A stretch of 64,000 nt of DNA from Acidobacteriota bacterium (GCA_040755995.1 JBFMAF010000036.1:32001-96000), one strand, 5' to 3'. Counted from the stretch's first letter, positions 1 to 64,000 are shown. Translations and numbers: made by a program. Notes: generated by a model from the sequence alone, not told the origin.

Positions 1-492
1 GCGGCACAGCAGCAGGCACTTCTCTCGGCCGCACGCCGCGGGCGGGTCAAAGAACTTGATTTCGCTTTCTACAGAACCGAGGAGGTCGACAAGACCTCGA
101 ACGGTTTCACGATCGGTCTGTCGATCCCGCTCTGGAATGCGAACCGCGGCGAGGTGAGCCGGGCGGCTGCCGCGGCCGCGCTGGCGGAGGCATCCGTGGG
201 CCGAGCTCAGGTGGAGCTCCAGGCCGAGCTCGAATCCCGCCTGAACGACCTCGAAGTGACGGCGGGCCAAGTGGGGATCCTCCAGACAGAGATTATGCCG
301 GCGGCGAAAAGGAGCGTCGAACTCGTGCGACTAGCGTACGAAGAGGGCGAAACATCGCTCCTCGACCTGCTCGACGCGCAACGCACGTTTCGCGAAACGC
401 AGCGCGAAGAGCTCGATGCACGCTTCGCCCTGGGCTTGGCGATCGCAGACATCCAACTGCTGGTCGGCCCAGAGTTCGATCCGTGGAGATAG
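1..492 (+). CDS. czcC: TolC/CzcC-family outer-membrane efflux protein, C-terminal part (5' end outside window)
   Basis: Frame is open from base 1 (AAQQQALLSAARRGR...GLSIPLWNANRGEV...AYEEGETSLLDLLDAQR). GLSIPLW and Y-x-x-G-E-x-S-L-L-D-L-L-D-A-Q are typical OEP motifs. Lies directly upstream of an RND adaptor and pump. Confidence 0.85.
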   Translation, partial: AAQQQALLSAARRGRVKELDFAFYRTEEVDKTSNGFTIGLSIPLWNANRGEVSRAAAAAALAEASVGRAQVELQAELESRLNDLEVTAGQVGILQTEIMPAAKRSVELVRLAYEEGETSLLDLLDAQRTFRETQREELDARFALGLAIADIQLLVGPEFDPWR

Positions 493-495
493 GAA

Positions 496-1716
496 ATGAA
501 AAACAGAACATTCATGCTTCCCGCCGCACTGCTCGTCCTTGCCGTGGCCTGCTCGCGAAGTACGAATCAATCCGAGTCCGGCGAGCCGGTTCCTGAAGCC
601 GAGGCGGCCGCCGAGGAACAGGCAATACCTGAGAGCGTCCATCTGACGCCCGCCGCCATCTCTGAGGCCGGGATCGGGACGTGGACCGTCAAGCCGGTCG
701 ACATCGAACACCTCCTCAGCTTGAACGGCAGCGTCGAGCACGACGAGAACAAGCTCCTTCAGGTCAGCGCAAATGTGAGGGGTCGGGCGGTCGCGATGCC
801 TGTGGACCTGGGGGCTCGGGTCAAGAAAGGGGACGTCCTGGTAACAATCGAAAGCGTCGAGCTTGGCCGCACGCGCGAGGAGTTCATCCGGGAGCTGTCC
901 GAGCTGCGCGTGGCGAGCCGCGCGTACGAGCGGGCCAGGGCGCTGGTGGAGGCGAAGGCGATCAGCGCGGGCGAGTTCCAGGCGCGCGAGGGCGCCTATC
1001 TGTCGAAGAAGGCCGCGGTCGACGCGGTGGAGCGGACTCTGCACCTCCTGGGAGAGAGTCAGCAGCAGGTGGATCGATTGCGCGCGGACGCCGAATCCGG
1101 CACGCACTCGGTTGCCGGCGCCGCAACGCTCGACCTGCGAGCTCCGTTTGGCGGGCGCGTCATCGATCGCAAGATTGCGCCTGGCGCGCTCTTCGAGGCC
1201 CTCCAGCCTCTGCTCACGCTCGCGGACCTGACGACCGTGTGGGTGTTCATGCAGGCTTACGAGAAGGACCTGGCGCAGCTTCACGAGGGAGTGAACGTCA
1301 CGATTCGCACGGAGGCCTATCCTGAGCAGCCCTTCGAGGGGAAGATCGACTTCCTCAGCAGTGTCGTCGACTCGGCCACCCGAACGGTGAGGATGCGGGC
1401 GACGGTGGCCAATGCGGACGAGATGTTGCGACCGGGCATGTTCGTCAAGGCGCAAGTGAGCGTTCCGGCTTCGCACGCGGGGAAGACGGTCGTGGCCATT
1501 CCCCAGTCCGCGCTCCAGACGCTCGAGGGGCGCAGCGTCGTATTCGTGGAAGCGGAGCCGGGCGTCTTTGTCCGCCGGTTCGTCGAGACCGGCCATAACT
1601 TCGAAAGCCTCACTGAGATATTCTCGGGGGTCAAGACAGGTGAAGTTGTCGTGACCGAGGGCAGCTTCGTATTGAAGTCGGAGTTTGCCAAGGCCTCGCT
1701 CGCAGAGGAGGACTGA
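496..1716 (+). CDS. czcB: RND efflux periplasmic adaptor (CzcB-like membrane fusion protein), lipoprotein signal
   Basis: LAVAC lipobox, LRAPFGGRV, LADLTTVWV, VDSATRTVRMRA, LRPGMFV; sits between the OEP and CzcA genes. Confidence 0.9.
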   Translation: MKNRTFMLPAALLVLAVACSRSTNQSESGEPVPEAEAAAEEQAIPESVHLTPAAISEAGIGTWTVKPVDIEHLLSLNGSVEHDENKLLQVSANVRGRAVAMPVDLGARVKKGDVLVTIESVELGRTREEFIRELSELRVASRAYERARALVEAKAISAGEFQAREGAYLSKKAAVDAVERTLHLLGESQQQVDRLRADAESGTHSVAGAATLDLRAPFGGRVIDRKIAPGALFEALQPLLTLADLTTVWVFMQAYEKDLAQLHEGVNVTIRTEAYPEQPFEGKIDFLSSVVDSATRTVRMRATVANADEMLRPGMFVKAQVSVPASHAGKTVVAIPQSALQTLEGRSVVFVEAEPGVFVRRFVETGHNFESLTEIFSGVKTGEVVVTEGSFVLKSEFAKASLAEED

Positions 1717-1717
1717 G

Positions 1718-4700
1718 ATGCTGAGACGTCTCGTCGACTTCAGCCTCGAAAACCGGGCGCTCGTCCTCATCGCTGCGACACTCCTCGTCCTCGGAGGCGG
1801 ATACGCGCTAACCCGGTTGCCCATCGACGCAGTGCCCGACATCACTAACGTGCAGGTCCAGATTCTGACCAAGGCTCCGGCGCTCGGCCCTGTGGAGATG
1901 GAACAGTTCGTGACGTATCCCATCGAGGCGGTCATGAACGGCCTGCCCCGCCTCGTGGAGATCCGTTCAATTTCGCGTTACGGCCTGTCGGCGGTCACCG
2001 TAGTGTTCGAGGACGGTGTGAACGTCTACTTCGCCCGCCAATTGGTGAGCGAGCGTCTGGCGCAGGCTCGGGAGGCCATTCCTGAGGGGCTGGGCAACCC
2101 CGAGATGGGCCCCGTGACCACGGGACTGGGCGACGTCTTCCAGTTCACCGTCGAAGGAGAAGGCGTCTCGGCAATGGAGCGCCGCACGATCCTCGACTGG
2201 ATGATCGCTCCACGCCTCCGCGCCGTCCCGGGCGTGACGGAAGTGAATGCATGGGGCGGCCTGCCGAAGCAGTACCAGGTCGTAGTGGAACCCGCCAAGC
2301 TGATCGCATACGGGCTGTCGCTCAAGGAAGTGTTCGAGGCCGTCGAGAACGGCAGCCGGAACGCCGGCGGCGGTTACATCGAGCACAACCGCGAACAGTA
2401 CATCGTTCGCGGCGAAGGGCTGGTCCAATCCATCGCCGACATCGAGAAGATCGTTCTGAAGGCCGGACCTGACGGCGCACCGGTGACGGTCCGGCATGTG
2501 GCGCAGGTCCGTGAGGGCGCCATGCTTCGGATCGGGGTCGCGACGATCGACGGCCGCGGCGAGACCGTCATCGGCCTCGTTCAGATGCTCGCCGGCGAGA
2601 ACGCGCTGCAAGTCGCCACGCGCGCCCGGCTGGCGGTGGAAGAGCTGCAGCAGTCGCTGCCCAACGGGGTTCGAATCGTGCCCTACTATGACCGCGCCGC
2701 CTTCGTCCGGCGCGTCATCCGAACTGTGGGGATCAATCTCGTCGAGGGGAGTCTCCTCGTGATCGCGGTGCTTCTGCTGTTCCTCGGCAACGTCCGGGCT
2801 GGATTGATCGTTGCCTCCGCCATACCGCTCTCGATGCTCCTCGCGTTCACAGGGATGGTCCAGTCGCGCATCTCGGCAAACCTCATGAGCCTGGGGGCGA
2901 TCGATTTCGGACTGATTGTCGACGGTGCTGTCGTGCTCGTGGAGAATGTGGTTCGGCGCCTGTCGGAGCCGGAGGCGCGCGAGAAGACGGTTCGCCGGCT
3001 CACCGCCGAGGCGGCGCACGAGGTGGTGCGGCCCGTCTCATTCGGAATCGGCATCATCATTCTCGTCTATCTGCCGATCCTGACGTTGGGCGGTATCGAG
3101 GGGAAGATGTTCAAACCCATGGCATGGACGGTGGTGTTCGCTCTCGCCGGGTCGCTGCTCCTCACCATGACGCTCACGCCCGTCCTCGCCTCACTGTTTC
3201 TCAAGAAGACCGGCCGCGAGCACGAACCACGCTTTGTGGAAACGCTGCGCCGTCACTACCTGCGGGCCCTGGACGTCTGTCTGGCATGGCGCCGCACAGT
3301 GATCGCCTGTGCCCTCGCAGTCATCGCCGCAGGAGCGGCCATGGCAACGCAGTTCGGTGGTGAGTTCATCCCACGCCTCGATGAGGGCGACATATCGATC
3401 AGCGCCGTTCGGCCGCCGTCGGTGGCCATCTCGGAGGTCGCCGCGAGCACAGGGCGCATCGAACGGGTGCTCAAGCGGTTCCCGGAGGCGATCACCGTCG
3501 TCAGCCGTTCGGGCAGCCCGGAGCTGGCCACCGACGTTATGGGCATCGAGCTGGGCGACGTCTTCGTCATTTTGAAACCGAAATCCGAATGGAAGACGGC
3601 GCGCACCAAAGGAGAGCTGATCGAGAAGATGAACGAGGCGCTCGAGGAGACCGTGCCGGGAGTCGGGTTCTCATTCACTCAACCGATCGAGATGCGCTTC
3701 AACGAGCTCATCGCGGGTGTGCGTTCCGACGTGGGGATCAAGCTATTCGGCGATGACCTCGATGTGTTGCGCGAGAAAGGCGAAGAGATCTCTCGCGCCG
3801 TCGTGGGCGTGAGAGGAGCGGCGGATGTGAAGCTCGAGCAGACGAGCGGACTGCCGGTCATGCGCGTAAGAGTTGATCGCGATCGATGCGCGCGCTACGC
3901 CATTCCGGTCGGAGACGTGCTTGACGCGGTCGAGGCCGCACGCGCAGGGAAGGTGGCCGGCACCGTGTTCGAGGGGCAGCAGCGCTTCTCACTGGTCGTC
4001 CGGTTCGACGATGATGCAGCGCGTCAGCTCGATTCACTCGCCAACGTGCCGGTGGCCTCGCCGGCCGGCACGAGCATCCCGCTGGGCCAGCTCGCGGAGA
4101 TCACTCTCGCGAGCGGCCCGGCGCAGATCAGCCGCGAGGCGGTCCGGCGAAGGATCGTCGTCGAGACGAATGTCCGCGGCCGCGACGTGGCCTCGTTCGT
4201 GGCCGAGGCGCAGGACCGGATACGCCGGGAAGTTCAGCTTCCCGCCGGCTACTACATCCGCTGGGGCGGCCAGTTCGAACACCTCGAGGCCGCATCACGC
4301 CGCCTCGCCGTCGTCGTGCCGCTCTCGCTCGCCCTGATCTTCGCAATGCTCTACTTCGCGTTCGGATCTCTCACCCCGGCCGCGCTGATCTATCTCAACG
4401 TGCCCTTCGCCGCCGTAGGCGGGGTCGTCGCACTAGCCATCCGAGGGCTCCCCTTCTCGATCTCCGCGGGCGTCGGCTTCATCGCGCTGTTCGGCGTGGC
4501 GGTCCTGAACGGCGTCGTTCTCATGACCCAGGTACGCCAAATCGAGGCGCAAACCGATCTGGGACCGCTCGATGTCCTGCGGCGCGCCTGCGCGATGCGC
4601 ATGCGCCCGGTCCTGATGACGGCGCTCGTGGCCTCGCTTGGCTTCGTCCCGATGGCCATCGCCACCGGCACCGGCGCCGAAATCCAGCGCCCGCTGGCCA

Positions 4701-4786
4701 CGGTCGTCATCGGCGGTCTCGCCACCTCCACCGTCCTGACCCTCTTCATCCTGCCGACGATCTACGGTCTCTTCCGCCACAAGTAG
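1718..4786 (+). CDS. czcA: CusA/CzcA-family heavy-metal efflux RND transporter (CzcA-type, divalent cations)
   Basis: PIDAVPDITNVQVQI; TM4 motif ANLMSLGAIDFGLIVDGAVVLVEN (DFG...DGA...EN, CzcA-type); RMRPVLMTALVASLGFVPMA. ATG at 1718 follows the czcB stop. Confidence 0.93.
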   Translation: MLRRLVDFSLENRALVLIAATLLVLGGGYALTRLPIDAVPDITNVQVQILTKAPALGPVEMEQFVTYPIEAVMNGLPRLVEIRSISRYGLSAVTVVFEDGVNVYFARQLVSERLAQAREAIPEGLGNPEMGPVTTGLGDVFQFTVEGEGVSAMERRTILDWMIAPRLRAVPGVTEVNAWGGLPKQYQVVVEPAKLIAYGLSLKEVFEAVENGSRNAGGGYIEHNREQYIVRGEGLVQSIADIEKIVLKAGPDGAPVTVRHVAQVREGAMLRIGVATIDGRGETVIGLVQMLAGENALQVATRARLAVEELQQSLPNGVRIVPYYDRAAFVRRVIRTVGINLVEGSLLVIAVLLLFLGNVRAGLIVASAIPLSMLLAFTGMVQSRISANLMSLGAIDFGLIVDGAVVLVENVVRRLSEPEAREKTVRRLTAEAAHEVVRPVSFGIGIIILVYLPILTLGGIEGKMFKPMAWTVVFALAGSLLLTMTLTPVLASLFLKKTGREHEPRFVETLRRHYLRALDVCLAWRRTVIACALAVIAAGAAMATQFGGEFIPRLDEGDISISAVRPPSVAISEVAASTGRIERVLKRFPEAITVVSRSGSPELATDVMGIELGDVFVILKPKSEWKTARTKGELIEKMNEALEETVPGVGFSFTQPIEMRFNELIAGVRSDVGIKLFGDDLDVLREKGEEISRAVVGVRGAADVKLEQTSGLPVMRVRVDRDRCARYAIPVGDVLDAVEAARAGKVAGTVFEGQQRFSLVVRFDDDAARQLDSLANVPVASPAGTSIPLGQLAEITLASGPAQISREAVRRRIVVETNVRGRDVASFVAEAQDRIRREVQLPAGYYIRWGGQFEHLEAASRRLAVVVPLSLALIFAMLYFAFGSLTPAALIYLNVPFAAVGGVVALAIRGLPFSISAGVGFIALFGVAVLNGVVLMTQVRQIEAQTDLGPLDVLRRACAMRMRPVLMTALVASLGFVPMAIATGTGAEIQRPLATVVIGGLATSTVLTLFILPTIYGLFRHK

Positions 4787-4905
4787 GCGGATCGACAAGG
4801 AGAATTCCGCCGGACGAGAATCTGCTCGACCTCGTGCTCGCGTGTGACCAACCGTTCGAGCTCGACAGCGCTGTCGAGGCGCTCCGACACGCGCGCTGAT
4901 CGCAG

Positions 4906-4931
4906 GTAACATTTGAGGCACCCGGGCATCT
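4906..4931 (+). promoter_or_regulatory. Putative ECF-type promoter (GTAAC-N16-CATCT) upstream of the ECF sigma gene
   Basis: GTAAC at 4906-4910, 16-bp spacer, CATCT at 4927-4931; resembles autoregulatory ECF promoters (AAC ... CGTC-like). Confidence 0.35.
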
Positions 4932-4938
4932 TTATTCG

Positions 4939-5655
4939 ATGAAGGAGGGCGTGAGGATGACGGAAAGAGAGGCGGAGCTTCTGAGAAGGGCCGGCACCGG
5001 GGATTCCGCCGCGTACGGCGAGATCATCAGCAAGTACCAGTATCTGGTCTATGCGCTGGCGTTGCAGGTCACCAGGGATCGTGTGGCGGCCCAGGACATC
5101 GCTCAGGAGGTCTTCATCACGGCCTACGTCGCTCTGAAGGAGCTTCGGTCAGCCGGGGCCTTTCCGTCCTGGTTGCGGACGATAACGCGAAACAGGGCGA
5201 TTGCGTGGCGGAGGCAACAGCGCCGCTTTGTCGCAATCGAGGACGTCGAGAAGCTGCGGCACCTCCCGGCGACCGCACCGGAGTCAACCGCCGACGGGTC
5301 CGAGCTCGATGCGTTCGGCGCCGCCCTGAAGCAGTCGCTCGATGTTGTAGTATCCGGTGGGAGTCTGCTGTCCCGCCTTCGCGGCGGCAACAGCATGTCG
5401 GCGCGCGTCGTTCGCCAAGCACCACGCAACGAGCGGTTCGTTCGTCGCGCCGGTGTTCCTGCTATGCTGGAACCTGTGCTCTCTCGTGCAGGAACTCAGG
5501 AGCGAAGTCTGCACCGTTCGGCCACGACAGGGTCCGGAACTCCAGATGGGCAGAAAACCGCCGGAAGAAGCTCAGCTCCTCGATTGGATCGAGTATCTCT
5601 CGGTACAACTGGTCACCGAGACGGGTCCGTCGCGCCACGCCACGTCCCAATCTAG
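4939..5655 (+). pseudogene. ECF sigma-70 factor, apparently 3'-truncated (region 2 present, region 4 missing)
   Basis: Good region 2 (AQDIAQEVFITAY...FPSWLRTITRNRA) and linker to about 5343 (LKQSLD). After that there is no region-4 HTH and the tail overlaps an opposite-strand remnant. Confidence 0.7.
5462..5620 (-). pseudogene. DUF2442-like antitoxin, C-terminal remnant
   Basis: LGDQLYREILDPIEELSFFRRFSAHLEFRTLSWPNGADFAPEFLHE matches the T-x-x-WPNGADxAPExL C-terminus typical of DUF2442; the N-terminal half is absent. Confidence 0.65.
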
Positions 5656-5909
5656 TCGCGAATCTTCCGCCGCAGGCCGTCGGTAATCTCCTTTACGCGG
5701 GCGCGATGATACTCGTCCAACATCTGCTGCAGGTCCTGATTTTCCTCCGTGTCCACTTCCAATGCAGACACTTTCTTGAGCTCTCCGCCCAGGTAGACTC
5801 TCGTCTCAATCCGGCAGCTCGGTTGTGTAATGAACTCGGTTTGTATTGTGAGTTTCCTCGACCCGACGTCGATCAGGTCCACCCGGCCCATGGGGAGTTT
5901 GAACGGCAT
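5652..5909 (-). CDS. Small hypothetical protein (85 aa)
   Basis: Clear RBS (GGAAAGGA) before the ATG; globular-looking beta/alpha composition. Confidence 0.7.
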   Translation of the reverse strand: MPFKLPMGRVDLIDVGSRKLTIQTEFITQPSCRIETRVYLGGELKKVSALEVDTEENQDLQQMLDEYHRARVKEITDGLRRKIRD

Positions 5910-6012
5910 GAGTATCCTTTCCGTCTATTCGAGCATCAGTCCGCACTCGTATACTAGCGAGGCGGGGCCTCAGACCGATGAACCATGCCAGGCCGCTTTG
6001 GCCCCGCCTCGC

Positions 6013-6042
6013 GTCGAGAGTCGACAGTCGAGAGTTGGGAGT
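6013..6042. repeat. Intergenic heptamer tandem repeat (AGTCGAG/AGTCGAC/AGTTGGG)
   Basis: gtcgagagtcgacagtcgagagttgggagt. Confidence 0.55.
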
Positions 6043-6203
6043 GACTACCGTGGGAATTCAGAGCGAATGACGCGACGTGGCAAACTTGACTCAATCGCAA
6101 CATCTTTTTCCCCTGAAGCCCGCTAGCACGTCCTGCTTTCGGCCCACCTCCCCAGCCCCCTTGCCAGTGTGCTTCCTGAAGTCGATACTGCTATCATTGA
6201 TTG

Positions 6204-6680
6204 ATGGCTCATGAGGGATCAGGCGAACCATTCAGCTTGGAGAAGGAGTTCGAGCGCGTGGTCCAAGCGCTCGATAACGCACGGTTGGAATACGCGGTGG
6301 TCGGCGGTCTTGCGGTGGCCATTTGGGGCGCTCCTCGCGCAACCACGCACATCGACCTGCTCGTCAGTCCGGCGGACATCGATGCGATCAGCGGGATCGC
6401 AAGGAGTCTGGGATTTCTCGTTGAGGCGCTGCCGATGAGATTCGCTGATGGAGTCGAGCTTCGACGCTTCAGCAGAATCGAGAGCGAGTACTTGTTGACG
6501 CTCGACCTGCTGCTTCTGAGTCCGAACTTGCAGGAGGCGTGGGAATCCAGGCAGAGGATTCTGACCGAGGCAGGGCCGGTAACGGTGGTTTCCAGAGATG
6601 CGCTTATTCGTATGAAAGCACTTGCCGGGCGTCCTCAGGATCTTGCGGACATAGCGCGCCTGACGGAGCTGGATCGATGA
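6204..6680 (+). CDS. Nucleotidyltransferase-fold protein (AbiEii/DUF6036-like putative toxin)
   Basis: YAVVGGLAVAIWGAPRATTHIDLLV (GG...R-x-T-x-D/H-x-D NTase motif); C-terminal MKALAGRPQDLADI. Confidence 0.8.
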   Translation: MAHEGSGEPFSLEKEFERVVQALDNARLEYAVVGGLAVAIWGAPRATTHIDLLVSPADIDAISGIARSLGFLVEALPMRFADGVELRRFSRIESEYLLTLDLLLLSPNLQEAWESRQRILTEAGPVTVVSRDALIRMKALAGRPQDLADIARLTELDR

Positions 6681-6877
6681 AGCCGGACATGTCGCCTGCC
6701 GCGGTTTCAGCCCGGCTCCGCAAGCTTTCAGAGCTTTCCGATCTTCGAGAAAATGTGCGGCTTTCATCGAAGATCGACATGAGTCCGGCGGCCGTTTCGC
6801 GCCGCCTGCGCAAGATCTCACAGCTAACGTCGCTTTGCCTCCGGCTTGGCCGCCACATCTCGCGTCGCCCGGATTGA
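6677..6877 (+). CDS. Small basic protein with internal duplication (66 aa)
   Basis: ATGA overlap with the NTase stop; DMSPAAVSARLRKLSEL and DMSPAAVSRRLRKISQL. Confidence 0.75.
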   Translation: MKPDMSPAAVSARLRKLSELSDLRENVRLSSKIDMSPAAVSRRLRKISQLTSLCLRLGRHISRRPD

Positions 6878-7105
6878 ACTGCATTCGGACTACCGCAAGT
6901 CAGAGCACGTCGTTGCGGCGAAGCCGGTTGGAGCAAAGAACGTGCTGACCCTGCAAATGGTGCAGCCTCTGGACAGCACGCGGCGACGCCTGCTCCGCAC
7001 AAAACCGGCTGACCCCGGCCCGGGGCCGCCAGACCGTCCTCCGCAGCACGACGCTGGTTCGTCGGAGGCCGGGAGATGCTATCCTCGGCTGTGTGAATCG
7101 CAATC

Positions 7106-7657
7106 CTAGAAGTAGAATCCCCCCAGAATGAGCCACTGCCAGGGCGTGTCGTCGACCTCGTCTCCGTAGAACACCTTCTGGGCCTGAGCCTGCACGGTGG
7201 CGCCCTTGCCGTCTGGCCGGCCGAAATCGGCGCCGAACACCAGGTGAATGCCGAAATCCCGCTGCCAGTTGTTGTCGATGTCGAAGCCCTCCTGCTCATC
7301 GTACCAGTTCCAGCCCGAGTACAGGCCGCCTCCAAAACCAGCCACCGGGCGGACCCTCTCGCCCGGGCCCTTGTACTTTACGTTGAGCAGCAGATTGAAC
7401 GGCGCGAAGTGCGCCTTGGGCACCGTGTCGAAGCTGTAGTACGCCCACTGTATCTCGAAGCCGAGGCGGACCGGGCTCGTGGATGACAATCGATAGTCCG
7501 AGCCGCCGGAGAGCATCCAGCGATCGGACAGGTCGATGTCCTCGCTCGGGTGTACCTGTAACCCGCCAACAATGAAGGCGTCGCCCGCGCGGACCGGCAG
7601 CGCCAATGCCAGGCAGGCAACGAACAAGACGAACGCTGCGAAGTGAGTCAACCGCAT
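7106..7657 (-). CDS. Outer-membrane beta-barrel protein (small, about 8-stranded)
   Basis: Signal peptide MRLTHFAAFVLFVACLALALPVRA; alternating aromatic strands; C-terminal GGFYF. Confidence 0.75.
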   Translation of the reverse strand: MRLTHFAAFVLFVACLALALPVRAGDAFIVGGLQVHPSEDIDLSDRWMLSGGSDYRLSSTSPVRLGFEIQWAYYSFDTVPKAHFAPFNLLLNVKYKGPGERVRPVAGFGGGLYSGWNWYDEQEGFDIDNNWQRDFGIHLVFGADFGRPDGKGATVQAQAQKVFYGDEVDDTPWQWLILGGFYF

Positions 7658-7860
7658 CTTGTACCCCCCTTTTCTTGATCCCAACTCAATCGTGGGTCCC
7701 AACTCCGCTCCTCGAGCGCGAAGCCCGGTTCTTTCGAGCTGCACTGCCTCTACAATAGGAATATACTACGGCGCCAGGATGGATCGCAATTCCGCCACGC
7801 CGGCTGCGGGATATTCGAGTCCCGCCCAAGATTGTCTGAGCCACCGGTGCGGGCGTGCGG

Positions 7861-10020
7861 CTACTTCGCACCGCCCTTCGAAGCGCACCACTCCTTCCAC
7901 TTGCGCACCCATTCGTCGGGATCGTTGTTGAAGTCGGTGTAGTCGGCGGGCCCCATTGCGTCGCCCGACAGGTGGCGCAGAAGACGGATGGTCTGGTACT
8001 TCATGTCGTTGTCGCCCTTCGCCAGCTTCGCGGCGAGCCGCGGCACGGCGCTTTGGTCTTTCCATTTGTGATCGATGAGGGCGGTCACCAGGTCGACTGC
8101 GACCTGGCTGTCCGCGGTGCTCAGGATGGCATCGAAGTAGCGAGGTGCCTGTGCCCCCGGATCCAGCCCGCTGAGCCCATCGGAAGCCTCCGCTCGCACC
8201 TCCTCGTTCGCGTGCGCCAGCAGCGGCACTAGAAGCGCAACCAGGTCGGCGTCGCTCACGGACTTCTTCAGGCCCCGCACCGCGATCGAAACCTTCACGG
8301 CGTCCGGTTCCTTCAGCGCGGCCTTGAACAGCTCGGCGCTGCCCTCCGGCCATCGCCGCGAGAGCCCGTTCAACGCGATCACCAGCTGGGTTCCCTTCGC
8401 CTGCCGGGCTATGGCTTCGAGCGGCGCCTTGGCGGCAGCCTCCTTCGATGCCGCGAGCACCTGCAGCGCTCGCAGGTTCCCCTGGCGCGCGAGACTCTCT
8501 ATCTGGGGAACCGCCTTGTGCGAGCCGAGCGCGGTCAGCTGATCGACCGCCGCCGTCGTCTCTAGCGGAGCCTCGTTCGATGGCGGCGGGTCCTTCTTCA
8601 GAGCTTCCAACAGGATGTCGGCCGACCTCTCTCCACCCGACTTTCGCAAGCCATCGAGCAGACTCGCCTGCCACTCAGCATGTTTGCCTGAATTGACAAG
8701 CTCGGCAAAGAACTCGAAGTTCTCCGGCCGGCTCTCAGTCACCAGCGCATCCAGCGCGTCCTTGTCACCTCCGCGCGCGAGCTCTCTGAGTTTCCCTTCC
8801 GAGGACGCGGCGCCACATCGGGCCAGGCTCGATAGGATTTCCTGCCGGTCTTCGGTGTCCTTGTTCAGCAGGTCGAGCAGTGTGGAGGCCGCGGCATCGC
8901 CTCCCATGCGCCCGAGCCCGTCGATTGCGCCATCCGCGACCGCGGTGTCGTCGCTGCGCGCGCCCTTCGCCAGGGCGTCGAGTCCCGGCTGGTAGCGGGC
9001 CGCGCCAATGTAGACCGCTGCGAGACGCCTGACGCCGTTCGGGACTGACGAGTCGTCGATAAGCTTGACGGCGTGGTCGCCGAGGCCGGAGGCCGGATGC
9101 TGGATGAGCAGACTGAGTCCTGCCGCCAGCAGGTTGCCTTCGCGCTGCCCCTGCGCCGCGCGTATGACCGCCTCCTGCCCCTGCTTCACGTCGCAGTCGA
9201 AGATCCAGTTGGCCGCCAGAACCCGAGTCACTAGGTTGGTCTCGGGCACCTCGATCAGTCGACGCAGCTCTGCAGCGTCCATGTAGAAGACCTCCAGCCG
9301 CGATGCCGTCCACTCCTTGGCGCCCCCGGTCGGCTTCTGGAAGTAGACCACCATCCGGAACCTCTGCCTGCCGTTGGTCGTGGGGACGATCAGCTCGGGC
9401 AGTGTCAATCTGAGGCTCGAGACGTACTCTTCCTTCACCCACAGCCCCTGCGCCAGCTTCGCGTCGATCGTGCGCTTCTCGCCGGCTTTCAACGACCCGA
9501 ACCCCAGGTCATCCGGCTGAGGATTCTCGACAGACAGCGTCACCATGCCGGACATGCTCCCCCGCCTGTAGGCACTGTTCCCGTTGGTATAGCTGATCTG
9601 GCAGTTGGACAAGGAGTAAGAGTCGGGGAGCTCCGAGGCGGTACGCATGGCCTGCTCGCCCTCGGGTTCCCGCCCGCGCACCACCACGACGCCCTCGTAC
9701 TGGGCGCCCGTCGCGTCCGACTCGATCAAGACCATTTCCTTTCCGAGTGCGAAGGCGAAGCGCGTCTGGTTCAGCAACTCGACGTGCAGGTCCCATTGGT
9801 GATACGTGCTGCTGGACATGCCCCAGCTCTCGCTGGTCTCTCCCGGTACGGCCTTTCCGCTGACGCGGACGCCCTCGACTATCGCCTGCCGTATCTCGGC
9901 CGGAGTTGCGCTCACGACCACGCCGCCCGAGCGCCTCAGCAGCACGACTGCTGCCGCAGCCACCACGACCACCACTGCGACGATCGCCAGGTATGCGAGA
10001 ACACGACGAGTCCCTGCCAT
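7861..10020 (-). CDS. Membrane-anchored HEAT-repeat protein
   Basis: N-terminal TM helix, a beta-rich domain, then HEAT/PBS-like repeats (VRRLAAVYIG, VADGAIDGLG, EEVRAEASDGLS). Confidence 0.8.
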   Translation of the reverse strand: MAGTRRVLAYLAIVAVVVVVAAAAVVLLRRSGGVVVSATPAEIRQAIVEGVRVSGKAVPGETSESWGMSSSTYHQWDLHVELLNQTRFAFALGKEMVLIESDATGAQYEGVVVVRGREPEGEQAMRTASELPDSYSLSNCQISYTNGNSAYRRGSMSGMVTLSVENPQPDDLGFGSLKAGEKRTIDAKLAQGLWVKEEYVSSLRLTLPELIVPTTNGRQRFRMVVYFQKPTGGAKEWTASRLEVFYMDAAELRRLIEVPETNLVTRVLAANWIFDCDVKQGQEAVIRAAQGQREGNLLAAGLSLLIQHPASGLGDHAVKLIDDSSVPNGVRRLAAVYIGAARYQPGLDALAKGARSDDTAVADGAIDGLGRMGGDAAASTLLDLLNKDTEDRQEILSSLARCGAASSEGKLRELARGGDKDALDALVTESRPENFEFFAELVNSGKHAEWQASLLDGLRKSGGERSADILLEALKKDPPPSNEAPLETTAAVDQLTALGSHKAVPQIESLARQGNLRALQVLAASKEAAAKAPLEAIARQAKGTQLVIALNGLSRRWPEGSAELFKAALKEPDAVKVSIAVRGLKKSVSDADLVALLVPLLAHANEEVRAEASDGLSGLDPGAQAPRYFDAILSTADSQVAVDLVTALIDHKWKDQSAVPRLAAKLAKGDNDMKYQTIRLLRHLSGDAMGPADYTDFNNDPDEWVRKWKEWCASKGGAK

Positions 10021-10265
10021 GATTGCCTCCTCAAGTTGGAGCCGCAGCTCCGGCTGGCCCTACGAACGTACCAGTGTAGATGCACTTTTTAGCAGCGTCA
10101 AGGCGAGGATCGGCCGGTCGGCCGGTCCCGCCAGAACCATGGGGGTTGAGAAAATTAATTCCTACTCTGGGACTAGAGTTTTGCTTTTTCGTTGGTATAA
10201 TCCAATCGGCAGGGAAGGGATGAAACCATCGACTCACTCTACCGCGCGGGATCGGAGGCGTCAGG

Positions 10266-12857
10266 TTGATGTTCCGGGATGAGATATTAGCGGTCCCGAC
10301 TCGGGAAGCGGCTGTCTCGCACGCTCCGAGGGAGAAAGACCCCCGTGTCGGTCGGTACCAGATACTCGAGAAGATCGGCGAAGGGGCGATGGGTGTTGTA
10401 TACCGAGCCCTCGATCCGGCCATCCAGCGCGTGGTCGCGATAAAGATGATGTCGGCGGGCCTCGACGACGATCCGACGATGCGCGAGCGCTTCTTCCGCG
10501 AGGCGCGCTCCGCCGGACAGCTCTCGCACAGAAACATCGTCACGATCTACGAGCTCGGTGAGGAGCAAGGGCGGGCCTATATCGTGATGGAGTTCATCGA
10601 GGGCGAGACTCTCCGCTACAGGCTTGCGCGGCGCCATGCGATGCCGCTGGACGAGAAGCTCCGGATCATGATCGAGGTCTGCATGGGAGTTGCGCACGCG
10701 CACTCGAAGGATGTCATCCATCGCGATCTCAAACCGGACAACATGTTCATCGCCAAGGACGGGTCGGTCAAGCTCCTGGACTTCGGTCTGGCCCGCGGCT
10801 CGACCTCCGACATGACCAAGGCGGGCACCGTGATGGGGACGCCGAGCTACATGTCGCCGGAACAGGTCAAGGGACTGAACGTCGACGGCCGTTCGGACAT
10901 ATTCTCGATGGGAGCCGTCTTCTACGAGCTCCTCGCAGCACGAAAACCCTTCCAGGCGCCCTCTTACGCGGCCACGTTCTACAAGATACTCAACGAGGAG
11001 CCGGAGCCGATAGAGACGGCTGATCCGTCGGTACCCGTGGAGCTGTCGAGGATTGTCGCGCGAGCGCTCAGGAAGTCGCCGGAGGAACGCTACCGGACGA
11101 GCGACGAGCTTCTATCAGCGCTCACGGAGTTCCGGAGAATCCGCCAGGAGGCACTTGCGGAGCAACGGATAGCCTCACGGACAGCCAGTACTTTGACTGC
11201 TGCATCAGCGCGACCGGATGAGCGGCGGGGCGCGGTGGAAGCAAGCCAGCGAGCGGTCGAGCACGTGCAGATGGCAGTGCGGCGGCCAGAGCCGCCCGTG
11301 GAGCCCTGCACGACGGCCGAGTTGGAGCAGGAGGAGGTCACGCGGCCGGGCGCCATCGCGTCCGCGGACTCGCGCGCGGGAGGAAGCGGTCGCGTGGGCA
11401 GCCTCCAGCAGACGCCGAGCCACAGGACGGCCGTCGGGACGGCCGCGAGCATCGACACCGACGCCCTCCGGCCCGCTCAGACGCCGATCCCGAGGACGGT
11501 CCTCGATCCGGACGCCGGGATCGACACCGACGCTCTGCGGCCGCCCCAGCGGCCGGCGCCAACGACACCCATTCCGCGCGATGCGACGGATCGGCCGGCA
11601 GTCAAGAGCAATGAGGATGCCCGGCAAGCACAGAGCATGCCGGGGACCGAGCCGTTGCACCCGCGCTTGCCGCAGAGCCGGCTCGTGTTGATCGCCGCCG
11701 TGCTGCTGGCGCTCGGCGCGGGCGCCCTGGCATTGCTCTTTCTTGCGCCGGAGAAGGCGCCTGCCGGGCCCTCAGCCTCGACGCCCGCACCAGCCGCCGG
11801 CGCCCCCTCCGATGCGATCATCAATCCGCCGTCCACGAGGGCCGTCTCTAACGCAGCGAGCAGCAGTTCATCGCCCGCGGCTCAGACCAAGGCACCAGGT
11901 GGGATGGGTGGGCCAACGGCCCGCGAGGCGAAAGGGTCGCAAGAAGTTGCTGATCGTATTGCGACAGGCAAGCGCGACGCCGCAGCACTGCTCGCTCAGC
12001 GCCGTCATGCCGAGGCCTTCGGCGCCGTCTCGGCAGTCTTGAAGGCGGATCCATCGGACGCGGAGGCCAAAGCTCTCCTTGCGCGCGTGACGGGCGAGCT
12101 CCGTGCATCAGCCGACGCGGCGATGAAGCAGGCGGGCACGGCCCGAGCGCGCGCAGAAGCGGCCGGGGCTGCAGTCGCAGCCGAGGATCTGTTTTCGAGA
12201 TCCAGGGCAGGCGAGGAGCAGGCGCGGCGGTTCTATGACTCGGGCGATTTCGCTCGCGCGGCCGAAACCTACCAGGCCGCAGCCGGTACATATATTCAGG
12301 CGGCAGAGGCTTCGAGCAGAGTGACCAAGCCGGTTGGATCGCCGGGGAAGGGCGCAGTCCCTTCCGAGCATGTCGCGCCCGCGGCGCCGGTACCGCCGCC
12401 GGTGAGATCCGAGTCCCCCCCGATCCCGGCCTCGAATGGCCCGCCCGCGGCGGCGCCGTCTGCGGCACCGCCGGTCGGGCTGAACGCGTCCCAGCCGCAG
12501 CCTTCCCAATCTCCCGCGCTGGACCGCGGCGACGAACGGGAGGAAGTGAACCAGATGCTGCAGCGTTATGCCAGGGCGCTCGAAAGAAAGGACATGGGAC
12601 TTGTCCTGTCAATCTGGCCGACGTTGGGTGCCGCCGAGCAGCGGCGCATTCAGGAAAGCTTCAAGTTCACGAGGGCGCACGACGTGACGATCTCGATTGT
12701 GGCAGCGCAGTTGGATGGTGGCACTGGGACCGTCACGTGCGACAGAGTAGATGAGATCGTCACAACGGACGGGCAGAAGGTTCCGCCCAATCGGAGCCGG
12801 CCCACGTTTGTAGTTCGGAAGACAGCAGATGGATGGACGATTGTCTCGGTTCGATAG
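10266..12857 (+). CDS. Membrane Ser/Thr protein kinase with TPR-like helices and a C-terminal NTF2-like domain
   Basis: IGEGAMGVVY, VAIK, HRDLKPDN, DFGLA, GTPSYMSPEQ; Pro-rich linker; TM helix LVLIAAVLLALGAGALALLFL. Confidence 0.92.
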   Translation: MMFRDEILAVPTREAAVSHAPREKDPRVGRYQILEKIGEGAMGVVYRALDPAIQRVVAIKMMSAGLDDDPTMRERFFREARSAGQLSHRNIVTIYELGEEQGRAYIVMEFIEGETLRYRLARRHAMPLDEKLRIMIEVCMGVAHAHSKDVIHRDLKPDNMFIAKDGSVKLLDFGLARGSTSDMTKAGTVMGTPSYMSPEQVKGLNVDGRSDIFSMGAVFYELLAARKPFQAPSYAATFYKILNEEPEPIETADPSVPVELSRIVARALRKSPEERYRTSDELLSALTEFRRIRQEALAEQRIASRTASTLTAASARPDERRGAVEASQRAVEHVQMAVRRPEPPVEPCTTAELEQEEVTRPGAIASADSRAGGSGRVGSLQQTPSHRTAVGTAASIDTDALRPAQTPIPRTVLDPDAGIDTDALRPPQRPAPTTPIPRDATDRPAVKSNEDARQAQSMPGTEPLHPRLPQSRLVLIAAVLLALGAGALALLFLAPEKAPAGPSASTPAPAAGAPSDAIINPPSTRAVSNAASSSSSPAAQTKAPGGMGGPTAREAKGSQEVADRIATGKRDAAALLAQRRHAEAFGAVSAVLKADPSDAEAKALLARVTGELRASADAAMKQAGTARARAEAAGAAVAAEDLFSRSRAGEEQARRFYDSGDFARAAETYQAAAGTYIQAAEASSRVTKPVGSPGKGAVPSEHVAPAAPVPPPVRSESPPIPASNGPPAAAPSAAPPVGLNASQPQPSQSPALDRGDEREEVNQMLQRYARALERKDMGLVLSIWPTLGAAEQRRIQESFKFTRAHDVTISIVAAQLDGGTGTVTCDRVDEIVTTDGQKVPPNRSRPTFVVRKTADGWTIVSVR

Positions 12858-12969
12858 ACCTGTTTTCACGTCCGGGGCAGTTCGGCTCGGATGTGACATC
12901 CGCGACTTTCAAGGTTCAACAGTCAGCACGAGGTCCTGGCAGCCGGACCTCGCAAGTAGGAGATGAACA

Positions 12970-14271
12970 ATGCTCAGGAAAACCATAGTGCTCTTGCTCG
13001 CCGCCGCCGCTCCCGTCGCGGCCGACGGCTACTCCGGGGACAAGCTCGCGTTCCTGATTCCGGGACTGTACGGTCCTAGTGGGCTGATCGTGGACAGCGA
13101 TGCGCCGCTGCCCAACGGCCAAACGCACAGCGCCCATTTCAACGGTTCGTTCACACTTTCCTTCTCTCAACTCAACGTTGCTCAGGCGAGCCAGCTGGCG
13201 TCAGTGCCCATAGCCTCGCCGGCATCCGGTTTCACCTACGCGTTCGATCCCGGCTCCGGCGTCTTCACTCGCTCGACCAACAGCTTTGGGCCGATAGTTG
13301 CCGACCGCGCAGAGACGATCGGGCGTGGCAAGTTCATGGTGGGATTCAGCTACCAGCGCTTCAGCTTCGACACAATCGAGGGGATGGACCTCGACTCGCT
13401 TCCGGCTGTCTTCACGCATGACGATTACCAGCTCGGAGGCGGCCGGGCCGATATCGTCACGACTGTGAACAACATCAACCTCACCCAGGATCAGTTCACG
13501 ACGGTCTTCGGCTACGGCCTCCTCGACCGGTTCGACGTCTCTCTCGCAGTGCCGGTCGTACGCACAGATCTTGCGGTAACCTCCACGGCGACGATCCAGC
13601 GCGTCGGAACGGGCCAGGAGCGGGAGATTCACTACTTCAGAGACGCCTCCGGCAACCTCGGCGACACCCGCGTGTACACGGATTCCGGCGAGGCGACGGG
13701 CATTGGGGACATGATCCTGCGAATCAAGGGCACGGCCCTGAGGCGAGGATCCTTCGGCCTGGCGCTGGCCGCCGATTTCAGGTTCCCCACGGGCGACGAA
13801 GAAAACCTGCTGGGATCGGGCGCGATGGGCATCAAACCGTACGGCGCAGTCTCGTGGTCGCACGGCCGGTTGTCTCCGCATCTGAACGTAGGCTATGAAT
13901 GGAACGGCGACAGCGTGCTCGCCGGCGACATCCTCTCGGGCACCAAGGGCGATTTCCCAGATCAGTTCCTGTACACCGTCGGCGCGGATGTCGGTGTGAA
14001 CAAGCGCCTGACCCTCGCGTTCGACTTCCTGGGCAACAGGGTGATCGACTCCCCGCGCGCCGTCCCGACGACATTCACGGCGGATAACGGCCAGACTTTC
14101 TCGGATCTACTGTTCGAAAAGGGATCCTTCAATCAGTCGAGCGCCTCGGTGGGCATCAAGGCCAACGCCGGCGCGCGGCTTCTCGTCGATTTTAACATCC
14201 TCTTCAGGCTGGACGACAACGGGCTGCGCGACAGGGCCACGCCGCTGGTCGGGGTGGAGTACAACTTCTGA
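12970..14271 (+). CDS. Outer-membrane transporter (MetA/phenol-degradation-like beta-barrel)
   Basis: Signal peptide; DRAETIGRGK, GIGDMILRIKG, RFPTGDEENLLGSG; ends in VEYNF. Confidence 0.75.
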   Translation: MLRKTIVLLLAAAAPVAADGYSGDKLAFLIPGLYGPSGLIVDSDAPLPNGQTHSAHFNGSFTLSFSQLNVAQASQLASVPIASPASGFTYAFDPGSGVFTRSTNSFGPIVADRAETIGRGKFMVGFSYQRFSFDTIEGMDLDSLPAVFTHDDYQLGGGRADIVTTVNNINLTQDQFTTVFGYGLLDRFDVSLAVPVVRTDLAVTSTATIQRVGTGQEREIHYFRDASGNLGDTRVYTDSGEATGIGDMILRIKGTALRRGSFGLALAADFRFPTGDEENLLGSGAMGIKPYGAVSWSHGRLSPHLNVGYEWNGDSVLAGDILSGTKGDFPDQFLYTVGADVGVNKRLTLAFDFLGNRVIDSPRAVPTTFTADNGQTFSDLLFEKGSFNQSSASVGIKANAGARLLVDFNILFRLDDNGLRDRATPLVGVEYNF

Positions 14272-14280
14272 GAACGCGAC

Positions 14281-14366
14281 GCGGAGGCACAGGGACACGG
14301 AGACGCGGTGAAGGGCCGTTCTTCCGGCTCTCCGCGTCTCCCCCTCACCGCGTCCCTGCATCCCTG
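14281..14366. repeat. Octamer-repeat inverted element (GGAGAC[G/A]C arm plus complementary arm)
   Basis: gcggaggcacagggacacggagacgcggtga ... tctccgcgtctccccctcaccgcgtccctgcatccctg, between convergent genes. Confidence 0.65.
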
Positions 14367-14488
14367 GTACAAGTCACAGGCTTCCCACGCCAGCCGGAAA
14401 CAGACCGCATCTCGGCGACCGTTCGCATCGATCACAACCTATTGCGGCCGGACACTCCAGCCCGGAAGCGCCATGATGGTGGTGCGGG

Positions 14489-15439
14489 CTACCAGCCGGC
14501 TCCCAGCGCGATCCACGACAACCACTCGCGCGCGGAGCGGCGCTTCAGCGCGGGCATCCGCTTCGCCCAGAGTGATCGGAGCTCCCCGACAACCACATGC
14601 CTGGCCCTCAGCAGCGCCCGAGCCGGCGCCTTTGCGCGGATAGCATTCAGGTACCTGAGCTCATCCAGCACAATGCGCGCCGGACAAGTGAGTGCGGCAC
14701 GGACCGGGAGGTTCTTGACGAAAGTGCGCAGCCGATTCCTCTCGCTGAGAAACCAGAGCAGACCTGGATCGAACGCATCGCTGGTGCCATGCACCTTGTG
14801 GTAGGCGACGGCCTGAGGCATGAGCGTCGAATGCCATCCCTTCAGCCGGGCCCTCCAGCCGACGTCGAGATCCTCGTAGTAGGCGAAGTAGGTGGGGTCG
14901 AAGAGGCCTAGTTCTTCCAGCATGCTCCTGCGGTACACCGCGGCTCCGCTGGACGCAGCGAAAATCGGCGCGGCGTCGACCACACTTTCTGCGGGACGGT
15001 TGCGGAAGAGGCGGCGAGCCGCTCCGCAGGCGCGAAGTCCGAGGCCGCACCCATCGATCATGCCGGGGTTCTGCTCCTGCAGGTTCTTGCCCTGAACCGC
15101 GAAGCAGTGTGGGTCCTTCTCGATTTCCTCGACCAGGCATGAAAGCCAGTTCGGGTCCAACGTGATGTCGTTGTTGACCGTGGCGATCCAGCTTCCCGCG
15201 GCGCGCACGAAGGCGGCGTTGTTTGCCGGACCGAAGCCGGCGTTGCCGGCGAGCTCGATAGCCTGCACATCAGGCAGCTTGCGAAGGAATTCCTGGCTGC
15301 CGTCAGTCGAGCCGTTGTCGACGACGATCAGCTCGAAGTCTCTGAACGACTGTTGCAGCACCGAAGGCAGGTGGAGTTCGAGCAGGTGACGGCCGTTCCA
15401 GTTGACGATGACGACGGTGACCGCGGGGGCTGTTCTCAT
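14489..15439 (-). CDS. Glycosyltransferase family 2
   Basis: VVIVNWNG, VVDNGSTDGS, NAGFGPANN, VNNDI, FAYYEDLD. Confidence 0.93.
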   Translation of the reverse strand: MRTAPAVTVVIVNWNGRHLLELHLPSVLQQSFRDFELIVVDNGSTDGSQEFLRKLPDVQAIELAGNAGFGPANNAAFVRAAGSWIATVNNDITLDPNWLSCLVEEIEKDPHCFAVQGKNLQEQNPGMIDGCGLGLRACGAARRLFRNRPAESVVDAAPIFAASSGAAVYRRSMLEELGLFDPTYFAYYEDLDVGWRARLKGWHSTLMPQAVAYHKVHGTSDAFDPGLLWFLSERNRLRTFVKNLPVRAALTCPARIVLDELRYLNAIRAKAPARALLRARHVVVGELRSLWAKRMPALKRRSAREWLSWIALGAGW

Positions 15440-15638
15440 GCAAGGCTTCTCAGCAGAAACGCCGGCTGCTACTCTATACAGCGCGTCATGGGTTCACAAC
15501 AGATTCAACGAGTCGACCCATTGCATGACGTGCTGTTTGGACCGCCCTGTGGTCGGGCACAAGCCGCCAGTGCAGGCTGGGCCTGCGAAAGCGAATGTCG
15601 CCGGCAACCCCTGTGGATGGCGCCCCAGCCGCCGCCGG

Positions 15639-16847
15639 TCAGGCACCCTTTTCCTTACCCAACCTGGCCTGGATAAATTCGAACGCCTTGATGACGTCCT
15701 TTACGTCGGACTCTGACCGGCACTGGAAGCTTTGCTTGTCGAGTGGCTCCGTACGGCGTCCGTCTTCGTATTTCCCGATGCCACCATGGCATTCGACCAC
15801 GAGCGCCTCTTCGGATTCGTGGTCGAACAAATTGAGCAGCGATTTGAGAAGAGCAGTCGCGTGTCCCTGGCCGAACTTACAGGCCCGGACATCGAACAGG
15901 AAGGTATTCTCCATCGAGTTCATCAAGGCGACTCCCTTGTCGTTGACCCTCATCAGGATGGAGTACTTCAGACGGTCGTTGATGTAGTCGACCGCTTCGG
16001 GGATCGTCGAATAAGACTTCGTCCTGGTTCCGGTCACGGCCTTCAGATTATTCACGGTCGCCGCATCCATCCCCGTGAAGGCGCTCTTGATGAAGTACAG
16101 AGCCCTTATCGTCTGGTATGCACCATCGCTACTCGCGACCTGGAACGACTCCCGCGAGACCACTCTTCCGCGGTCCTTTCCCGATAGCGATATGCACCAC
16201 TCGCCGTAGACTCTGACCTGAGGCTCGTCGCCCAGATCGTTGAATCCGAATTCAGCCTCTTTGATCTGCACGTCGTATATGTCGTCCGGGGCGTTGATCA
16301 GCATCCTGCCGTTCCGGTCCACCTTCATGATGGCGGAGATCGTCATTATCTCATTGATGAAGTCGATCGCCTCTGTCACGCTCTTGTACCGGCTGGAAGT
16401 AGGGCCGGTGTCGATCTTGGCGTCGTACGTTTCGAAGCCCTTGTCGCGCTCCACGTATGACTTCCTTAGGCGCCTGAAGGCGTCGATCACTTCACGGGCA
16501 TATTTTTCGGACTTGCACAGAAAGGACTGTCTGTGGGAAGTCTCTTCAAGATGACCGCCGTCGTACTGCCCGATGCAATATTCGCAAAAGACCCTCACCC
16601 TGGCATCGTCGTTCAATCCGTTGTAGTTGAAAGATGCCTCTTTGATGTCGAACTTGAACGTATCGTCGGGTGCCTTGATGCTGACAAGCCCGTCCTCGGC
16701 AATCCTCTCGATAGAGGAGCGCGACATTCTGAGGTTGATGTACTCGATGAGGTCGTCGACAGCAGGACTCTGGCCGTACGCGGGATTCATCTGCGAAAGA
16801 GCGATCACAGAGAAGCAGCACAGCAGCTTCTTAAGGTTGGACTTCAT
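15639..16847 (-). CDS. Secreted hypothetical protein with three internal repeats of about 125 aa
   Basis: Signal peptide MKSNLKKLLCCFSVIALSQMNPAYG; repeats start IEYINLRM, IDFINEIM and VDYINDRL. Confidence 0.8.
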   Translation of the reverse strand: MKSNLKKLLCCFSVIALSQMNPAYGQSPAVDDLIEYINLRMSRSSIERIAEDGLVSIKAPDDTFKFDIKEASFNYNGLNDDARVRVFCEYCIGQYDGGHLEETSHRQSFLCKSEKYAREVIDAFRRLRKSYVERDKGFETYDAKIDTGPTSSRYKSVTEAIDFINEIMTISAIMKVDRNGRMLINAPDDIYDVQIKEAEFGFNDLGDEPQVRVYGEWCISLSGKDRGRVVSRESFQVASSDGAYQTIRALYFIKSAFTGMDAATVNNLKAVTGTRTKSYSTIPEAVDYINDRLKYSILMRVNDKGVALMNSMENTFLFDVRACKFGQGHATALLKSLLNLFDHESEEALVVECHGGIGKYEDGRRTEPLDKQSFQCRSESDVKDVIKAFEFIQARLGKEKGA

Positions 16848-16976
16848 ATGCCTTTGCCTCCAGTTTCTTCTAGACATCCCTCAGAACCCTATGACGGATT
16901 CTGGCACCGAAATGTTCCGATCACCGCCAGGCTACAGAGCGCACGCGCGTAGTCTAGTTCGCGGTTCAGAACACCG

Positions 16977-17447
16977 ATGTACTCGGCCACGAGAACCAGG
17001 CTCCCGACTACGTCACCTGGGTGCAGACCTACCAGCAGTTCTGCACGCACCGGTGTCCGCTGGCGCGAGCTCGCCATCAGGCTTCTTTACGAAGCCGGCG
17101 AGCAGGAGGGCGCCGTTCGGGCAGCTCGCGACGGCGTCGCAGTCCACCTGTCCGGGTCCTATCTCTGGTTCCTGCTCGCGGACATCCTGAACAGGTGCCC
17201 TCAGCTGGCCGCCCCCGGCGAGGCCGAAGCCCACCTGCAGCGATCTCTGTCGCTCAACGCCCGCCTCTTCGACGCGGTCTCGGGTTGAGCGGCCCTTCTC
17301 GTCGTGGCCGATGGCGAGGTCTTCCTCCTGATGTCGGTGCCCGTCGCGCACCTCGACCGGGCCCCGATCGGCCGCATGTCCGTGCAGCTCGATGGCCAGG
17401 AGTTCGTAACCGGCCCCGACGGCAAGGTCCAGGCATTTGCGCAGTAG
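16977..17447 (+). pseudogene. Gene fragment (TPR-like helices) with in-frame TGA at 17286-17288
   Basis: ELAIRLLYEAGEQEGAVRAARDGVAVHLSGSYLWFLLADIL...AEAHLQRSLSLNARLFDA is TPR-like. The frame continues past the TGA with coding-like codon usage; no good start. Confidence 0.4.
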
Positions 17448-17665
17448 GGCAGCGAGGAGTGCACGGCACCATGAGTCACACATCCCTAGCCGATGCAATG
17501 AACGATATCGACCTGCCGCAGCTAGAACGCTCACGCGGCGGACAGGCTTAGCGAACCAGGCAGGATGCCGGGAAACGCCAAGCCAGTCGATGTCGTTGCT
17601 GCGTCCTGGCGATGATCTGCTCGTGGAGACTCCGAGATGCGCGTTCCGGCCATTGCCGGTACAGC

Positions 17666-18733
17666 CTACCTTGGGTCTCTCCCGGAAGAGCTCGAGTCGT
17701 CACTCAAGCGATCGTGGATATCGAGAACCTCCTGCCAGTTCTCCGCCAATGCTCTCACGCACTCAGGATCGAGCTGAGTCTGAGCCAGGCGGCGCAGCAC
17801 TTCCAGGGCGCTTTCGGGCTTCAGAGGGTGCTGGTACGGGCGCGGAGATACCTGGGCATCGAACGCGTCTGCTACTGCCACGATACGGGCGCGGATTGGA
17901 ATGGCGTCGCCTTTGAGCCCGTTCGGATAGCCCGAGCCATCGAGTTTCTCGTGGTGACAGAGCGCGATCTCGGCCGCCGCCCGCAGCACCATGGAGTCGC
18001 TGTCTTTCAACATACTGTGTCCAAACACGGTATGCTGCCACATGACCTCCTGCTCATCCTCCGTCAGCGGGCCGGGTTTCAGGAGCACAGAGTCGGGGAT
18101 TGCCACCTTCCCCAGGTCGTGCATCAACGCTGCGTCCGACAGCAATTCCTGCTCCTCCTCCGGCATCCCCATGTTCCGGGCGATGTGCCTGCTGTACTCG
18201 GCAATGCGCATGAGGTGCGAGCTGTTGGCGCAATCCTTGCACCCGGCTGCCCGCGAAAGGCGCACTATGGTCTCCCTTTCCCGCGCCGCAATTTCAGCTA
18301 CGGCCTTCTTGACCTCACCCGTCAGCCACTCGGCGCGTTCGGCGAGTTGAAGCTGTGACCGGCGGAGCAACAGCATGTTCAGGGCTCTTGCGATGAACTC
18401 GACCGGATCGATTGGTTTGGCCAGGAAGTCGTTCGCCCCCAACTGGAACGCCCGGTATCGAAGCTCCCGCTCATCGGTGGAAGTCACTACTATAACTGGG
18501 ATCTCAGCCCTGGATGGGAATCCCTTGAACCGGCTCACGATCTTCAAGCTCTCGGGTTCGAGCGTCAGATTGTCGATGATCACCAGGTCGGGCTCTTGCT
18601 GGGCGCAGTACTCGATCCCTTCGGCCGAAGTCGCAAAGGCGACCGCCGTCACATCACCGAGCCTCCGTACCAGCTCTTCGAGCATCTGAGCGTTGAGTGG
18701 GTTGTCGCCCACAATCATCATCACATCTGCCAT
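17666..18733 (-). CDS. Response regulator with HD-GYP phosphodiesterase domain (RpfG-like)
   Basis: REC domain (PDLVIID, GANDFLAKP); MHDLGKVAIPDSVLLKPGPLT; HHEKLDGSGYPNGLKG; VAVADAFDA. Confidence 0.93.
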   Translation of the reverse strand: MADVMMIVGDNPLNAQMLEELVRRLGDVTAVAFATSAEGIEYCAQQEPDLVIIDNLTLEPESLKIVSRFKGFPSRAEIPVIVVTSTDERELRYRAFQLGANDFLAKPIDPVEFIARALNMLLLRRSQLQLAERAEWLTGEVKKAVAEIAARERETIVRLSRAAGCKDCANSSHLMRIAEYSRHIARNMGMPEEEQELLSDAALMHDLGKVAIPDSVLLKPGPLTEDEQEVMWQHTVFGHSMLKDSDSMVLRAAAEIALCHHEKLDGSGYPNGLKGDAIPIRARIVAVADAFDAQVSPRPYQHPLKPESALEVLRRLAQTQLDPECVRALAENWQEVLDIHDRLSDDSSSSGRDPR

Positions 18734-19021
18734 GTCGATGCTCCTTCGCCGAAAGAGCCGTCGGGAACCTCACATGTCCGCAAGCGCGGGGAACAACTGT
18801 TCGACTTCATGTACGGATCATACGCGGCCGATGTGGTCAGATCAACTACCTGTTTGCGGCAGGGGCGCTTCTCGATCTCGTGAGGGTGGGTGGCCCGCCG
18901 GCTCCGTTCGAAGACCGCTAGCGCTCATCGAACAAGCTGTGCGAGTGGGTGGGCGATGACTTCGAGGGCGGCTCAATCTTGCGGACGATGAGGCGCCAAA
19001 GCCCGGAATCCCAGAGGCTAC

Positions 19022-19540
19022 TCAGAAGTCGAGCCCGTCTGAGGCGAAGCGGTCAGGGGCAGGCTCGACCCCGAACCTTTCTGACAGCACCTTCCGGAGC
19101 TCCGCAGCGACCGCAATCAGCTGGCCCAGGCTCGATGCCATCACGGCCGTGTTCACGAAGGCCAGGGGTTCGACGACCTCGATCCCGATGATGTCATCGC
19201 GTAGTGAGAGGCGGCAGGCCCTTGCCGAATGATCGTTGGCTGCGGTGAGGAATCGGAGGACCGGGAGCGGATCGGCGGCGGGCAGGATCCCGAGCCGCGA
19301 GTAAAACGCCAACTCGCGGCCGTCCTCGACGACGTCGACCCACACCTGCGCTGCATCGGCATGGAGCAACCATACCCCCGAGCTGATCCGGGAGGCGGCT
19401 GCGTCGAATCCGAGGGACTCGATCAGCAGCGACGCAAGCGCTGCGGTCGAACGAAAGCTGACACTCGTCGTTTCTTCACCAAAGCCTAGAATGCATCCGC
19501 AGCCAGTGCACCAACGATCTGTCGGTGCGTGTGGGCGCAT
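19022..19540 (-). CDS. YbjN/CesT-like chaperone-fold protein with N-terminal zinc ribbon, probably 5'-truncated
   Basis: The frame upstream of the ATG reads ...YACPTC-MRPHAPTDRWCTGC, so the zinc ribbon straddles the Met. C-terminal alpha/beta domain LRFLTAAN...RLSLRDDII. Confidence 0.55.
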   Translation of the reverse strand: MRPHAPTDRWCTGCGCILGFGEETTSVSFRSTAALASLLIESLGFDAAASRISSGVWLLHADAAQVWVDVVEDGRELAFYSRLGILPAADPLPVLRFLTAANDHSARACRLSLRDDIIGIEVVEPLAFVNTAVMASSLGQLIAVAAELRKVLSERFGVEPAPDRFASDGLDF

Positions 19541-19579
19541 GCAGGTCGGACAGGCGTAGGTGGCGTGCGGCAGTGGGTT

Positions 19580-19923
19580 AGTTTCGCGAGCGCATCGCGC
19601 CCTCTGGGGGTGATACGGTACTGCTGCCGCTTGCTGCGCGGTCTGTCAGGGATCATCGTTTCCAGGAGTCCCTCTCACACAAGGCGCGCGACGGCTTTCC
19701 TGAACGCACCAGTTCGAGCGGCATAGCCCAAGGTCTTCAGTAGTTCCGGCGCCGTTCTGACATTCCCCGCGCAAGCTTGCAGCACCGTGCGCTCGATCCC
19801 GGTCATCGGCTCATGGACCTCATGTACCTCATCGATTAGTCCGGCGCTGTGCGGTGACACATCCACCTCTTGCCCGCGCGTTGGAAGGTGCCCCCCCTTG
19901 TTCGGGGAAATATTTTCCAGCAT
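19580..19923 (-). pseudogene. Remnant of a Fic-like/RecG-associated C-terminal winged-HTH domain with in-frame TGA
   Basis: ...APELLKTLGYAARTGAFRKAVARLV*EGLLETMIPDRPRSKRQQYRITPRGR. The GLLE-x-x-IPD-x-P-x-S-x-x-Q-x-YR-x-T motif continues after the TGA at 19675-19677. Confidence 0.7.
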
Positions 19924-19990
19924 CTCGCCCTTGTGTCCAGCTCCTGATCTTTCCGGAGCCACAAGCAGATGTGCTAGAATAGAGGGCAGG

Positions 19991-20212
19991 ATGGCTGTGA
20001 TGTCGAATGAGTCCGCTGACCGTGCCGTCCTTCTGGCACGGCTTGAAGAGATAGCCGAGGAGCTGATAGCGATTCGGTCCGCGCTGCTGGTGAGCGAAGA
20101 CGCGGCTCCGCAAGGGGATATCAGCTTCACAGAACAACTTCATGGCTGTATGGGCGAGGAACCGCTGGCCCGCTATGACTACTCGCTTGACTGGCGCCGC
20201 TTCGATAGGTAA
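19991..20212 (+). CDS. Putative antitoxin (73 aa)
   Basis: TGCTAGAAT extended -10 and RBS; stop overlaps the start of a PIN-like fragment (TAATG). Confidence 0.6.
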   Translation: MAVMSNESADRAVLLARLEEIAEELIAIRSALLVSEDAAPQGDISFTEQLHGCMGEEPLARYDYSLDWRRFDR

Positions 20213-20290
20213 TGGCTGCCAGTCTGCTTGAGTTCACGGAGCGGGTCATCTATCTCGACACGATGATCCTATACGGCTTCGTTCGGGCCG
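20212..20290 (+). pseudogene. PIN/VapC toxin N-terminal remnant
   Basis: MAASLLEFTERVIYLDTMILYGFVRAD carries the first PIN motif (YLDT). Beyond about 20290 the sequence is the antisense of another gene. Confidence 0.6.
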
Positions 20291-20454
20291 ATGCCCTTCT
20301 CGAACACTATCACGCGCTGCTCCTTGCCCGAATCCGCAAGGCTGACCCTCCTCTTCCGGCTCATCTCCTTCATCTCGCGCACGGTTCTCTCGAAGAAGTC
20401 GGATACGTGCCCGCAGTCACACTCGAAGGATGATGGGAAGATCTCTTTCGGCAT
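20269..20454 (-). CDS. Small Cys/His-containing hypothetical protein, possibly 3'-truncated
   Basis: RBS GAGGAA; MPKEIFPSSFECDCGHVSDFFERTVREMKEMSRKRRVSLADS; the last codons run into the PIN remnant. Confidence 0.65.
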   Translation of the reverse strand: MPKEIFPSSFECDCGHVSDFFERTVREMKEMSRKRRVSLADSGKEQRVIVFEKGIGPNEAV

Positions 20455-20610
20455 GCCCTTTTCCTCAGATGTGGGAGGTCGCGGAGCAGGCGAACGGGAA
20501 GCGGCGGCGGGCCCTCTCAAAGCGACGCCGTCCGTGTCAGGGGAACTCCGCGTCTCCGCGTCGGCTCCGGCGCGCAGGGTCTTGTCACCCTGCACGCCGG
20601 TGGCCTTTGA

Positions 20611-22200
20611 CTACAGCACGCTCTTCAGAATGGCGTCGCACTCGTCCTTGTCGACGTCCATTACGAACTGGATGCCGCTGATGTCGGCGGCTTCCTTGGT
20701 CAGGCTGGCGATGTCGTCGCGACGGATATGCTCGAGCGAGAACTTGCGGTTGCCGGCCATGAGCTGGCGCAGCCCCTGCGCGAGGCGCTCGTAGTAGGTG
20801 TAGAGGCCGATCGCGCCGCACGGCAGCTTCTCGAACTCCACATCGCCCAGCTCGCGCCTGAGCTCGGCGGCCGTCACGAAGATCTCGTCCTTGGTGCTTC
20901 CGAACCGCTCGACGTAAACCGGCAGCTCGTGCTCCTCCATGGCACGTCCAATGGTCTTCCCGACCATCGCCGCGGCGATCGGTGCGCGCGCCATGCCGAC
21001 CATCTTCACGTACGGTGCGCCCAGCGCGAGACCCTTGAAGATCTGGTCCTCGAACGTGAACCCGCCCGCCACCACCACCGCCGGTACGTGCGCGCCCTTG
21101 TCGGCGATCCGCTTCGTATGCTGATAGAGCAGCGAGTGCAGCTCGACCGGCGGCACGCCCCACTCGTTCATCATCCGCCAGGGGCTCATGCCGGTGCCGC
21201 CTCCAGCGCCGTCCACAGTCAGCATGTCGAGCTTGTACTTCGAGCAGAACGCAACGGCTCGCGCGAGATCCGCCGGGCGGTACGCCCCGGTCTTCAAGAA
21301 GATGTACTTCGCGCCCGCCTTGCGCAGCTCGGCGATCCTCTGCGCGAAGCCCTCCTCCGACACCATCCCGACTCTGGAGTGCCGCTCGAACTCCTTGAAC
21401 ACACCGCGCTCGAACGCCCTGATCGCGACCGGATCGGTCGGATTCGGAAGAACGATGTAGCCGCGCTCGTACAGTATCTGCGCCTTCTTGAGGTTGTTGA
21501 TCTTGACCTCGCCGCCGATGTCCTTCGCCCCCTGGCCCCACTTCAGCTCCACGATCTCGACGCCGAGCTTCTCTATCGCGTACTCCTGCACGCCCAGGCG
21601 CGTGTCCTCGACGTTCGCCTGCACGATGATGGCGCCGTAGCTGTCATGCTGGTGATCCTTGTACAGCTTCACCCGCCGCTTCAGGTCCACCGTGTCGACG
21701 ACACGCCCGTGCTTGAACGTAGCGTCGGGGTCCATGCCGACCACGTTCTCGCCGATCGTCACGCCCGTGCCGGCGATGGCCGACCCCGAGGCGATGCCTT
21801 CCCAGTTGTTCTTCGCGATGTTGGTCGATCCGATGCCGGGGATGATCCAAGGCAGCTTGAACTTGATCCCCTTGTCGTGACCGAGCGCCACCTCGAGATT
21901 CACTTTTGGGAAAATCGCCTTGTCGCTGTCGGCCTCGATCCCGTGCGCGCCGACGGCCGTGCCCATGATGTTGAAGTGCGAGTAGTCGACCGGGTACATC
22001 TTCTCGCCCGCCGTCGTGATGACGCCGAACGGCTGCGGGTAGATCACCTCGTGCCCGCGATAAGCCGACTTGCCGATCTCGCACATGCCGACGCAGCCGT
22101 CGACACAGGTGACGCACATGCCGGATGTCGGGACGATGGACTGTTCGGTACGGTTCTTGGTCAGAGTTGCAGCGGAAGCATTAATTCTCGTCAATGACAT
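20611..22200 (-). CDS. FMN-binding glutamate-synthase-family protein (stand-alone GltB FMN domain, archaeal-type)
   Basis: VELKWGQGAKDIGGE, IFLKTG, TVDGAGGGTG, AGG...KGLALGA; N-terminal CVTCVDGCVGMC. Confidence 0.88.
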   Translation of the reverse strand: MSLTRINASAATLTKNRTEQSIVPTSGMCVTCVDGCVGMCEIGKSAYRGHEVIYPQPFGVITTAGEKMYPVDYSHFNIMGTAVGAHGIEADSDKAIFPKVNLEVALGHDKGIKFKLPWIIPGIGSTNIAKNNWEGIASGSAIAGTGVTIGENVVGMDPDATFKHGRVVDTVDLKRRVKLYKDHQHDSYGAIIVQANVEDTRLGVQEYAIEKLGVEIVELKWGQGAKDIGGEVKINNLKKAQILYERGYIVLPNPTDPVAIRAFERGVFKEFERHSRVGMVSEEGFAQRIAELRKAGAKYIFLKTGAYRPADLARAVAFCSKYKLDMLTVDGAGGGTGMSPWRMMNEWGVPPVELHSLLYQHTKRIADKGAHVPAVVVAGGFTFEDQIFKGLALGAPYVKMVGMARAPIAAAMVGKTIGRAMEEHELPVYVERFGSTKDEIFVTAAELRRELGDVEFEKLPCGAIGLYTYYERLAQGLRQLMAGNRKFSLEHIRRDDIASLTKEAADISGIQFVMDVDKDECDAILKSVL

Positions 22201-22301
22201 GGTTCTTTACTCCTTTCCTCGCGAGGCCGCAGCCTCGATATGAAGGGCCGCCCCGCGGGCCGCCCGGATGGTTTCTCCAACGGTCTGACGGATACACATG
22301 A

Positions 22302-22979
22302 CTAGTCTTTCTTGATCTCGCACGCGACGCACGGCGACATGAAGCACATCATGTCGTCGAACCCCTCCTTCTCGAGACACGGCGGGCTCAAGTTGGCGCA
22401 GCCGCCGCAGATGGCCTTGTCGGGTTCGGTGTACGTGCAGCGCAGCTGGCAGGCCGGGCAGACGTAGATGCATCCGCCGCACAGGCGGCAGACCTCCGAG
22501 CTGATGTCGAACGGAGTCGTGATGCGCCGGTGGTCGCCGCGCGCGGTGAACCCGATCGCCCCCGCCGCCATCTGCTCCTTGCACATCCGCACGCACAGAC
22601 CGCAGAGAATACAGTCCTCGTGTTCCTGGCGGAATCGTTGCTGGCGTACCTCATGGGCGGAGGCAAGATCCTGGATGATCTTGGATTGCGGGCACGAGGC
22701 CAGCAGCAGCTCCAGGATCATCTTGCGCGCGCGCACGACACGGTTGGATGCAGTGCGCACCACCGCCCCTTCCTCGGCCGGGTACGTGCACGAAGAGACC
22801 AACCTCGCCTTGGCGCCCTGGCCGATCTCGACCACGCACAGGCGACAGGCTCCGTAGGGCGTCAGGCCCTCCATGTGGCACAGGGTGGGGATGGGGAAGC
22901 CGAGGAACCTGGCCGCCTCAAGCAGCGTCGTGCCTTTTTCGACGGATACGGGCAACCCGTTGATCTTGATGTTGATCAC
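22302..22979 (-). CDS. NuoG/HydA N-terminal-like Fe-S protein (2Fe-2S plus 4Fe-4S) with Cys-rich tail
   Basis: IPTLCH...GACRLCVVE...SC; CILCGLCVRMC; CRLCGGCIYVCP; no H-cluster or Mo-domain motifs. Confidence 0.9.
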   Translation of the reverse strand: MINIKINGLPVSVEKGTTLLEAARFLGFPIPTLCHMEGLTPYGACRLCVVEIGQGAKARLVSSCTYPAEEGAVVRTASNRVVRARKMILELLLASCPQSKIIQDLASAHEVRQQRFRQEHEDCILCGLCVRMCKEQMAAGAIGFTARGDHRRITTPFDISSEVCRLCGGCIYVCPACQLRCTYTEPDKAICGGCANLSPPCLEKEGFDDMMCFMSPCVACEIKKD

Positions 22980-25900
22980 TGGGCACCTCCTGCATGGACA
23001 GTAGTTTCTTCGGGCTGTGGAGCCGGCTTGGTGAAGGCGAGGTCGCAGCGCAGACAGCGCCGCGCCTCACGCGCCGCCTGCTCCAGCGTGAACGCCTTCT
23101 CGACCTCGACGAAGCCGCTCAGCCTCTCGCATGTCGGCAGACGAGGCAGCTCGACGCGCCGCGCGGGTTCGGCGGCCTCGGGCTCGGGAGCGAGCGGTTC
23201 GACGTAGACGCTCGGCCTTCGCAGCTGCTCCGGTTGGGCCAGCACCTCCCGCCGCAGGTAGCGGTCGATCATCACCGCCGCCCTCTTTCCAGCAGCGATG
23301 GCATCCACCACGGTGTTGGGTCCGGTGACCACGTCGCCACCCGCGAACACCCCGGCGCGGTTCGTAAGCAGGGTGTCGGAATCGATCTTCACAGTGCCGC
23401 CTGCGGTGACCTCGATGCGGTTGACGCCGGCCACCGCGATGCAGTCCGTGTCGGAACCCTCGCTGATCGCCACGATCAGCGTATCGACCGGCACGCTGTA
23501 CTCTGTTCCTGGGATCGGCACAGGGCGGCGGCGACCGCTGGCATCGACCTCGCCCAGGCTGTTCTTGATCAGTTCGATCCCAGTGATGCTGCCATCCTTG
23601 GTGAGGATCCTCGTTGGCGCGGTGAGCGTCTTGATCGACACGCCCTCCTGCTCAGCGGCCTCCACCTCCTCGGCGAACGCCGGCATCTCCTTGAGCGTGC
23701 GGCGGTAGTATATCGTCACACTTTCTACGCCCGGCTGCCGCTTGGCGGTGCGCGCCGCGTCCACCGCGGAGTTGCCGCCGCCGACAACGGCCACACGGCC
23801 CCTGGCGAGTTGCTCCCCACGCTGGTTGTGCGCCTTCAGAAAGCTGATCGATGGGATCACACCCTTGGCATCCTCGCCGTCCAGGCCCAGGCGCAGGCTC
23901 TTGTGCGCTCCCAGCGCGACGAATATTGCGCCGTACCCCTTCTCGAACAGCGAGTCGAGGGTGATGTCGCGCCCCAGAGTGCTGTTGCAGACCAGAGTGA
24001 CATTCTCATCCAGAAGCGAGGCAATCTCCTTCCGCATGACCTCACGCGGCAGGCGATAGCCTGGGATAGCCGAGAACATCATGCCGCCCGGCTCGGCGTC
24101 CTGCTCGTAGACGGTGACCTTGTACCCTCTGAGAGACAGGTAGTGAGCCGCCGAAAGACCGGCGGGCCCCGACCCGATCACCGCGACTGGAGGTGACCCT
24201 GGAGGCGCACTGGTGTGGCGCACTGGTTTGAAGCTCATAGGATCGATGTTGTCGGTGATGAAGCGCTTGAGGGCGCGGATTGCGACCGGGTCGCCGCCCG
24301 TGGCCCCGGCCCGGCAGCGCTCCTCGCACGGATGATTGCACACTCGAGCACAGACGGACGGGAACGGGTTGGCTTCACGGATCGCCTGGTACGCCTCCTG
24401 GTACTCTCCGCGGCCAATGTGCGCGACGTATCGCCAGGCCTCGGTGCCCAACGGGCAGGCGGACTGGCAAGGAGCGCCGACCAGGTCGTTGCACACGAAG
24501 GCGTCGCACCGCTTGTGCACGATGTGCCGCTCGTACTCCTTGCGGAAGTAGCGCAGAGTGGAGAGAACCGGGTTCGACGCCGTCTGCCCCAGCCCGCACA
24601 TGCTCGTGTCCTTGACCACCTCAGCCAGCTCCTGCAGCAGCTTCAGCTGCGCCAGGGTCGCCTTGCCCTTGGACACGTCGTCGAGGATCTCCCACATGCG
24701 CTGCGTGCCCTTGCGGCAAGTGAAGCACTTCCCGCAGGACTCATCTTTGAGGAAGTTCATGAAGTACCTGGCGACGTCCACCATGCAGGTGTCTTCGTCC
24801 ATGACGATCATGCCGCCGGAACCCATGATCGAGCCTGCCTGAACCAGCGAATCGAAGTCTATCGGGAGGTCGAACATGGAGGCGGGTATGCAGCCTCCTG
24901 AGGGGCCGCCGGTCTGCACCGCCTTGACCTTGGCTCTTCCTGGTGCACCTCCGCCGATCTCGTGTACCACCTGGCGGATCTTGATCCCGAGGGGAACCTC
25001 GACCAGGCCGGTGTTGCGGATTTTCCCGACGAGCGAGAATATCTTCGTCCCGCTGTTGCCCGGCACGCCCACCTTGACGTACTCGGCCGCACCGTCTCTG
25101 ATGATGACTGGGACGTTGGCGAAGGTTTCCACGTTGTTGATGCAGGTGGGGCACCCGTCGATGCCTTTCTCGATCGGGTATGGCGGCCGCTGCCTGGGCT
25201 CGCCCCGGTAGCCCATCACGGACCTTATCAGGGCCGTCTCCTCTCCGCACACGAAAGCCCCGGCGCCACGCACGATCTCGATGTCGAAGCTGATACTTGT
25301 TCCGAGGATGTTCTCGCCCAGGAGACCATAGTCGTGCGCCTGCCTGAGGGCAATCGTGGTGTGCTTGATCGCAAGCGGGTACTCGCTGCGCACGTAGACG
25401 ATCCCACGGCTGGCGCCGATGGCGATGGCTCCAATGATCATCCCCTCGATGATGGCGTGCGGGTTGCCTTCCAGCAGACTGCGATCCATGTAAGCGCCGG
25501 GGTCACCCTCATCGCAGTTGCATACGATGTACTTCCGGCCCCCGCCGTTTCCAGCCGCACGGGCCAACTGCCACTTCATCCCCGTGAGGAATCCGGCACC
25601 ACCACGCCCGCGCAATCCCGATGCCTTGACCTCTGCCACGATCCACGCCGGATCGATCTTGCTGAGCACCTTCTCAAGCGCGGCGTAGCCGCCCTGGTCG
25701 AAGTAGTTCTCTATGCGTATCGGATCGAGCTGTTGGTTGCTGCCCAGGATCGTCCGCGTCTGGCTCTTGAAGAACGGAATGTCGCTCTGGCAGTGGTACT
25801 TCACCGTGGCGTGCGGCTCCCGGTACAGAAGGTCCTCCTCCACGTAGCCGCCCAACGCAGAGTTGATCACGCGCGGCACGTCCTCCATCTTCAACCTCGG

Positions 25901-26167
25901 ATACAGGTGCTGGCCGGGTTCCACCACGATGAACGGGTCCATCTCGCAGAACCCCTGGCAACCTGTGATCCTGAGCTGGATCTTGTCTTGAAGGTTGTGT
26001 TCCAGGATGTGGCGCTTGATGACCCTCATGATGTCGTTGGAGCCGCTGGCCTGGCCGCCCGTGCCCGCGCACAGCACGAGGGTGGGTCTTGCGGGCCGCG
26101 CGCTCTTCACTTCCTGGACGCGCCTGCGGAAGCTGATGAGTTCGTCAACCGATGTCAGTCTGACCAT
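22976..26167 (-). CDS. NuoF/HydB-like FMN/NADH subunit fused to a GltD/NfnB-like FAD oxidoreductase
   Basis: Thioredoxin-like 2Fe-2S N-terminus; SGLRGRGGAGF, CDEGDPGAYMDR, GAFVCGEETAL, ESCGKCFTCR; then APCQSACP, CARVCNHPCEERC, GSGPAG, GGGNSA, EARRCLRC. Confidence 0.92.
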   Translation of the reverse strand: MVRLTSVDELISFRRRVQEVKSARPARPTLVLCAGTGGQASGSNDIMRVIKRHILEHNLQDKIQLRITGCQGFCEMDPFIVVEPGQHLYPRLKMEDVPRVINSALGGYVEEDLLYREPHATVKYHCQSDIPFFKSQTRTILGSNQQLDPIRIENYFDQGGYAALEKVLSKIDPAWIVAEVKASGLRGRGGAGFLTGMKWQLARAAGNGGGRKYIVCNCDEGDPGAYMDRSLLEGNPHAIIEGMIIGAIAIGASRGIVYVRSEYPLAIKHTTIALRQAHDYGLLGENILGTSISFDIEIVRGAGAFVCGEETALIRSVMGYRGEPRQRPPYPIEKGIDGCPTCINNVETFANVPVIIRDGAAEYVKVGVPGNSGTKIFSLVGKIRNTGLVEVPLGIKIRQVVHEIGGGAPGRAKVKAVQTGGPSGGCIPASMFDLPIDFDSLVQAGSIMGSGGMIVMDEDTCMVDVARYFMNFLKDESCGKCFTCRKGTQRMWEILDDVSKGKATLAQLKLLQELAEVVKDTSMCGLGQTASNPVLSTLRYFRKEYERHIVHKRCDAFVCNDLVGAPCQSACPLGTEAWRYVAHIGRGEYQEAYQAIREANPFPSVCARVCNHPCEERCRAGATGGDPVAIRALKRFITDNIDPMSFKPVRHTSAPPGSPPVAVIGSGPAGLSAAHYLSLRGYKVTVYEQDAEPGGMMFSAIPGYRLPREVMRKEIASLLDENVTLVCNSTLGRDITLDSLFEKGYGAIFVALGAHKSLRLGLDGEDAKGVIPSISFLKAHNQRGEQLARGRVAVVGGGNSAVDAARTAKRQPGVESVTIYYRRTLKEMPAFAEEVEAAEQEGVSIKTLTAPTRILTKDGSITGIELIKNSLGEVDASGRRRPVPIPGTEYSVPVDTLIVAISEGSDTDCIAVAGVNRIEVTAGGTVKIDSDTLLTNRAGVFAGGDVVTGPNTVVDAIAAGKRAAVMIDRYLRREVLAQPEQLRRPSVYVEPLAPEPEAAEPARRVELPRLPTCERLSGFVEVEKAFTLEQAAREARRCLRCDLAFTKPAPQPEETTVHAGGAQ

Positions 26168-26179
26168 CTCGAATCTCCA

Positions 26180-27028
26180 TTAGAGCTCAGGGCCGGTGGC
26201 CGTCAGGTCAAGCATGTGGTTCCGGCAACCCCGGCGTGAGCAGAATTGCACAATGCCGCCACCGCGTATGATCATCGGCACCATCGGCGCATCGCACTCG
26301 ACGCAGGGCGGCGCACCGGCGAGCTCGGCGTTGCAGTGGGGGCAGAAGAAGTTGGCCGCCTCGCCCGCAGGAATCTCGTACTCGGTCTCGACGCTGTACG
26401 AGCCGTAGAGGCAGGAGAGCAGCACCCAGCCGCGTCTGTCTCGGAAGGAGACGGTGACCCTGACCCCAGGGAGGCCGTCCACGAGATGGGCCGGGTCCAT
26501 TAAGGTGTGACCACAACGGCCACAGGAAAGATCCACGGGGAAGACACGCCTATCGGTGTGGATGTCGATCTTGTCGAGCCCCTCTCTGGCCTTGTTCAGG
26601 ATGCGAGAGACCGACGTGGCCCCAACATTGGAGAAGTAGTGCCCGTCCACGACAACGATGGGCCCAAGGGCGCAGCCGCCGAGGCAGTTCTGCGTCTCCA
26701 GCGTGAATTCGCGGTCCGCCGTTGTGTCACCGGCCTTCACTCGGAGCTGGCGTTCAAGCTCCTCCGAGACCTTGGGCGCCCCCCGCACGTGGCACGCCGT
26801 TCCCAGACAGCAGGTGACCAGGTGCTTCCCGCGCGGCTTGAGACTGAACGCCCGGAAGAACGTGGCGACTCCATAGACGTCGACCAGCGAGCGGCCCGTC
26901 CTCTCGGCCACCGTCCGCAACGCTTCCGCAGGCAAGTATGAGTACTTCGTCTGAATCTCCTGCAGTATGGCGAGCAGATCGCCCCGCTCCCCGCTGTGCT
27001 TCTCGATAATCCTGGCAATCTCGCTCAT
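26180..27028 (-). CDS. NuoE/HydC-like 2Fe-2S subunit with C-terminal Cys-rich domain
   Basis: CLGTACHVRG...NCLGGCALGP; tail CGRC...CPHC...CVEC...CSRRGCRNH; RBS GGAGGTGG before the ATG at 27028. Confidence 0.9.
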   Translation of the reverse strand: MSEIARIIEKHSGERGDLLAILQEIQTKYSYLPAEALRTVAERTGRSLVDVYGVATFFRAFSLKPRGKHLVTCCLGTACHVRGAPKVSEELERQLRVKAGDTTADREFTLETQNCLGGCALGPIVVVDGHYFSNVGATSVSRILNKAREGLDKIDIHTDRRVFPVDLSCGRCGHTLMDPAHLVDGLPGVRVTVSFRDRRGWVLLSCLYGSYSVETEYEIPAGEAANFFCPHCNAELAGAPPCVECDAPMVPMIIRGGGIVQFCSRRGCRNHMLDLTATGPEL

Positions 27029-27129
27029 GCTTGCCACCTCCATGATGACGACTGGATGTCCTCAGGGACAGAGATGGGAGCACCTTCCCGGTGCTTCTCT
27101 ATCGCGCTGAGGACGCTTTCCGCTTTCAT
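27025..27129 (-). pseudogene. 34-aa ORF resembling a NuoE N-terminus, translationally coupled to the NuoE-like gene
   Basis: GGAGGAATAA-ATG; MKAESVLSAIEKHREGAPISVPEDIQSSSWRWQA*; ATGA overlap with MSEIARIIEKH. Confidence 0.55.
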
Positions 27130-27364
27130 TTATTCCTCCCGGAAGTATGACGTTGTATGGGATCAGACCTCGGACTCAGAGATGTTGGACCCAAGAGCCA
27201 TTCGGCGGCGTTTGTGTGGGATTCGAAATCCGACGTGGACGAACCCAGATATTGGGCGAGATTTTCGCCGGCTCGACATGATGCGGTCGCTTCGGCATCG
27301 CCGCCTAGCATATCAAACATCATCGTCCGGGAAAACCCTGTTCGAGATAGAGATAGGGAATTGT

Positions 27365-27450
27365 GACACGGAGAGGGAAAGACGGAGAATCGGGGAGACG
27401 GAGAAACGGAGAATCGGAGACACGGGGAGGCGGAGAATCGGAGAAACGGC
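27365..27450. repeat. Purine-rich octamer tandem repeat (about 10 units of GGAGA[A/C][A/T/G]C)
   Basis: acacggagagggaaagacggagaatcggggagacggagaaacggagaatcggagacacggggaggcggagaatcggagaaacgg. Confidence 0.75.
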
Positions 27451-27469
27451 TCTTAACCAGCTCACGCGG

Positions 27470-28312
27470 CTACCAGCGCGGATCCTCCTGGTGGGACAGG
27501 CCATCGAAGAACAGGCGATGAAACATGCGGCTCCGTCCGGTCTCGAGGTCGGCTTCGCGCGCGATACGGAGTCTCGCGTCGAGCAGGCTGTCGGCGGTCG
27601 GCTCGACGCCGGCCTCAGGGTCGAGCCGCTCGAGATTCTCTCCCCGCCGGTCTTTCGGAACGCCGTTTCGGAGGCTCAGGCAGAGATCGCATCGCCCCTT
27701 TGGGTCGGTCAGGCGGCAGAGCCCGTTGAGCGCCCGCTTCATCTCCGAGCGCGCACCTGCCAGTAACTCGGTGGCGACGGAGCCCGATACGTCGACAGCC
27801 TCGGCGCACTCCGCTATGTCCAGCCCGAACAGCTCCTTCATCATCAGAACGGCCTGCGAATGCGGTGGCAGCGTTCGCCCGATGCACGTCAAACAGAACG
27901 CCACGTGTTCGCGAACATCGAATTCGAAACCCGGGTCGGATTTGATTCGCGAAAAACGGCGGGTCGCCTCCGGGTCGGCGATTGCCGCCCGGCTGGCTAT
28001 CTTCTGCGCGTCCACCCTCCAGCGCCTCCGCGTCGAGAGGTACTCGAAGCACAGGCGCGTGGCCAGCTTGAAGAGCCAGACGCGGAGGGCGCGGGGAGGC
28101 GGATCGCGCCGCACACGCTCGGCTACCGACACCAGCACATCCTGCGTGAGATCCTCTCCATCCTCCCAATGACCGACCATCCTGTACAGGTACGCGAGCA
28201 GCGGCGTTCGCCATGGCATGATCAGATCACTGAACGCATCCTCATCACCCTGATGCGCGCGCAGGAAGATGTCTCCGTCCTGTGGAACTGCTGGAAGCGG
28301 ATGAATCGGCAT
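27470..28312 (-). CDS. ECF sigma factor with Cys-containing linker and C-terminal extension
   Basis: EDGEDLTQDV...VWLFKLATRLC; region 4 LMMKELFGLDIAECAEAV...LLAGARSEM; FCLTC and CRLTDPKGRCDLC. Confidence 0.85.
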   Translation of the reverse strand: MPIHPLPAVPQDGDIFLRAHQGDEDAFSDLIMPWRTPLLAYLYRMVGHWEDGEDLTQDVLVSVAERVRRDPPPRALRVWLFKLATRLCFEYLSTRRRWRVDAQKIASRAAIADPEATRRFSRIKSDPGFEFDVREHVAFCLTCIGRTLPPHSQAVLMMKELFGLDIAECAEAVDVSGSVATELLAGARSEMKRALNGLCRLTDPKGRCDLCLSLRNGVPKDRRGENLERLDPEAGVEPTADSLLDARLRIAREADLETGRSRMFHRLFFDGLSHQEDPRW

Positions 28313-28453
28313 CTCGAACTCTCCGTGAGCATGATAGCACGTCGCCGATGCCGAGTGGGACCGCGGCGCGGGCGTGCGGGTCTGCCGCCCCATACGCCCC
28401 GATGCGAGAGCACTGCGTCGGGCCGCGGGCGCCGCAAGAATGCCGGTGCCGGC

Positions 28454-28768
28454 TCAGCGGGTGAACTTCACGACGACAGACTTCTCACCCCGCTGCCCTC
28501 GGTCATAGTCAATCCGAGAAACGACGCCTTTCGATGTATATGCCGGTGCAACCGTGGGCTCGGGGCGCATGTCCCTGGGCAGCGGCAGCGTCAGCGTCAC
28601 AGTATCATGGTGCCGTACGCTGCCCTTCAAAGGCAGGCGCACGGCGAGTGCGCTGATATTCGTCGTCCGGCTCATCTCCTCGAACCTATTCCCAGTCGCA
28701 TCGATGCCGATCACTTTGACTGGGAATCCAACATTTACTCGCTTCGCTCTTCGCCGTTCGGCGGCCAT
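28454..28768 (-). CDS. Single-domain PilZ protein
   Basis: ERRRAKR (RxxxR) and TNISALA (N-x-S-x-x-G variant); RBS GAGGAGG. Confidence 0.8.
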   Translation of the reverse strand: MAAERRRAKRVNVGFPVKVIGIDATGNRFEEMSRTTNISALAVRLPLKGSVRHHDTVTLTLPLPRDMRPEPTVAPAYTSKGVVSRIDYDRGQRGEKSVVVKFTR

Positions 28769-28833
28769 TGCTTCCTCCTCGGGTCCCTGAGTGTGCCTGA
28801 TCTCCCGTAGGCTACCCACAGACGTCAAATAAT

Positions 28834-28877
28834 TCCTACACGAAGAGTAGGATATCGCGGCGGGAGATGGATGTCAA
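28834..28877 (-). promoter_or_regulatory. Sigma70 promoter of the PilZ gene with overlapping inverted repeat
   Basis: Minus strand TTGACA (28877-28872), 17 bp, TATCCT (28854-28849); inverted repeat TCCTAC-N7-GTAGGA at 28834-28852. Confidence 0.6.
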
Positions 28878-28923
28878 CCCCCGGCGTCACACACGTCTTC
28901 GGTGCCGATGCGCTGGTCGGTGG

Positions 28924-29994
28924 CTAGTCCCCGATCACCCGGTCCGCTTGTTTCAACAGATCGTCCGGAACGCTGATCCCGAGACTGTTGGCAGCCCTCC
29001 GATTGATGATCAACCTCGACTTGCTCACCTGCGCAAACGGAATGCCGGCGGGTGATTCTCCATTGAGTATCCGGACCGCCACTGCGGCAGCATCACGCCC
29101 GGCCTGCACGTAGTCTCGCGACAGCGTGACTACCGGTCCTTCCGCGGCATGCTTCTCGTCGAACCAGAACAGAGGCAGCCGGCTCTTCTGGGCGGCCTGA
29201 GCGATCGTCGGGAAGGCGGCGTCGGTCAGGTTGGACAGGACCTGGCAGATCGCGCCGACGTTGCGCCCCGCGAGCGAGAGTGCGGCATCGGCTACATCAG
29301 CGGTCGAATTGACGGGTGTCGCGACGACACTGATTCCCGCCTGCTGAGCGTACTCTGTGAGCTTCTCCTTGTTTACCACCGAGTTGATCTCTCCGGGCGC
29401 ATAGAGCGTCCCCACGGTCTTAACGGAGGGCAGGAGTCGCGCCACGATCCGAGCCATCCCTTCGTAGTCGCCCAGTGTGGCGATCCCAGTGACGTTAGGC
29501 AGATGATCGGTGAAGGATTTCCCGGCTCCAGCCGCGATTGGATCTGCGATCACGGTGAAGACGATCGGCGTCTGCTTCACTTTGTTCAGCGCCGCCTGCA
29601 GGGTCGGCGAGGACAGCACCATGAGGAGGTCATAGTCCTTGCCGACAGCGTTGTCGATGATGGAGTTCACGGTGACGACGTCGCCGTTCGCGCTGAAGGA
29701 TTCCACACGGTAGTCGGTCCCGTCCTTGAGCCCCGAGGCCGCCAGCCCTTCGGTGAAGCCTCTCGCCGCATCCTCGCTCATCGGCGAGTCGATATACTGG
29801 ACGAACCCGATGCGCCCGCGGACCGCCTCGCCGCCGTTCTCTTTCCTGCATCCCGGAACCGCCAGGCACGCGAACAGCGCCGCGATCGCCAGCAGCCTGC
29901 CGGCAGCTGCGACCCGCGCGGGGTTGTCTCCTGGCGGCGAAGCTGCAGCCCGCGGTCCGCACAGACGCGTACGGGACGAATTCAGATGGCACAT
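28924..29994 (-). CDS. ABC transporter substrate-binding lipoprotein (ABC_sub_bind family), orphan
   Basis: Lipobox VPGC; TPIVFTVIADPIAAG...NVTG; GTLYAPGEINS; ILNGESPAGIP; LIINRRAANSLGISVP. Confidence 0.88.
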   Translation of the reverse strand: MCHLNSSRTRLCGPRAAASPPGDNPARVAAAGRLLAIAALFACLAVPGCRKENGGEAVRGRIGFVQYIDSPMSEDAARGFTEGLAASGLKDGTDYRVESFSANGDVVTVNSIIDNAVGKDYDLLMVLSSPTLQAALNKVKQTPIVFTVIADPIAAGAGKSFTDHLPNVTGIATLGDYEGMARIVARLLPSVKTVGTLYAPGEINSVVNKEKLTEYAQQAGISVVATPVNSTADVADAALSLAGRNVGAICQVLSNLTDAAFPTIAQAAQKSRLPLFWFDEKHAAEGPVVTLSRDYVQAGRDAAAVAVRILNGESPAGIPFAQVSKSRLIINRRAANSLGISVPDDLLKQADRVIGD

Positions 29995-30064
29995 GGCAAT
30001 AGCCTCCCTTGAGTAGTCGGTCGAATCAGCGGTTCAACGGGATCAGCCGGTCCACGAGCCAACT

Positions 30065-30412
30065 CTACACCAGCAGCCCCGAGTGGTCGAGAACACGGTC
30101 AGCCCACTTCTTCGCCTGAAAAGAAAGGAGCGTGCGCTGCAGGGGATGGGGCTGGGTCTCGGTCCAGATGCGGCGCCACAACGCCAGCTCAACCTGGATA
30201 TCTACGAGCTCGGCTGCGAGATCGGGATCGGCATCCGCCGCGCTCCACTCGATATAGTACCGGCACTCATCCATCATCTGCAGGGCACTCTCGGCGCCCG
30301 TCTCGCGTCGGGCGCAGGATGCGATTCGCGCGAGCGATGCGGAGAGCCCTCCCAGCCGCCGCGGGAGCGGATCTCTCATGAAGCGTTCACGCATGCGATC
30401 GAGATCCCTCAT
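30065..30412 (-). CDS. Hypothetical helical protein coupled to the DUF5674 gene
   Basis: ATGA overlap with the upstream gene; RERFMRDPLPRRLGGLSASLARI...IEW...SGLL. Confidence 0.75.
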   Translation of the reverse strand: MRDLDRMRERFMRDPLPRRLGGLSASLARIASCARRETGAESALQMMDECRYYIEWSAADADPDLAAELVDIQVELALWRRIWTETQPHPLQRTLLSFQAKKWADRVLDHSGLLV

Positions 30413-30750
30413 TGCGCCCCTCCCAGCAGCCGTCTCGCTGTCTGGTCGATCACATCGCGTGTCTGTTGGCTCTGGACCACCGGGCTGCGATTCCCGAGCC
30501 GAGGGCGGATATTGATCAGCGACTCATACTCGACACGCCCATCCGCAGGGTACCAGTTCGCACCCCACAGGTCGTCCTGCTCACTGCCGTCCCCCAGGAG
30601 AATGGATTCGCAATCCGCGTGCATCTCGCCGCCGCCCGCGAGTACGCCTCGACGGATATCGACCACGATCTTGATCATCTGCCGGTGTTCCCCGAGCATC
30701 TCACCGAGCTGGGACGGCGTGGCGCGCTCGTGGAGCAGGTGGATCGGCAT
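30409..30750 (-). CDS. DUF5674-family protein
   Basis: IKIVVDIRRGVLAGGGEMHADCESILLGDGSEQDDLWGANWYP...ESLINIRPR. Confidence 0.8.
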   Translation of the reverse strand: MPIHLLHERATPSQLGEMLGEHRQMIKIVVDIRRGVLAGGGEMHADCESILLGDGSEQDDLWGANWYPADGRVEYESLINIRPRLGNRSPVVQSQQTRDVIDQTARRLLGGAQ

Positions 30751-30973
30751 ACTCTGTCTCCAGCCCAGAATAGACCAAGTCGCGATGCATCACAACTGGC
30801 GCCGCGGTTCCGCGAGGACCCCAATCCGCCGGCATTTTCCTTGCGTCTCTCGACATGGACGCGGGCGGCGCGCCTGCCCGTCGAACTATGCGCGCAGGCG
30901 CGTTCTATAATCAAAGCATACATGGGCGTATGAGATCGGCCAGATGGTGCACGATGTGAGGCGGAGGTAGACG

Positions 30974-31246
30974 ATGCCAACTGAGATGTTGACCTTGGCG
31001 ATCCCACCCTCGCTGGCTAAGGAGCTCGACACGGCTAGCCAGGAACTCCTGGTCGAGTTGTTGGAACGGGGGCTGCGAGAAATGAAGATTGATCGTGCCC
31101 TCAATCAATATGCTCGCGGCGGCATGTCATTCGGTGCCGCGGCACACCAGGCGGGTGTCTCGCAGTCGGAACTCGCGCGGCACGCGTACGCGCGGGGAAT
31201 GGAACCTCCCACCAGCATCGAGACTCTGCGAGAAGAGTTGCGTTGA
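30974..31246 (+). CDS. UPF0175-family antitoxin
   Basis: ALNQYARGGMSFGAAAHQAGVSQSEL HTH; RBS GGAGG. Confidence 0.8.
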   Translation: MPTEMLTLAIPPSLAKELDTASQELLVELLERGLREMKIDRALNQYARGGMSFGAAAHQAGVSQSELARHAYARGMEPPTSIETLREELR

Positions 31247-31767
31247 GCGATCCGCCGGTCGCAATCTGCAATTCGGGTCCATTGATTGCTCTCGGGAAGT
31301 TGAACCGCTTGGACCTTCTGGAACCCGTGTTCGGCGAAGTCGAGATCACGCAAGAGGTCTACAGGGAAGTCGTCGAGGAGGGGCAAGCGCTCGGCGCGCC
31401 CGATGCGCTGAGCGTTCGCATGTTTTGGGAGAGCCGAGGGTGGCCCATCATCCAAGTGCCAGAGTCAGTGCTGTCCAAGTACACTCAGCATCCGATCCTC
31501 GGCCCAGGTGAGCGCGAGGTGATTGCTCTCGCGCTCGCCATAAAGAGCCCGTTGGTACTCCTTGATGACGAGGTGGCTCGTTCAGAGGCGCGTCGTTTGA
31601 GATTGGATCTCTGCGGCACGCTTGGAGTTCCGGTGCGCGCATTCCGCGGCCGCTTGCTGTCGTTCGAACAGGTTGCCTTCCTTCTCCAAGAGATAGCTGC
31701 CCGGCCGGACATCTGGATATCAGCGCGGCTCTGCGAGGACGTCCTGAACGAGCTTCGGCGTCCGTAG
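31243..31767 (+). CDS. DUF3368-family PIN-domain toxin
   Basis: ICNSGPLIALGK, LGPGEREVIALA, VLLDDEVARSEA, GTLGV; TTGA overlap with the antitoxin. Confidence 0.85.
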   Translation: MSDPPVAICNSGPLIALGKLNRLDLLEPVFGEVEITQEVYREVVEEGQALGAPDALSVRMFWESRGWPIIQVPESVLSKYTQHPILGPGEREVIALALAIKSPLVLLDDEVARSEARRLRLDLCGTLGVPVRAFRGRLLSFEQVAFLLQEIAARPDIWISARLCEDVLNELRRP

Positions 31768-32027
31768 ACGCGGGCCTCAGCCTGCGCATCGTGACTGTGA
31801 CGCGTTCAGCCGGCATGTCTCCTCCAGTATGATCATGCTCTACAGCATACTCGCTGCGCATGGCAACAGGTGTGGGCCAGGTAGAGACTAGCGCCCAGAC
31901 TGGTCCGAATCTCGAACGCACAGGCGACCCGGCAGGAGCACCTACCTACGGACCCTCTCGCTGAATCCGAACGAGGCCGCGTTTCTGATAAGATTGGACC
32001 CTGTTCTAATAACGGAGGGACTTATCC

Positions 32028-33359
32028 ATGGACGTTCTGACGCTGTCGCGGATGCAGTTTGCAGTCGCGACGTATTTTCACTTTCTGTTCGTCCCGCTGA
32101 CGCTGGGGCTCTCTGTGCTCACTGCGATCATGGAGACGCGCTACGTGCGCACTGGAGATCCGGAGTACAAGCGCATGACGAAGTTCTGGGGCAAGCTGTT
32201 CCTGATCAACTTCGCCGTGGGCGTCGTAACCGGGATCACGCTCGAGTTCCAGTTCGGCACTAACTGGTCGCGCTACTCCTCGTACGTCGGCGACATCTTC
32301 GGGTCGCTGCTCGCGATCGAAGCCACGGTCGCCTTCTTCCTCGAATCAACCTTCATCGCAGTGTGGTTTTTCGGATGGGAAAAGCTCTCACCCAGGGCGC
32401 ACGCCACGACCATGTGGCTGGTCGCGATCGCCAGCAACATCTCGGCGGTCTGGATCCTGATCGCCAACGCATGGATGCAGCACCCGACCGGCTACGTCAT
32501 CCGCAACGGCCGGGCGGAGCTCGCGGATTTCATCGCCGTCGTCACGCAAAAGTTCGCAGTCCTGACCTTCATTCACACGGTGGGAGCCGCCTTCACGCTG
32601 GCCGGCTTCTTCGTCGCCGGCATCAGCGCCTGGCACCTGCTGCGCAAGCAGCATGTCGAGTTCTTCACGAGGTCATTCCGCCTCGCTGTGGGGTTCGGCC
32701 TGATCTGCTCGCTGTTCGAAGTAGCCCAGGGGCACATGAGCGCCGAAATGCTCGGCACCGCCCAGCCGACTAAACTGGCCGCGATGGAATCGCACTGGCA
32801 GACCCGAACGCATGCTCCGCTGTACCTGCTCCTCTGGCCCGATGCCGACAACGAGAGAAATGCCGTGCAGCTGCTGCCGGTGCCGAGCGCCCTGAGCATC
32901 CTGGCGCACTACAATCCTGGAGGCGAGGTCAAGGGACTCAAGGATTACCCGCGCGAAGACCGGCCCCCCGTCTTGCCTTCATTCCTCTCATTCCGGATCA
33001 TGGTCGGATTCTGCATGCTCTTCCTCGCGCTCACCGCCTTCGGGTGGTGGAAGCGCAACCGGCTCACGGCCTATCCCTGGTACCTCCGCATGATGGTCTG
33101 GGCCATCCCGCTGCCCTACGTGGCGTGCGAAGCAGGATGGACGTTGACCGAAGTCGGGCGACAGCCGTGGATCGTGTACGGCCTCATGAGGACGCGCGAT
33201 GCAGTTTCGCCTATTGCCGCCTCGCAGGTGCTGCCGACTCTCGTTGGCTTCATTCTTCTGTACAGTCTGCTAGGGTTCGCGGGGTTCTACCTGGTGTTCA
33301 GATTCGCACGCAAGGGACCCGAGCCAATTGAGCGGGCATCGAGCGCGCCGGCGAGGTAG
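32028..33359 (+). CDS. cydA: Cytochrome bd ubiquinol oxidase subunit I
   Basis: SRMQFA..YFHFLFVPLTLG, FQFGTNW, QPTKLAAME, FRIMVG, EVGRQPW. Confidence 0.97.
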   Translation: MDVLTLSRMQFAVATYFHFLFVPLTLGLSVLTAIMETRYVRTGDPEYKRMTKFWGKLFLINFAVGVVTGITLEFQFGTNWSRYSSYVGDIFGSLLAIEATVAFFLESTFIAVWFFGWEKLSPRAHATTMWLVAIASNISAVWILIANAWMQHPTGYVIRNGRAELADFIAVVTQKFAVLTFIHTVGAAFTLAGFFVAGISAWHLLRKQHVEFFTRSFRLAVGFGLICSLFEVAQGHMSAEMLGTAQPTKLAAMESHWQTRTHAPLYLLLWPDADNERNAVQLLPVPSALSILAHYNPGGEVKGLKDYPREDRPPVLPSFLSFRIMVGFCMLFLALTAFGWWKRNRLTAYPWYLRMMVWAIPLPYVACEAGWTLTEVGRQPWIVYGLMRTRDAVSPIAASQVLPTLVGFILLYSLLGFAGFYLVFRFARKGPEPIERASSAPAR

Positions 33360-33371
33360 GAGTTGGAGAAC

Positions 33372-34397
33372 ATGTTGGAAACAACCTGGTTTGTGATATG
33401 GGGCATTGCGTGGGCCGTCTACTTCTGCTTGGACGGCTTCGACCTGGGACTCGGCACGCTCATGCCGTTTCTGGCCAAGAACGACGACGAGCGCCGGATC
33501 ATCTACAACGCAATGGGGCCTTTCTGGGACGGCAACGAGGTGTGGCTGATCACGGCCGGAGGAGTCACGTTCGCCGCTTTCCCAAAGACCTACGCTGTGA
33601 TGTTCAGCGGGCTCTATACCCCGCTGATGCTGCTGTTGTTTGCGCTGATACTGCGAGGCGTTTCGTTCGAGTTCAGGAGCAAGCACCCCGGGACGGCGTG
33701 GCGCGCGACGTGGGATGCCTGTCTGGTGATCGGCAGCTTCGTGCCGGCACTACTTCTGGGCGTGGCATTCGCCAACATCTTCCGCGGCATCCCGATCGAT
33801 GCCGAAGGCATCAACCATGGCACGCTGCTGACTCTGCTCAATCCGTACGGACTCCTGGGCGGTGTCCTGTTCGTCCTCCTGTTCAGCCAGCACGGAGCGC
33901 TCTGGCTTGCCATCAAGTCAGAAGGCGCATTACACGCGCGGGCCGCTTCCACGGCGAGAATGCTCTGGCCGGTGCTGCTCGTGGTGGCCGCGGGATTCCT
34001 GGCAGCCTCATGGTTCGCCACGAACCTGTACCACAATCTGCTGTCACATCCGGTGCTCTTTCTCCTGCCAGCCCTTGCGGTAACAGGCCTCGTGCTGGCG
34101 CGTATCTACGTGTCGACCGCGCGTTGGTGGCACGCCTGGTTCGCCTCGTTTGCGGCGATCCTGGGCGCAACCATGTTCGGGGTGGCCGGGCTGTTCCCGA
34201 ACCTGCTGCCGTCCAGCCTGGATCCCACCTTCAGCCTGACCGCGTTCAATTCATCATCGAGCCCGCTGACGCTCAAGATCATGCTCGGTGTGGCGCTCAC
34301 CACCCTGCCGATAGTGATCGCATATCAGGTCTGGGCGTATGCGAAGTTCAGAGACAAGGTGACGGCAAGCTCTATCGCCGGAGAGCACGCGTACTGA
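33372..34397 (+). CDS. cydB: Cytochrome bd ubiquinol oxidase subunit II
   Basis: LDGFDLGLG, GPFWDGNEVWLITAGG, LRGVSFEFR. Confidence 0.97.
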   Translation: MLETTWFVIWGIAWAVYFCLDGFDLGLGTLMPFLAKNDDERRIIYNAMGPFWDGNEVWLITAGGVTFAAFPKTYAVMFSGLYTPLMLLLFALILRGVSFEFRSKHPGTAWRATWDACLVIGSFVPALLLGVAFANIFRGIPIDAEGINHGTLLTLLNPYGLLGGVLFVLLFSQHGALWLAIKSEGALHARAASTARMLWPVLLVVAAGFLAASWFATNLYHNLLSHPVLFLLPALAVTGLVLARIYVSTARWWHAWFASFAAILGATMFGVAGLFPNLLPSSLDPTFSLTAFNSSSSPLTLKIMLGVALTTLPIVIAYQVWAYAKFRDKVTASSIAGEHAY

Positions 34398-34465
34398 ACA
34401 GTTGTCAGTGGGCGGTCAACCGTTGAAGGCGGTTTGACACCCAACTGTCAACTACTCAACTACTC
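34398..34465. repeat. Heptamer-repeat inverted element
   Basis: acagttgtcagtgggcggt ... caactgtcaactactcaactact. Confidence 0.5.
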
Positions 34466-34494
34466 TTGAGCACTCGCGCGTGGTCTGATATTCT
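34466..34494 (+). promoter_or_regulatory. Sigma70 promoter, probably leaderless, of the DUF3782-like gene
   Basis: TTGAGC, 17 bp, (TG-N-)TATTCT, then 6 nt to the ATG with no Shine-Dalgarno. Confidence 0.55.
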
Positions 34495-34500
34495 CGTGCT

Positions 34501-35193
34501 ATGGCACCGCCTGTGTTGATGGAGCAGCTCAGGGAAGCCCTCCCGAAGCTTCTGAAGGAGCACCCCGAGGTACGTCATGAGCTCTGGGGAATCATGCTCG
34601 AAGCCTTCCCGTCCCGGCAGGAGTTCATGGCGATGCTCGAAGAGATCCGCACCATGCGCGAAGAGAGCAACCGTCGATTCGAAGCCATGCGCGAAGAGAG
34701 CAACCGTCGATTCGAAGCCGTGATCCAGGAGCTGCAGCGTCATGGGAAGGAGCTGGAGCGTCATGGGAAGGAGCTGGAGCGTCACGGGAGGGCGCTGCGC
34801 GACCTCGACCTGCACATGTCATCCATTTCCCGGCGTGTCGGAAAGGGGCTGGAGCGAGTCGTGCAGGAGGTCGTGGAGGAATTCGCGGGCGACGCCTTCC
34901 CGTTCGCAGAACGGGTGGTGCTGCGTGATGAGGCAGGTGAGCTGTTCGGGGTACCGGGAGCCGAGGTGGAATTCGATCTGTACGCTCACAACGGATCCGC
35001 TTACATGGTCGAAGTCAAGTCGCATGTCGATGCGGGGGACGTCCTGAGTTTCTTCCAGAAGGTGAAATTCGCCGAGCGGCGTCTGGGTCGCACGCTGACT
35101 CCGCTGATCATCGCGCTCAGCATGGAGCCCAAGGCGAGTCAGCTGATACGCGAGTTGGGAATCCGACACAGGATCCGAGCAACACTCGAGTAG
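34501..35193 (+). CDS. Coiled-coil/PD-(D/E)XK-fold protein (DUF3782/DUF1626-like)
   Basis: Repeated coiled coil MREESNRRFEA x2 and (Q/E)RHGKEL x2-3; C-terminal VEFDLY...MVEVKS. Confidence 0.8.
   Translation: MAPPVLMEQLREALPKLLKEHPEVRHELWGIMLEAFPSRQEFMAMLEEIRTMREESNRRFEAMREESNRRFEAVIQELQRHGKELERHGKELERHGRALRDLDLHMSSISRRVGKGLERVVQEVVEEFAGDAFPFAERVVLRDEAGELFGVPGAEVEFDLYAHNGSAYMVEVKSHVDAGDVLSFFQKVKFAERRLGRTLTPLIIALSMEPKASQLIRELGIRHRIRATLE
34652..34790 (+). repeat. Intragenic tandem repeats: 33 bp x2 (exact) and 21 bp x about 3
   Basis: ccatgcgcgaagagagcaaccgtcgattcgaag twice; ggagctggagcgtcatgggaa units. Confidence 0.9.
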
Positions 35194-35214
35194 GGGCGGG
35201 CGGCGCCCGCCCTT
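35194..35214. terminator. GC hairpin between convergent genes (possible terminator)
   Basis: gggcgggc-ggc-gcccgccc followed by tt. Confidence 0.45.
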
Positions 35215-35242
35215 GTCGATCAACCCACGACGCTTGTTACAC

Positions 35243-38200
35243 CTACTCCTTCACCTTGAGCCATTGGGCCTCCAGTCTCTTCAGGGAGACCGGGAGCGCA
35301 GTTCGGAGTTCCTGCGCGAATAGCGAGATCCGCATCTCTTCGAGCAGCCAGCGGTACCGGTCGAGCTCCGGATCGCTGAGTGCGCGCTGTCGGTGCGTGT
35401 CCCACCGCTCCATGTAGCTCCGCCACAGCGGTGCAATCACGGCGGCCCGCTCGCTGTCGGCTGCGACGCCGGCATTCGAGAGCTTGCTGAGCCTGATCAG
35501 CACCCCTTGCAGGTATCTGGGGAAGTGAGCGAGCCACTCGCGCTGGGTCTCGCTGATGAACCCCCCATGGACCAGATTCGAGAGCTGCTCCTTGATGTCC
35601 TCGATCGCCGGCGCCCAGGTCCCCGGGTGCGGCTCCGCGACTCGGACTGCCACGGCGGCGTATGCGTCGAGGACGCGGGCCACCAAGGCGGCCAGATTGC
35701 GGCCCGCGTCCAACAGCCGCCCCCTTGCGGCCTCGGCGTTGCGCTCGAAGTCGCCCTGCGCCCTCACGTCGAGGTCGGCCGGAATAGCATCTTGCACAAT
35801 TGCGTCTGCGAGATCGGTCTTCAGTTCCGCCGCCGTGCCGGCAGGTTTGTAGTTCTCGCACATCTGCTTGAGGTCCGGGAGAGAGGCGAGGACGTGACGG
35901 AGCTGGTCGCTGAGGTGCAGGGCGTACAACCGCCGCACGCCGCCGCAATTCGCGATGCGGGCAGTCTCGGGTGTGTCGAACAGCCGGAGCGAAACCGACG
36001 TGCCGCAGTCAACAAGCGCCGGCCAGCCGCGGATCCGCATCCCGTGTCGGTCGACCTCGACACTCTCGGCCATGTCTCCGAAGTCCCACCGAGCGATCCC
36101 GTCGCGGTTATAGGGTGACTCGCTGAGGATCTCCATCGGGGTCAGGCGCCGCACGCCGAGCCTGCGGCGGATCTCGGCCAGATCCCTCCCTGCGGCCACT
36201 TCCCTGCCGCCTTCGTCCACCACGCGGAACTGCATGCGGAGATGCGGCGTAAGCGATTCCAGATCGAAGTCGGCTGGCTCGACCTTGTCGAAGCCCTGCC
36301 GAGTGAGGTAGTCGGCGAGAGCCTCCGGGAGCGACAGAGGGCTGGATCGGATCGCGTCGTAGGCGCCGCGCGCATAGTCAGCCGCCGGGATGAACCTGGT
36401 TCGGAGGTGCTTAGGAAGTGTCCTGATGAGCGCCGTGATCTTCTCCAGAAGCAGACCGGGCACGAGCCAGTCGAACCGCTCGCCCGGGACCTCCTCAATG
36501 GCATGCAGCGGTATTGTAACCGTGACGCCGTCACCGGGTCGCCCGGGCTCGTGCCGGTATTCCAGCGGCAGCTCCAGGCCTTGCGCATTCATGAAATCCG
36601 GGAACTGCTCCTGCGTGATACCCCTTGCATCGTGCAACATCAAGTCGCTGCGGCTCATGAAGAGAAGCCTCGGCTTCTGCCGTTCCGCCTGTTTCCGCCA
36701 TGCCTCGAAAGCGCGCGACTCGTAGATCGACGCGGGGATCCGCGCGTCGTAGAAGTCGAAGCGCGACCGCTCGTCGACGAGCACATCGCGCCGGCGGCTC
36801 TTCGCCTCGAGCAGCTCGATCTCATCCACGAGCCTGCGATTGTGCCAGAGAAACGGGGCATCCGAGTCGTACTCTTCGCCGGCGAGTGCTCGCTGGATGA
36901 ATATCTCTCGCGCCGTCATCGGGTCGACGGGGCCGTAGTGCACCGGCCGCTTCTCAACCACCGGCAGGTCGAATACCGTGACCCGCTCATCCGCCACCAC
37001 GCGGCCGCTCCGCTGGTCCCAGCGCGGATCGGAGTACGTGCGCACGGCCACATGGGCGCCGATCTGCTCCACCCACTCCGGCAGTATCCGCGCAACTGTG
37101 CGGGCGTAGAGCTTGGTGGTCTCGACCAGCTCCGCCGACATGACCCACGGGGGCTTGATTGAAAAGAGCCCCGAGGACGGGTGCAGGTAGAACTTCACGC
37201 CACGAGCGCCGAGGTACTCCACGGTCTCCGACTTCGTCCCGCAGGAGCTCAGCAGCCCTGAGAGCAGGGATCGATGGATCGAAGCGTATCGCTTCGCATC
37301 CGAGGTCTTGGGCTTCTCACCGGCTTCGGTCTTCGCGCCCGGGCGGCTATCTGGCGGCTTCGACGCTCTCAGCCCAGCCTCTGAGACGAGAGATCGGAGC
37401 TGCTGGTGGATGTCCTGCCATTCGCGCATCCGGATGAACGAGAGATAGTTCGTGCGGCAGAGCCTGCGGAGCTTGCTGGCGGAGAGTTGCCCGGCCTGCT
37501 CTGAGTAGAACTCCCAGAGCTTGAGATAGGCCAGGAAGTCGGAGTCCGCCACGCGGAACTGTGCGTGTGCCTCATCCGCCGCCTCGGTCACATCCATCGG
37601 ACGCTCCCGCGGATCCTGGACCGACAACGCCGCGGCGATGACAAGCACCTCGTCCAGGCAGCCCTCCTCGCGCGCCTCCAGGATCATTCTCCCGATCCGC
37701 GGATCGACGGGCAGGCGAGCCAGCTCGCGACCGATCTCGGTGAGCTCATCGTGAACGTCGATCGCCTGCAGTTCCCGCAGCGTATCGTAGCCGTCCCTGA
37801 CCATGCGCGGGTCCGGGCGTTCGAGGAACGGGAACTCGTGCACGTCGCCAAGGCGCAGCGCCTTCATGCGGAGAATGGCGCCGGCGAGGTTCGTGCGCAG
37901 TATCTCGGGCGGGGTGTAGAGTGCCCTGGCCGCGGCATCCTCCTCCGAATACAGACGAACGCAGATCCCTGCGCTGATGCGGCCGCAGCGTCCCTTGCGC
38001 TGGTTGGCGGAGGCCTGCGAGATCTTCTCGATCGGGAGCCGTTGGACACGCGTCCGATGACTGTACCTGCTGATCCGCGCGAAGCCCGGGTCAATGACGT
38101 ACCGGATGCCCGGCACCGTGAGGGAGGTCTCTGCGACGTTGGTCGCAAGAACGATCCTCCGGCCCGGGTGAGGCTGGAAGACGCGCGCCTGCTCCTGGAA

Positions 38201-39214
38201 GCTCAGCCGCGCGTACAGCGGCAGGATCTCCGTGCCGCGCAGACGGTGCCTCCGCAGCGCCTCGGCTGTCTCGCGGATCTCCCGTTCGCCGCTCAGGAAG
38301 ACCAGCACGTCGCCCTCCCCCTCGCGCATCACCTCGTCCACCGCCGCCACGATCCCATCGAGCTGCCGCACGTCTGCCTCATCCGAGTCATCGGCCTGCA
38401 GCGGCCGGTAGCGTACATCCACGGGGTACATGCGCCCGGAGACTTCCACGATCGGAGCCTCGTCGAAAAACCGGCTGAACCGCTCCGGATCGATCGTCGC
38501 CGACGTCACGATCAGTTTCAAGTCGCGGCGGCGATCAAGGAGCTGCCGGAGATAGCCAAGGAGAAAATCGATGTTCAGGCTGCGCTCGTGGGCTTCATCG
38601 ATGATGATCGTGTCGTATTGATCGAGATGCCTGTCCGTCTGTGTCTCGGCCAGCAGAATCCCGTCGGTCATGACCTTGATGTAGGTGTCCAGGCTGAACC
38701 GGTCGGAGAAGCGGACCTGGTAGCCGACGGCGTGCCCCAGCGTAGAGTCGAGCTCCTGCGCAATCCGAGCCGCAATCGCCCGGGCCGCGATGCGCCTCGG
38801 CTGCGTGTGGCCGATCATGCCCGACACACCGCGCCCCACTTCGAGGCATATCTTGGGGATCTGCGTCGTCTTGCCCGACCCGGTCTCGCCGCATATCACG
38901 ACAACCTGATGCCGCAGGATCGCCCGCGCGATCTCGCGCCGCTTCTCTACAACCGGCAGGCTCTCCGGATAGGCAGGCCTCGGGAGATTGGCGCGGCGGC
39001 GCTCGCGACGCGACTTCGATCGCGTGATCGCATTCAGCAGCTCCTGCCAGTCGGCGCGTGGCGCGCGCCGGTCCGGGCCGGGATGAGACAGAGCGCGGAG
39101 CCGCCGGCGGAGCGCTGACTGGTCCGCCAGCATGCATTCCGATATCTCGCGATGCAGATCCCGGCGTGGACGCCCCGGCCGCGGCGCGGCCTTCATTTCG
39201 CGATCCTCTCCCAT
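35243..39214 (-). CDS. hrpA: ATP-dependent RNA helicase HrpA
   Basis: GETGSGKTTQIPK, TQPRRIAAR, DEAHERSLN, TSATID, QRKGRCGR; C-terminal RWLLEEMRISLFAQEL (DUF3418). Confidence 0.97.
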   Translation of the reverse strand: MGEDREMKAAPRPGRPRRDLHREISECMLADQSALRRRLRALSHPGPDRRAPRADWQELLNAITRSKSRRERRRANLPRPAYPESLPVVEKRREIARAILRHQVVVICGETGSGKTTQIPKICLEVGRGVSGMIGHTQPRRIAARAIAARIAQELDSTLGHAVGYQVRFSDRFSLDTYIKVMTDGILLAETQTDRHLDQYDTIIIDEAHERSLNIDFLLGYLRQLLDRRRDLKLIVTSATIDPERFSRFFDEAPIVEVSGRMYPVDVRYRPLQADDSDEADVRQLDGIVAAVDEVMREGEGDVLVFLSGEREIRETAEALRRHRLRGTEILPLYARLSFQEQARVFQPHPGRRIVLATNVAETSLTVPGIRYVIDPGFARISRYSHRTRVQRLPIEKISQASANQRKGRCGRISAGICVRLYSEEDAAARALYTPPEILRTNLAGAILRMKALRLGDVHEFPFLERPDPRMVRDGYDTLRELQAIDVHDELTEIGRELARLPVDPRIGRMILEAREEGCLDEVLVIAAALSVQDPRERPMDVTEAADEAHAQFRVADSDFLAYLKLWEFYSEQAGQLSASKLRRLCRTNYLSFIRMREWQDIHQQLRSLVSEAGLRASKPPDSRPGAKTEAGEKPKTSDAKRYASIHRSLLSGLLSSCGTKSETVEYLGARGVKFYLHPSSGLFSIKPPWVMSAELVETTKLYARTVARILPEWVEQIGAHVAVRTYSDPRWDQRSGRVVADERVTVFDLPVVEKRPVHYGPVDPMTAREIFIQRALAGEEYDSDAPFLWHNRRLVDEIELLEAKSRRRDVLVDERSRFDFYDARIPASIYESRAFEAWRKQAERQKPRLLFMSRSDLMLHDARGITQEQFPDFMNAQGLELPLEYRHEPGRPGDGVTVTIPLHAIEEVPGERFDWLVPGLLLEKITALIRTLPKHLRTRFIPAADYARGAYDAIRSSPLSLPEALADYLTRQGFDKVEPADFDLESLTPHLRMQFRVVDEGGREVAAGRDLAEIRRRLGVRRLTPMEILSESPYNRDGIARWDFGDMAESVEVDRHGMRIRGWPALVDCGTSVSLRLFDTPETARIANCGGVRRLYALHLSDQLRHVLASLPDLKQMCENYKPAGTAAELKTDLADAIVQDAIPADLDVRAQGDFERNAEAARGRLLDAGRNLAALVARVLDAYAAVAVRVAEPHPGTWAPAIEDIKEQLSNLVHGGFISETQREWLAHFPRYLQGVLIRLSKLSNAGVAADSERAAVIAPLWRSYMERWDTHRQRALSDPELDRYRWLLEEMRISLFAQELRTALPVSLKRLEAQWLKVKE

Positions 39215-39322
39215 GTCCCGGCCATTCTACACCGCGCTGCCGAACGCATGCCTCGTGATGAACGCCGGGGGGAGCGTCTCAGCGTGTCGCAGCCCTGGGT
39301 AGACCTCTCGAACCAGCCCGAC

Positions 39323-39374
39323 AAAAGAAATTCGCAAAAAAGGTTTTGACAACGCCGGCCGCATCGCTTATATT
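39323..39374 (+). promoter_or_regulatory. Near-consensus sigma70 promoter with A-rich UP element upstream of kamA
   Basis: aaaagaaattcgcaaaaaagg, TTGACA (39346-39351), 17 bp, TATATT (39369-39374). Confidence 0.75.
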
Positions 39375-39485
39375 TCTTGTGGTCGGCGGTTGGAACACCA
39401 CAAGATGTTGTGTAAAACAGCCCAGTTTGAGAGCGTAATCGGTGTGCTTCGACCTATCGAGCAACTCGATGCCGGCCTCGAAGCA

Positions 39486-39520
39486 CCTGGATCCAGGAAC
39501 CAGGAACCTGGAACCTGGGA
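39486..39520. repeat. Heptamer tandem repeat (CC[A/T]GGAA)
   Basis: cctggatccaggaaccaggaacctggaacctggga. Confidence 0.7.
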
Positions 39521-39539
39521 CTATGTATGAAGGAGATTT

Positions 39540-40823
39540 ATGGAGCCCCCAAGTAGACGCCACACGCCGTGGGCGGACGTGCCGGAGGAGCAGTGGGCGG
39601 ATTGGCGGTGGCAGCTTCGCCACTCGCTGAGGACTGCCGACGAGGTGAGCGAGTTTCTGCGTTGCAGCGAAGGGCAGCGCGAGGAGATCCGGAGGCTGTC
39701 GGCCAATTTCCGCTTCGCGATCACGCCGTATTACGCGTCGCTGATAGATCTGGATGACCGCGACGATCCGGTTGCGCTGCAGGTGCTGCCGCAGTCGATG
39801 GAGCTTGTGAACGCCGGGGAGGAGTCGGAGGATCACATCGGCGAGGAGCACTATTCGCCGGTGAAGCGGATCGTGCATCGATATCCGGACCGTGTGCTGT
39901 TTCTTCTAACCGAGCAGTGCTCGGTGTATTGCCGCTTCTGTACCCGGCGCCGGATCGTGGGCGGCGGGATGGAGAAGGGGTATCTGGAGGAGATCCAGGA
40001 GGCGATCCAGTACGTCCGGGAGACGCCTGAAGTCCGGGACGTGCTGATCTCGGGTGGGGATCCGTTGATCTACGCGGAGGACAAGCTGGAGCCCGTGCTG
40101 GCGGCGTTGCGCGAGATTGAGCACGTCGAGATCATCAGGCTGGGCACGCGCGTGCCGGTGGTGCTGCCCATGCGGGTGACGGACGCGCTCTGCGGAATGC
40201 TGCGCAAGTACCATCCGCTGTACATCAACACCCACTTCAATCACCCGCGCGAGATCACGACGTACTCGGCAGCGGCCTGCGGGCGGCTGGCGGACGCGGG
40301 CATCCCGCTCGGCAACCAGTCTGTGCTGATGCGCGGGGTCAACGATTGCCCGGTTCTCATGAAGCGGCTCGTGCACTCTCTGCTCAAGATTCGGGTGCGC
40401 CCGTACTATCTCTACCAGGCGGACCTGGCTCCTGGGACCAAGCACTTCCGGGCGCCGATCAGCAAGGGGATAGAGATCGTAGAGGCGTTGAGGGGGCACA
40501 CGACCGGCTTCGCGGTGCCTACGTTCGCGGTGGACATGGTGGCGGGCGGAGGCAAGGTGCCGCTCGCGCCGAACTACGTCGTGACTCAGGCGCCCGGCCG
40601 CTGGGTGCTCCGCAACTACGAAGGGTTCATGTCGATGTACGTCGAGCCGGATGACTACGAGGACCGGTGCCCAGATCGATGCGGCGAGGATCACGGCCAT
40701 GCGAACGGCGAGACCATCGCAGGCCTGGTCAGGTCGCGCACACCGTTCATGAAGGCCAAGGGAAGGGCCGTCGCAAGGCCGCGAGTGCGGCAGAAGATCG
40801 CCAAGATCGCGCGGCGCGCGTAG
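39540..40823 (+). CDS. kamA: KamA-family radical SAM protein, likely lysine 2,3-aminomutase
   Basis: W-x-DW-x-WQ, HRYPDRVL, CSVYCRFCTRRR, SGGDPL, THFNHPRE, YLYQAD, PTFAVD, GGGK (PLP lysine). Confidence 0.9.
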   Translation: MEPPSRRHTPWADVPEEQWADWRWQLRHSLRTADEVSEFLRCSEGQREEIRRLSANFRFAITPYYASLIDLDDRDDPVALQVLPQSMELVNAGEESEDHIGEEHYSPVKRIVHRYPDRVLFLLTEQCSVYCRFCTRRRIVGGGMEKGYLEEIQEAIQYVRETPEVRDVLISGGDPLIYAEDKLEPVLAALREIEHVEIIRLGTRVPVVLPMRVTDALCGMLRKYHPLYINTHFNHPREITTYSAAACGRLADAGIPLGNQSVLMRGVNDCPVLMKRLVHSLLKIRVRPYYLYQADLAPGTKHFRAPISKGIEIVEALRGHTTGFAVPTFAVDMVAGGGKVPLAPNYVVTQAPGRWVLRNYEGFMSMYVEPDDYEDRCPDRCGEDHGHANGETIAGLVRSRTPFMKAKGRAVARPRVRQKIAKIARRA

Positions 40824-40878
40824 GCCCCGCCTTGGACGAGCCCTACGTATCCTGATGTCAACCAGCGTTTCGCGGCCG

Positions 40879-40955
40879 GCGCGGAGACGAGGCGAGGGGG
40901 AGACGCGGAGAACCGTCCCTTTTCACCGCGTCTACGTGTCTCCGCGTCACCGCAC
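40879..40955. repeat. Octamer-repeat inverted element
   Basis: gcgcggagacgaggcgagggggagacgcggaga ... tcaccgcgtctacgtgtctccgcgtcaccgc. Confidence 0.65.
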
Positions 40956-40975
40956 CGGTACCTGGAGGAGCAGGC

Positions 40976-41734
40976 ATGACTGAGACCATATTCATGATTC
41001 ACGGGATGTGGGGCGGCGGGCACTTGTGGGAGAACTACCGGAGCTTTTTCGGCGAGAAGGGTTACACCTGCATCTCGCCCACGCTGCGATATCACGACGT
41101 CAGTCCCGCGGATCCTCCCGATCCGCGCCTCGGTACGACCAGCCTGCTCGATTATGCCGCTGATCTTGAAACGCAGATTAGAAGCCTGAACGAGGCGCCG
41201 GTAGTCATGGGCCACTCGATGGGCGGGATACTTGCGCAGATCCTGGCCGGCCGCGGCATGGCGCGCAAGCTTGTCTTGCTGACGCCGGCCTCGCCGCGCG
41301 GGATTATGGCTATCAAGTGGTCAGTGCTCAAGAGCTTCCGGAGCGCCCTTCTCAGGTGGGGATTCTGGAAGCGGCCGCATCGGCCGACCTTCGAGGAAGC
41401 GGTGTACTCGATGATGGGGGAGGTGCCGCCGGGGGAACGCAGGTCCGCGTACGACAAGTTCGTGTTCGAGTCGGGGCGGGCGGCGGCCGAAATCGGGTTC
41501 TGGCTGTTCGATGGCCGCAAGGCATCGCACGTGGACGAGATGAAGGTGACCTGTCCCGTTCTGGTGGTCGCAGGCAGCCGGGACCGGATCACGCCCGCGG
41601 CCGTCGTGCGACAGGTCGCGCGGAAGTACAAGGCCACGTACAAGGAGTTCCCGGAGCACGCGCACTGGGTGCTGGGTGAGCCGGGCTGGCAGGACGTAGC
41701 CGGGTTCGTACACGATTGGCTGCGAGGCGGCTGA
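40976..41734 (+). CDS. Alpha/beta hydrolase
   Basis: IHGMWGG, GHSMGG nucleophile elbow, GSRDRIT, HAHW. Confidence 0.92.
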   Translation: MTETIFMIHGMWGGGHLWENYRSFFGEKGYTCISPTLRYHDVSPADPPDPRLGTTSLLDYAADLETQIRSLNEAPVVMGHSMGGILAQILAGRGMARKLVLLTPASPRGIMAIKWSVLKSFRSALLRWGFWKRPHRPTFEEAVYSMMGEVPPGERRSAYDKFVFESGRAAAEIGFWLFDGRKASHVDEMKVTCPVLVVAGSRDRITPAAVVRQVARKYKATYKEFPEHAHWVLGEPGWQDVAGFVHDWLRGG

Positions 41735-41752
41735 GGCTCGAAATCGCCCTGG

Positions 41753-42958
41753 TCAGGCCGATCCGCGCAGGCGCTCGGGTCGGTCGGCGCGCATATCGAG
41801 GTGGCGAACTACGAGTGCGGCTGGGAGCAGCAGAACGAGCAGCAGTGGCCAGAAGGCCGACTCGGGGAGCGCCGCGTGGAGCGGGAGAAGAAGGACGGGG
41901 TTGACGATCAGCGCAAGGCTCCAGGTGGCGCCGAAGAGCCCGAGGTAGCGACCGCGCGCCTCGGGCGGGGCCCAGTCGGCGAGGAATGACATCTGCTGCG
42001 GGAGGACCATCATCTCTGCCACCGCCCCGAGCAGCACGGCCAGAAGAAACCAGGTCCAGTGCATGAACAACCCTATGAGACCGAAACCAAGGCCCGCCAG
42101 CACGAAGCCGAGCGCGGCGACGCGGAGTCTGCGGTAGCGCTGCAGCCACGCAACCGCAGAGACCTCGCACAGCGTGATCAACACTCCATTCACGGCAATG
42201 AGCACGCCATACATGGAGGTCGGATATCTCGCTGAATCTGTGATCGTGAGGGGCAGGACAGTGAAGAGCGAGAAGATCACCATGGCGAAGCTGAACGATC
42301 CGAAGAGCAGGCCGTGGTAGACGTAGTCACGGGCGATCGCTTGAGGAGCGGGTTGAGTGGAATTCAGATTCGTGGCGAGCCCGCGAGTCTCCGGGATGCC
42401 GAAGTAGACTACGCCGGCGAAGAGCAGCGTCGTCACGCCGTCGGCTGCGAACAGCACCCGCCAGTTCCAGTCTACGATGAAGCCGCCGATGCCCGCGCCG
42501 AATGCGAACCCCAGGTTGACCGCGACCCTGAGAGCGCTGAATCCGACCGCGCGGTCCTTCGACGGCAGCACATCTCCGATGATCGCGGATGAGGCAGGGC
42601 GGTAGAGGTCCCCCAGGAAGCCGAAAAAGAGCAGCACCGGGATGAGGAAACCGGCCGAGGGCGCGAATGCCAGGGCCACGGCCAGGGCGCCGCTTCCGAC
42701 GAGGCTCAGCAGCGCCGTCTGCCGGCGCCCCATCATGTCGGTGAGCATGCCGCCTGCCAGGATGGAGACGAGCGACCCGATGCCGTACATGGTCAGGAGC
42801 AGGCCCGCTTTCGCGCCAGTCATCGCGAACTCGCGCGTGAGGACAAGCGTCAGGAAGGGCAGTATGAAAGTCCCGAGCCTGTTGACCAGAGTCCCGATGA
42901 CGAGGATCTGCACCGTCCTCGGAAGTCGTCGTAGCAGCACCAGCGGGCTCTGCAGCAT
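41753..42958 (-). CDS. MFS transporter
   Basis: About 12 TM helices; GGMLTDMMGRR (motif A); PEARGRYLG. Confidence 0.92.
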   Translation of the reverse strand: MLQSPLVLLRRLPRTVQILVIGTLVNRLGTFILPFLTLVLTREFAMTGAKAGLLLTMYGIGSLVSILAGGMLTDMMGRRQTALLSLVGSGALAVALAFAPSAGFLIPVLLFFGFLGDLYRPASSAIIGDVLPSKDRAVGFSALRVAVNLGFAFGAGIGGFIVDWNWRVLFAADGVTTLLFAGVVYFGIPETRGLATNLNSTQPAPQAIARDYVYHGLLFGSFSFAMVIFSLFTVLPLTITDSARYPTSMYGVLIAVNGVLITLCEVSAVAWLQRYRRLRVAALGFVLAGLGFGLIGLFMHWTWFLLAVLLGAVAEMMVLPQQMSFLADWAPPEARGRYLGLFGATWSLALIVNPVLLLPLHAALPESAFWPLLLVLLLPAALVVRHLDMRADRPERLRGSA

Positions 42959-42992
42959 GGCGGGTGATTGTAGCACGATCGGGATTGGGTAG

Positions 42993-43030
42993 CCGCGGGG
43001 ACCCGGAGACGCGGAGACGGGGAGACAGGG
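42993..43030. repeat. Octamer tandem repeat
   Basis: ccgcggggacccggagacgcggagacggggagacaggg. Confidence 0.6.
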
Positions 43031-43066
43031 CGCCGATAGCTGCGCCGCGTCGGGCTCGCGTGTTGG

Positions 43067-43420
43067 CTACGGCTCGTTCTCGGGGAGGGAACCGTTGATG
43101 ACCCTGGAGAGTATCAGCCTCAGGATAACTCGGTACAGGCCGGCCGCGAAGTCGGCTTCCTTCGATGGAGGAGTCCTCTTTGCGCACGGTGGCCTGGGAG
43201 TCTGGGGATCCTGCAGCTGGTCTCTGCGCGGGGCGACAGCGGGCACGTTCTCGTTGACGACGCGCGTGATCCCGTCGTCGATGAATGGGAGGCCCGTCCA
43301 GGCGCGGGTTCCATCGTGGGAGTGGACGCCGTCCGGCCTCGATCGCGTGGGGATCGCACACGGGCGTGCGAATCCGAACAGGAGAATGATCACCAGCGTT
43401 ATGTTGACCTTGGTTGGCAT
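43067..43420 (-). CDS. Small secreted hypothetical protein
   Basis: Strong RBS AGGAGG; signal-peptide-like N-terminus. Confidence 0.55.
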   Translation of the reverse strand: MPTKVNITLVIILLFGFARPCAIPTRSRPDGVHSHDGTRAWTGLPFIDDGITRVVNENVPAVAPRRDQLQDPQTPRPPCAKRTPPSKEADFAAGLYRVILRLILSRVINGSLPENEP

Positions 43421-43519
43421 TGTAGTCCTCCTTCGGAGCCGACGGCCCAGGTGGAGGGCGACGGAGCGCCCGCCGCTCGCGGGCGCCCCTTTGCGACCCG
43501 AATACTCCCCTGGGGCCGG

Positions 43520-45307
43520 TCAGCTGCCGCTGCGGCACGCCTTCGCCGCCACATCAGTCTTCTCCTCTTTGGCATCGTCTCCGAACGCGTACTTGACGCC
43601 CTCGGTGGTCACGATGAAGTGGTCGCCGTCGAACTGGGCGAGACCCATCTGGACGTCATACCCGGCGTTCTTGGCCTCCTTGGCGAATTCCCGGTATCTG
43701 CCCTCGTTGCCCGTCGAGTGCATCGGGAAGACCGCTCGGGCCGACAGCCGATCGATCGTGTAGAAGGCGCCCTTCTTGACGGCGACGATGTCGCCGAAGC
43801 CGCACCCGCTGACAGGGGTGAAGAGAATGTCCGCCTTCAAGCCGGCATCCGCGAGCAGGTCGATCTGCTTCTTGAAGGGTCCCGAGAAATCGCGCTGGCG
43901 ATTGGCGTGGTCGCCTGGGTGGAAGATGCTCACACCGTCGACTCGGACGTAGTAGCCTTGCCCGCTGTCATTGGATTCGATCGGCAGGATTTCGGCTCCG
44001 TCGACCGTCTTCTTCTCGCCGCACGGGATCATCGTGTACTCTTCGAACTTCTCCGGCTTGAAGCCCATGACGTAGGTCACGCCAGGCATGGTCTTGCTCC
44101 ATTCGAATATCGCCGGCATGAAGTGATCGCCGTGTTCGTGAGAGACGAAAACGATCGGTTTCATCCCTGCCAGCTCGCTCGGGTTGATCGTGCCGTCTGC
44201 CAGGCTGGGTTCAGTGGACGGTTCTCCTCGCTTCCAATAGTCGAAGATGAGCAGATGGTCCTTCGTACGCACGGCCCACCCGGAATGCCCGAGATACCAG
44301 ACCACTGCCTGTCCGCTCTCGATCGGCTCTTTCACCCACCGCGAGCAGTTCATTTTCGCGGTCTTGTCGTCCACCTTCGCTCCCTTGGCCGCCAGCGAGC
44401 CGGCGATTTTCTTGTGGCCGTAGCGGCAGGCGAAGTAATAGGGCGTGGCGCCTTTGAAGTCCTTCGCGTTGACGTCCGCCCCCTTCTGCACCAGCAGATC
44501 CACCACATCGGCATAGCCTTTTGCCGCCGCGATGTGCAGCACCGACCGTTCCGTCTCGTTCTCCCGCTGGTCCACCTTCGCTCCGGCTTCCAGCAGCAGG
44601 GCTACTGCGTCCCGCTTGCCGTTCCGGACGCTCAGGTAGAGCGGCGACCAGCCGGCCGCAGAGCGCACGTTCACATCGGCCCCTTTCTTGATGAGAAAGG
44701 CGACGATATCCGGGTTGCCATCGAAGCATGCGTGGAGAAGAGGCGTGGCGCCATTGTCCGACTTGGCATCGACAGGGATTCCCTGGGCGACGAGCCACGC
44801 TACCATCTCGAGCGAATCGCCGTTCGCAGCCCCGTGAAGCAGTGTGAAGCCGCCGTCCTCCTTCCTCTTCGGATCGGCGCCCTTCTCGACAAGGAACTTG
44901 GCCACGTCCAGGTGGCTGCCCCAGATCGCGTACTGCAGCGCGTCGGCGCCTCGAACGCTCACTGCGTTCACGTCCGCCCCCTTGGCCACCAGGAACCTGG
45001 CCATCTCGAGATGCCCGCCATCGGCGGCGTAGACCAGCGGCGTCTCGCCGACGATATTGCGACTATCCACCGGCGCTCCTTTGTCGAGCAGGAACGCCAC
45101 CAGTTCCTTGTGGTCGCCTTGAGCCGCCCAGTGGATCGGCTGCTTGTCGTTGCGCCCCTTGGATGTCAGCAGGGAAGCATCCTTCGCCAGCAGTTCCTTC
45201 ACCTTCTGCGTGTCCCCGGCGAGGGCTGCATCGTGGATCTCGTCGGCCGGGGCCAGCGGGCCGAACAGGATCAGCGCGAGAATGATCGCGGTTGCCAGAA
45301 CTCTCAT
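43520..45307 (-). CDS. Secreted ankyrin-repeat protein fused to a metallo-beta-lactamase-fold hydrolase
   Basis: Signal peptide; about 9 ankyrin repeats (TPLxxA...GADVN); WYLGHSG, SHEHGDH, IFHPGDH, FPMH. Confidence 0.9.
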   Translation of the reverse strand: MRVLATAIILALILFGPLAPADEIHDAALAGDTQKVKELLAKDASLLTSKGRNDKQPIHWAAQGDHKELVAFLLDKGAPVDSRNIVGETPLVYAADGGHLEMARFLVAKGADVNAVSVRGADALQYAIWGSHLDVAKFLVEKGADPKRKEDGGFTLLHGAANGDSLEMVAWLVAQGIPVDAKSDNGATPLLHACFDGNPDIVAFLIKKGADVNVRSAAGWSPLYLSVRNGKRDAVALLLEAGAKVDQRENETERSVLHIAAAKGYADVVDLLVQKGADVNAKDFKGATPYYFACRYGHKKIAGSLAAKGAKVDDKTAKMNCSRWVKEPIESGQAVVWYLGHSGWAVRTKDHLLIFDYWKRGEPSTEPSLADGTINPSELAGMKPIVFVSHEHGDHFMPAIFEWSKTMPGVTYVMGFKPEKFEEYTMIPCGEKKTVDGAEILPIESNDSGQGYYVRVDGVSIFHPGDHANRQRDFSGPFKKQIDLLADAGLKADILFTPVSGCGFGDIVAVKKGAFYTIDRLSARAVFPMHSTGNEGRYREFAKEAKNAGYDVQMGLAQFDGDHFIVTTEGVKYAFGDDAKEEKTDVAAKACRSGS

Positions 45308-45413
45308 GTTATCCTCCTATGTTGAGTTCACAATTACGTGCCATTCGATGTCTCCTCAATCGCAAACCTCTACCCTCTGTCGGCCTCACGGTCATGACGG
45401 AGTGTTTGTAACT

Positions 45414-47045
45414 CTACCTGTTGAAGCGATACACCTCGTAACGGGAATCGTCGAACACGATAATGCCTCGTTCGTAGATCCGGAAAACGCGCAATTCGGG
45501 ATTCCAGCGGAACGTGTGTTCCTCTGTGATCCGGCCTCCAGCCAGCCTGCGCACGATCATCTCGCCGGGACGCGGCGCGTCGATAAGCCGCATGGCGTCT
45601 CCCATGTCGAAAACGCAGAGCGGTTTGAGCGGACCAACCGCGGCCTCCATGGCGCCGGTCTGCAGGTCGAGTACGCTGATGCTCTCATCCACGCAGACCA
45701 GGACTCGTCGTTGTACGGCCGGCGACCATGTCACGCCCAGGCGCCTGGCTCTGCCTCCTATTTCAAGCACCGTGACCGGCTCCGCAGTGAGATCGTAGAG
45801 CCGCAGGGCCTCCTGCGTGCAGAGCAGCAATCGAGATCCGTGGGCTGCCCAGGAGTCGGCCGCGCCGAGCCGAAGCGGCTCTGCGCCGGGAGCGGCGATC
45901 CATATGCTCCCGGCGATCTCTACCACGAATCGCAACGGATCATGAACTGCGTGAAAGAGGTATGGATGACCCGTGGTTCCTGCTGGCAGCGTGATCCGTA
46001 GCGGCCGGACCTGGTCCGGGCCGACCTGTAGGACCAGGTATTCATTCGACGCCTTTTGCGCGGCGAGCAGGTAGAATGCCGGCCCGCAGACGGCACCGGC
46101 CTCCAGAGGACGCCCGCTGAACAACTCCCAGCCCGTGGGCAGTGCATATAGCTCGCGCATGGCGCCGGTGGCGAAGTCGAGCCTGGCCAGGGACTCCTCC
46201 ATACCGCCTAGCCCGTTGCGCCGGACCGAGACATATGTGATCCCCGCATGCTGACGCAGCGGATGGATGCAGCCGGCGTAGCGGCGTTCTTCCGCGCCGC
46301 TAATCCATTCAGTCGCCCGGCATGTGTCGCACGTGATGCGGACGATGGCGCCGTCATCCAGAATGAAATGGCATCGCCAGCGATAGGGGTGAGCGGCGTA
46401 CAGAGCGAACGCGCTCAACGCCGCCAGCACTCCGGCCAGCGGCAGGAACGTGCGGTTGAAATGGGACAGAGGTCGAACGTCCAACCGCCGGAAGGCGAAC
46501 ACGAAGAGCGGGCCGAGCACGAAAAGCGGCAGGCTCGATCGCTCCATGAGCCTCCCGTAGTCCAACATCGGATCCAGCCACTTCATCAAGGCGGTGAAGC
46601 CTCCGCTGAGAAAGACCGTGACGCAAAGCGCGGCAAAGAAGCTCCTGAAGCTCACCGAAAGCGACAGCGACGCGACGAAGAAGGCGAGGATCAGAAGCGC
46701 CAGCGACGAGAGCGGCAGGAGGGACGGCGGCTCCAGAAGACTGTAGAGCACCGCGTACAGGCAGTAGACGAGTGCCAGGCACAGGATGCGTGGAAGAACC
46801 TTGAGACCGAGAAGGCGCACGCGCGACGCAGGCAGTGCCAGCATGAATTCCAGCGCGCCGTCTCTCCTCTCGCGATCCAGCAACGACCACCCGCAGAATG
46901 ACGCATAGAGCAGGAGGAAGATCTCGAGAGCAGGGGCAAGATAGTCGTCGTAGCGGGTGAACACGATTCCCGCTGTGATCGATGCCAGGACCAGCAGCAG
47001 CACGGCACCTTCTTGCAGCAGCCTCTTGAGCTCAAGCGCTACCAT
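45414..47045 (-). CDS. ABC-2-type permease-like membrane protein with large extracellular beta-rich domain
   Basis: ERRDGALEFMLALPASRVRLLGLK (ABC-2 permease motif); about 6 TM helices; overlaps the ATPase gene. Confidence 0.75.
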   Translation of the reverse strand: MVALELKRLLQEGAVLLLVLASITAGIVFTRYDDYLAPALEIFLLLYASFCGWSLLDRERRDGALEFMLALPASRVRLLGLKVLPRILCLALVYCLYAVLYSLLEPPSLLPLSSLALLILAFFVASLSLSVSFRSFFAALCVTVFLSGGFTALMKWLDPMLDYGRLMERSSLPLFVLGPLFVFAFRRLDVRPLSHFNRTFLPLAGVLAALSAFALYAAHPYRWRCHFILDDGAIVRITCDTCRATEWISGAEERRYAGCIHPLRQHAGITYVSVRRNGLGGMEESLARLDFATGAMRELYALPTGWELFSGRPLEAGAVCGPAFYLLAAQKASNEYLVLQVGPDQVRPLRITLPAGTTGHPYLFHAVHDPLRFVVEIAGSIWIAAPGAEPLRLGAADSWAAHGSRLLLCTQEALRLYDLTAEPVTVLEIGGRARRLGVTWSPAVQRRVLVCVDESISVLDLQTGAMEAAVGPLKPLCVFDMGDAMRLIDAPRPGEMIVRRLAGGRITEEHTFRWNPELRVFRIYERGIIVFDDSRYEVYRFNR

Positions 47046-47853
47046 ACTTGCCTCCCACGATCGCCCGCAGCATCTCCGCCAGCGTCAGGTGCTCGACTCG
47101 TCCAGTCAGGGCCTCGTTGTCGGGGCACGGGTACACATAGAACTCACTGCCCCCTTGCCAGTCGTGCCTGTACACCACCGGCAACCCCTCGGGGATTCGG
47201 TCAGCCAGCACCCGCACGAAGTTGCGCTTGAGCTTCTCCAGAGGTTCATCTATGACCGTGCGGCCGCGATCGAGCACGACCAGTCTTTCCACGATGCCCT
47301 CGATGTCCGACACGGACTGCGCTGCCATGATAACACCCAGTCCGTCTTCCTCGATCCGGCGCAGGATCGTTTGCAGAAAAGCCTCGCGAAGATGCGGATC
47401 GAGAAAGTGGAGCACGTCGTCGATCAGCAGGTAGGAAGGGGAGGTGGAAAGCGCCAGCGACAAGAGGAAGAGAGTCTTCTCGCCTCGCGAAACCGAATCC
47501 ATGCGCCGGCGGAGCTCGAAGGGGTATTCAGCCGCGGGCTTGAACTGAAAGCCCGGATAGAACGTCGAGACCAACCGTACGGCTTCTCCGAGGCTCAGGC
47601 TGTCATAGAACGCCAGCGACGACGGCAGATACGCAATTCCAGTGCGCATCCCCGGCCGCATCGTGCTCGTGCCTATCTGGACGCGGCCCTTGCTAGGGAG
47701 CAGCACGCCTGCGAGCACTCGGAGCAGCGTCGTCTTCCCCGCTCCATTGGGCCCAGCCAGCAACACGCACTCGCCCCGCGGGAAACGCAGCGACACATCG
47801 TTCAGAGCGGTCTTGCGGCCGAACCGGACCTCGAGTCCATCAATCCCGATCAT
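47032..47853 (-). CDS. ABC transporter ATP-binding protein (YtrB-like, degenerate motifs)
   Basis: GPNGAGKTT; signature VSRGEK; Walker B LLIDD. Confidence 0.9.
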   Translation of the reverse strand: MIGIDGLEVRFGRKTALNDVSLRFPRGECVLLAGPNGAGKTTLLRVLAGVLLPSKGRVQIGTSTMRPGMRTGIAYLPSSLAFYDSLSLGEAVRLVSTFYPGFQFKPAAEYPFELRRRMDSVSRGEKTLFLLSLALSTSPSYLLIDDVLHFLDPHLREAFLQTILRRIEEDGLGVIMAAQSVSDIEGIVERLVVLDRGRTVIDEPLEKLKRNFVRVLADRIPEGLPVVYRHDWQGGSEFYVYPCPDNEALTGRVEHLTLAEMLRAIVGGKYGSA

Positions 47854-48218
47854 GTCTCCTCCGAGAAGAACTCGTTTACCATCTCGCGGATCGCCTCGGC
47901 AGAGACGCCCATGGCCACCGCCTTCTCCATCAGCCTCAGGAACTCGTCGCGCACCAGCTTGAGCTTCTCTTCCTCAGCGGGGCGATCCGCCTTGACCCAG
48001 AAACCTTTGCCGGCGCGACCGTCGATCACGCCGTCCTGGGTCAGCTCACGATAGGCCCGAACGACGGTGTTCGGGTTGATCTTCAAGAATGCAGCCAGTT
48101 CCCGAATCGACGGGAGTTCGTCCCCAGACCTGAGCGCCTCCTGAGCCAGCGCCTGCTTGACACATCGCTTGATCTGCTCGTAGATCGGCACCGGTGACGC
48201 GAATTCGATTTTCACCAT
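47850..48218 (-). CDS. GntR-family regulator, YtrA subfamily
   Basis: PIYEQI...LPSIRELA..LKINPNTVVRAYREL...GKGFWV; short C-terminus; precedes an ABC exporter. Confidence 0.92.
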   Translation of the reverse strand: MVKIEFASPVPIYEQIKRCVKQALAQEALRSGDELPSIRELAAFLKINPNTVVRAYRELTQDGVIDGRAGKGFWVKADRPAEEEKLKLVRDEFLRLMEKAVAMGVSAEAIREMVNEFFSEET

Positions 48219-48235
48219 GCTCAACAACTTCGTAC

Positions 48236-48277
48236 TCACTGTATCACAAATATAATACAGTGATACGGATTTGTCAA
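48236..48277 (-). promoter_or_regulatory. Sigma70 promoter with overlapping YtrA-type operator
   Basis: Minus strand TTGACA (48277-48272), 17 bp, TATATT (48254-48249); inverted repeat TCACTGTAT-N10-ATACAGTGA at 48236-48263. Confidence 0.85.
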
Positions 48278-48497
48278 GGGGGCTCTGGCGGGCCGGTGGG
48301 GCGGAGGGCGGTTGGCAGGACGGCACTCAGCAGGGAGGACGGCGATTTCGCTTTGACCGCCCCCCCGCGCGGACCTTAGAATGGGCACCCGGGAGACAGC
48401 AAGTGGGAGGGATTCGAAGCGGCGCTCGACACTGCCTCGGCCCGGCTTGTAGTCGCAGCCTTGGTCGCTGCGCGCGTAACCGCTATCGAGCACTCGA

Positions 48498-49919
48498 TTG
48501 ATCTTCACGAGCCAGGCCTTCTTCGTCTTCCTTCTGGTTGCCTTCGGCCTCTACTGGATTCTGCCCAAGACCGGCTTGCGGAATCTCGCGCTGGTCGTTT
48601 TCAGCTACATCTTCTACGGCTTCGCGCATCCATGGCTCTGCGTCCTGCTCTTTTCGATGACCTTGCTCAACTACGCTTGCGCGCTCTGGATGGGAACTCA
48701 CCCTGCCAGACGCCGCGCGCTCCTCGCAGCCAGTCTGCTCGGAACCCTGGGAGCGCTCGGCACCTTCAAGTACTTCAACTTCTTCCTCTCGGGAGTGGAA
48801 GCCCTCGCGGCCGTTCTCGGGCTCAGTCCCGGCCTGCCGGTGCTCGATGTGCTTCTCCCTCTCGGCATCTCTTTCTACAGCCTGCAGCTCGCCGGTTACT
48901 CGATCGACGTCTACAGAGGGAGCATCCGGCCATGCATGAGCTTCGTGGAGTTCGCGCTCTTCGCATCGTTCTTCCCGCAGATCGCGTCCGGGCCGATCGC
49001 GCGCGCGAAGGATCTGCTGCCGCAGATCGCGGCGCCGCGCCGGTGGAGCTGGCATCTGATGGGTGAAGCCTCCGAGCTCATGCTTCGCGGGCTGTTCAAG
49101 AAGCTGGTCGTGGCGGACAACCTCGCGGTCTACGTGAGCAAGACCTTCATGCTGCAGCACCCGCCGCTCACTCTGCTCGTCGTCGGGGCCGTCACCTTTG
49201 CCGTGCAGCTCTTCGCCGACTTCTCCGGATACACCGACATGGCGCGTGGAACCGCGCGGCTCTTCGGGTTCAGGCTGGTAGAGAACTTCAATGCGCCGTA
49301 CCGCGCCGTGTCGCCGTCTGATTTCTGGAGGCGCTGGCACATGTCGCTTTCCACCTGGCTCCGCGACTACATCTTTCTGCCGGTGACCTACCGCATCGCG
49401 GCCAAGATCGAGTCGGATCGCGTTCTCGGCATGAAGACCGAGTCCTTGGCCTACGTCTGTGGAACGCTGGTCACCATGGGGCTCGCCGGGCTGTGGCACG
49501 GAGCGGCCTGGAACTACATCGTGTGGGGGCTGTACTACGGAGGGCTGATGAGCGCCTACCATCTGCTCGGCGTGAAAGGCAGCTGGTCACCGCGTGGGCT
49601 CCGCGCGCTCGGCGCGACAGCGCTCATGTTCAGTTTCACCCTCTTCGGTTGGATGATTTTCCGCGCGCCGAGCCTGGCGTGGCTTTTCAGGGCGCTCGCG
49701 CACCCCGTGCTCGGGGCAACGGGCAACGCTCTATACGTCTCCTGCATGGTTCTAACCACCACTGCAGTCCTCGCGCTCCCGCTCCTCATCCTCTACACAC
49801 TGGACTTGCGCTGCCCGCGCGGAGGTGCGGCCCATACGCTGTTCTATTCTCTGGCAGTGCTGGCGATTGCGGTCCTGCAAGAAAGCGGGGCGCAGCATTT
49901 TGTGTACTTCCAGTTCTAG
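48498..49919 (+). CDS. MBOAT-family O-acyltransferase (AlgI/PatA/DltB-like)
   Basis: LPLGISFY, FFPQIASGPI, DFSGYTDMARG, FWRRWHMSLSTW, GLWHGAAW; C-terminal FVYFQF. Confidence 0.95.
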   Translation: MIFTSQAFFVFLLVAFGLYWILPKTGLRNLALVVFSYIFYGFAHPWLCVLLFSMTLLNYACALWMGTHPARRRALLAASLLGTLGALGTFKYFNFFLSGVEALAAVLGLSPGLPVLDVLLPLGISFYSLQLAGYSIDVYRGSIRPCMSFVEFALFASFFPQIASGPIARAKDLLPQIAAPRRWSWHLMGEASELMLRGLFKKLVVADNLAVYVSKTFMLQHPPLTLLVVGAVTFAVQLFADFSGYTDMARGTARLFGFRLVENFNAPYRAVSPSDFWRRWHMSLSTWLRDYIFLPVTYRIAAKIESDRVLGMKTESLAYVCGTLVTMGLAGLWHGAAWNYIVWGLYYGGLMSAYHLLGVKGSWSPRGLRALGATALMFSFTLFGWMIFRAPSLAWLFRALAHPVLGATGNALYVSCMVLTTTAVLALPLLILYTLDLRCPRGGAAHTLFYSLAVLAIAVLQESGAQHFVYFQF

Positions 49920-49927
49920 GCTCCCAT

Positions 49928-50926
49928 ATGACGAAAAGGCGTCTGGTGCTCATCGCGGTCTTCGCCGTTCCTCTATTCCTATCGTTGTTCGTCCGCGCTC
50001 CGGCGGGTTACCTCGGCAGCGAGATCGCTGGAGAGCTCGAACGGATCAGCGATACGAGACCCAACCTGGTCTGCATCGGGAACTCGCTCGTCGAGGCGGC
50101 GGTTGATGCGCACGCGCTGGAGAAGCTCACCGGAGCCCGGTCGCTGGTGATCCAACGAGGAGGTGCCTCATCCGCCTGCTGGTATCTCATCATGAAGAAC
50201 GTGGTCTGCGCATCGCCGCACCGACCGCGATACGCAGCCGTTTTCTTCGTCGATAGCGCGGTGACGCTGCCGACATTCCGTGTAGAAGGGCGCGACCGCA
50301 CGAACCGCATCGACCCGTTCTCGCTCGCAGAAGAACCGATTCTGCACAAGCTCGCCTATCCCGACGAGAAGTGGCGCTTGGCCTTCTACCTCGAACAGAT
50401 CTGGCCGCTCTTCAGGTACCGCGATCATTTCAAGGCGAGACTGTTGGACATGCTTCAGGATGCTCCACTCTACACCCTGGGTATCCCTGCAATCGAGGAT
50501 CGGACCGCCGAGAAGGCCTTCACCATGGTCTTCCCTGACAAGCTGATGGATCCTGCCCTGCTCACACGGCTCCAACTCGTCGAGGAAGACGAGGAGACGC
50601 TGCCGCCTCGACCATACGACTTCGAATACTGGACCGGTCGCTCCTTCCTGCCTCAGTATATCGGTCTCGCTCGCCAGAACCGTATCCAGCTGATTCTGGT
50701 TCGCATGAAGCGCCGTCGAGACGCGCTGGAGGTTCCGTCGCCGCCCGGACTGGAGCAGTACCGGCGAGACCTGCAGGCCTATCTCGCACTCGAGCGCATC
50801 CCGTTCCTTGACTTCACCGGCGATCCACGGATCAAGCTGAAGCACTTCTCCGCCGGCGATCACCTTCAGAACGAAGACCTCTTCACTCGCATACTGGCAG
50901 CATCCCTGAAGCGATTCCTGAAATAG
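49928..50926 (+). CDS. SGNH/DltD-like periplasmic partner of the MBOAT protein
   Basis: N-terminal TM helix; IGNS block I; FSAGDHL C-terminal catalytic-His-like motif. Confidence 0.7.
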   Translation: MTKRRLVLIAVFAVPLFLSLFVRAPAGYLGSEIAGELERISDTRPNLVCIGNSLVEAAVDAHALEKLTGARSLVIQRGGASSACWYLIMKNVVCASPHRPRYAAVFFVDSAVTLPTFRVEGRDRTNRIDPFSLAEEPILHKLAYPDEKWRLAFYLEQIWPLFRYRDHFKARLLDMLQDAPLYTLGIPAIEDRTAEKAFTMVFPDKLMDPALLTRLQLVEEDEETLPPRPYDFEYWTGRSFLPQYIGLARQNRIQLILVRMKRRRDALEVPSPPGLEQYRRDLQAYLALERIPFLDFTGDPRIKLKHFSAGDHLQNEDLFTRILAASLKRFLK

Positions 50927-51032
50927 GCGGCCGTCGCGGTTCCGACGCGGAGCCGGGTCGCTCGCTGCGATGGGCTTGCGCAGGGACAAGCAGAGTGGTA
51001 GGTAGTAGGTGGAGACCCATTAGAGGAGGCGT

Positions 51033-51380
51033 GTGATGAAGCGAATGCTCGTGAGCTGGTTGCTGAACACGCTCAGCATCCTCGTCGTGGCGCACCTGGT
51101 GCCAGGGATCCGCGTGGCCGGAATCTTATCCGCACTGATCGCATCGCTGGTTATCGGATTCGTTAACGCGACGCTCGGCGTCTTCCTCAAGGTGCTGACG
51201 TTGCCGCTAACACTCGTTACATTCGGTCTGTTCTTGCTGGTGATCAACGCGGCGATGCTGAAGTTCTCGTCGCTGCTGGTGCCGGGGTTCTACGTCCAGG
51301 GCTTCTGGGCGGCGTTCATCGGTGCGATCGTGTTGAGCCTGCTGAACATGCTGCTCCGGTACGTGGTTGGCAGGAGATAG
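51033..51380 (+). CDS. YvlD-like 4-TM membrane protein ('phage holin family')
   Basis: LTLPLTLVTFGLFLLVINAAML...PGFYVQGFWAA. Confidence 0.9.
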   Translation: MMKRMLVSWLLNTLSILVVAHLVPGIRVAGILSALIASLVIGFVNATLGVFLKVLTLPLTLVTFGLFLLVINAAMLKFSSLLVPGFYVQGFWAAFIGAIVLSLLNMLLRYVVGRR

Positions 51381-51621
51381 CGGACGAGGCCGTCAGCCGC
51401 GAACGATCGGAAGCCCCGCCGTCGCCAGGTAGAAGGTGAGAAGGACGATCAGGCCGACCCATGCGGCCTTCGGGACCGGCCTCAGCTCAGGCACAGTGGG
51501 GCTCCTCAGCCGCCACAGCGGGTGGCCGGCGCAATCCTGGCACAGGCCGTGTGCGCACGCCGAAACAAACAGCAGCTCGATCTGCTTCGACCTGATAGAA
51601 TAGGCGGCGGCATTTGGGGAC

Positions 51622-52647
51622 ATGGGTGAGGTAGCACGCATCGGTGTCGCTGCGGCGACGAAGTCGCTCCGAGCCGCGAGTGAAACGTCGACGCGGTCTC
51701 TATTCGAGACCGCCGCAGGAGGGCCCACCGAGTCAGGGGCCGACGATCGTTCGGAGTTCAACAAGAGAGTCGATCTGCGGGCTGGCGCCATCCTCAACGA
51801 TCGTTATCGAGTCGAGAGTCGTATCGGCGAGGGCGGATTCGGTGTCGTGTTCGAGGCGACCGACCTGACGCTGAAGTCACGCGTCGCATTGAAGTTCCTG
51901 AATCCGAGCCGAACATCGGACGAACGTAGGTTCGTGCGAGTGCGGCGGGAGATCAATCTGGCCCGGAGGCTCACTGATCCGCGGCTGGTGAAGGTGTACT
52001 CGCTGGAGCAGTGGGACGGCATCTGGTTTCTGGTGATGGAGCTCGTGCGGGGGCGAAGCCTGGAGGACGTGCTCGCAGAGCGGAAATCGCTCCCATGGCA
52101 GGAGTTCCGCGCCACGTTTCTGGGGATTCTCGATGCAGTCGCCGTGCTGCACGCAGCAGGCATTGTCCATCGCGACCTGAAGCCGTCGAACGTCATGATC
52201 ACTGACGAGGGCCAGATCAAGCTACTCGATTTCGGGCTCGCCAGAGAATTGAACGACTGGGAGAAGACGCCGTCGCCGGGAGAGATCGTAGGATCACCCG
52301 AGTACATGTCCCCGGAGCAGGCAGCGGGAGCGAACGTGGATTTTCGGTCGGAGGTGTATCAGCTCGGCCTTGTCCTCTACCGGGTGCTGTCGGGTCGGCA
52401 TCCTTACGACGGGATTGACACGCTGCAGCTGATAGTGCGGCACATGCGAGGAGAACATCCGCCCCTCCTGGGCTGCAAGGCGCCGGAGCTGCCTGCGTTC
52501 GTCCAGTGCGGCCTCGACAAGGCACTGCGGAAGCGCAAGAGCGCACGATTCGCATCGGCGATCGAGATGGCCCGGTTCTTCCGCAGCGGTAAGCTGACGC
52601 TCGGACAGCGCGCTCTGTCACGATACGCGCGAGGGAAGGGCAGGTAG
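51622..52647 (+). CDS. Ser/Thr protein kinase (catalytic domain only)
   Basis: IGEGGFGVVF, VALK, HRDLKPSN, DFGLA, GSPEYMSPEQ. Confidence 0.92.
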   Translation: MGEVARIGVAAATKSLRAASETSTRSLFETAAGGPTESGADDRSEFNKRVDLRAGAILNDRYRVESRIGEGGFGVVFEATDLTLKSRVALKFLNPSRTSDERRFVRVRREINLARRLTDPRLVKVYSLEQWDGIWFLVMELVRGRSLEDVLAERKSLPWQEFRATFLGILDAVAVLHAAGIVHRDLKPSNVMITDEGQIKLLDFGLARELNDWEKTPSPGEIVGSPEYMSPEQAAGANVDFRSEVYQLGLVLYRVLSGRHPYDGIDTLQLIVRHMRGEHPPLLGCKAPELPAFVQCGLDKALRKRKSARFASAIEMARFFRSGKLTLGQRALSRYARGKGR

Positions 52648-52743
52648 CCTGCCGCCGCGGCTGATCTGGCGGCGCCGTCTCCACCGTCAGGCTTGCAGGC
52701 GGCACGTGCGGTCATTGATCCCAGACTGAGGTATCACCCAGAC

Positions 52744-52783
52744 CTATCAACCGATGTATAAACTATAAACCGGCAGTTTATAG
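52744..52783. promoter_or_regulatory. Candidate enhancer (UAS): inverted repeat plus degenerate copy
   Basis: CTATAAAC-CGGCA-GTTTATAG (52763-52783), preceded by CTATCAACCG 19 bp earlier. Confidence 0.5.
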
Positions 52784-53065
52784 CCCCAGCTGTCCCCCGA
52801 ACCTGAGCGCGTCGGCACATCTCCTCGCCCGCTGGGCGTCTACTCCGACCAGTGAATACCGCTCGTAGACGATGTCTTGCCGCTGGTTGCGCACTTGAAA
52901 GGCAGTCGCGAGCGCCATATTCTAGGCTCATCACGGCGGGTACTTTCCGCGTGACCCCACACATGGAAGCCGTGTACCGGAGGTGATTCTTGGCGCGTCG
53001 CCGGGCGGATCATGGAGCGGCCGCTGGAGGCCCGCAGGGTGCAGATGATGAGCGCGTGATACGGC

Positions 53066-53081
53066 TGGCATCGAGTGTGCA
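53066..53081 (+). promoter_or_regulatory. Sigma54 (-24/-12) promoter upstream of the sigma54 activator gene
   Basis: TGGCAT-CGAGT-GTGCA (GG-N10-GC). Confidence 0.6.
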
Positions 53082-53115
53082 TGTGGATTCAGACAGAGGG
53101 AGGGCAGGGAGCCGC

Positions 53116-54909
<1,794 letters not shown>

Positions 54910-54957
54910 ACTAATCAGGGGCGCGGCCACTCTCTACACTTCGGAGGTCTCGCCTCG

Positions 54958-56655
54958 CTAATCATTCATCCGGTATCGGCCCTTCATCGCGTACACATGC
55001 TCGTTCCACACGCGATCGATGCGCGCGCGGTCCACAGCGGGCTTGCGGATCATTCGCAGCGCCAGCTCCATCTGCTGCGCCGTCGTCGAGCTCTTCGCAT
55101 ACAGCTCGACCGCGTGCCGCGAGAAATCCCGGACGAAGAAGTCAAAGATCTGATCGAGGATATCGTTCGGAATCCCCTGGATCTTGGAGCTCTCGATGAT
55201 GAGCTGGCCGTAAGGAACGAGCGTGAAGAGCTCGCCGAGCGTCAGCAGGAAGTCGATGTCTTTCACCTGTTCGTCGTTCGGCGTCGCCCTCATGAGGAAA
55301 TCTTTCAGTGCTGCGATCTGCTCTCGAAAGACGGCCACGTTGGGCAGATCGACGCTCTGGTAGGCCAGGTCGCAGCCGTGGAACCGGACCTTGCCAAGCC
55401 CCTTGGTCGGGCCCTGCCTGAAAAGGAAGTCATCGTTGCGAGGCTGGTCTTGCGTAGGAAGCTCCGCGTAGGCCGCCGGATTGAAGAAGTAGTTGGCCAT
55501 GAACTTCACGACAAGGGCCATGTTGACGTGAGCGGTCCCCTCGAGCTTCGGCAGCGCTCGAATGTCGCGCGCGGCCATCTCGAAGTACGTTTCCCTCTCG
55601 AACCCCTTCGCCGCGATGACGTCCCAGAGCAGGTTGATGACCTCCTCGCCCTCTATCGTCACCTTCATCTTCACCAGCGGGTTGTAGAGCAGGTAGCGCC
55701 GGTCCTCACCCGAGGCCGCGCGCATGTAGTCCGACGCGCGGAGCGCGAAGAGCTTCATGGCGAGGAGCCGCGCGTACGCGTCGGTCATGAGCTGGCGGAC
55801 GTGCGGGAAGTCTGTGACGGGATGCCCGTACAGGATCCGATTCGACGCATGATCGATGGCTTCGTAGAAAGCATGCGTACAGATCCCGATCGAGGCCCAG
55901 CCGAGATTGAACTTGCCTACGTTGACCGTGTTGAGCGCCGTGTCCCACGCTTCCTGCCCTTTGACCAGGATGTCTTCCTCGGCGATCGGGTAGTCCCTCA
56001 GAGCGTACTCGGCCACGTACGACTGCGAGTTGACCACGTTCTTCACGCACTCGTACTTGCCGTGTTTGGTGCCGACGACGAAGAATACGTAGTCCTTTGT
56101 GCCGGCCATCCTGCCGAAGGTTGAGACCAAGGCGGCCTCATTCGCATTGCCGATGTAGTACTTCCTGCCGTTAGCCCGGTACGAGCCGTCGCCCTGCGGC
56201 GTCAGGCTCATCTCGGTCGAATAGAGGTCGGCGCCATGTTCCTTCTCGGAGAGCCCGAAGGCGAAAATGCCGCCGCCTTCCAGAAGCTCCGCGGTCTTCC
56301 GCTTGATCCCCTCATTCCCGCTCATCCAGATCGGCCCCAGACCGAGAATCGAGACCTGCCATGTGTACCAGTAGTGGAGTCCGTAGAACGCAAGGATCTC
56401 GTTGAAGTCGCAGTTGCGATAGGTGTCCCAGCGGCAGCCGGCCGCACCGTATGGTGCCGGCGTGAGCAGTGTCGCGAAGAGCCTCTCCCGCTTCTGAAAC
56501 TCGAGGAAATCCGCATACCAGACGCGCCCGCGGTCGTCCGCTTTCAATTTCCCCTTCCCCTTGGCCTCGAAAAAGTCGATCGTCTTCAGCATGATCTCCT
56601 TCGACCGCTCGTCGGCGTACCGGCGCGTGTGCTTCTTGGGATTCAACAGAATCAT
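54958..56655 (-). CDS. Acyl-CoA dehydrogenase family protein
   Basis: AFGLSEKEHGAD, ANGRKYYIGNA, LPKLEGT. Confidence 0.92.
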   Translation of the reverse strand: MILLNPKKHTRRYADERSKEIMLKTIDFFEAKGKGKLKADDRGRVWYADFLEFQKRERLFATLLTPAPYGAAGCRWDTYRNCDFNEILAFYGLHYWYTWQVSILGLGPIWMSGNEGIKRKTAELLEGGGIFAFGLSEKEHGADLYSTEMSLTPQGDGSYRANGRKYYIGNANEAALVSTFGRMAGTKDYVFFVVGTKHGKYECVKNVVNSQSYVAEYALRDYPIAEEDILVKGQEAWDTALNTVNVGKFNLGWASIGICTHAFYEAIDHASNRILYGHPVTDFPHVRQLMTDAYARLLAMKLFALRASDYMRAASGEDRRYLLYNPLVKMKVTIEGEEVINLLWDVIAAKGFERETYFEMAARDIRALPKLEGTAHVNMALVVKFMANYFFNPAAYAELPTQDQPRNDDFLFRQGPTKGLGKVRFHGCDLAYQSVDLPNVAVFREQIAALKDFLMRATPNDEQVKDIDFLLTLGELFTLVPYGQLIIESSKIQGIPNDILDQIFDFFVRDFSRHAVELYAKSSTTAQQMELALRMIRKPAVDRARIDRVWNEHVYAMKGRYRMND

Positions 56656-56813
56656 CTTTCTCTCCTGTCCAAAATCAGCTAGGCTGTGCCTCCGATCAAC
56701 CAGAACCGAACATCAGGGCCCCTGTTAGATACCAGCGATCCGGGTCCGCGATCAAGTCCCTCCCGGCGGGTGCCGGACGGGACCTTGTGATATACCTACC
56801 AGTGGTGGTCGCG

Positions 56814-57752
56814 ATGAATACTACCAGTGCCGGTGTCGCGCTGAGGTGCCGGGGACTTGTCAAGCGCTATGACCAGGTGCAGGCCGTGGCTGGGCTCGAT
56901 CTGGAAGTGCATTCGGGCGAATGCTTCGGACTGCTCGGCCCGAACGGCGCCGGCAAGACGACGACCGTCGAGATACTCGAAGGGCTCACGGTCGCGGATG
57001 AAGGAGAGGTGGAGGTGCTGGGCTGCCGATGGCACGAAGGGGACGATCGCGCGTTGCGCGAACGGCTCGGAGTGCAGCTGCAGGAGACTCAGCTGGCAGA
57101 GAAACTCACGGTTGAGGAAACAATCCGCCTCTTCCGCAGCTTCTACCGGAGCGGGCGCGGCCTGGATGAAGTGATTGCGCTAGTGGGGATGGAGGAGAAG
57201 CGCCGGGCGCGAGTGGGGAAGGTCTCCGGCGGCCAGCGGCAGCGTCTCGCGCTCGCCTGCGCGCTCGTCTCCGACCCCGAGCTGCTCTTCCTGGACGAGC
57301 CCACTACCGGGCTCGACCCGCAGGCGCGCCTGATGGTGTGGGAAGTGATCGAGGGGTTCAAGTCGCGTGGCGGCACGGTGATGCTCACCACGCACGACAT
57401 GGAGGAGGCCTCGCGCCTGGCCGACCGGGTCGCCATCATGGACCATGGGCGCGTCATCGCGATCGGCACTCCATCCGAACTCGTGGCGTCGCTGCGCGCC
57501 GAGCAGATCGTGGAGGTCATCGCCGACGGAGATCTCGACGCGGGCGCCCTCGCGGCCCTGCCTGGGGTCAGCGGTGTCGACCGCCGCGGCGGCGGCTTCA
57601 TGTTGTCAGTGCGTGATATCGCCACCGTGCTCCCGGCGTTGCTGGGCGAGCTTTCGCGGCGCCGAGCGCACCTGAGGTCTCTGCAAACGCACCAGGCCAC
57701 GCTCGAGGACGTATTCGTGCACTTCACAGGCCGGGGATTGCGCGATGAGTAG
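56814..57752 (+). CDS. ABC-2 exporter ATP-binding protein
   Basis: GPNGAGKTT, VSGGQRQR, LFLDEPTTGLDP, TTHDMEEA. Confidence 0.95.
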   Translation: MNTTSAGVALRCRGLVKRYDQVQAVAGLDLEVHSGECFGLLGPNGAGKTTTVEILEGLTVADEGEVEVLGCRWHEGDDRALRERLGVQLQETQLAEKLTVEETIRLFRSFYRSGRGLDEVIALVGMEEKRRARVGKVSGGQRQRLALACALVSDPELLFLDEPTTGLDPQARLMVWEVIEGFKSRGGTVMLTTHDMEEASRLADRVAIMDHGRVIAIGTPSELVASLRAEQIVEVIADGDLDAGALAALPGVSGVDRRGGGFMLSVRDIATVLPALLGELSRRRAHLRSLQTHQATLEDVFVHFTGRGLRDE

Positions 57753-58791
57753 ACGGCCGGGCCCGCTGGTCGAGCTGACCCGCGCGCGGATACTCGAGTT
57801 CGTGCGCGAGCCCGAGGCCGTCTTCTGGGTGTTCGTGTTCCCGGTGCTGCTGGCGCTGGCCCTCGGGATCGCCTTCCGCGCGAAGCCCGTCGAGAAGGCT
57901 CGCGTCGCCGTCGTCTCAGACTCGCCGGCCGTAGAGGCGCTGGCAGGGCAGATTCGGAGCGCTCCTGATATCGATTTGGAGTCGCTTGATTCGAAGGCCG
58001 CGGTCGAATCGCTGCGCAAGGGGAAGGTCGATATCGTGATCGAGATCCGCTCCGGCGGCGAGGTGACCTACCGGTACGACCCCACTCGATCCGAGAGTCG
58101 CACGGCGCGGCTGTCGGTGGACAACGCCGTTCAGCGCGCGCGCGGCCGTGCGGACCCGCTGCCCGTCCGCGAAGAGCACGTGGTCCAGCCCGGATCGCGG
58201 TACATCGATTTTCTCATCCCGGGGCTGGTCGGTCTGAACCTGATGGGCTCGGGGATGTGGGGAATCGGTTTCTCCGTGGTGGTGTCGCGCACGCGCAAGC
58301 TGCTCAAGCGATTCGCAGCGACGCCCATGCGCCGTTCCGACTACTTGCTTTCATTCGGCCTGTCGCGGCTGGTGTTTCTGGTGGTGGAGGTAGCCGCGGT
58401 CATCGCCTTCGGCTGGGCTGTTTTCGGCGTGCGGGTTCGCGGCTCGATGATCGACCTTGCCGTCGTGACGCTCGTGGGGTCCGGCACGTTTGCCGGTCTC
58501 GGCCTTCTCGTGGCGGCGCGTGCGAGGACGATCGAGGCCGTGTCGGGATGGATGAACCTGGTCCAGCTGCCGATGTGGTTGGTGTCGGGGACGTTCTTTT
58601 CGTATGAGCGCTTCCCCGCTGCTGTGCACGGAGCCATCCGCGCTCTGCCGCTCACGGCGCTCAACGATGCGCTGCGCGCGGTGGTGAACGACGGAGCTCC
58701 GCTGGCCGCCAGCTGGGTCGAGATGCTGATTCTGCTGGCCTGGGGCACGATCTCGTTCGCGATCGCCGTCCGCATCTTCCGCTGGCAATGA
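57745..58791 (+). CDS. ABC-2 exporter permease
   Basis: REPEAVFWVFVFP, YIDFLIPG, LKRFAATP, SGTFF, FRWQ. Confidence 0.93.
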   Translation: MSRRPGPLVELTRARILEFVREPEAVFWVFVFPVLLALALGIAFRAKPVEKARVAVVSDSPAVEALAGQIRSAPDIDLESLDSKAAVESLRKGKVDIVIEIRSGGEVTYRYDPTRSESRTARLSVDNAVQRARGRADPLPVREEHVVQPGSRYIDFLIPGLVGLNLMGSGMWGIGFSVVVSRTRKLLKRFAATPMRRSDYLLSFGLSRLVFLVVEVAAVIAFGWAVFGVRVRGSMIDLAVVTLVGSGTFAGLGLLVAARARTIEAVSGWMNLVQLPMWLVSGTFFSYERFPAAVHGAIRALPLTALNDALRAVVNDGAPLAASWVEMLILLAWGTISFAIAVRIFRWQ

Positions 58792-58823
58792 TCGAGCAGG
58801 GCCACCGGCCGCACGGTCAGGCC

Positions 58824-59942
58824 TCAGCGCCCGAGGTTGTACGCCAGCCCGACTGAGAAGCGAGGGTCCGAGATCAGGTCTGGGAAACGGACGGCGAGCT
58901 GGCCGCGGAGATCGATGCCCATGGAATGGCCAATCGGGAACTGCCACCCGCCGCCGGCCACGAGACAGCCGGGGTAGAACTCGGTGTCGCGAGTCACACT
59001 CGACTGGCGGAAGCTGCCGATCGAGGTTTCGGAATGCTTCGTTCCCGTGAGGTATGCCATGCCGTATCCAGCTTCGAGGTAGGTTGTGCCTCTTGGCGAC
59101 TTCGTCAATTCTCCTCTCAGCAGAAGTGTCGCGTCGTACAGCCGCCCGTCACGATACTCGCTGCGCGTCGTCCCGATTATCGATGCCCCATCCTCGTTCA
59201 ATGGATACAATCCCTGGCTCGTTTCAGTCCAGGTGGCCATGAGGTTGTAGTTGATCTCCGCGCCGAGCTTGAGCCCGGGCCTGATCGGGAAGTAGAAGCC
59301 CACGCCGAGCCCGCCGGATGGCCGCGTGTATCCGGCTTCGTCCACGTACCGTTTGAGCACAACGCCCGCGTTCCCCCGGACCGTAACGGCGGGTGAGCCG
59401 CGAGCGCTCTCCGGTGGGCGCACGGCGACGATTCGGCCGTCCACCGTCGTCGCGAAGTAGTACCGATGGCGCGTGAAGGAACGGCCGCTGTAGTAGCCGA
59501 ACAGGCCGCCGCCTGTGGCACCGGCCCCGACTCCCGTGATAAACGCCAGGGCACCCGACTCATCTGCGGCTCCGGCCAATGCCGCCCCGCTGATCAGCCC
59601 GTAAAGCCCGCCCAACGCAGCTCCGGACCACTTCGCCGCGCCGCTTCCGTCGTCCTCGACGTACTCGACCTCAGCGATAGGAATCTCGCGAACCGGTCGA
59701 GAGCCCTCGGCCGGCTCTGTTGTTCGGCTCAGGTCGCTCAAGAGCAGACCGCTCTGCGTGCGACCCTCGTACCTCCCGCGCACCTTCCTCCCGTCGAGCA
59801 TCCGCACGTTCACAATGCGCCCACGAATCGATTCGTCCAGGACCGGGTCGGGTGCTGGGGAAGAATGGAGGCAGAAGGGAAACAGGAATAGGGCTGTCAC
59901 TGCGAGCAGCCGCGTTCGCGCCGTGGCGATTAGCTCGATCAT
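58824..59942 (-). CDS. Outer-membrane beta-barrel protein with N-terminal Sm/SH3-like and glycine-zipper segments
   Basis: Signal peptide; VRMLDGRKVRGRY; GAALGGLYGLISGAA; alternating aromatic strands ending VGLAYNL. Confidence 0.7.
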   Translation of the reverse strand: MIELIATARTRLLAVTALFLFPFCLHSSPAPDPVLDESIRGRIVNVRMLDGRKVRGRYEGRTQSGLLLSDLSRTTEPAEGSRPVREIPIAEVEYVEDDGSGAAKWSGAALGGLYGLISGAALAGAADESGALAFITGVGAGATGGGLFGYYSGRSFTRHRYYFATTVDGRIVAVRPPESARGSPAVTVRGNAGVVLKRYVDEAGYTRPSGGLGVGFYFPIRPGLKLGAEINYNLMATWTETSQGLYPLNEDGASIIGTTRSEYRDGRLYDATLLLRGELTKSPRGTTYLEAGYGMAYLTGTKHSETSIGSFRQSSVTRDTEFYPGCLVAGGGWQFPIGHSMGIDLRGQLAVRFPDLISDPRFSVGLAYNLGR

Positions 59943-59991
59943 GTCTCATCTCCTTTTGGATGTCTGCGACGGCCATGCGTCACTTGTGCCG

Positions 59992-60007
59992 TGCAATCCC
60001 TGTGCCA
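59992..60007 (-). promoter_or_regulatory. Consensus sigma54 promoter
   Basis: Minus strand TGGCAC-AGGGA-TTGCA, about 50 bp upstream of the ATG at 59942. Confidence 0.85.
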
Positions 60008-60292
60008 ACCGCACTCCGCCCTGGCACCGCGTGCCCGGTTCGCGCAGGCACAGGGGTGAATCGCTTGACAGAGAAGGCGTTCTCGGAGACTCGGGAACGC
60101 TCCTTCCCTGCAGTGCCGCACGTGATCGCTATCCGATCGGATAGCCCGGCTGCACAATCAGAGAGCGTGCCGGCGCACCCGGGGACGCTGCCTTGTTCGT
60201 TGTCCCGGTGAGCCGGTGCCTGCGAAGCAGGTATAATAGCAGAGGAGACTGCCGGCGAGTCGTTCGCCGAATCGGGATCAGGAGGCTGTTCG

Positions 60293-60943
60293 ATGCTCGT
60301 ACGCGACTGCATGACACGCAATCCCATCACCGTTCGTCCAAGCGGCGACCCGTTGGCGGCCCTGGCGGTGCTGAACGCGGGCCGGTTCCGGCACCTGCCG
60401 GTGACGGAGGAAGACGGGACGCTGGTCGGTATCGTGGCGCGTGCGGACCTGGAGCTGTTCCTGTCACAGGCGGGCTCACCGGGCGTCATGAAGCGACAGC
60501 ACCGCATCGATCAGGTGATGCTGCGGGAGGTTGCGACAGTGACGCCGGACTGTCCGATCGAGGAAGCCGCCGCCATGATGGTCCGGCGCAAGGTCGGCAG
60601 CCTGCCGGTGATCGAGGACAACCGCGTGGCCGGGATCATCACAGAGACTGACCTGTTCGAGAGATTCGCGGCGGCGCTGAGCGGCAGCCCCGGATCGGTC
60701 CGCCTGACGGTGCAGTTATCGGACACGCCCGGGCAGCTGGCCGAGCTCGCGGGGCGCATCGCGCGGGCTCAGGGCAACATCACGTCCATGGTCGCGTTCA
60801 CGGCGGGCGAGCAGGGGCGCCAGAACATCACGCTGCGCGTGGCGGGTGTGGCGAGCGAGACGCTGGTCGCCGCGGTGGAGGGAATGGAAGGCGCCGAGGT
60901 GCTCGGCGTGCTCGGCCGCCGCGACTCGGGCGAAGGGCGCTGA
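60293..60943 (+). CDS. CBS-pair plus ACT-domain protein (AcuB-like)
   Basis: MLVRDCMTRNPITV, FRHLPV, VGSLPV, GIITETD; ACT segment DTPGQLAEL...GNITS. Confidence 0.9.
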   Translation: MLVRDCMTRNPITVRPSGDPLAALAVLNAGRFRHLPVTEEDGTLVGIVARADLELFLSQAGSPGVMKRQHRIDQVMLREVATVTPDCPIEEAAAMMVRRKVGSLPVIEDNRVAGIITETDLFERFAAALSGSPGSVRLTVQLSDTPGQLAELAGRIARAQGNITSMVAFTAGEQGRQNITLRVAGVASETLVAAVEGMEGAEVLGVLGRRDSGEGR

Positions 60944-61009
60944 GACACCGCTGGCGCGACCTCGTGCGCTTCATGGGCTTCAGGCCCCGCCTTGCGGGTT
61001 CCCGGGCCA

Positions 61010-62065
61010 CTACGCAGCTTCGAGCGCCCCGTGGAAGGGGTCGACTGCGCGGCGCTGGATTCGCTTGACGCGGCAGGTCCAGGGTGGGATCTCTCCGATC
61101 TGCGATGTGGTGATCGCGGCCGTGGCCGGGCACACGCTGCAATGCTTCGGATTCCTGCACATGAAGCAGAACTGCTTCTCTGAGGTGAAAAAGACATCCT
61201 GGCGCAGGCAGGCATAGTTCTCCATTACCGCCGCATGATCCTTGGTGAAGCGATCCACGGTGCCGAAGCAGTACCTGCGATAGTCGGGCGACCGCTTCCT
61301 GTCTTTGAGGAAATCAACGAACATGTGGCATCCCCAGACTGTGCCATCGGGCGCCAGTGCGAACCGGTCCTGGCCGGCCGTGCACTCGAACATTGCCGGC
61401 TCGGATCGCCTCTGGAAGACAGCAACTGGGATGCGGCCGGTGCCCCGGTAGTGGTCAAGCAGCACCGCGGACACCCCTTTCAGCTGGCGATCCAGTTCGG
61501 CAATATCCCGCTCGCTCCACGGGGACAGCAGGTCCAGTGCATACGTGACCCGCGGGACTCCACACTGGATGAGCCGCTGGAGCGTTAGGCAGAGCGTGGC
61601 AGCGGTATTCGGGGTGAACACGCTGTTCGTTTCCAGCCGAATCCTTCGCCCACCCCGGATCTCCCGGATCTTCCCCAAAACGGCTTCGGCGCTGCCGTGC
61701 CTTCTGTTCAGGTCGTGCGCCACGCCGTCAAAGCTGACGATGACGGTGAAATGGTGATCCGCGAGGAACGTGATCGCGTTGTCTCCGAGCAGAGAGGCGT
61801 TGGTCGTGATAGTGTATCGGATCTTGCGCCGCCCGGCGGCCTTCATCCGGTTCACGGTATAACGCACTGCGTCGAACGCGAGCAGCGGTTCGCCGCCATA
61901 GAAGCCTATCTCGCACTCGGGCGACAGGCGCGGCTCCAGGAACCCGAGGAACCCGTCGATCCGATCCTCGGTGAGCCTTCTCTTCCCCTTCTTCTGCGGG
62001 CAGTAGGCACAGTCGAAGTTACAGGCATCGGTCACCGAGATAGTCAGGTTGCTGCAGGATTCCAT
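61010..62065 (-). CDS. Radical SAM protein with SPASM domain
   Basis: CNFDCAYC, FYGGEPLL, TTNASLL, VSFDG; SPASM Cx12Gx4C ... Cx2Cx5Cx2Cx18C. Confidence 0.92.
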   Translation of the reverse strand: MESCSNLTISVTDACNFDCAYCPQKKGKRRLTEDRIDGFLGFLEPRLSPECEIGFYGGEPLLAFDAVRYTVNRMKAAGRRKIRYTITTNASLLGDNAITFLADHHFTVIVSFDGVAHDLNRRHGSAEAVLGKIREIRGGRRIRLETNSVFTPNTAATLCLTLQRLIQCGVPRVTYALDLLSPWSERDIAELDRQLKGVSAVLLDHYRGTGRIPVAVFQRRSEPAMFECTAGQDRFALAPDGTVWGCHMFVDFLKDRKRSPDYRRYCFGTVDRFTKDHAAVMENYACLRQDVFFTSEKQFCFMCRNPKHCSVCPATAAITTSQIGEIPPWTCRVKRIQRRAVDPFHGALEAA

Positions 62066-62076
62066 CTGGCCTCCAC

Positions 62077-62209
62077 AAGCTAGCACCGGACTCGATTGAA
62101 GGCAATCGAGCAGCGACGGCGGCGGCGGGCCCAGATAGTCTAAGGGGCGGCCCCGGTGCGCAGCAGCGCAGGAAAGAGGCTTTCCTCAGCGCGCCCGATC
62201 TAATAGAAT
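62077..62209. promoter_or_regulatory. Divergent sigma70 promoters, each with an inverted repeat over the -35
   Basis: Minus: TTGCCT-17-TAGCTT with CTCGATTG-AAGG-CAATCGAG (62091-62110). Plus: TTTCCT-17-TAGAAT with AGGAAAG-AGG-CTTTCCT (62170-62186). Confidence 0.5.
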
Positions 62210-62243
62210 ACGTCTAAGTTTTGCATAGCGAAAGGAAAGAACC

Positions 62244-62459
62244 ATGCCGGCAGAAACCCCGAAAGATGTAACCATTCGTGAATGCATCCAGATTCTCGAG
62301 GACTACCTGAATTCCCTGCCTGAAGACATGAAGAAGAAGCCGCCTCACAAGCAGGCGGGGAAGGCTCTCAACCGGTTGACGTCACTCATTGATATAACGG
62401 CTAGACAGGCGCAGGAGTTGATCAAGCGAACCTGCGACCCCCGGCCCGTGATCGGATAG
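62244..62459 (+). CDS. 71-aa peptide, candidate RiPP precursor or signal peptide
   Basis: RBS AAAGGAAAG; helical N-terminal part; C-terminal TCDPRPVIG; divergent from the rSAM/SPASM gene. Confidence 0.75.
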   Translation: MPAETPKDVTIRECIQILEDYLNSLPEDMKKKPPHKQAGKALNRLTSLIDITARQAQELIKRTCDPRPVIG

Positions 62460-62495
62460 AGGGCAGCTAGTGCCCAAGGGCCGATTTCCAGCAGA

Positions 62496-64000
62496 ATGAG
62501 ACTACTACGGGGAGTGGTGTTCCTTCTGATGGCCACTCCTCTCTTCGCCCTGGACCCGGCGAAGAAGCCGTCCCAGTACTGCATGGACGTGTGGCAGGTG
62601 GGGCGCGGCCTGCCTCAGAACCACGTGATCGCGCTCCTGCACGGCCGCAAGGGGTACCTCTGGCTATCCACCTTCGACGGACTGGCCCGGTTCGATGGGG
62701 TGAGCTACAAGGCATTCGGAACAGGGGAGATGAGGACCGGCCCGAGCAATATCGTGCGCGAGATTTTTCAGGATGAGAATGGAGTCCTCTGGATGGGCAC
62801 GCAGAGCGACGGGCTGATCAGTTATTCGGATGGTCTATTCAGAACCTACACCGTCGGCGAGGGACTGGCGGGCGTGCAGGTCTTGGCAATCGCTCGAGAT
62901 GGTCAAGCCGGTCTCTGGATTGGGACTGACAGAGGCCTGAACCGATTGAAGAATGGGAGAGTCGACGCGCCGTTCGGAAATGTGCTGACCGGCACATCCG
63001 TGCGTTCTCTTTGCATCGATCGGCACGGCGGGCTCTGGATCGGGACTGATGGAAATGGACTCTTTCATGCGAGAGTCGGCGCGGCAGACATCCGGCGCGG
63101 TCCGGCCATGATCGCGAGCGAGACAATCGACGCCATTCGCGAGGACCGAGAAGGGATGCTCTGGGTCGGTACGAGCAAGGGAATCGTCACGATCAAACAG
63201 GGCGGACTCGGCAGCCCTACGCGCGTGCCCGGCCTGGAGCACATGTGGGTGACGTGCGTCCTCCAAGATCGCGATGGGAGTCTCTGGGTCGGCAGTTCCA
63301 GCGCGGGAGTCGCTCGCATCGCCCAAGGTCGAGTGGATAGGCTCACGACTCGCGACGGACTGCCGTCGGACCAAGTCCAGTCGATGGCGGAAGACCCGGA
63401 AGGAAGCCTCTGGATCGGGACCATTGATGGAGGTCTTGTCCGCCTGAAAGACGAAGCGTTCACGGCCTATACGAGTCGGCAGGGCCTGTCGGGTGACATG
63501 ACAAGTTGCTGCTTCGAGGACCACGCCGGCGCCGTCTGGGTCGGAACCACAAAGGGTGGTCTCAGTAGGCTCGACGCTCGCGGCATTGAGGTATTCGACA
63601 CATCCGATGGGCTGAACGACAATCTCGTCACGTGCGTGATCGATGACGATCGGGGACGGATCTGGGTTGGTAGCTATGGCGGCCTGAATCAGATTTTCGA
63701 CGGGATGGTACAGTCCCAAGGGTTCTTGCCGGGACTGCACGTGTTCTCTACAGAGCTCGATCGCGATGGCGCATTGTGGGCCGGAACTGACGGTGGGTTG
63801 TATCGCATCCGCGAAGGCGATACTACGCACTACTCCACAAGGGACGGACTGTCGGATGACGGTGTCTCCTGTCTCCTGGTGGACGGAACGGGGAAGCTAT
63901 GGGTAGGCACTGACGGCGGGCTGAACTACTGGACTCATGATAACGTCCCCTCCTTCGGATCGGAGAAGAGCCTATCAGGGTCCTCTGTGACCTGCATTTT
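62496..64000 (+). CDS. Two-component-regulator beta-propeller (Reg_prop) sensor protein, 3' end outside window
   Basis: Not in the ORF track because it has no stop in the window. MRLLRGVVFLLMATPLFALDPAKKPSQY...GLPQNHV...GYLWLSTFDGLARFDG, with repeated D-x-x-G-x-LW[IV]GT-x-x-GL blades. Confidence 0.92.
   Translation, partial: MRLLRGVVFLLMATPLFALDPAKKPSQYCMDVWQVGRGLPQNHVIALLHGRKGYLWLSTFDGLARFDGVSYKAFGTGEMRTGPSNIVREIFQDENGVLWMGTQSDGLISYSDGLFRTYTVGEGLAGVQVLAIARDGQAGLWIGTDRGLNRLKNGRVDAPFGNVLTGTSVRSLCIDRHGGLWIGTDGNGLFHARVGAADIRRGPAMIASETIDAIREDREGMLWVGTSKGIVTIKQGGLGSPTRVPGLEHMWVTCVLQDRDGSLWVGSSSAGVARIAQGRVDRLTTRDGLPSDQVQSMAEDPEGSLWIGTIDGGLVRLKDEAFTAYTSRQGLSGDMTSCCFEDHAGAVWVGTTKGGLSRLDARGIEVFDTSDGLNDNLVTCVIDDDRGRIWVGSYGGLNQIFDGMVQSQGFLPGLHVFSTELDRDGALWAGTDGGLYRIREGDTTHYSTRDGLSDDGVSCLLVDGTGKLWVGTDGGLNYWTHDNVPSFGSEKSLSGSSVTCI

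What the first reader, a model, noticed from the sequence alone, without database searches (positions are those of the whole stretch)
20611..27129. Hydrogenase-less HydABC-like operon wired to a stand-alone glutamate-synthase FMN domain: candidate electron-bifurcating amino-acid oxidoreductase
Seen: four co-oriented genes encoding a NuoE/HydC-like subunit, a NuoF/HydB-GltD fusion, a NuoG/HydA N-terminal Fe-S protein with no H-cluster or Mo domain, and a GltB-type FMN barrel. There are no membrane Nuo subunits. Known: HydABC-type cores bifurcate electrons and are reused with diverse catalytic modules; HydB of bifurcating enzymes has an N-terminal thioredoxin-like 2Fe-2S domain, a GDPGA-x-M motif and a C-terminal Cys/His metal site. 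All three appear here (CDEGDPGAYMDR; TCMVD...HIVHKRCDAFVC). Inference: a soluble complex coupling NADH/NADPH (with or without ferredoxin) to reductive amination or oxidation at the GltB-like FMN site.
Basis: partly seen in the sequence, partly recalled or inferred. Interest (0 to 1): 0.75.

Follow-up and report, generated by a model that had tools for sequence, protein, structure and literature searches.

The report
Bifurcating-type module wired to glutamate flavoenzyme
Four linked genes, kept together in bacteria of many phyla, join the NADH-handling core of electron-bifurcating enzymes to a distant relative of the glutamate synthase active-site domain; the predicted complex likely makes glutamate from 2-oxoglutarate and free ammonium without ATP, and I found no paper that describes it.

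Summary
The operon is real. It encodes BfuC/NuoE with an extra Cys-rich domain, BfuB/NuoF fused to a GltD-like domain, a type-2 BfuA with a Cys-rich tail, and a 529-aa FMN barrel (GltX) distantly related to the glutamate synthase synthase domain. BfuA lies directly before GltX in 79 of 80 related loci. The BfuA tail occurs only in genomes with GltX (28 of 28), and Bfu-linked GltX forms one clade. Across three separate lineages GltX sits beside glutamate dehydrogenase, glutamine synthetase or GltB genes, which points to glutamate chemistry. It lacks the [3Fe-4S] motif and has no amidotransferase partner nearby. BfuB keeps most bifurcation signatures, but in this copy the ferredoxin-binding clusters are replaced by an NADP(H)-type FAD domain. 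23 of 76 relatives keep the canonical ferredoxin end, so this copy fails strict Bfu membership while its siblings pass. Best reading (about 40%): a soluble complex that merges electrons from NADH and NADPH (ferredoxin in siblings) to aminate 2-oxoglutarate. Substrate, direction, coupling and complex formation are untested. Ten literature searches found no description. This scan has already noted the same operon on other DNA (look-alikes in 72 windows of 71 genomes).

The parts
27025..27129 (-). 34-codon relic ORF with a strong ribosome-binding site; resembles residues 1-27 of family BfuC proteins; its stop overlaps the bfuC start. Probably a scar of a duplicated or replaced first gene, not a subunit.
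   Evidence: 55-59% identity over 29 columns to BfuC of L061/L072, E 2e-6 and 1e-7 among 78 sequences
26180..27028 (-). bfuC (NuoE/HydC-like, 282 aa): C1 [2Fe-2S] thioredoxin domain plus a ~130-aa C-terminal domain with eight conserved Cys (double zinc-ribbon-like)
   Evidence: PF01257 E 9e-44; the four C1 Cys in 77-78 of 78 homologues, tail Cys in 62 of 78 and the domain absent in 16; PF12773 weak, E 0.0017
22976..26167 (-). bfuB (1063 aa): thioredoxin-like domain (3 Cys), FMN/NADH domain, B1 cluster and B2 His/Cys site, then a DPD-II two-[4Fe-4S] domain and an FAD/NADP(H)-type GltD-like domain in place of the ferredoxin-type B3/B4 domain
22302..22979 (-). bfuA (225 aa, type 2): [2Fe-2S] plus two [4Fe-4S] motifs, no His-ligated A3 motif, no catalytic domain; C-terminal tail with seven nearly invariant Cys, predicted adaptor to GltX
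   Evidence: closest solved chain WorA 9MQX_A, E 3e-49; tail found only in GltX-bearing genomes
20611..22200 (-). gltX (529 aa): FMN-type (beta/alpha)8 barrel distantly related to the GltB synthase domain; invariant N-terminal Cys29/32/36/40 motif; no [3Fe-4S] motif; predicted catalytic subunit

Best explanation
The four genes are one conserved unit that likely encodes a soluble type-2 Bfu-like iron-sulfur flavoenzyme whose GltX subunit is predicted to aminate 2-oxoglutarate with free ammonium to glutamate, using electrons likely merged (confurcated) from NADH and a lower-potential donor. Shown: gene linkage, domain content, conserved cofactor motifs and the fold class of GltX. Inferred path: NADH reduces the FMN of BfuB. 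The low-potential input enters at the BfuB C-terminus: NADPH through the fused GltD-like FAD and two [4Fe-4S] clusters in this copy, ferredoxin through B3/B4 in the short-form siblings. Electrons would leave through B1 and the three BfuA clusters, cross the Cys-rich BfuA tail to the N-terminal four-Cys cluster of GltX (standing in for the [3Fe-4S] of glutamate synthase), and reach its FMN, which would reduce 2-iminoglutarate by hydride transfer as in GltS. The result would be an ATP-free route of ammonium assimilation that works at lower ammonium than NADH alone allows, and, together with the neighbouring GDH, a possible redox-balancing cycle.
For: Linkage: bfuA directly upstream of gltX in 79 of 80 named GTDB loci from well over a dozen phyla (the other locus ends 68 nt upstream) and in 18 of 20 loci of the window's phylum. 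The BfuA tail matches 28 of 301 genomes, all among the 33 that have gltX. Bfu-linked GltX is one clade (24 rows, SH-aLRT 100). WorA, the closest solved BfuA, uses its own Cys4 zinc finger and end helix to recruit the catalytic module (PMC12318220). Glutamate link: GDH within the locus in 6 of 20 and 12 of 80 Bfu-linked loci (0.19 expected by chance in 18 of them); glnA in 10 of 40 and archaeal-type gltB in 9 of 40 Bacillota loci; GDH in 28 of 80 archaeal-like loci, 25 directly adjacent (identities). GltX aligns over the whole barrel with archaeal-type GltB2 (hhalign probability 98.6-99.4). The equivalents of GltS Glu903, Lys966, Gln969, Lys972 and Lys1034 are invariant in 139 of 139 sequences, and Thr1065 is Thr or Ser in all. 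Among 48,161 chains, GltS gives the longest structural alignment of the 50 rows shown (6S6S_A, Z 23.5, rmsd 3.6, 336 aligned, 18%). BfuB keeps A225, M227, F305 and the B2 ligands C461, H548, C554, C559 in 76 of 76, the signatures of bifurcating beta subunits (PMC7311640, PMC12018979). The ferredoxin-type and GltD-type ends are swapped repeatedly (13 changes, at least 8 forced by starred branches), as expected of interchangeable low-potential ports. Thermodynamics with assumed pools: NADH alone turns uphill somewhere between about 1 and 0.05 mM ammonium, NADH+NADPH about a hundredfold lower, and NADH+ferredoxin stays downhill to 1 micromolar.
Against: No activity, binding or expression data. 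GltX is very distant from GltS (Pfam E 1e-15; profile versus PDB only E 0.014). Type 2 IPP isomerases and alpha-hydroxy-acid oxidases score higher by Z (25-27) than GltS (23.5). The 2-oxoglutarate-binding Arg992 has no in-register match, and the model is unreliable exactly at residues 1-67, 227-230 and 333-346. This BfuB lacks B3/B4, reads A-Y-M (71 of 76) and has only one Cys in the first B5 motif (53 of 76), so coupling may be lost or altered. NADPH alone is a better donor than NADH+NADPH, so strict coupling has little thermodynamic benefit in the fused form. All 24 of 24 well-assembled carriers already have GDH, and this genome also has another GltB and three GDHs, so the enzyme is not needed as the only assimilation route. 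Carriers lack GltB only slightly more often than non-carriers (GltB in 7 of 27 versus 11 of 27). No GDH or glnA gene was recognised beside the window's own copy.
Confidence: 0.4

Rival explanations
1. Same complex and same substrate, but no strict energy coupling. It is a GDH-like or GltS-like enzyme with two alternative electron ports (NADH at FMN, NADPH or ferredoxin at the BfuB C-terminus), possibly fed ammonia by an amidotransferase encoded elsewhere.
For: B3/B4 missing, B5 degenerate, A-Y-M. A HydB lacking B3/B4 was non-bifurcating (PMC11406978 passage). GltD-like domains normally just pass NADPH electrons to a partner (PMC8097209). NADPH alone suffices thermodynamically.
Against: The B2 His/Cys site and the A/M/F signature, absent from non-bifurcating homologues, are kept in 76 of 76. 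No amidotransferase was found in the 100 wide loci of the two Bfu-linked sets with the query used.
Confidence: 0.2
2. A re-wired confurcating glutamate dehydrogenase for amino-acid fermenters. Glutamate (high potential) and NADPH or reduced ferredoxin (low potential) together reduce two NAD+, which makes glutamate oxidation possible at high ammonium, in the way the lactate dehydrogenase-Etf complex drives lactate oxidation (recalled).
For: Downhill by 3-38 kJ in all cases tried, while glutamate to NAD+ alone is uphill by 4-16 kJ. GDH genes of two subfamilies are neighbours. The family deviates from characterised BfuB at the flavin-site motif and at B5.
Against: In the Bfu enzymes described in the papers read, the A-branch substrate is the one split between NAD and ferredoxin, and none has NADH as the middle couple (PMC9304861). 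Stand-alone relatives sit inside glnA/ANTAR/gltB clusters, which are assimilatory.
Confidence: 0.15
3. The third substrate is not glutamate but another 2-oxo/imino or 2-hydroxy acid handled by the FMN barrel.
For: Top structural neighbours are IDI-2 and alpha-hydroxy-acid oxidases. Arg992 is not matched in register. Most loci have no nitrogen gene nearby (68 of 80, 11 of 20, 30 of 40 and 47 of 80). Split GltB-like domains have been reused before, as in MgsC of N-methylglutamate synthase (PMC6237917).
Against: The only Pfam and Atlas family found is Glu_synthase, and the link to GDH/GlnA/GltB recurs in separate branches of the GltX tree.
Confidence: 0.15
4. GltX is mainly a 2-oxoglutarate/redox sensor or a GDH-binding regulator (like the GltAB-GudB counter-enzyme), and the BfuBC-GltD part acts as an NADH/NADPH transhydrogenase that it gates.
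For: gltX is directly beside gdh in 25 of 80 archaeal-like loci, all 24 of 24 well-assembled carriers have GDH, and GltA silences GudB in Bacillus subtilis (bioRxiv 10.1101/2021.04.12.439528).
Against: In that complex the central domain and a loop before it bind GudB, not the synthase domain that GltX resembles. GltX keeps the flavin-site residues and a four-Cys motif, and is wired to a dedicated Fe-S relay.
Confidence: 0.07

Closest known systems
Type 2 Bfu enzymes, especially WorABCSL of Acetomicrobium mobile (PDB 9MQX; PMC12318220, PMC9304861)
   Same: BfuC, BfuB and a short BfuA with A1/A2/A4 but no A3, a Cys-rich C-terminal adaptor, and a separate catalytic subunit. WorA is the best solved match of the BfuA profile; HydB/WorB/NfnB are the best matches of BfuB.
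   Different: The extra subunit is an FMN barrel, not a tungsten enzyme. The BfuA tail has seven conserved Cys and is not matched beyond residue 196. This BfuB has no B3/B4 domain, and BfuC carries an extra Cys-rich domain. No glutamate-type Bfu is listed among the third reactions in PMC9304861 Table 1.
Sub-type I BfuB of Hydrogenedentota [FeFe]-hydrogenases (PMC11406978) and HydB of archaeal group F hybrid hydrogenases (PMC11216029)
   Same: In PMC11406978 B3/B4 is replaced by DPD-II plus an FAD/NAD(P) domain, the architecture seen here; PMC11216029 describes a glutamate-synthase-type domain on HydB. Neither passage read reports an assay of that domain.
   Different: Those are hydrogenases with an H-cluster; here there is none and the A branch leads to GltX.
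Nfn-Bfu / Stn transhydrogenases (PDB 9N5U, 8OH5, 9BOV; PMC12018979)
   Same: A Bfu core plus a GltD-like NADP(H) FAD domain (E 3.5e-103 to NfnA).
   Different: There the FAD domain is on the A (mid-potential) branch and ferredoxin binds at B3/B4; here it occupies the B3/B4 position and the A branch goes to a fourth subunit.
Synthase (FMN) domain of glutamate synthase: GltB/Fd-GltS (PDB 6S6S, 1LLW) and split archaeal-type GltB2 or MgsC
   Same: Same barrel class and conserved flavin/2-oxoglutarate-site motifs.
   Different: 18-27% identity. No [3Fe-4S] motif in 139 of 139 sequences, a new N-terminal four-Cys motif, and no amidotransferase or archaeal-type GltB2 found in the Bfu-linked loci.

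Membership tests
Bfu (BfuABC) family | BfuC with the C1 [2Fe-2S] thioredoxin domain | tested here: met
   PF01257 E 9e-44; four Cys in 77-78 of 78 homologues
Bfu (BfuABC) family | BfuB with FMN/NADH, SLBB and B1 [4Fe-4S] domains | tested here: met
   PF01512 and PF10589 over cut-off, PF10531 weak; E 1e-190 to HydB 7Q4V_B
Bfu (BfuABC) family | C-terminal ferredoxin-type domain with B3 and B4 clusters (IPR017896 in the definition of PMC9304861) | tested here: not met
   Window protein and 52 other fused forms end in DPD-II + FAD instead. The 23 short forms do end in a ferredoxin-type domain (22 with two regular motifs, one with a variant).
Bfu (BfuABC) family | B2 site (three Cys + His) | tested here: met
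   C461, H548, C554, C559 in 76 of 76; ligands as described in PMC12018979 section 6
Bfu (BfuABC) family | B5 site in the N-terminal thioredoxin domain ([2Fe-2S], or Zn in T. sibiricus NfnB) | tested here: inconclusive
   Three Cys in the window protein; one Cys in the first motif in 53 of 76, both Cys of the second motif in 76 of 76. Zn at B5 is compatible with bifurcation.
Bfu (BfuABC) family | Ala/Met/Phe signature of bifurcating beta subunits (PMC7311640) | tested here: met
   A225, M227, F305 in 76 of 76; the middle residue of AFM is Tyr in 71 of 76
Bfu (BfuABC) family, type 2 | BfuA with A1, A2, A4, lacking A3/A5 and a catalytic domain, plus an extra subunit | tested here: met
   Cys pattern; best solved match WorA; gltX linked
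Bfu (BfuABC) family | Tightly coupled NAD(H)- and ferredoxin-dependent turnover | not testable with these tools
   needs enzyme assay
Glutamate synthase (GltB/Fd-GltS) | FMN (beta/alpha)8 synthase domain | tested here: met
   PF01645; hhalign 98.6-99.4 to GltB2; model pLDDT 80.7; Z 23.5, rmsd 3.6, 336 aligned to 6S6S_A
Glutamate synthase (GltB/Fd-GltS) | [3Fe-4S] Cys motif in the synthase domain | tested here: not met
   0 of 139 sequences carry it; the aligned segment has no Cys
Glutamate synthase (GltB/Fd-GltS) | Glutamine amidotransferase domain, fused or as a neighbouring subunit | tested here: not met
   None in the 529-aa protein and none found in the 100 wide loci of the two Bfu-linked sets with one query; a partner encoded elsewhere is not excluded
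Glutamate synthase (GltB/Fd-GltS) | 2-oxoglutarate ligands (Lys972, Arg992, Thr1065 in Fd-GltS numbering; their role is recalled, no paper found) | tested here: inconclusive
   K226 invariant, T336 Thr/Ser in all; Arg992 not in register, R246 or R276 are candidates; these loops have pLDDT under 50
Respiratory complex I N-module | Membrane Nuo subunits in the operon and a full-length NuoG | tested here: not met
   No such neighbours in the clustered loci; the genome has a weaker-scoring NuoF/G-like pair elsewhere

The most novel reading that the evidence does not exclude
A new class of Bfu enzyme with glutamate as third substrate: an energy-coupled, ATP-free glutamate synthase/dehydrogenase that confurcates NADH with ferredoxin or NADPH to fix ammonium at micromolar levels. 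It would be built on an old, undescribed family of stand-alone Fe-S/FMN glutamate enzymes (GltX) spread through anaerobic bacteria and archaea: a third route of ammonium assimilation beside GS-GOGAT and GDH, and a natural experiment in swapping the low-potential port of a bifurcating core.
Probability: 0.3. Interest if true: 0.85.

Novelty: new variant of a known kind. Interest (0 to 1): 0.64.

Why it matters
The Bfu family was proposed to hide many unknown third reactions (17 clades without an assigned function, PMC9304861). This operon names a concrete, abundant candidate in amino-acid/nitrogen metabolism, where no Bfu type is listed. If it fixes ammonium without ATP it changes the nitrogen and energy budgets of many uncultured anaerobes. 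The paired natural forms (ferredoxin end versus NADPH/FAD end on otherwise close BfuB proteins) make an open question testable with ordinary NAD(P)H assays: does a BfuB with a DPD-II/FAD end still couple two donors? GltX itself (at least 8000 clusters at 90% identity) is routinely annotated as glutamate synthase although it lacks two defining parts.

Tried and rejected
A model of BfuA could not be obtained, so its tail has no structural test. Sequence search of GltX against solved structures found nothing meaningful and the profile search reached GltS only at E 0.014. GltS chains are not among the 50 entries shown in the Foldseek-based lists; the wide search found it. Expression: no RNA holder was listed. 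Promoter/terminator scan: no excess over shuffles, and no sigma-54 consensus upstream of the window copy. The idea that the operon replaces GOGAT was not supported: GltB in 7 of 27 carriers versus 11 of 27 non-carriers. Replacement of GDH was rejected (24 of 27 carriers have it; no non-carrier control was run). Canonical bifurcating oxidation of glutamate was rejected on thermodynamics. Complex I N-module or hydrogenase was rejected on domain content. Reading 27129 as the NuoE start was rejected (different frame). The ECF sigma gene upstream and the ORFs downstream are not conserved neighbours. Literature searches gave no paper on this operon or on GltX. PMC5736913, PMC7325909 and PMC9012536 were read as passages and were not relevant. 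No paper giving the GltS 2-oxoglutarate ligands was found.
Full report
OBSERVATION. The minus strand carries four ORFs in one direction: 27028-26180 (282 aa), 26167-22976 (1063 aa), 22979-22302 (225 aa) and 22200-20611 (529 aa). Pfam and NCBIfam give a NuoE/HydC-like protein, a NuoF/HydB fused to a GltD-like DPD-II/FAD domain, the N-terminal Fe-S part of NuoG/HydA without a catalytic domain, and a weak Glu_synthase match (E 1.2e-15 over residues 279-400). I call them BfuC, BfuB, BfuA and GltX. It resembles the first 27 residues of other family BfuC proteins, and its stop overlaps the bfuC start. The genome holds one gltX copy, three other HydABC-like sets, another GltB and three GDH genes.

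THE UNIT IS CONSERVED. GltX has at least 8000 relatives at 90% clustering, the best 120 at 80% identity or more, yet few full-length clusters at 50%. bfuA ends within 204 nt of gltX in 78 of these 80. One more (L128) was anchored on a second gltX copy by my script and shows the full operon. The last one ends 68 nt upstream. A stricter count gave 77 of 80. Record titles span well over a dozen phyla. In an even sample of the window's phylum, 33 of 301 genomes have gltX; I fetched wide loci for 20 of the 33, and 18 have the Bfu genes in the same order (one lacks bfuC at a contig end). The BfuA C-terminal tail matches 28 of the same 301 genomes, all among the 33; the five without it are two distant (42-43%) copies, two fragments and one partial copy. 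One locus fetched by two tools was counted once in alignments and trees but twice in the two set tallies.

GLTX IS OLDER THAN THE PARTNERSHIP. In the phylum of L128 (Bacillota), 68 of 251 genomes match. Of 40 wide loci fetched (of 70 matches), only 1 has the Bfu genes. None of 80 metagenome loci related to an archaeal representative has them; archaeal MCM genes nearby suggest that many are archaeal. Bfu-linked GltX forms one side of a branch (24 of 54 sampled rows, SH-aLRT 100, quick LG+G4; 121-row FastTree, where the one exception is a contig-edge case). The trees are unrooted and warn of long branches among the stand-alone groups.

GLUTAMATE LINK. GDH lies within the locus in 12 of 80 and 6 of 20 loci of the Bfu-linked sets; from the GDH counts and sizes of 18 of those genomes 0.19 would be expected (kin are not independent). 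Of six GDH neighbours scanned, four pass the NCBIfam cut-off for NADP-specific GDH and two match GDH families below cut-off. Bacillota copies sit by glnA (10 of 40, 9 adjacent), ANTAR regulators and split gltB genes (9 of 40). Archaeal-like copies have GDH in 28 of 80, 25 adjacent. Most loci in every set have no such neighbour. Many Bfu-linked loci are preceded by a histidine kinase (40 of 101), a sigma-54 regulator (44) and a small Cys-rich protein (38), with a sigma-54 consensus upstream in 21 of 71 (5 on the other strand). The regulator cannot be assigned to NtrC (below all cut-offs), and the window copy has none of these beside it.

GLTX ANATOMY. Profile alignment covers the barrel of archaeal-type GltB2 (probability 98.6 local, 99.4 global). 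Through GltB2 to Fd-GltS, E151, K220, Q223, K226, K303 and T336 correspond to Glu903, Lys966, Gln969, Lys972, Lys1034 and Thr1065. The first five are invariant in 139 sequences, and the last is Thr or Ser. That Lys972, Arg992 and Thr1065 bind 2-oxoglutarate is recalled, not read (one search found no paper), and Arg992 has no in-register match. The [3Fe-4S] motif is absent in 139 of 139, while Cys29/32/36/40 are present in 137 of 139 (two rows lack the N-terminus). The AlphaFold2 model (pLDDT 80.7, pTM 0.82) is a (beta/alpha)8 barrel but unreliable at 1-67, 227-230 and 333-346. Type 2 IPP isomerases and hydroxy-acid oxidases rank first (Z 25-27); GltS follows at Z 23.5, rmsd 3.6, with the longest alignment (336) and the highest identity (18%) of the rows shown. 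The fold shows the FMN class, not the substrate.

BFU ANATOMY. BfuB is closest to bifurcating HydB, NiFe-HydB, WorB and NfnB (E 1e-190 to 1e-176). Among 76 full-length family members (five partial, split or duplicate rows dropped) A225, M227, F305 and the B2 ligands are invariant; position 226 is Tyr in 71; the first B5 motif has one Cys in 53. 53 are fused to DPD-II/FAD with a GGGNxA motif and an Arg-Arg pair, read as NADP(H) signatures from general knowledge of Rossmann folds. 23 end in a ferredoxin-type domain. The two ends are interspersed on the tree of the NuoF part: 13 changes, at least 8 forced by starred branches, against a shuffled mean of 22. The tree cannot say which end came first. 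BfuA matches WorA best (E 3e-49), lacks the His-ligated cluster motif, and has seven nearly invariant extra Cys.

MECHANISM. By analogy with WorABCSL, where the WorA C-terminus recruits the catalytic module (PMC12318220, passages), I infer the path NADH/FMN - B1 - BfuA clusters - GltX N-terminal cluster - FMN - 2-iminoglutarate, with a second input at the BfuB C-terminus. The hydride step follows GltS (PMC8097209, section 6.1 read whole). With a recalled standard potential of -0.13 V, assumed pools and carrier potentials from PMC9304861, amination by NADH alone fails below roughly 1-0.05 mM ammonium, NADH+NADPH reaches about a hundredfold lower, and NADH+ferredoxin stays downhill to 1 micromolar. 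Canonical bifurcating oxidation is 28-74 kJ uphill, whereas a re-wired scheme with NAD+ as the common acceptor is downhill. I give the coupled aminating reading 0.40, uncoupled glutamate chemistry 0.20, the re-wired oxidising scheme 0.15, another substrate 0.15 and a regulatory role 0.07. Against the best reading: NADPH alone would do better than NADH+NADPH; GDH is in 24 of 27 carriers; GltB is in 7 of 27 carriers versus 11 of 27 others; there are no expression or binding data.

WHAT IS KNOWN. PMC9304861 (parts 1-6 of 9 read) defines Bfu by domains that include the B3/B4 ferredoxin domain, lists no glutamate type and leaves 17 clades unassigned. Its text has no occurrence of 'glutamate synthase', and the one supplementary file held as text has none of my terms, but I could not see its supplementary figures or table, where short-form members could be listed. 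The fused BfuB architecture is in print for hydrogenases (PMC11406978, passages; a related fusion in PMC11216029, passages). Signature residues are from PMC7311640 (passages) and PMC12018979 (passages and section 6). MgsC is from PMC6237917 (passages) and the GudB-GltAB complex from bioRxiv 10.1101/2021.04.12.439528 (passages). Ten searches of an open-access library found no paper on the operon; subscription journals are mostly outside it. This scan has noted the same operon before on other DNA; those notes are unchecked AI notes and were not used as evidence, though one gave the lead to the WorABCSL paper.

VERDICT. A real, widespread, apparently undescribed type-2 Bfu-like system with a new kind of extra subunit. 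It works like a Bfu enzyme by anatomy; this copy is not a strict member (no B3/B4) and GltX is not a glutamate synthase by definition. New variant of a known kind; interest 0.64.

Noticed in passing
window 27025-27129 (-): Relic of a bfuC start from what looks like a different orthologue, with a strong ribosome-binding site and a stop overlapping the present bfuC start; it may couple translation or mark an operon replacement.
   Followed up: partly
L051:4815-5102, L059:4727-5182 and 36 more loci: A ~100-aa protein with two Cys-rich repeats and no Pfam match lies between the sigma-54 regulator and bfuC in 38 of 101 loci; it was not found in the window's genome.
   Followed up: partly
window 26183-26578 (-): The C-terminal Cys8 domain of BfuC (62 of 78 homologues) also scores against small stand-alone proteins in the Atlas (0.93-0.94) and two other places in the genome; function unknown.
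   Followed up: partly
L057:1841-4834, L061:6554-9802; G000 C31 and C41: Large PPDK_N-domain proteins (some with a receiver or nucleotidyltransferase domain) recur next to GDH genes and next to this operon, possibly a GDH-modifying system.
   Followed up: no
L250, L253, L266 and other metagenome loci: In archaeal-like contigs gltX and gdh form a tandem pair; some have a second, longer GDH-like gene and a KaiC-like ATPase upstream.
   Followed up: partly
L128:3099-11581: Dethiobacter alkaliphilus has two gltX copies 4 kb apart, one stand-alone and one Bfu-linked with a fully canonical BfuB, each preceded by an IclR regulator; a good cultured test case.
   Followed up: partly
G000 C26:158400-165800, C29:17100-27900, C42:83800-86950: Three further HydABC-like sets in the same genome: one followed by genes that read like NiFe-hydrogenase subunits, one beside MvhD/Hdr-like genes, one unassigned; labels are from ORF starts only.
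   Followed up: no
G000 C47:21089-27369 (L131, L135): The genome's other glutamate synthase has a rearranged layout: an ~825-aa protein with two Glu_synthase matches followed by an amidotransferase/GXGXG protein.
   Followed up: no
window 32028-34397 (+), 39540-40823 (+), 35243-39214 (-): Cytochrome bd oxidase subunits I and II, a lysine 2,3-aminomutase-like radical SAM protein and an HrpA-type helicase; unrelated to the operon.
   Followed up: no
window 15639-16877 (-): 412-aa secreted-looking protein with three internal repeats and no Pfam match.
   Followed up: no
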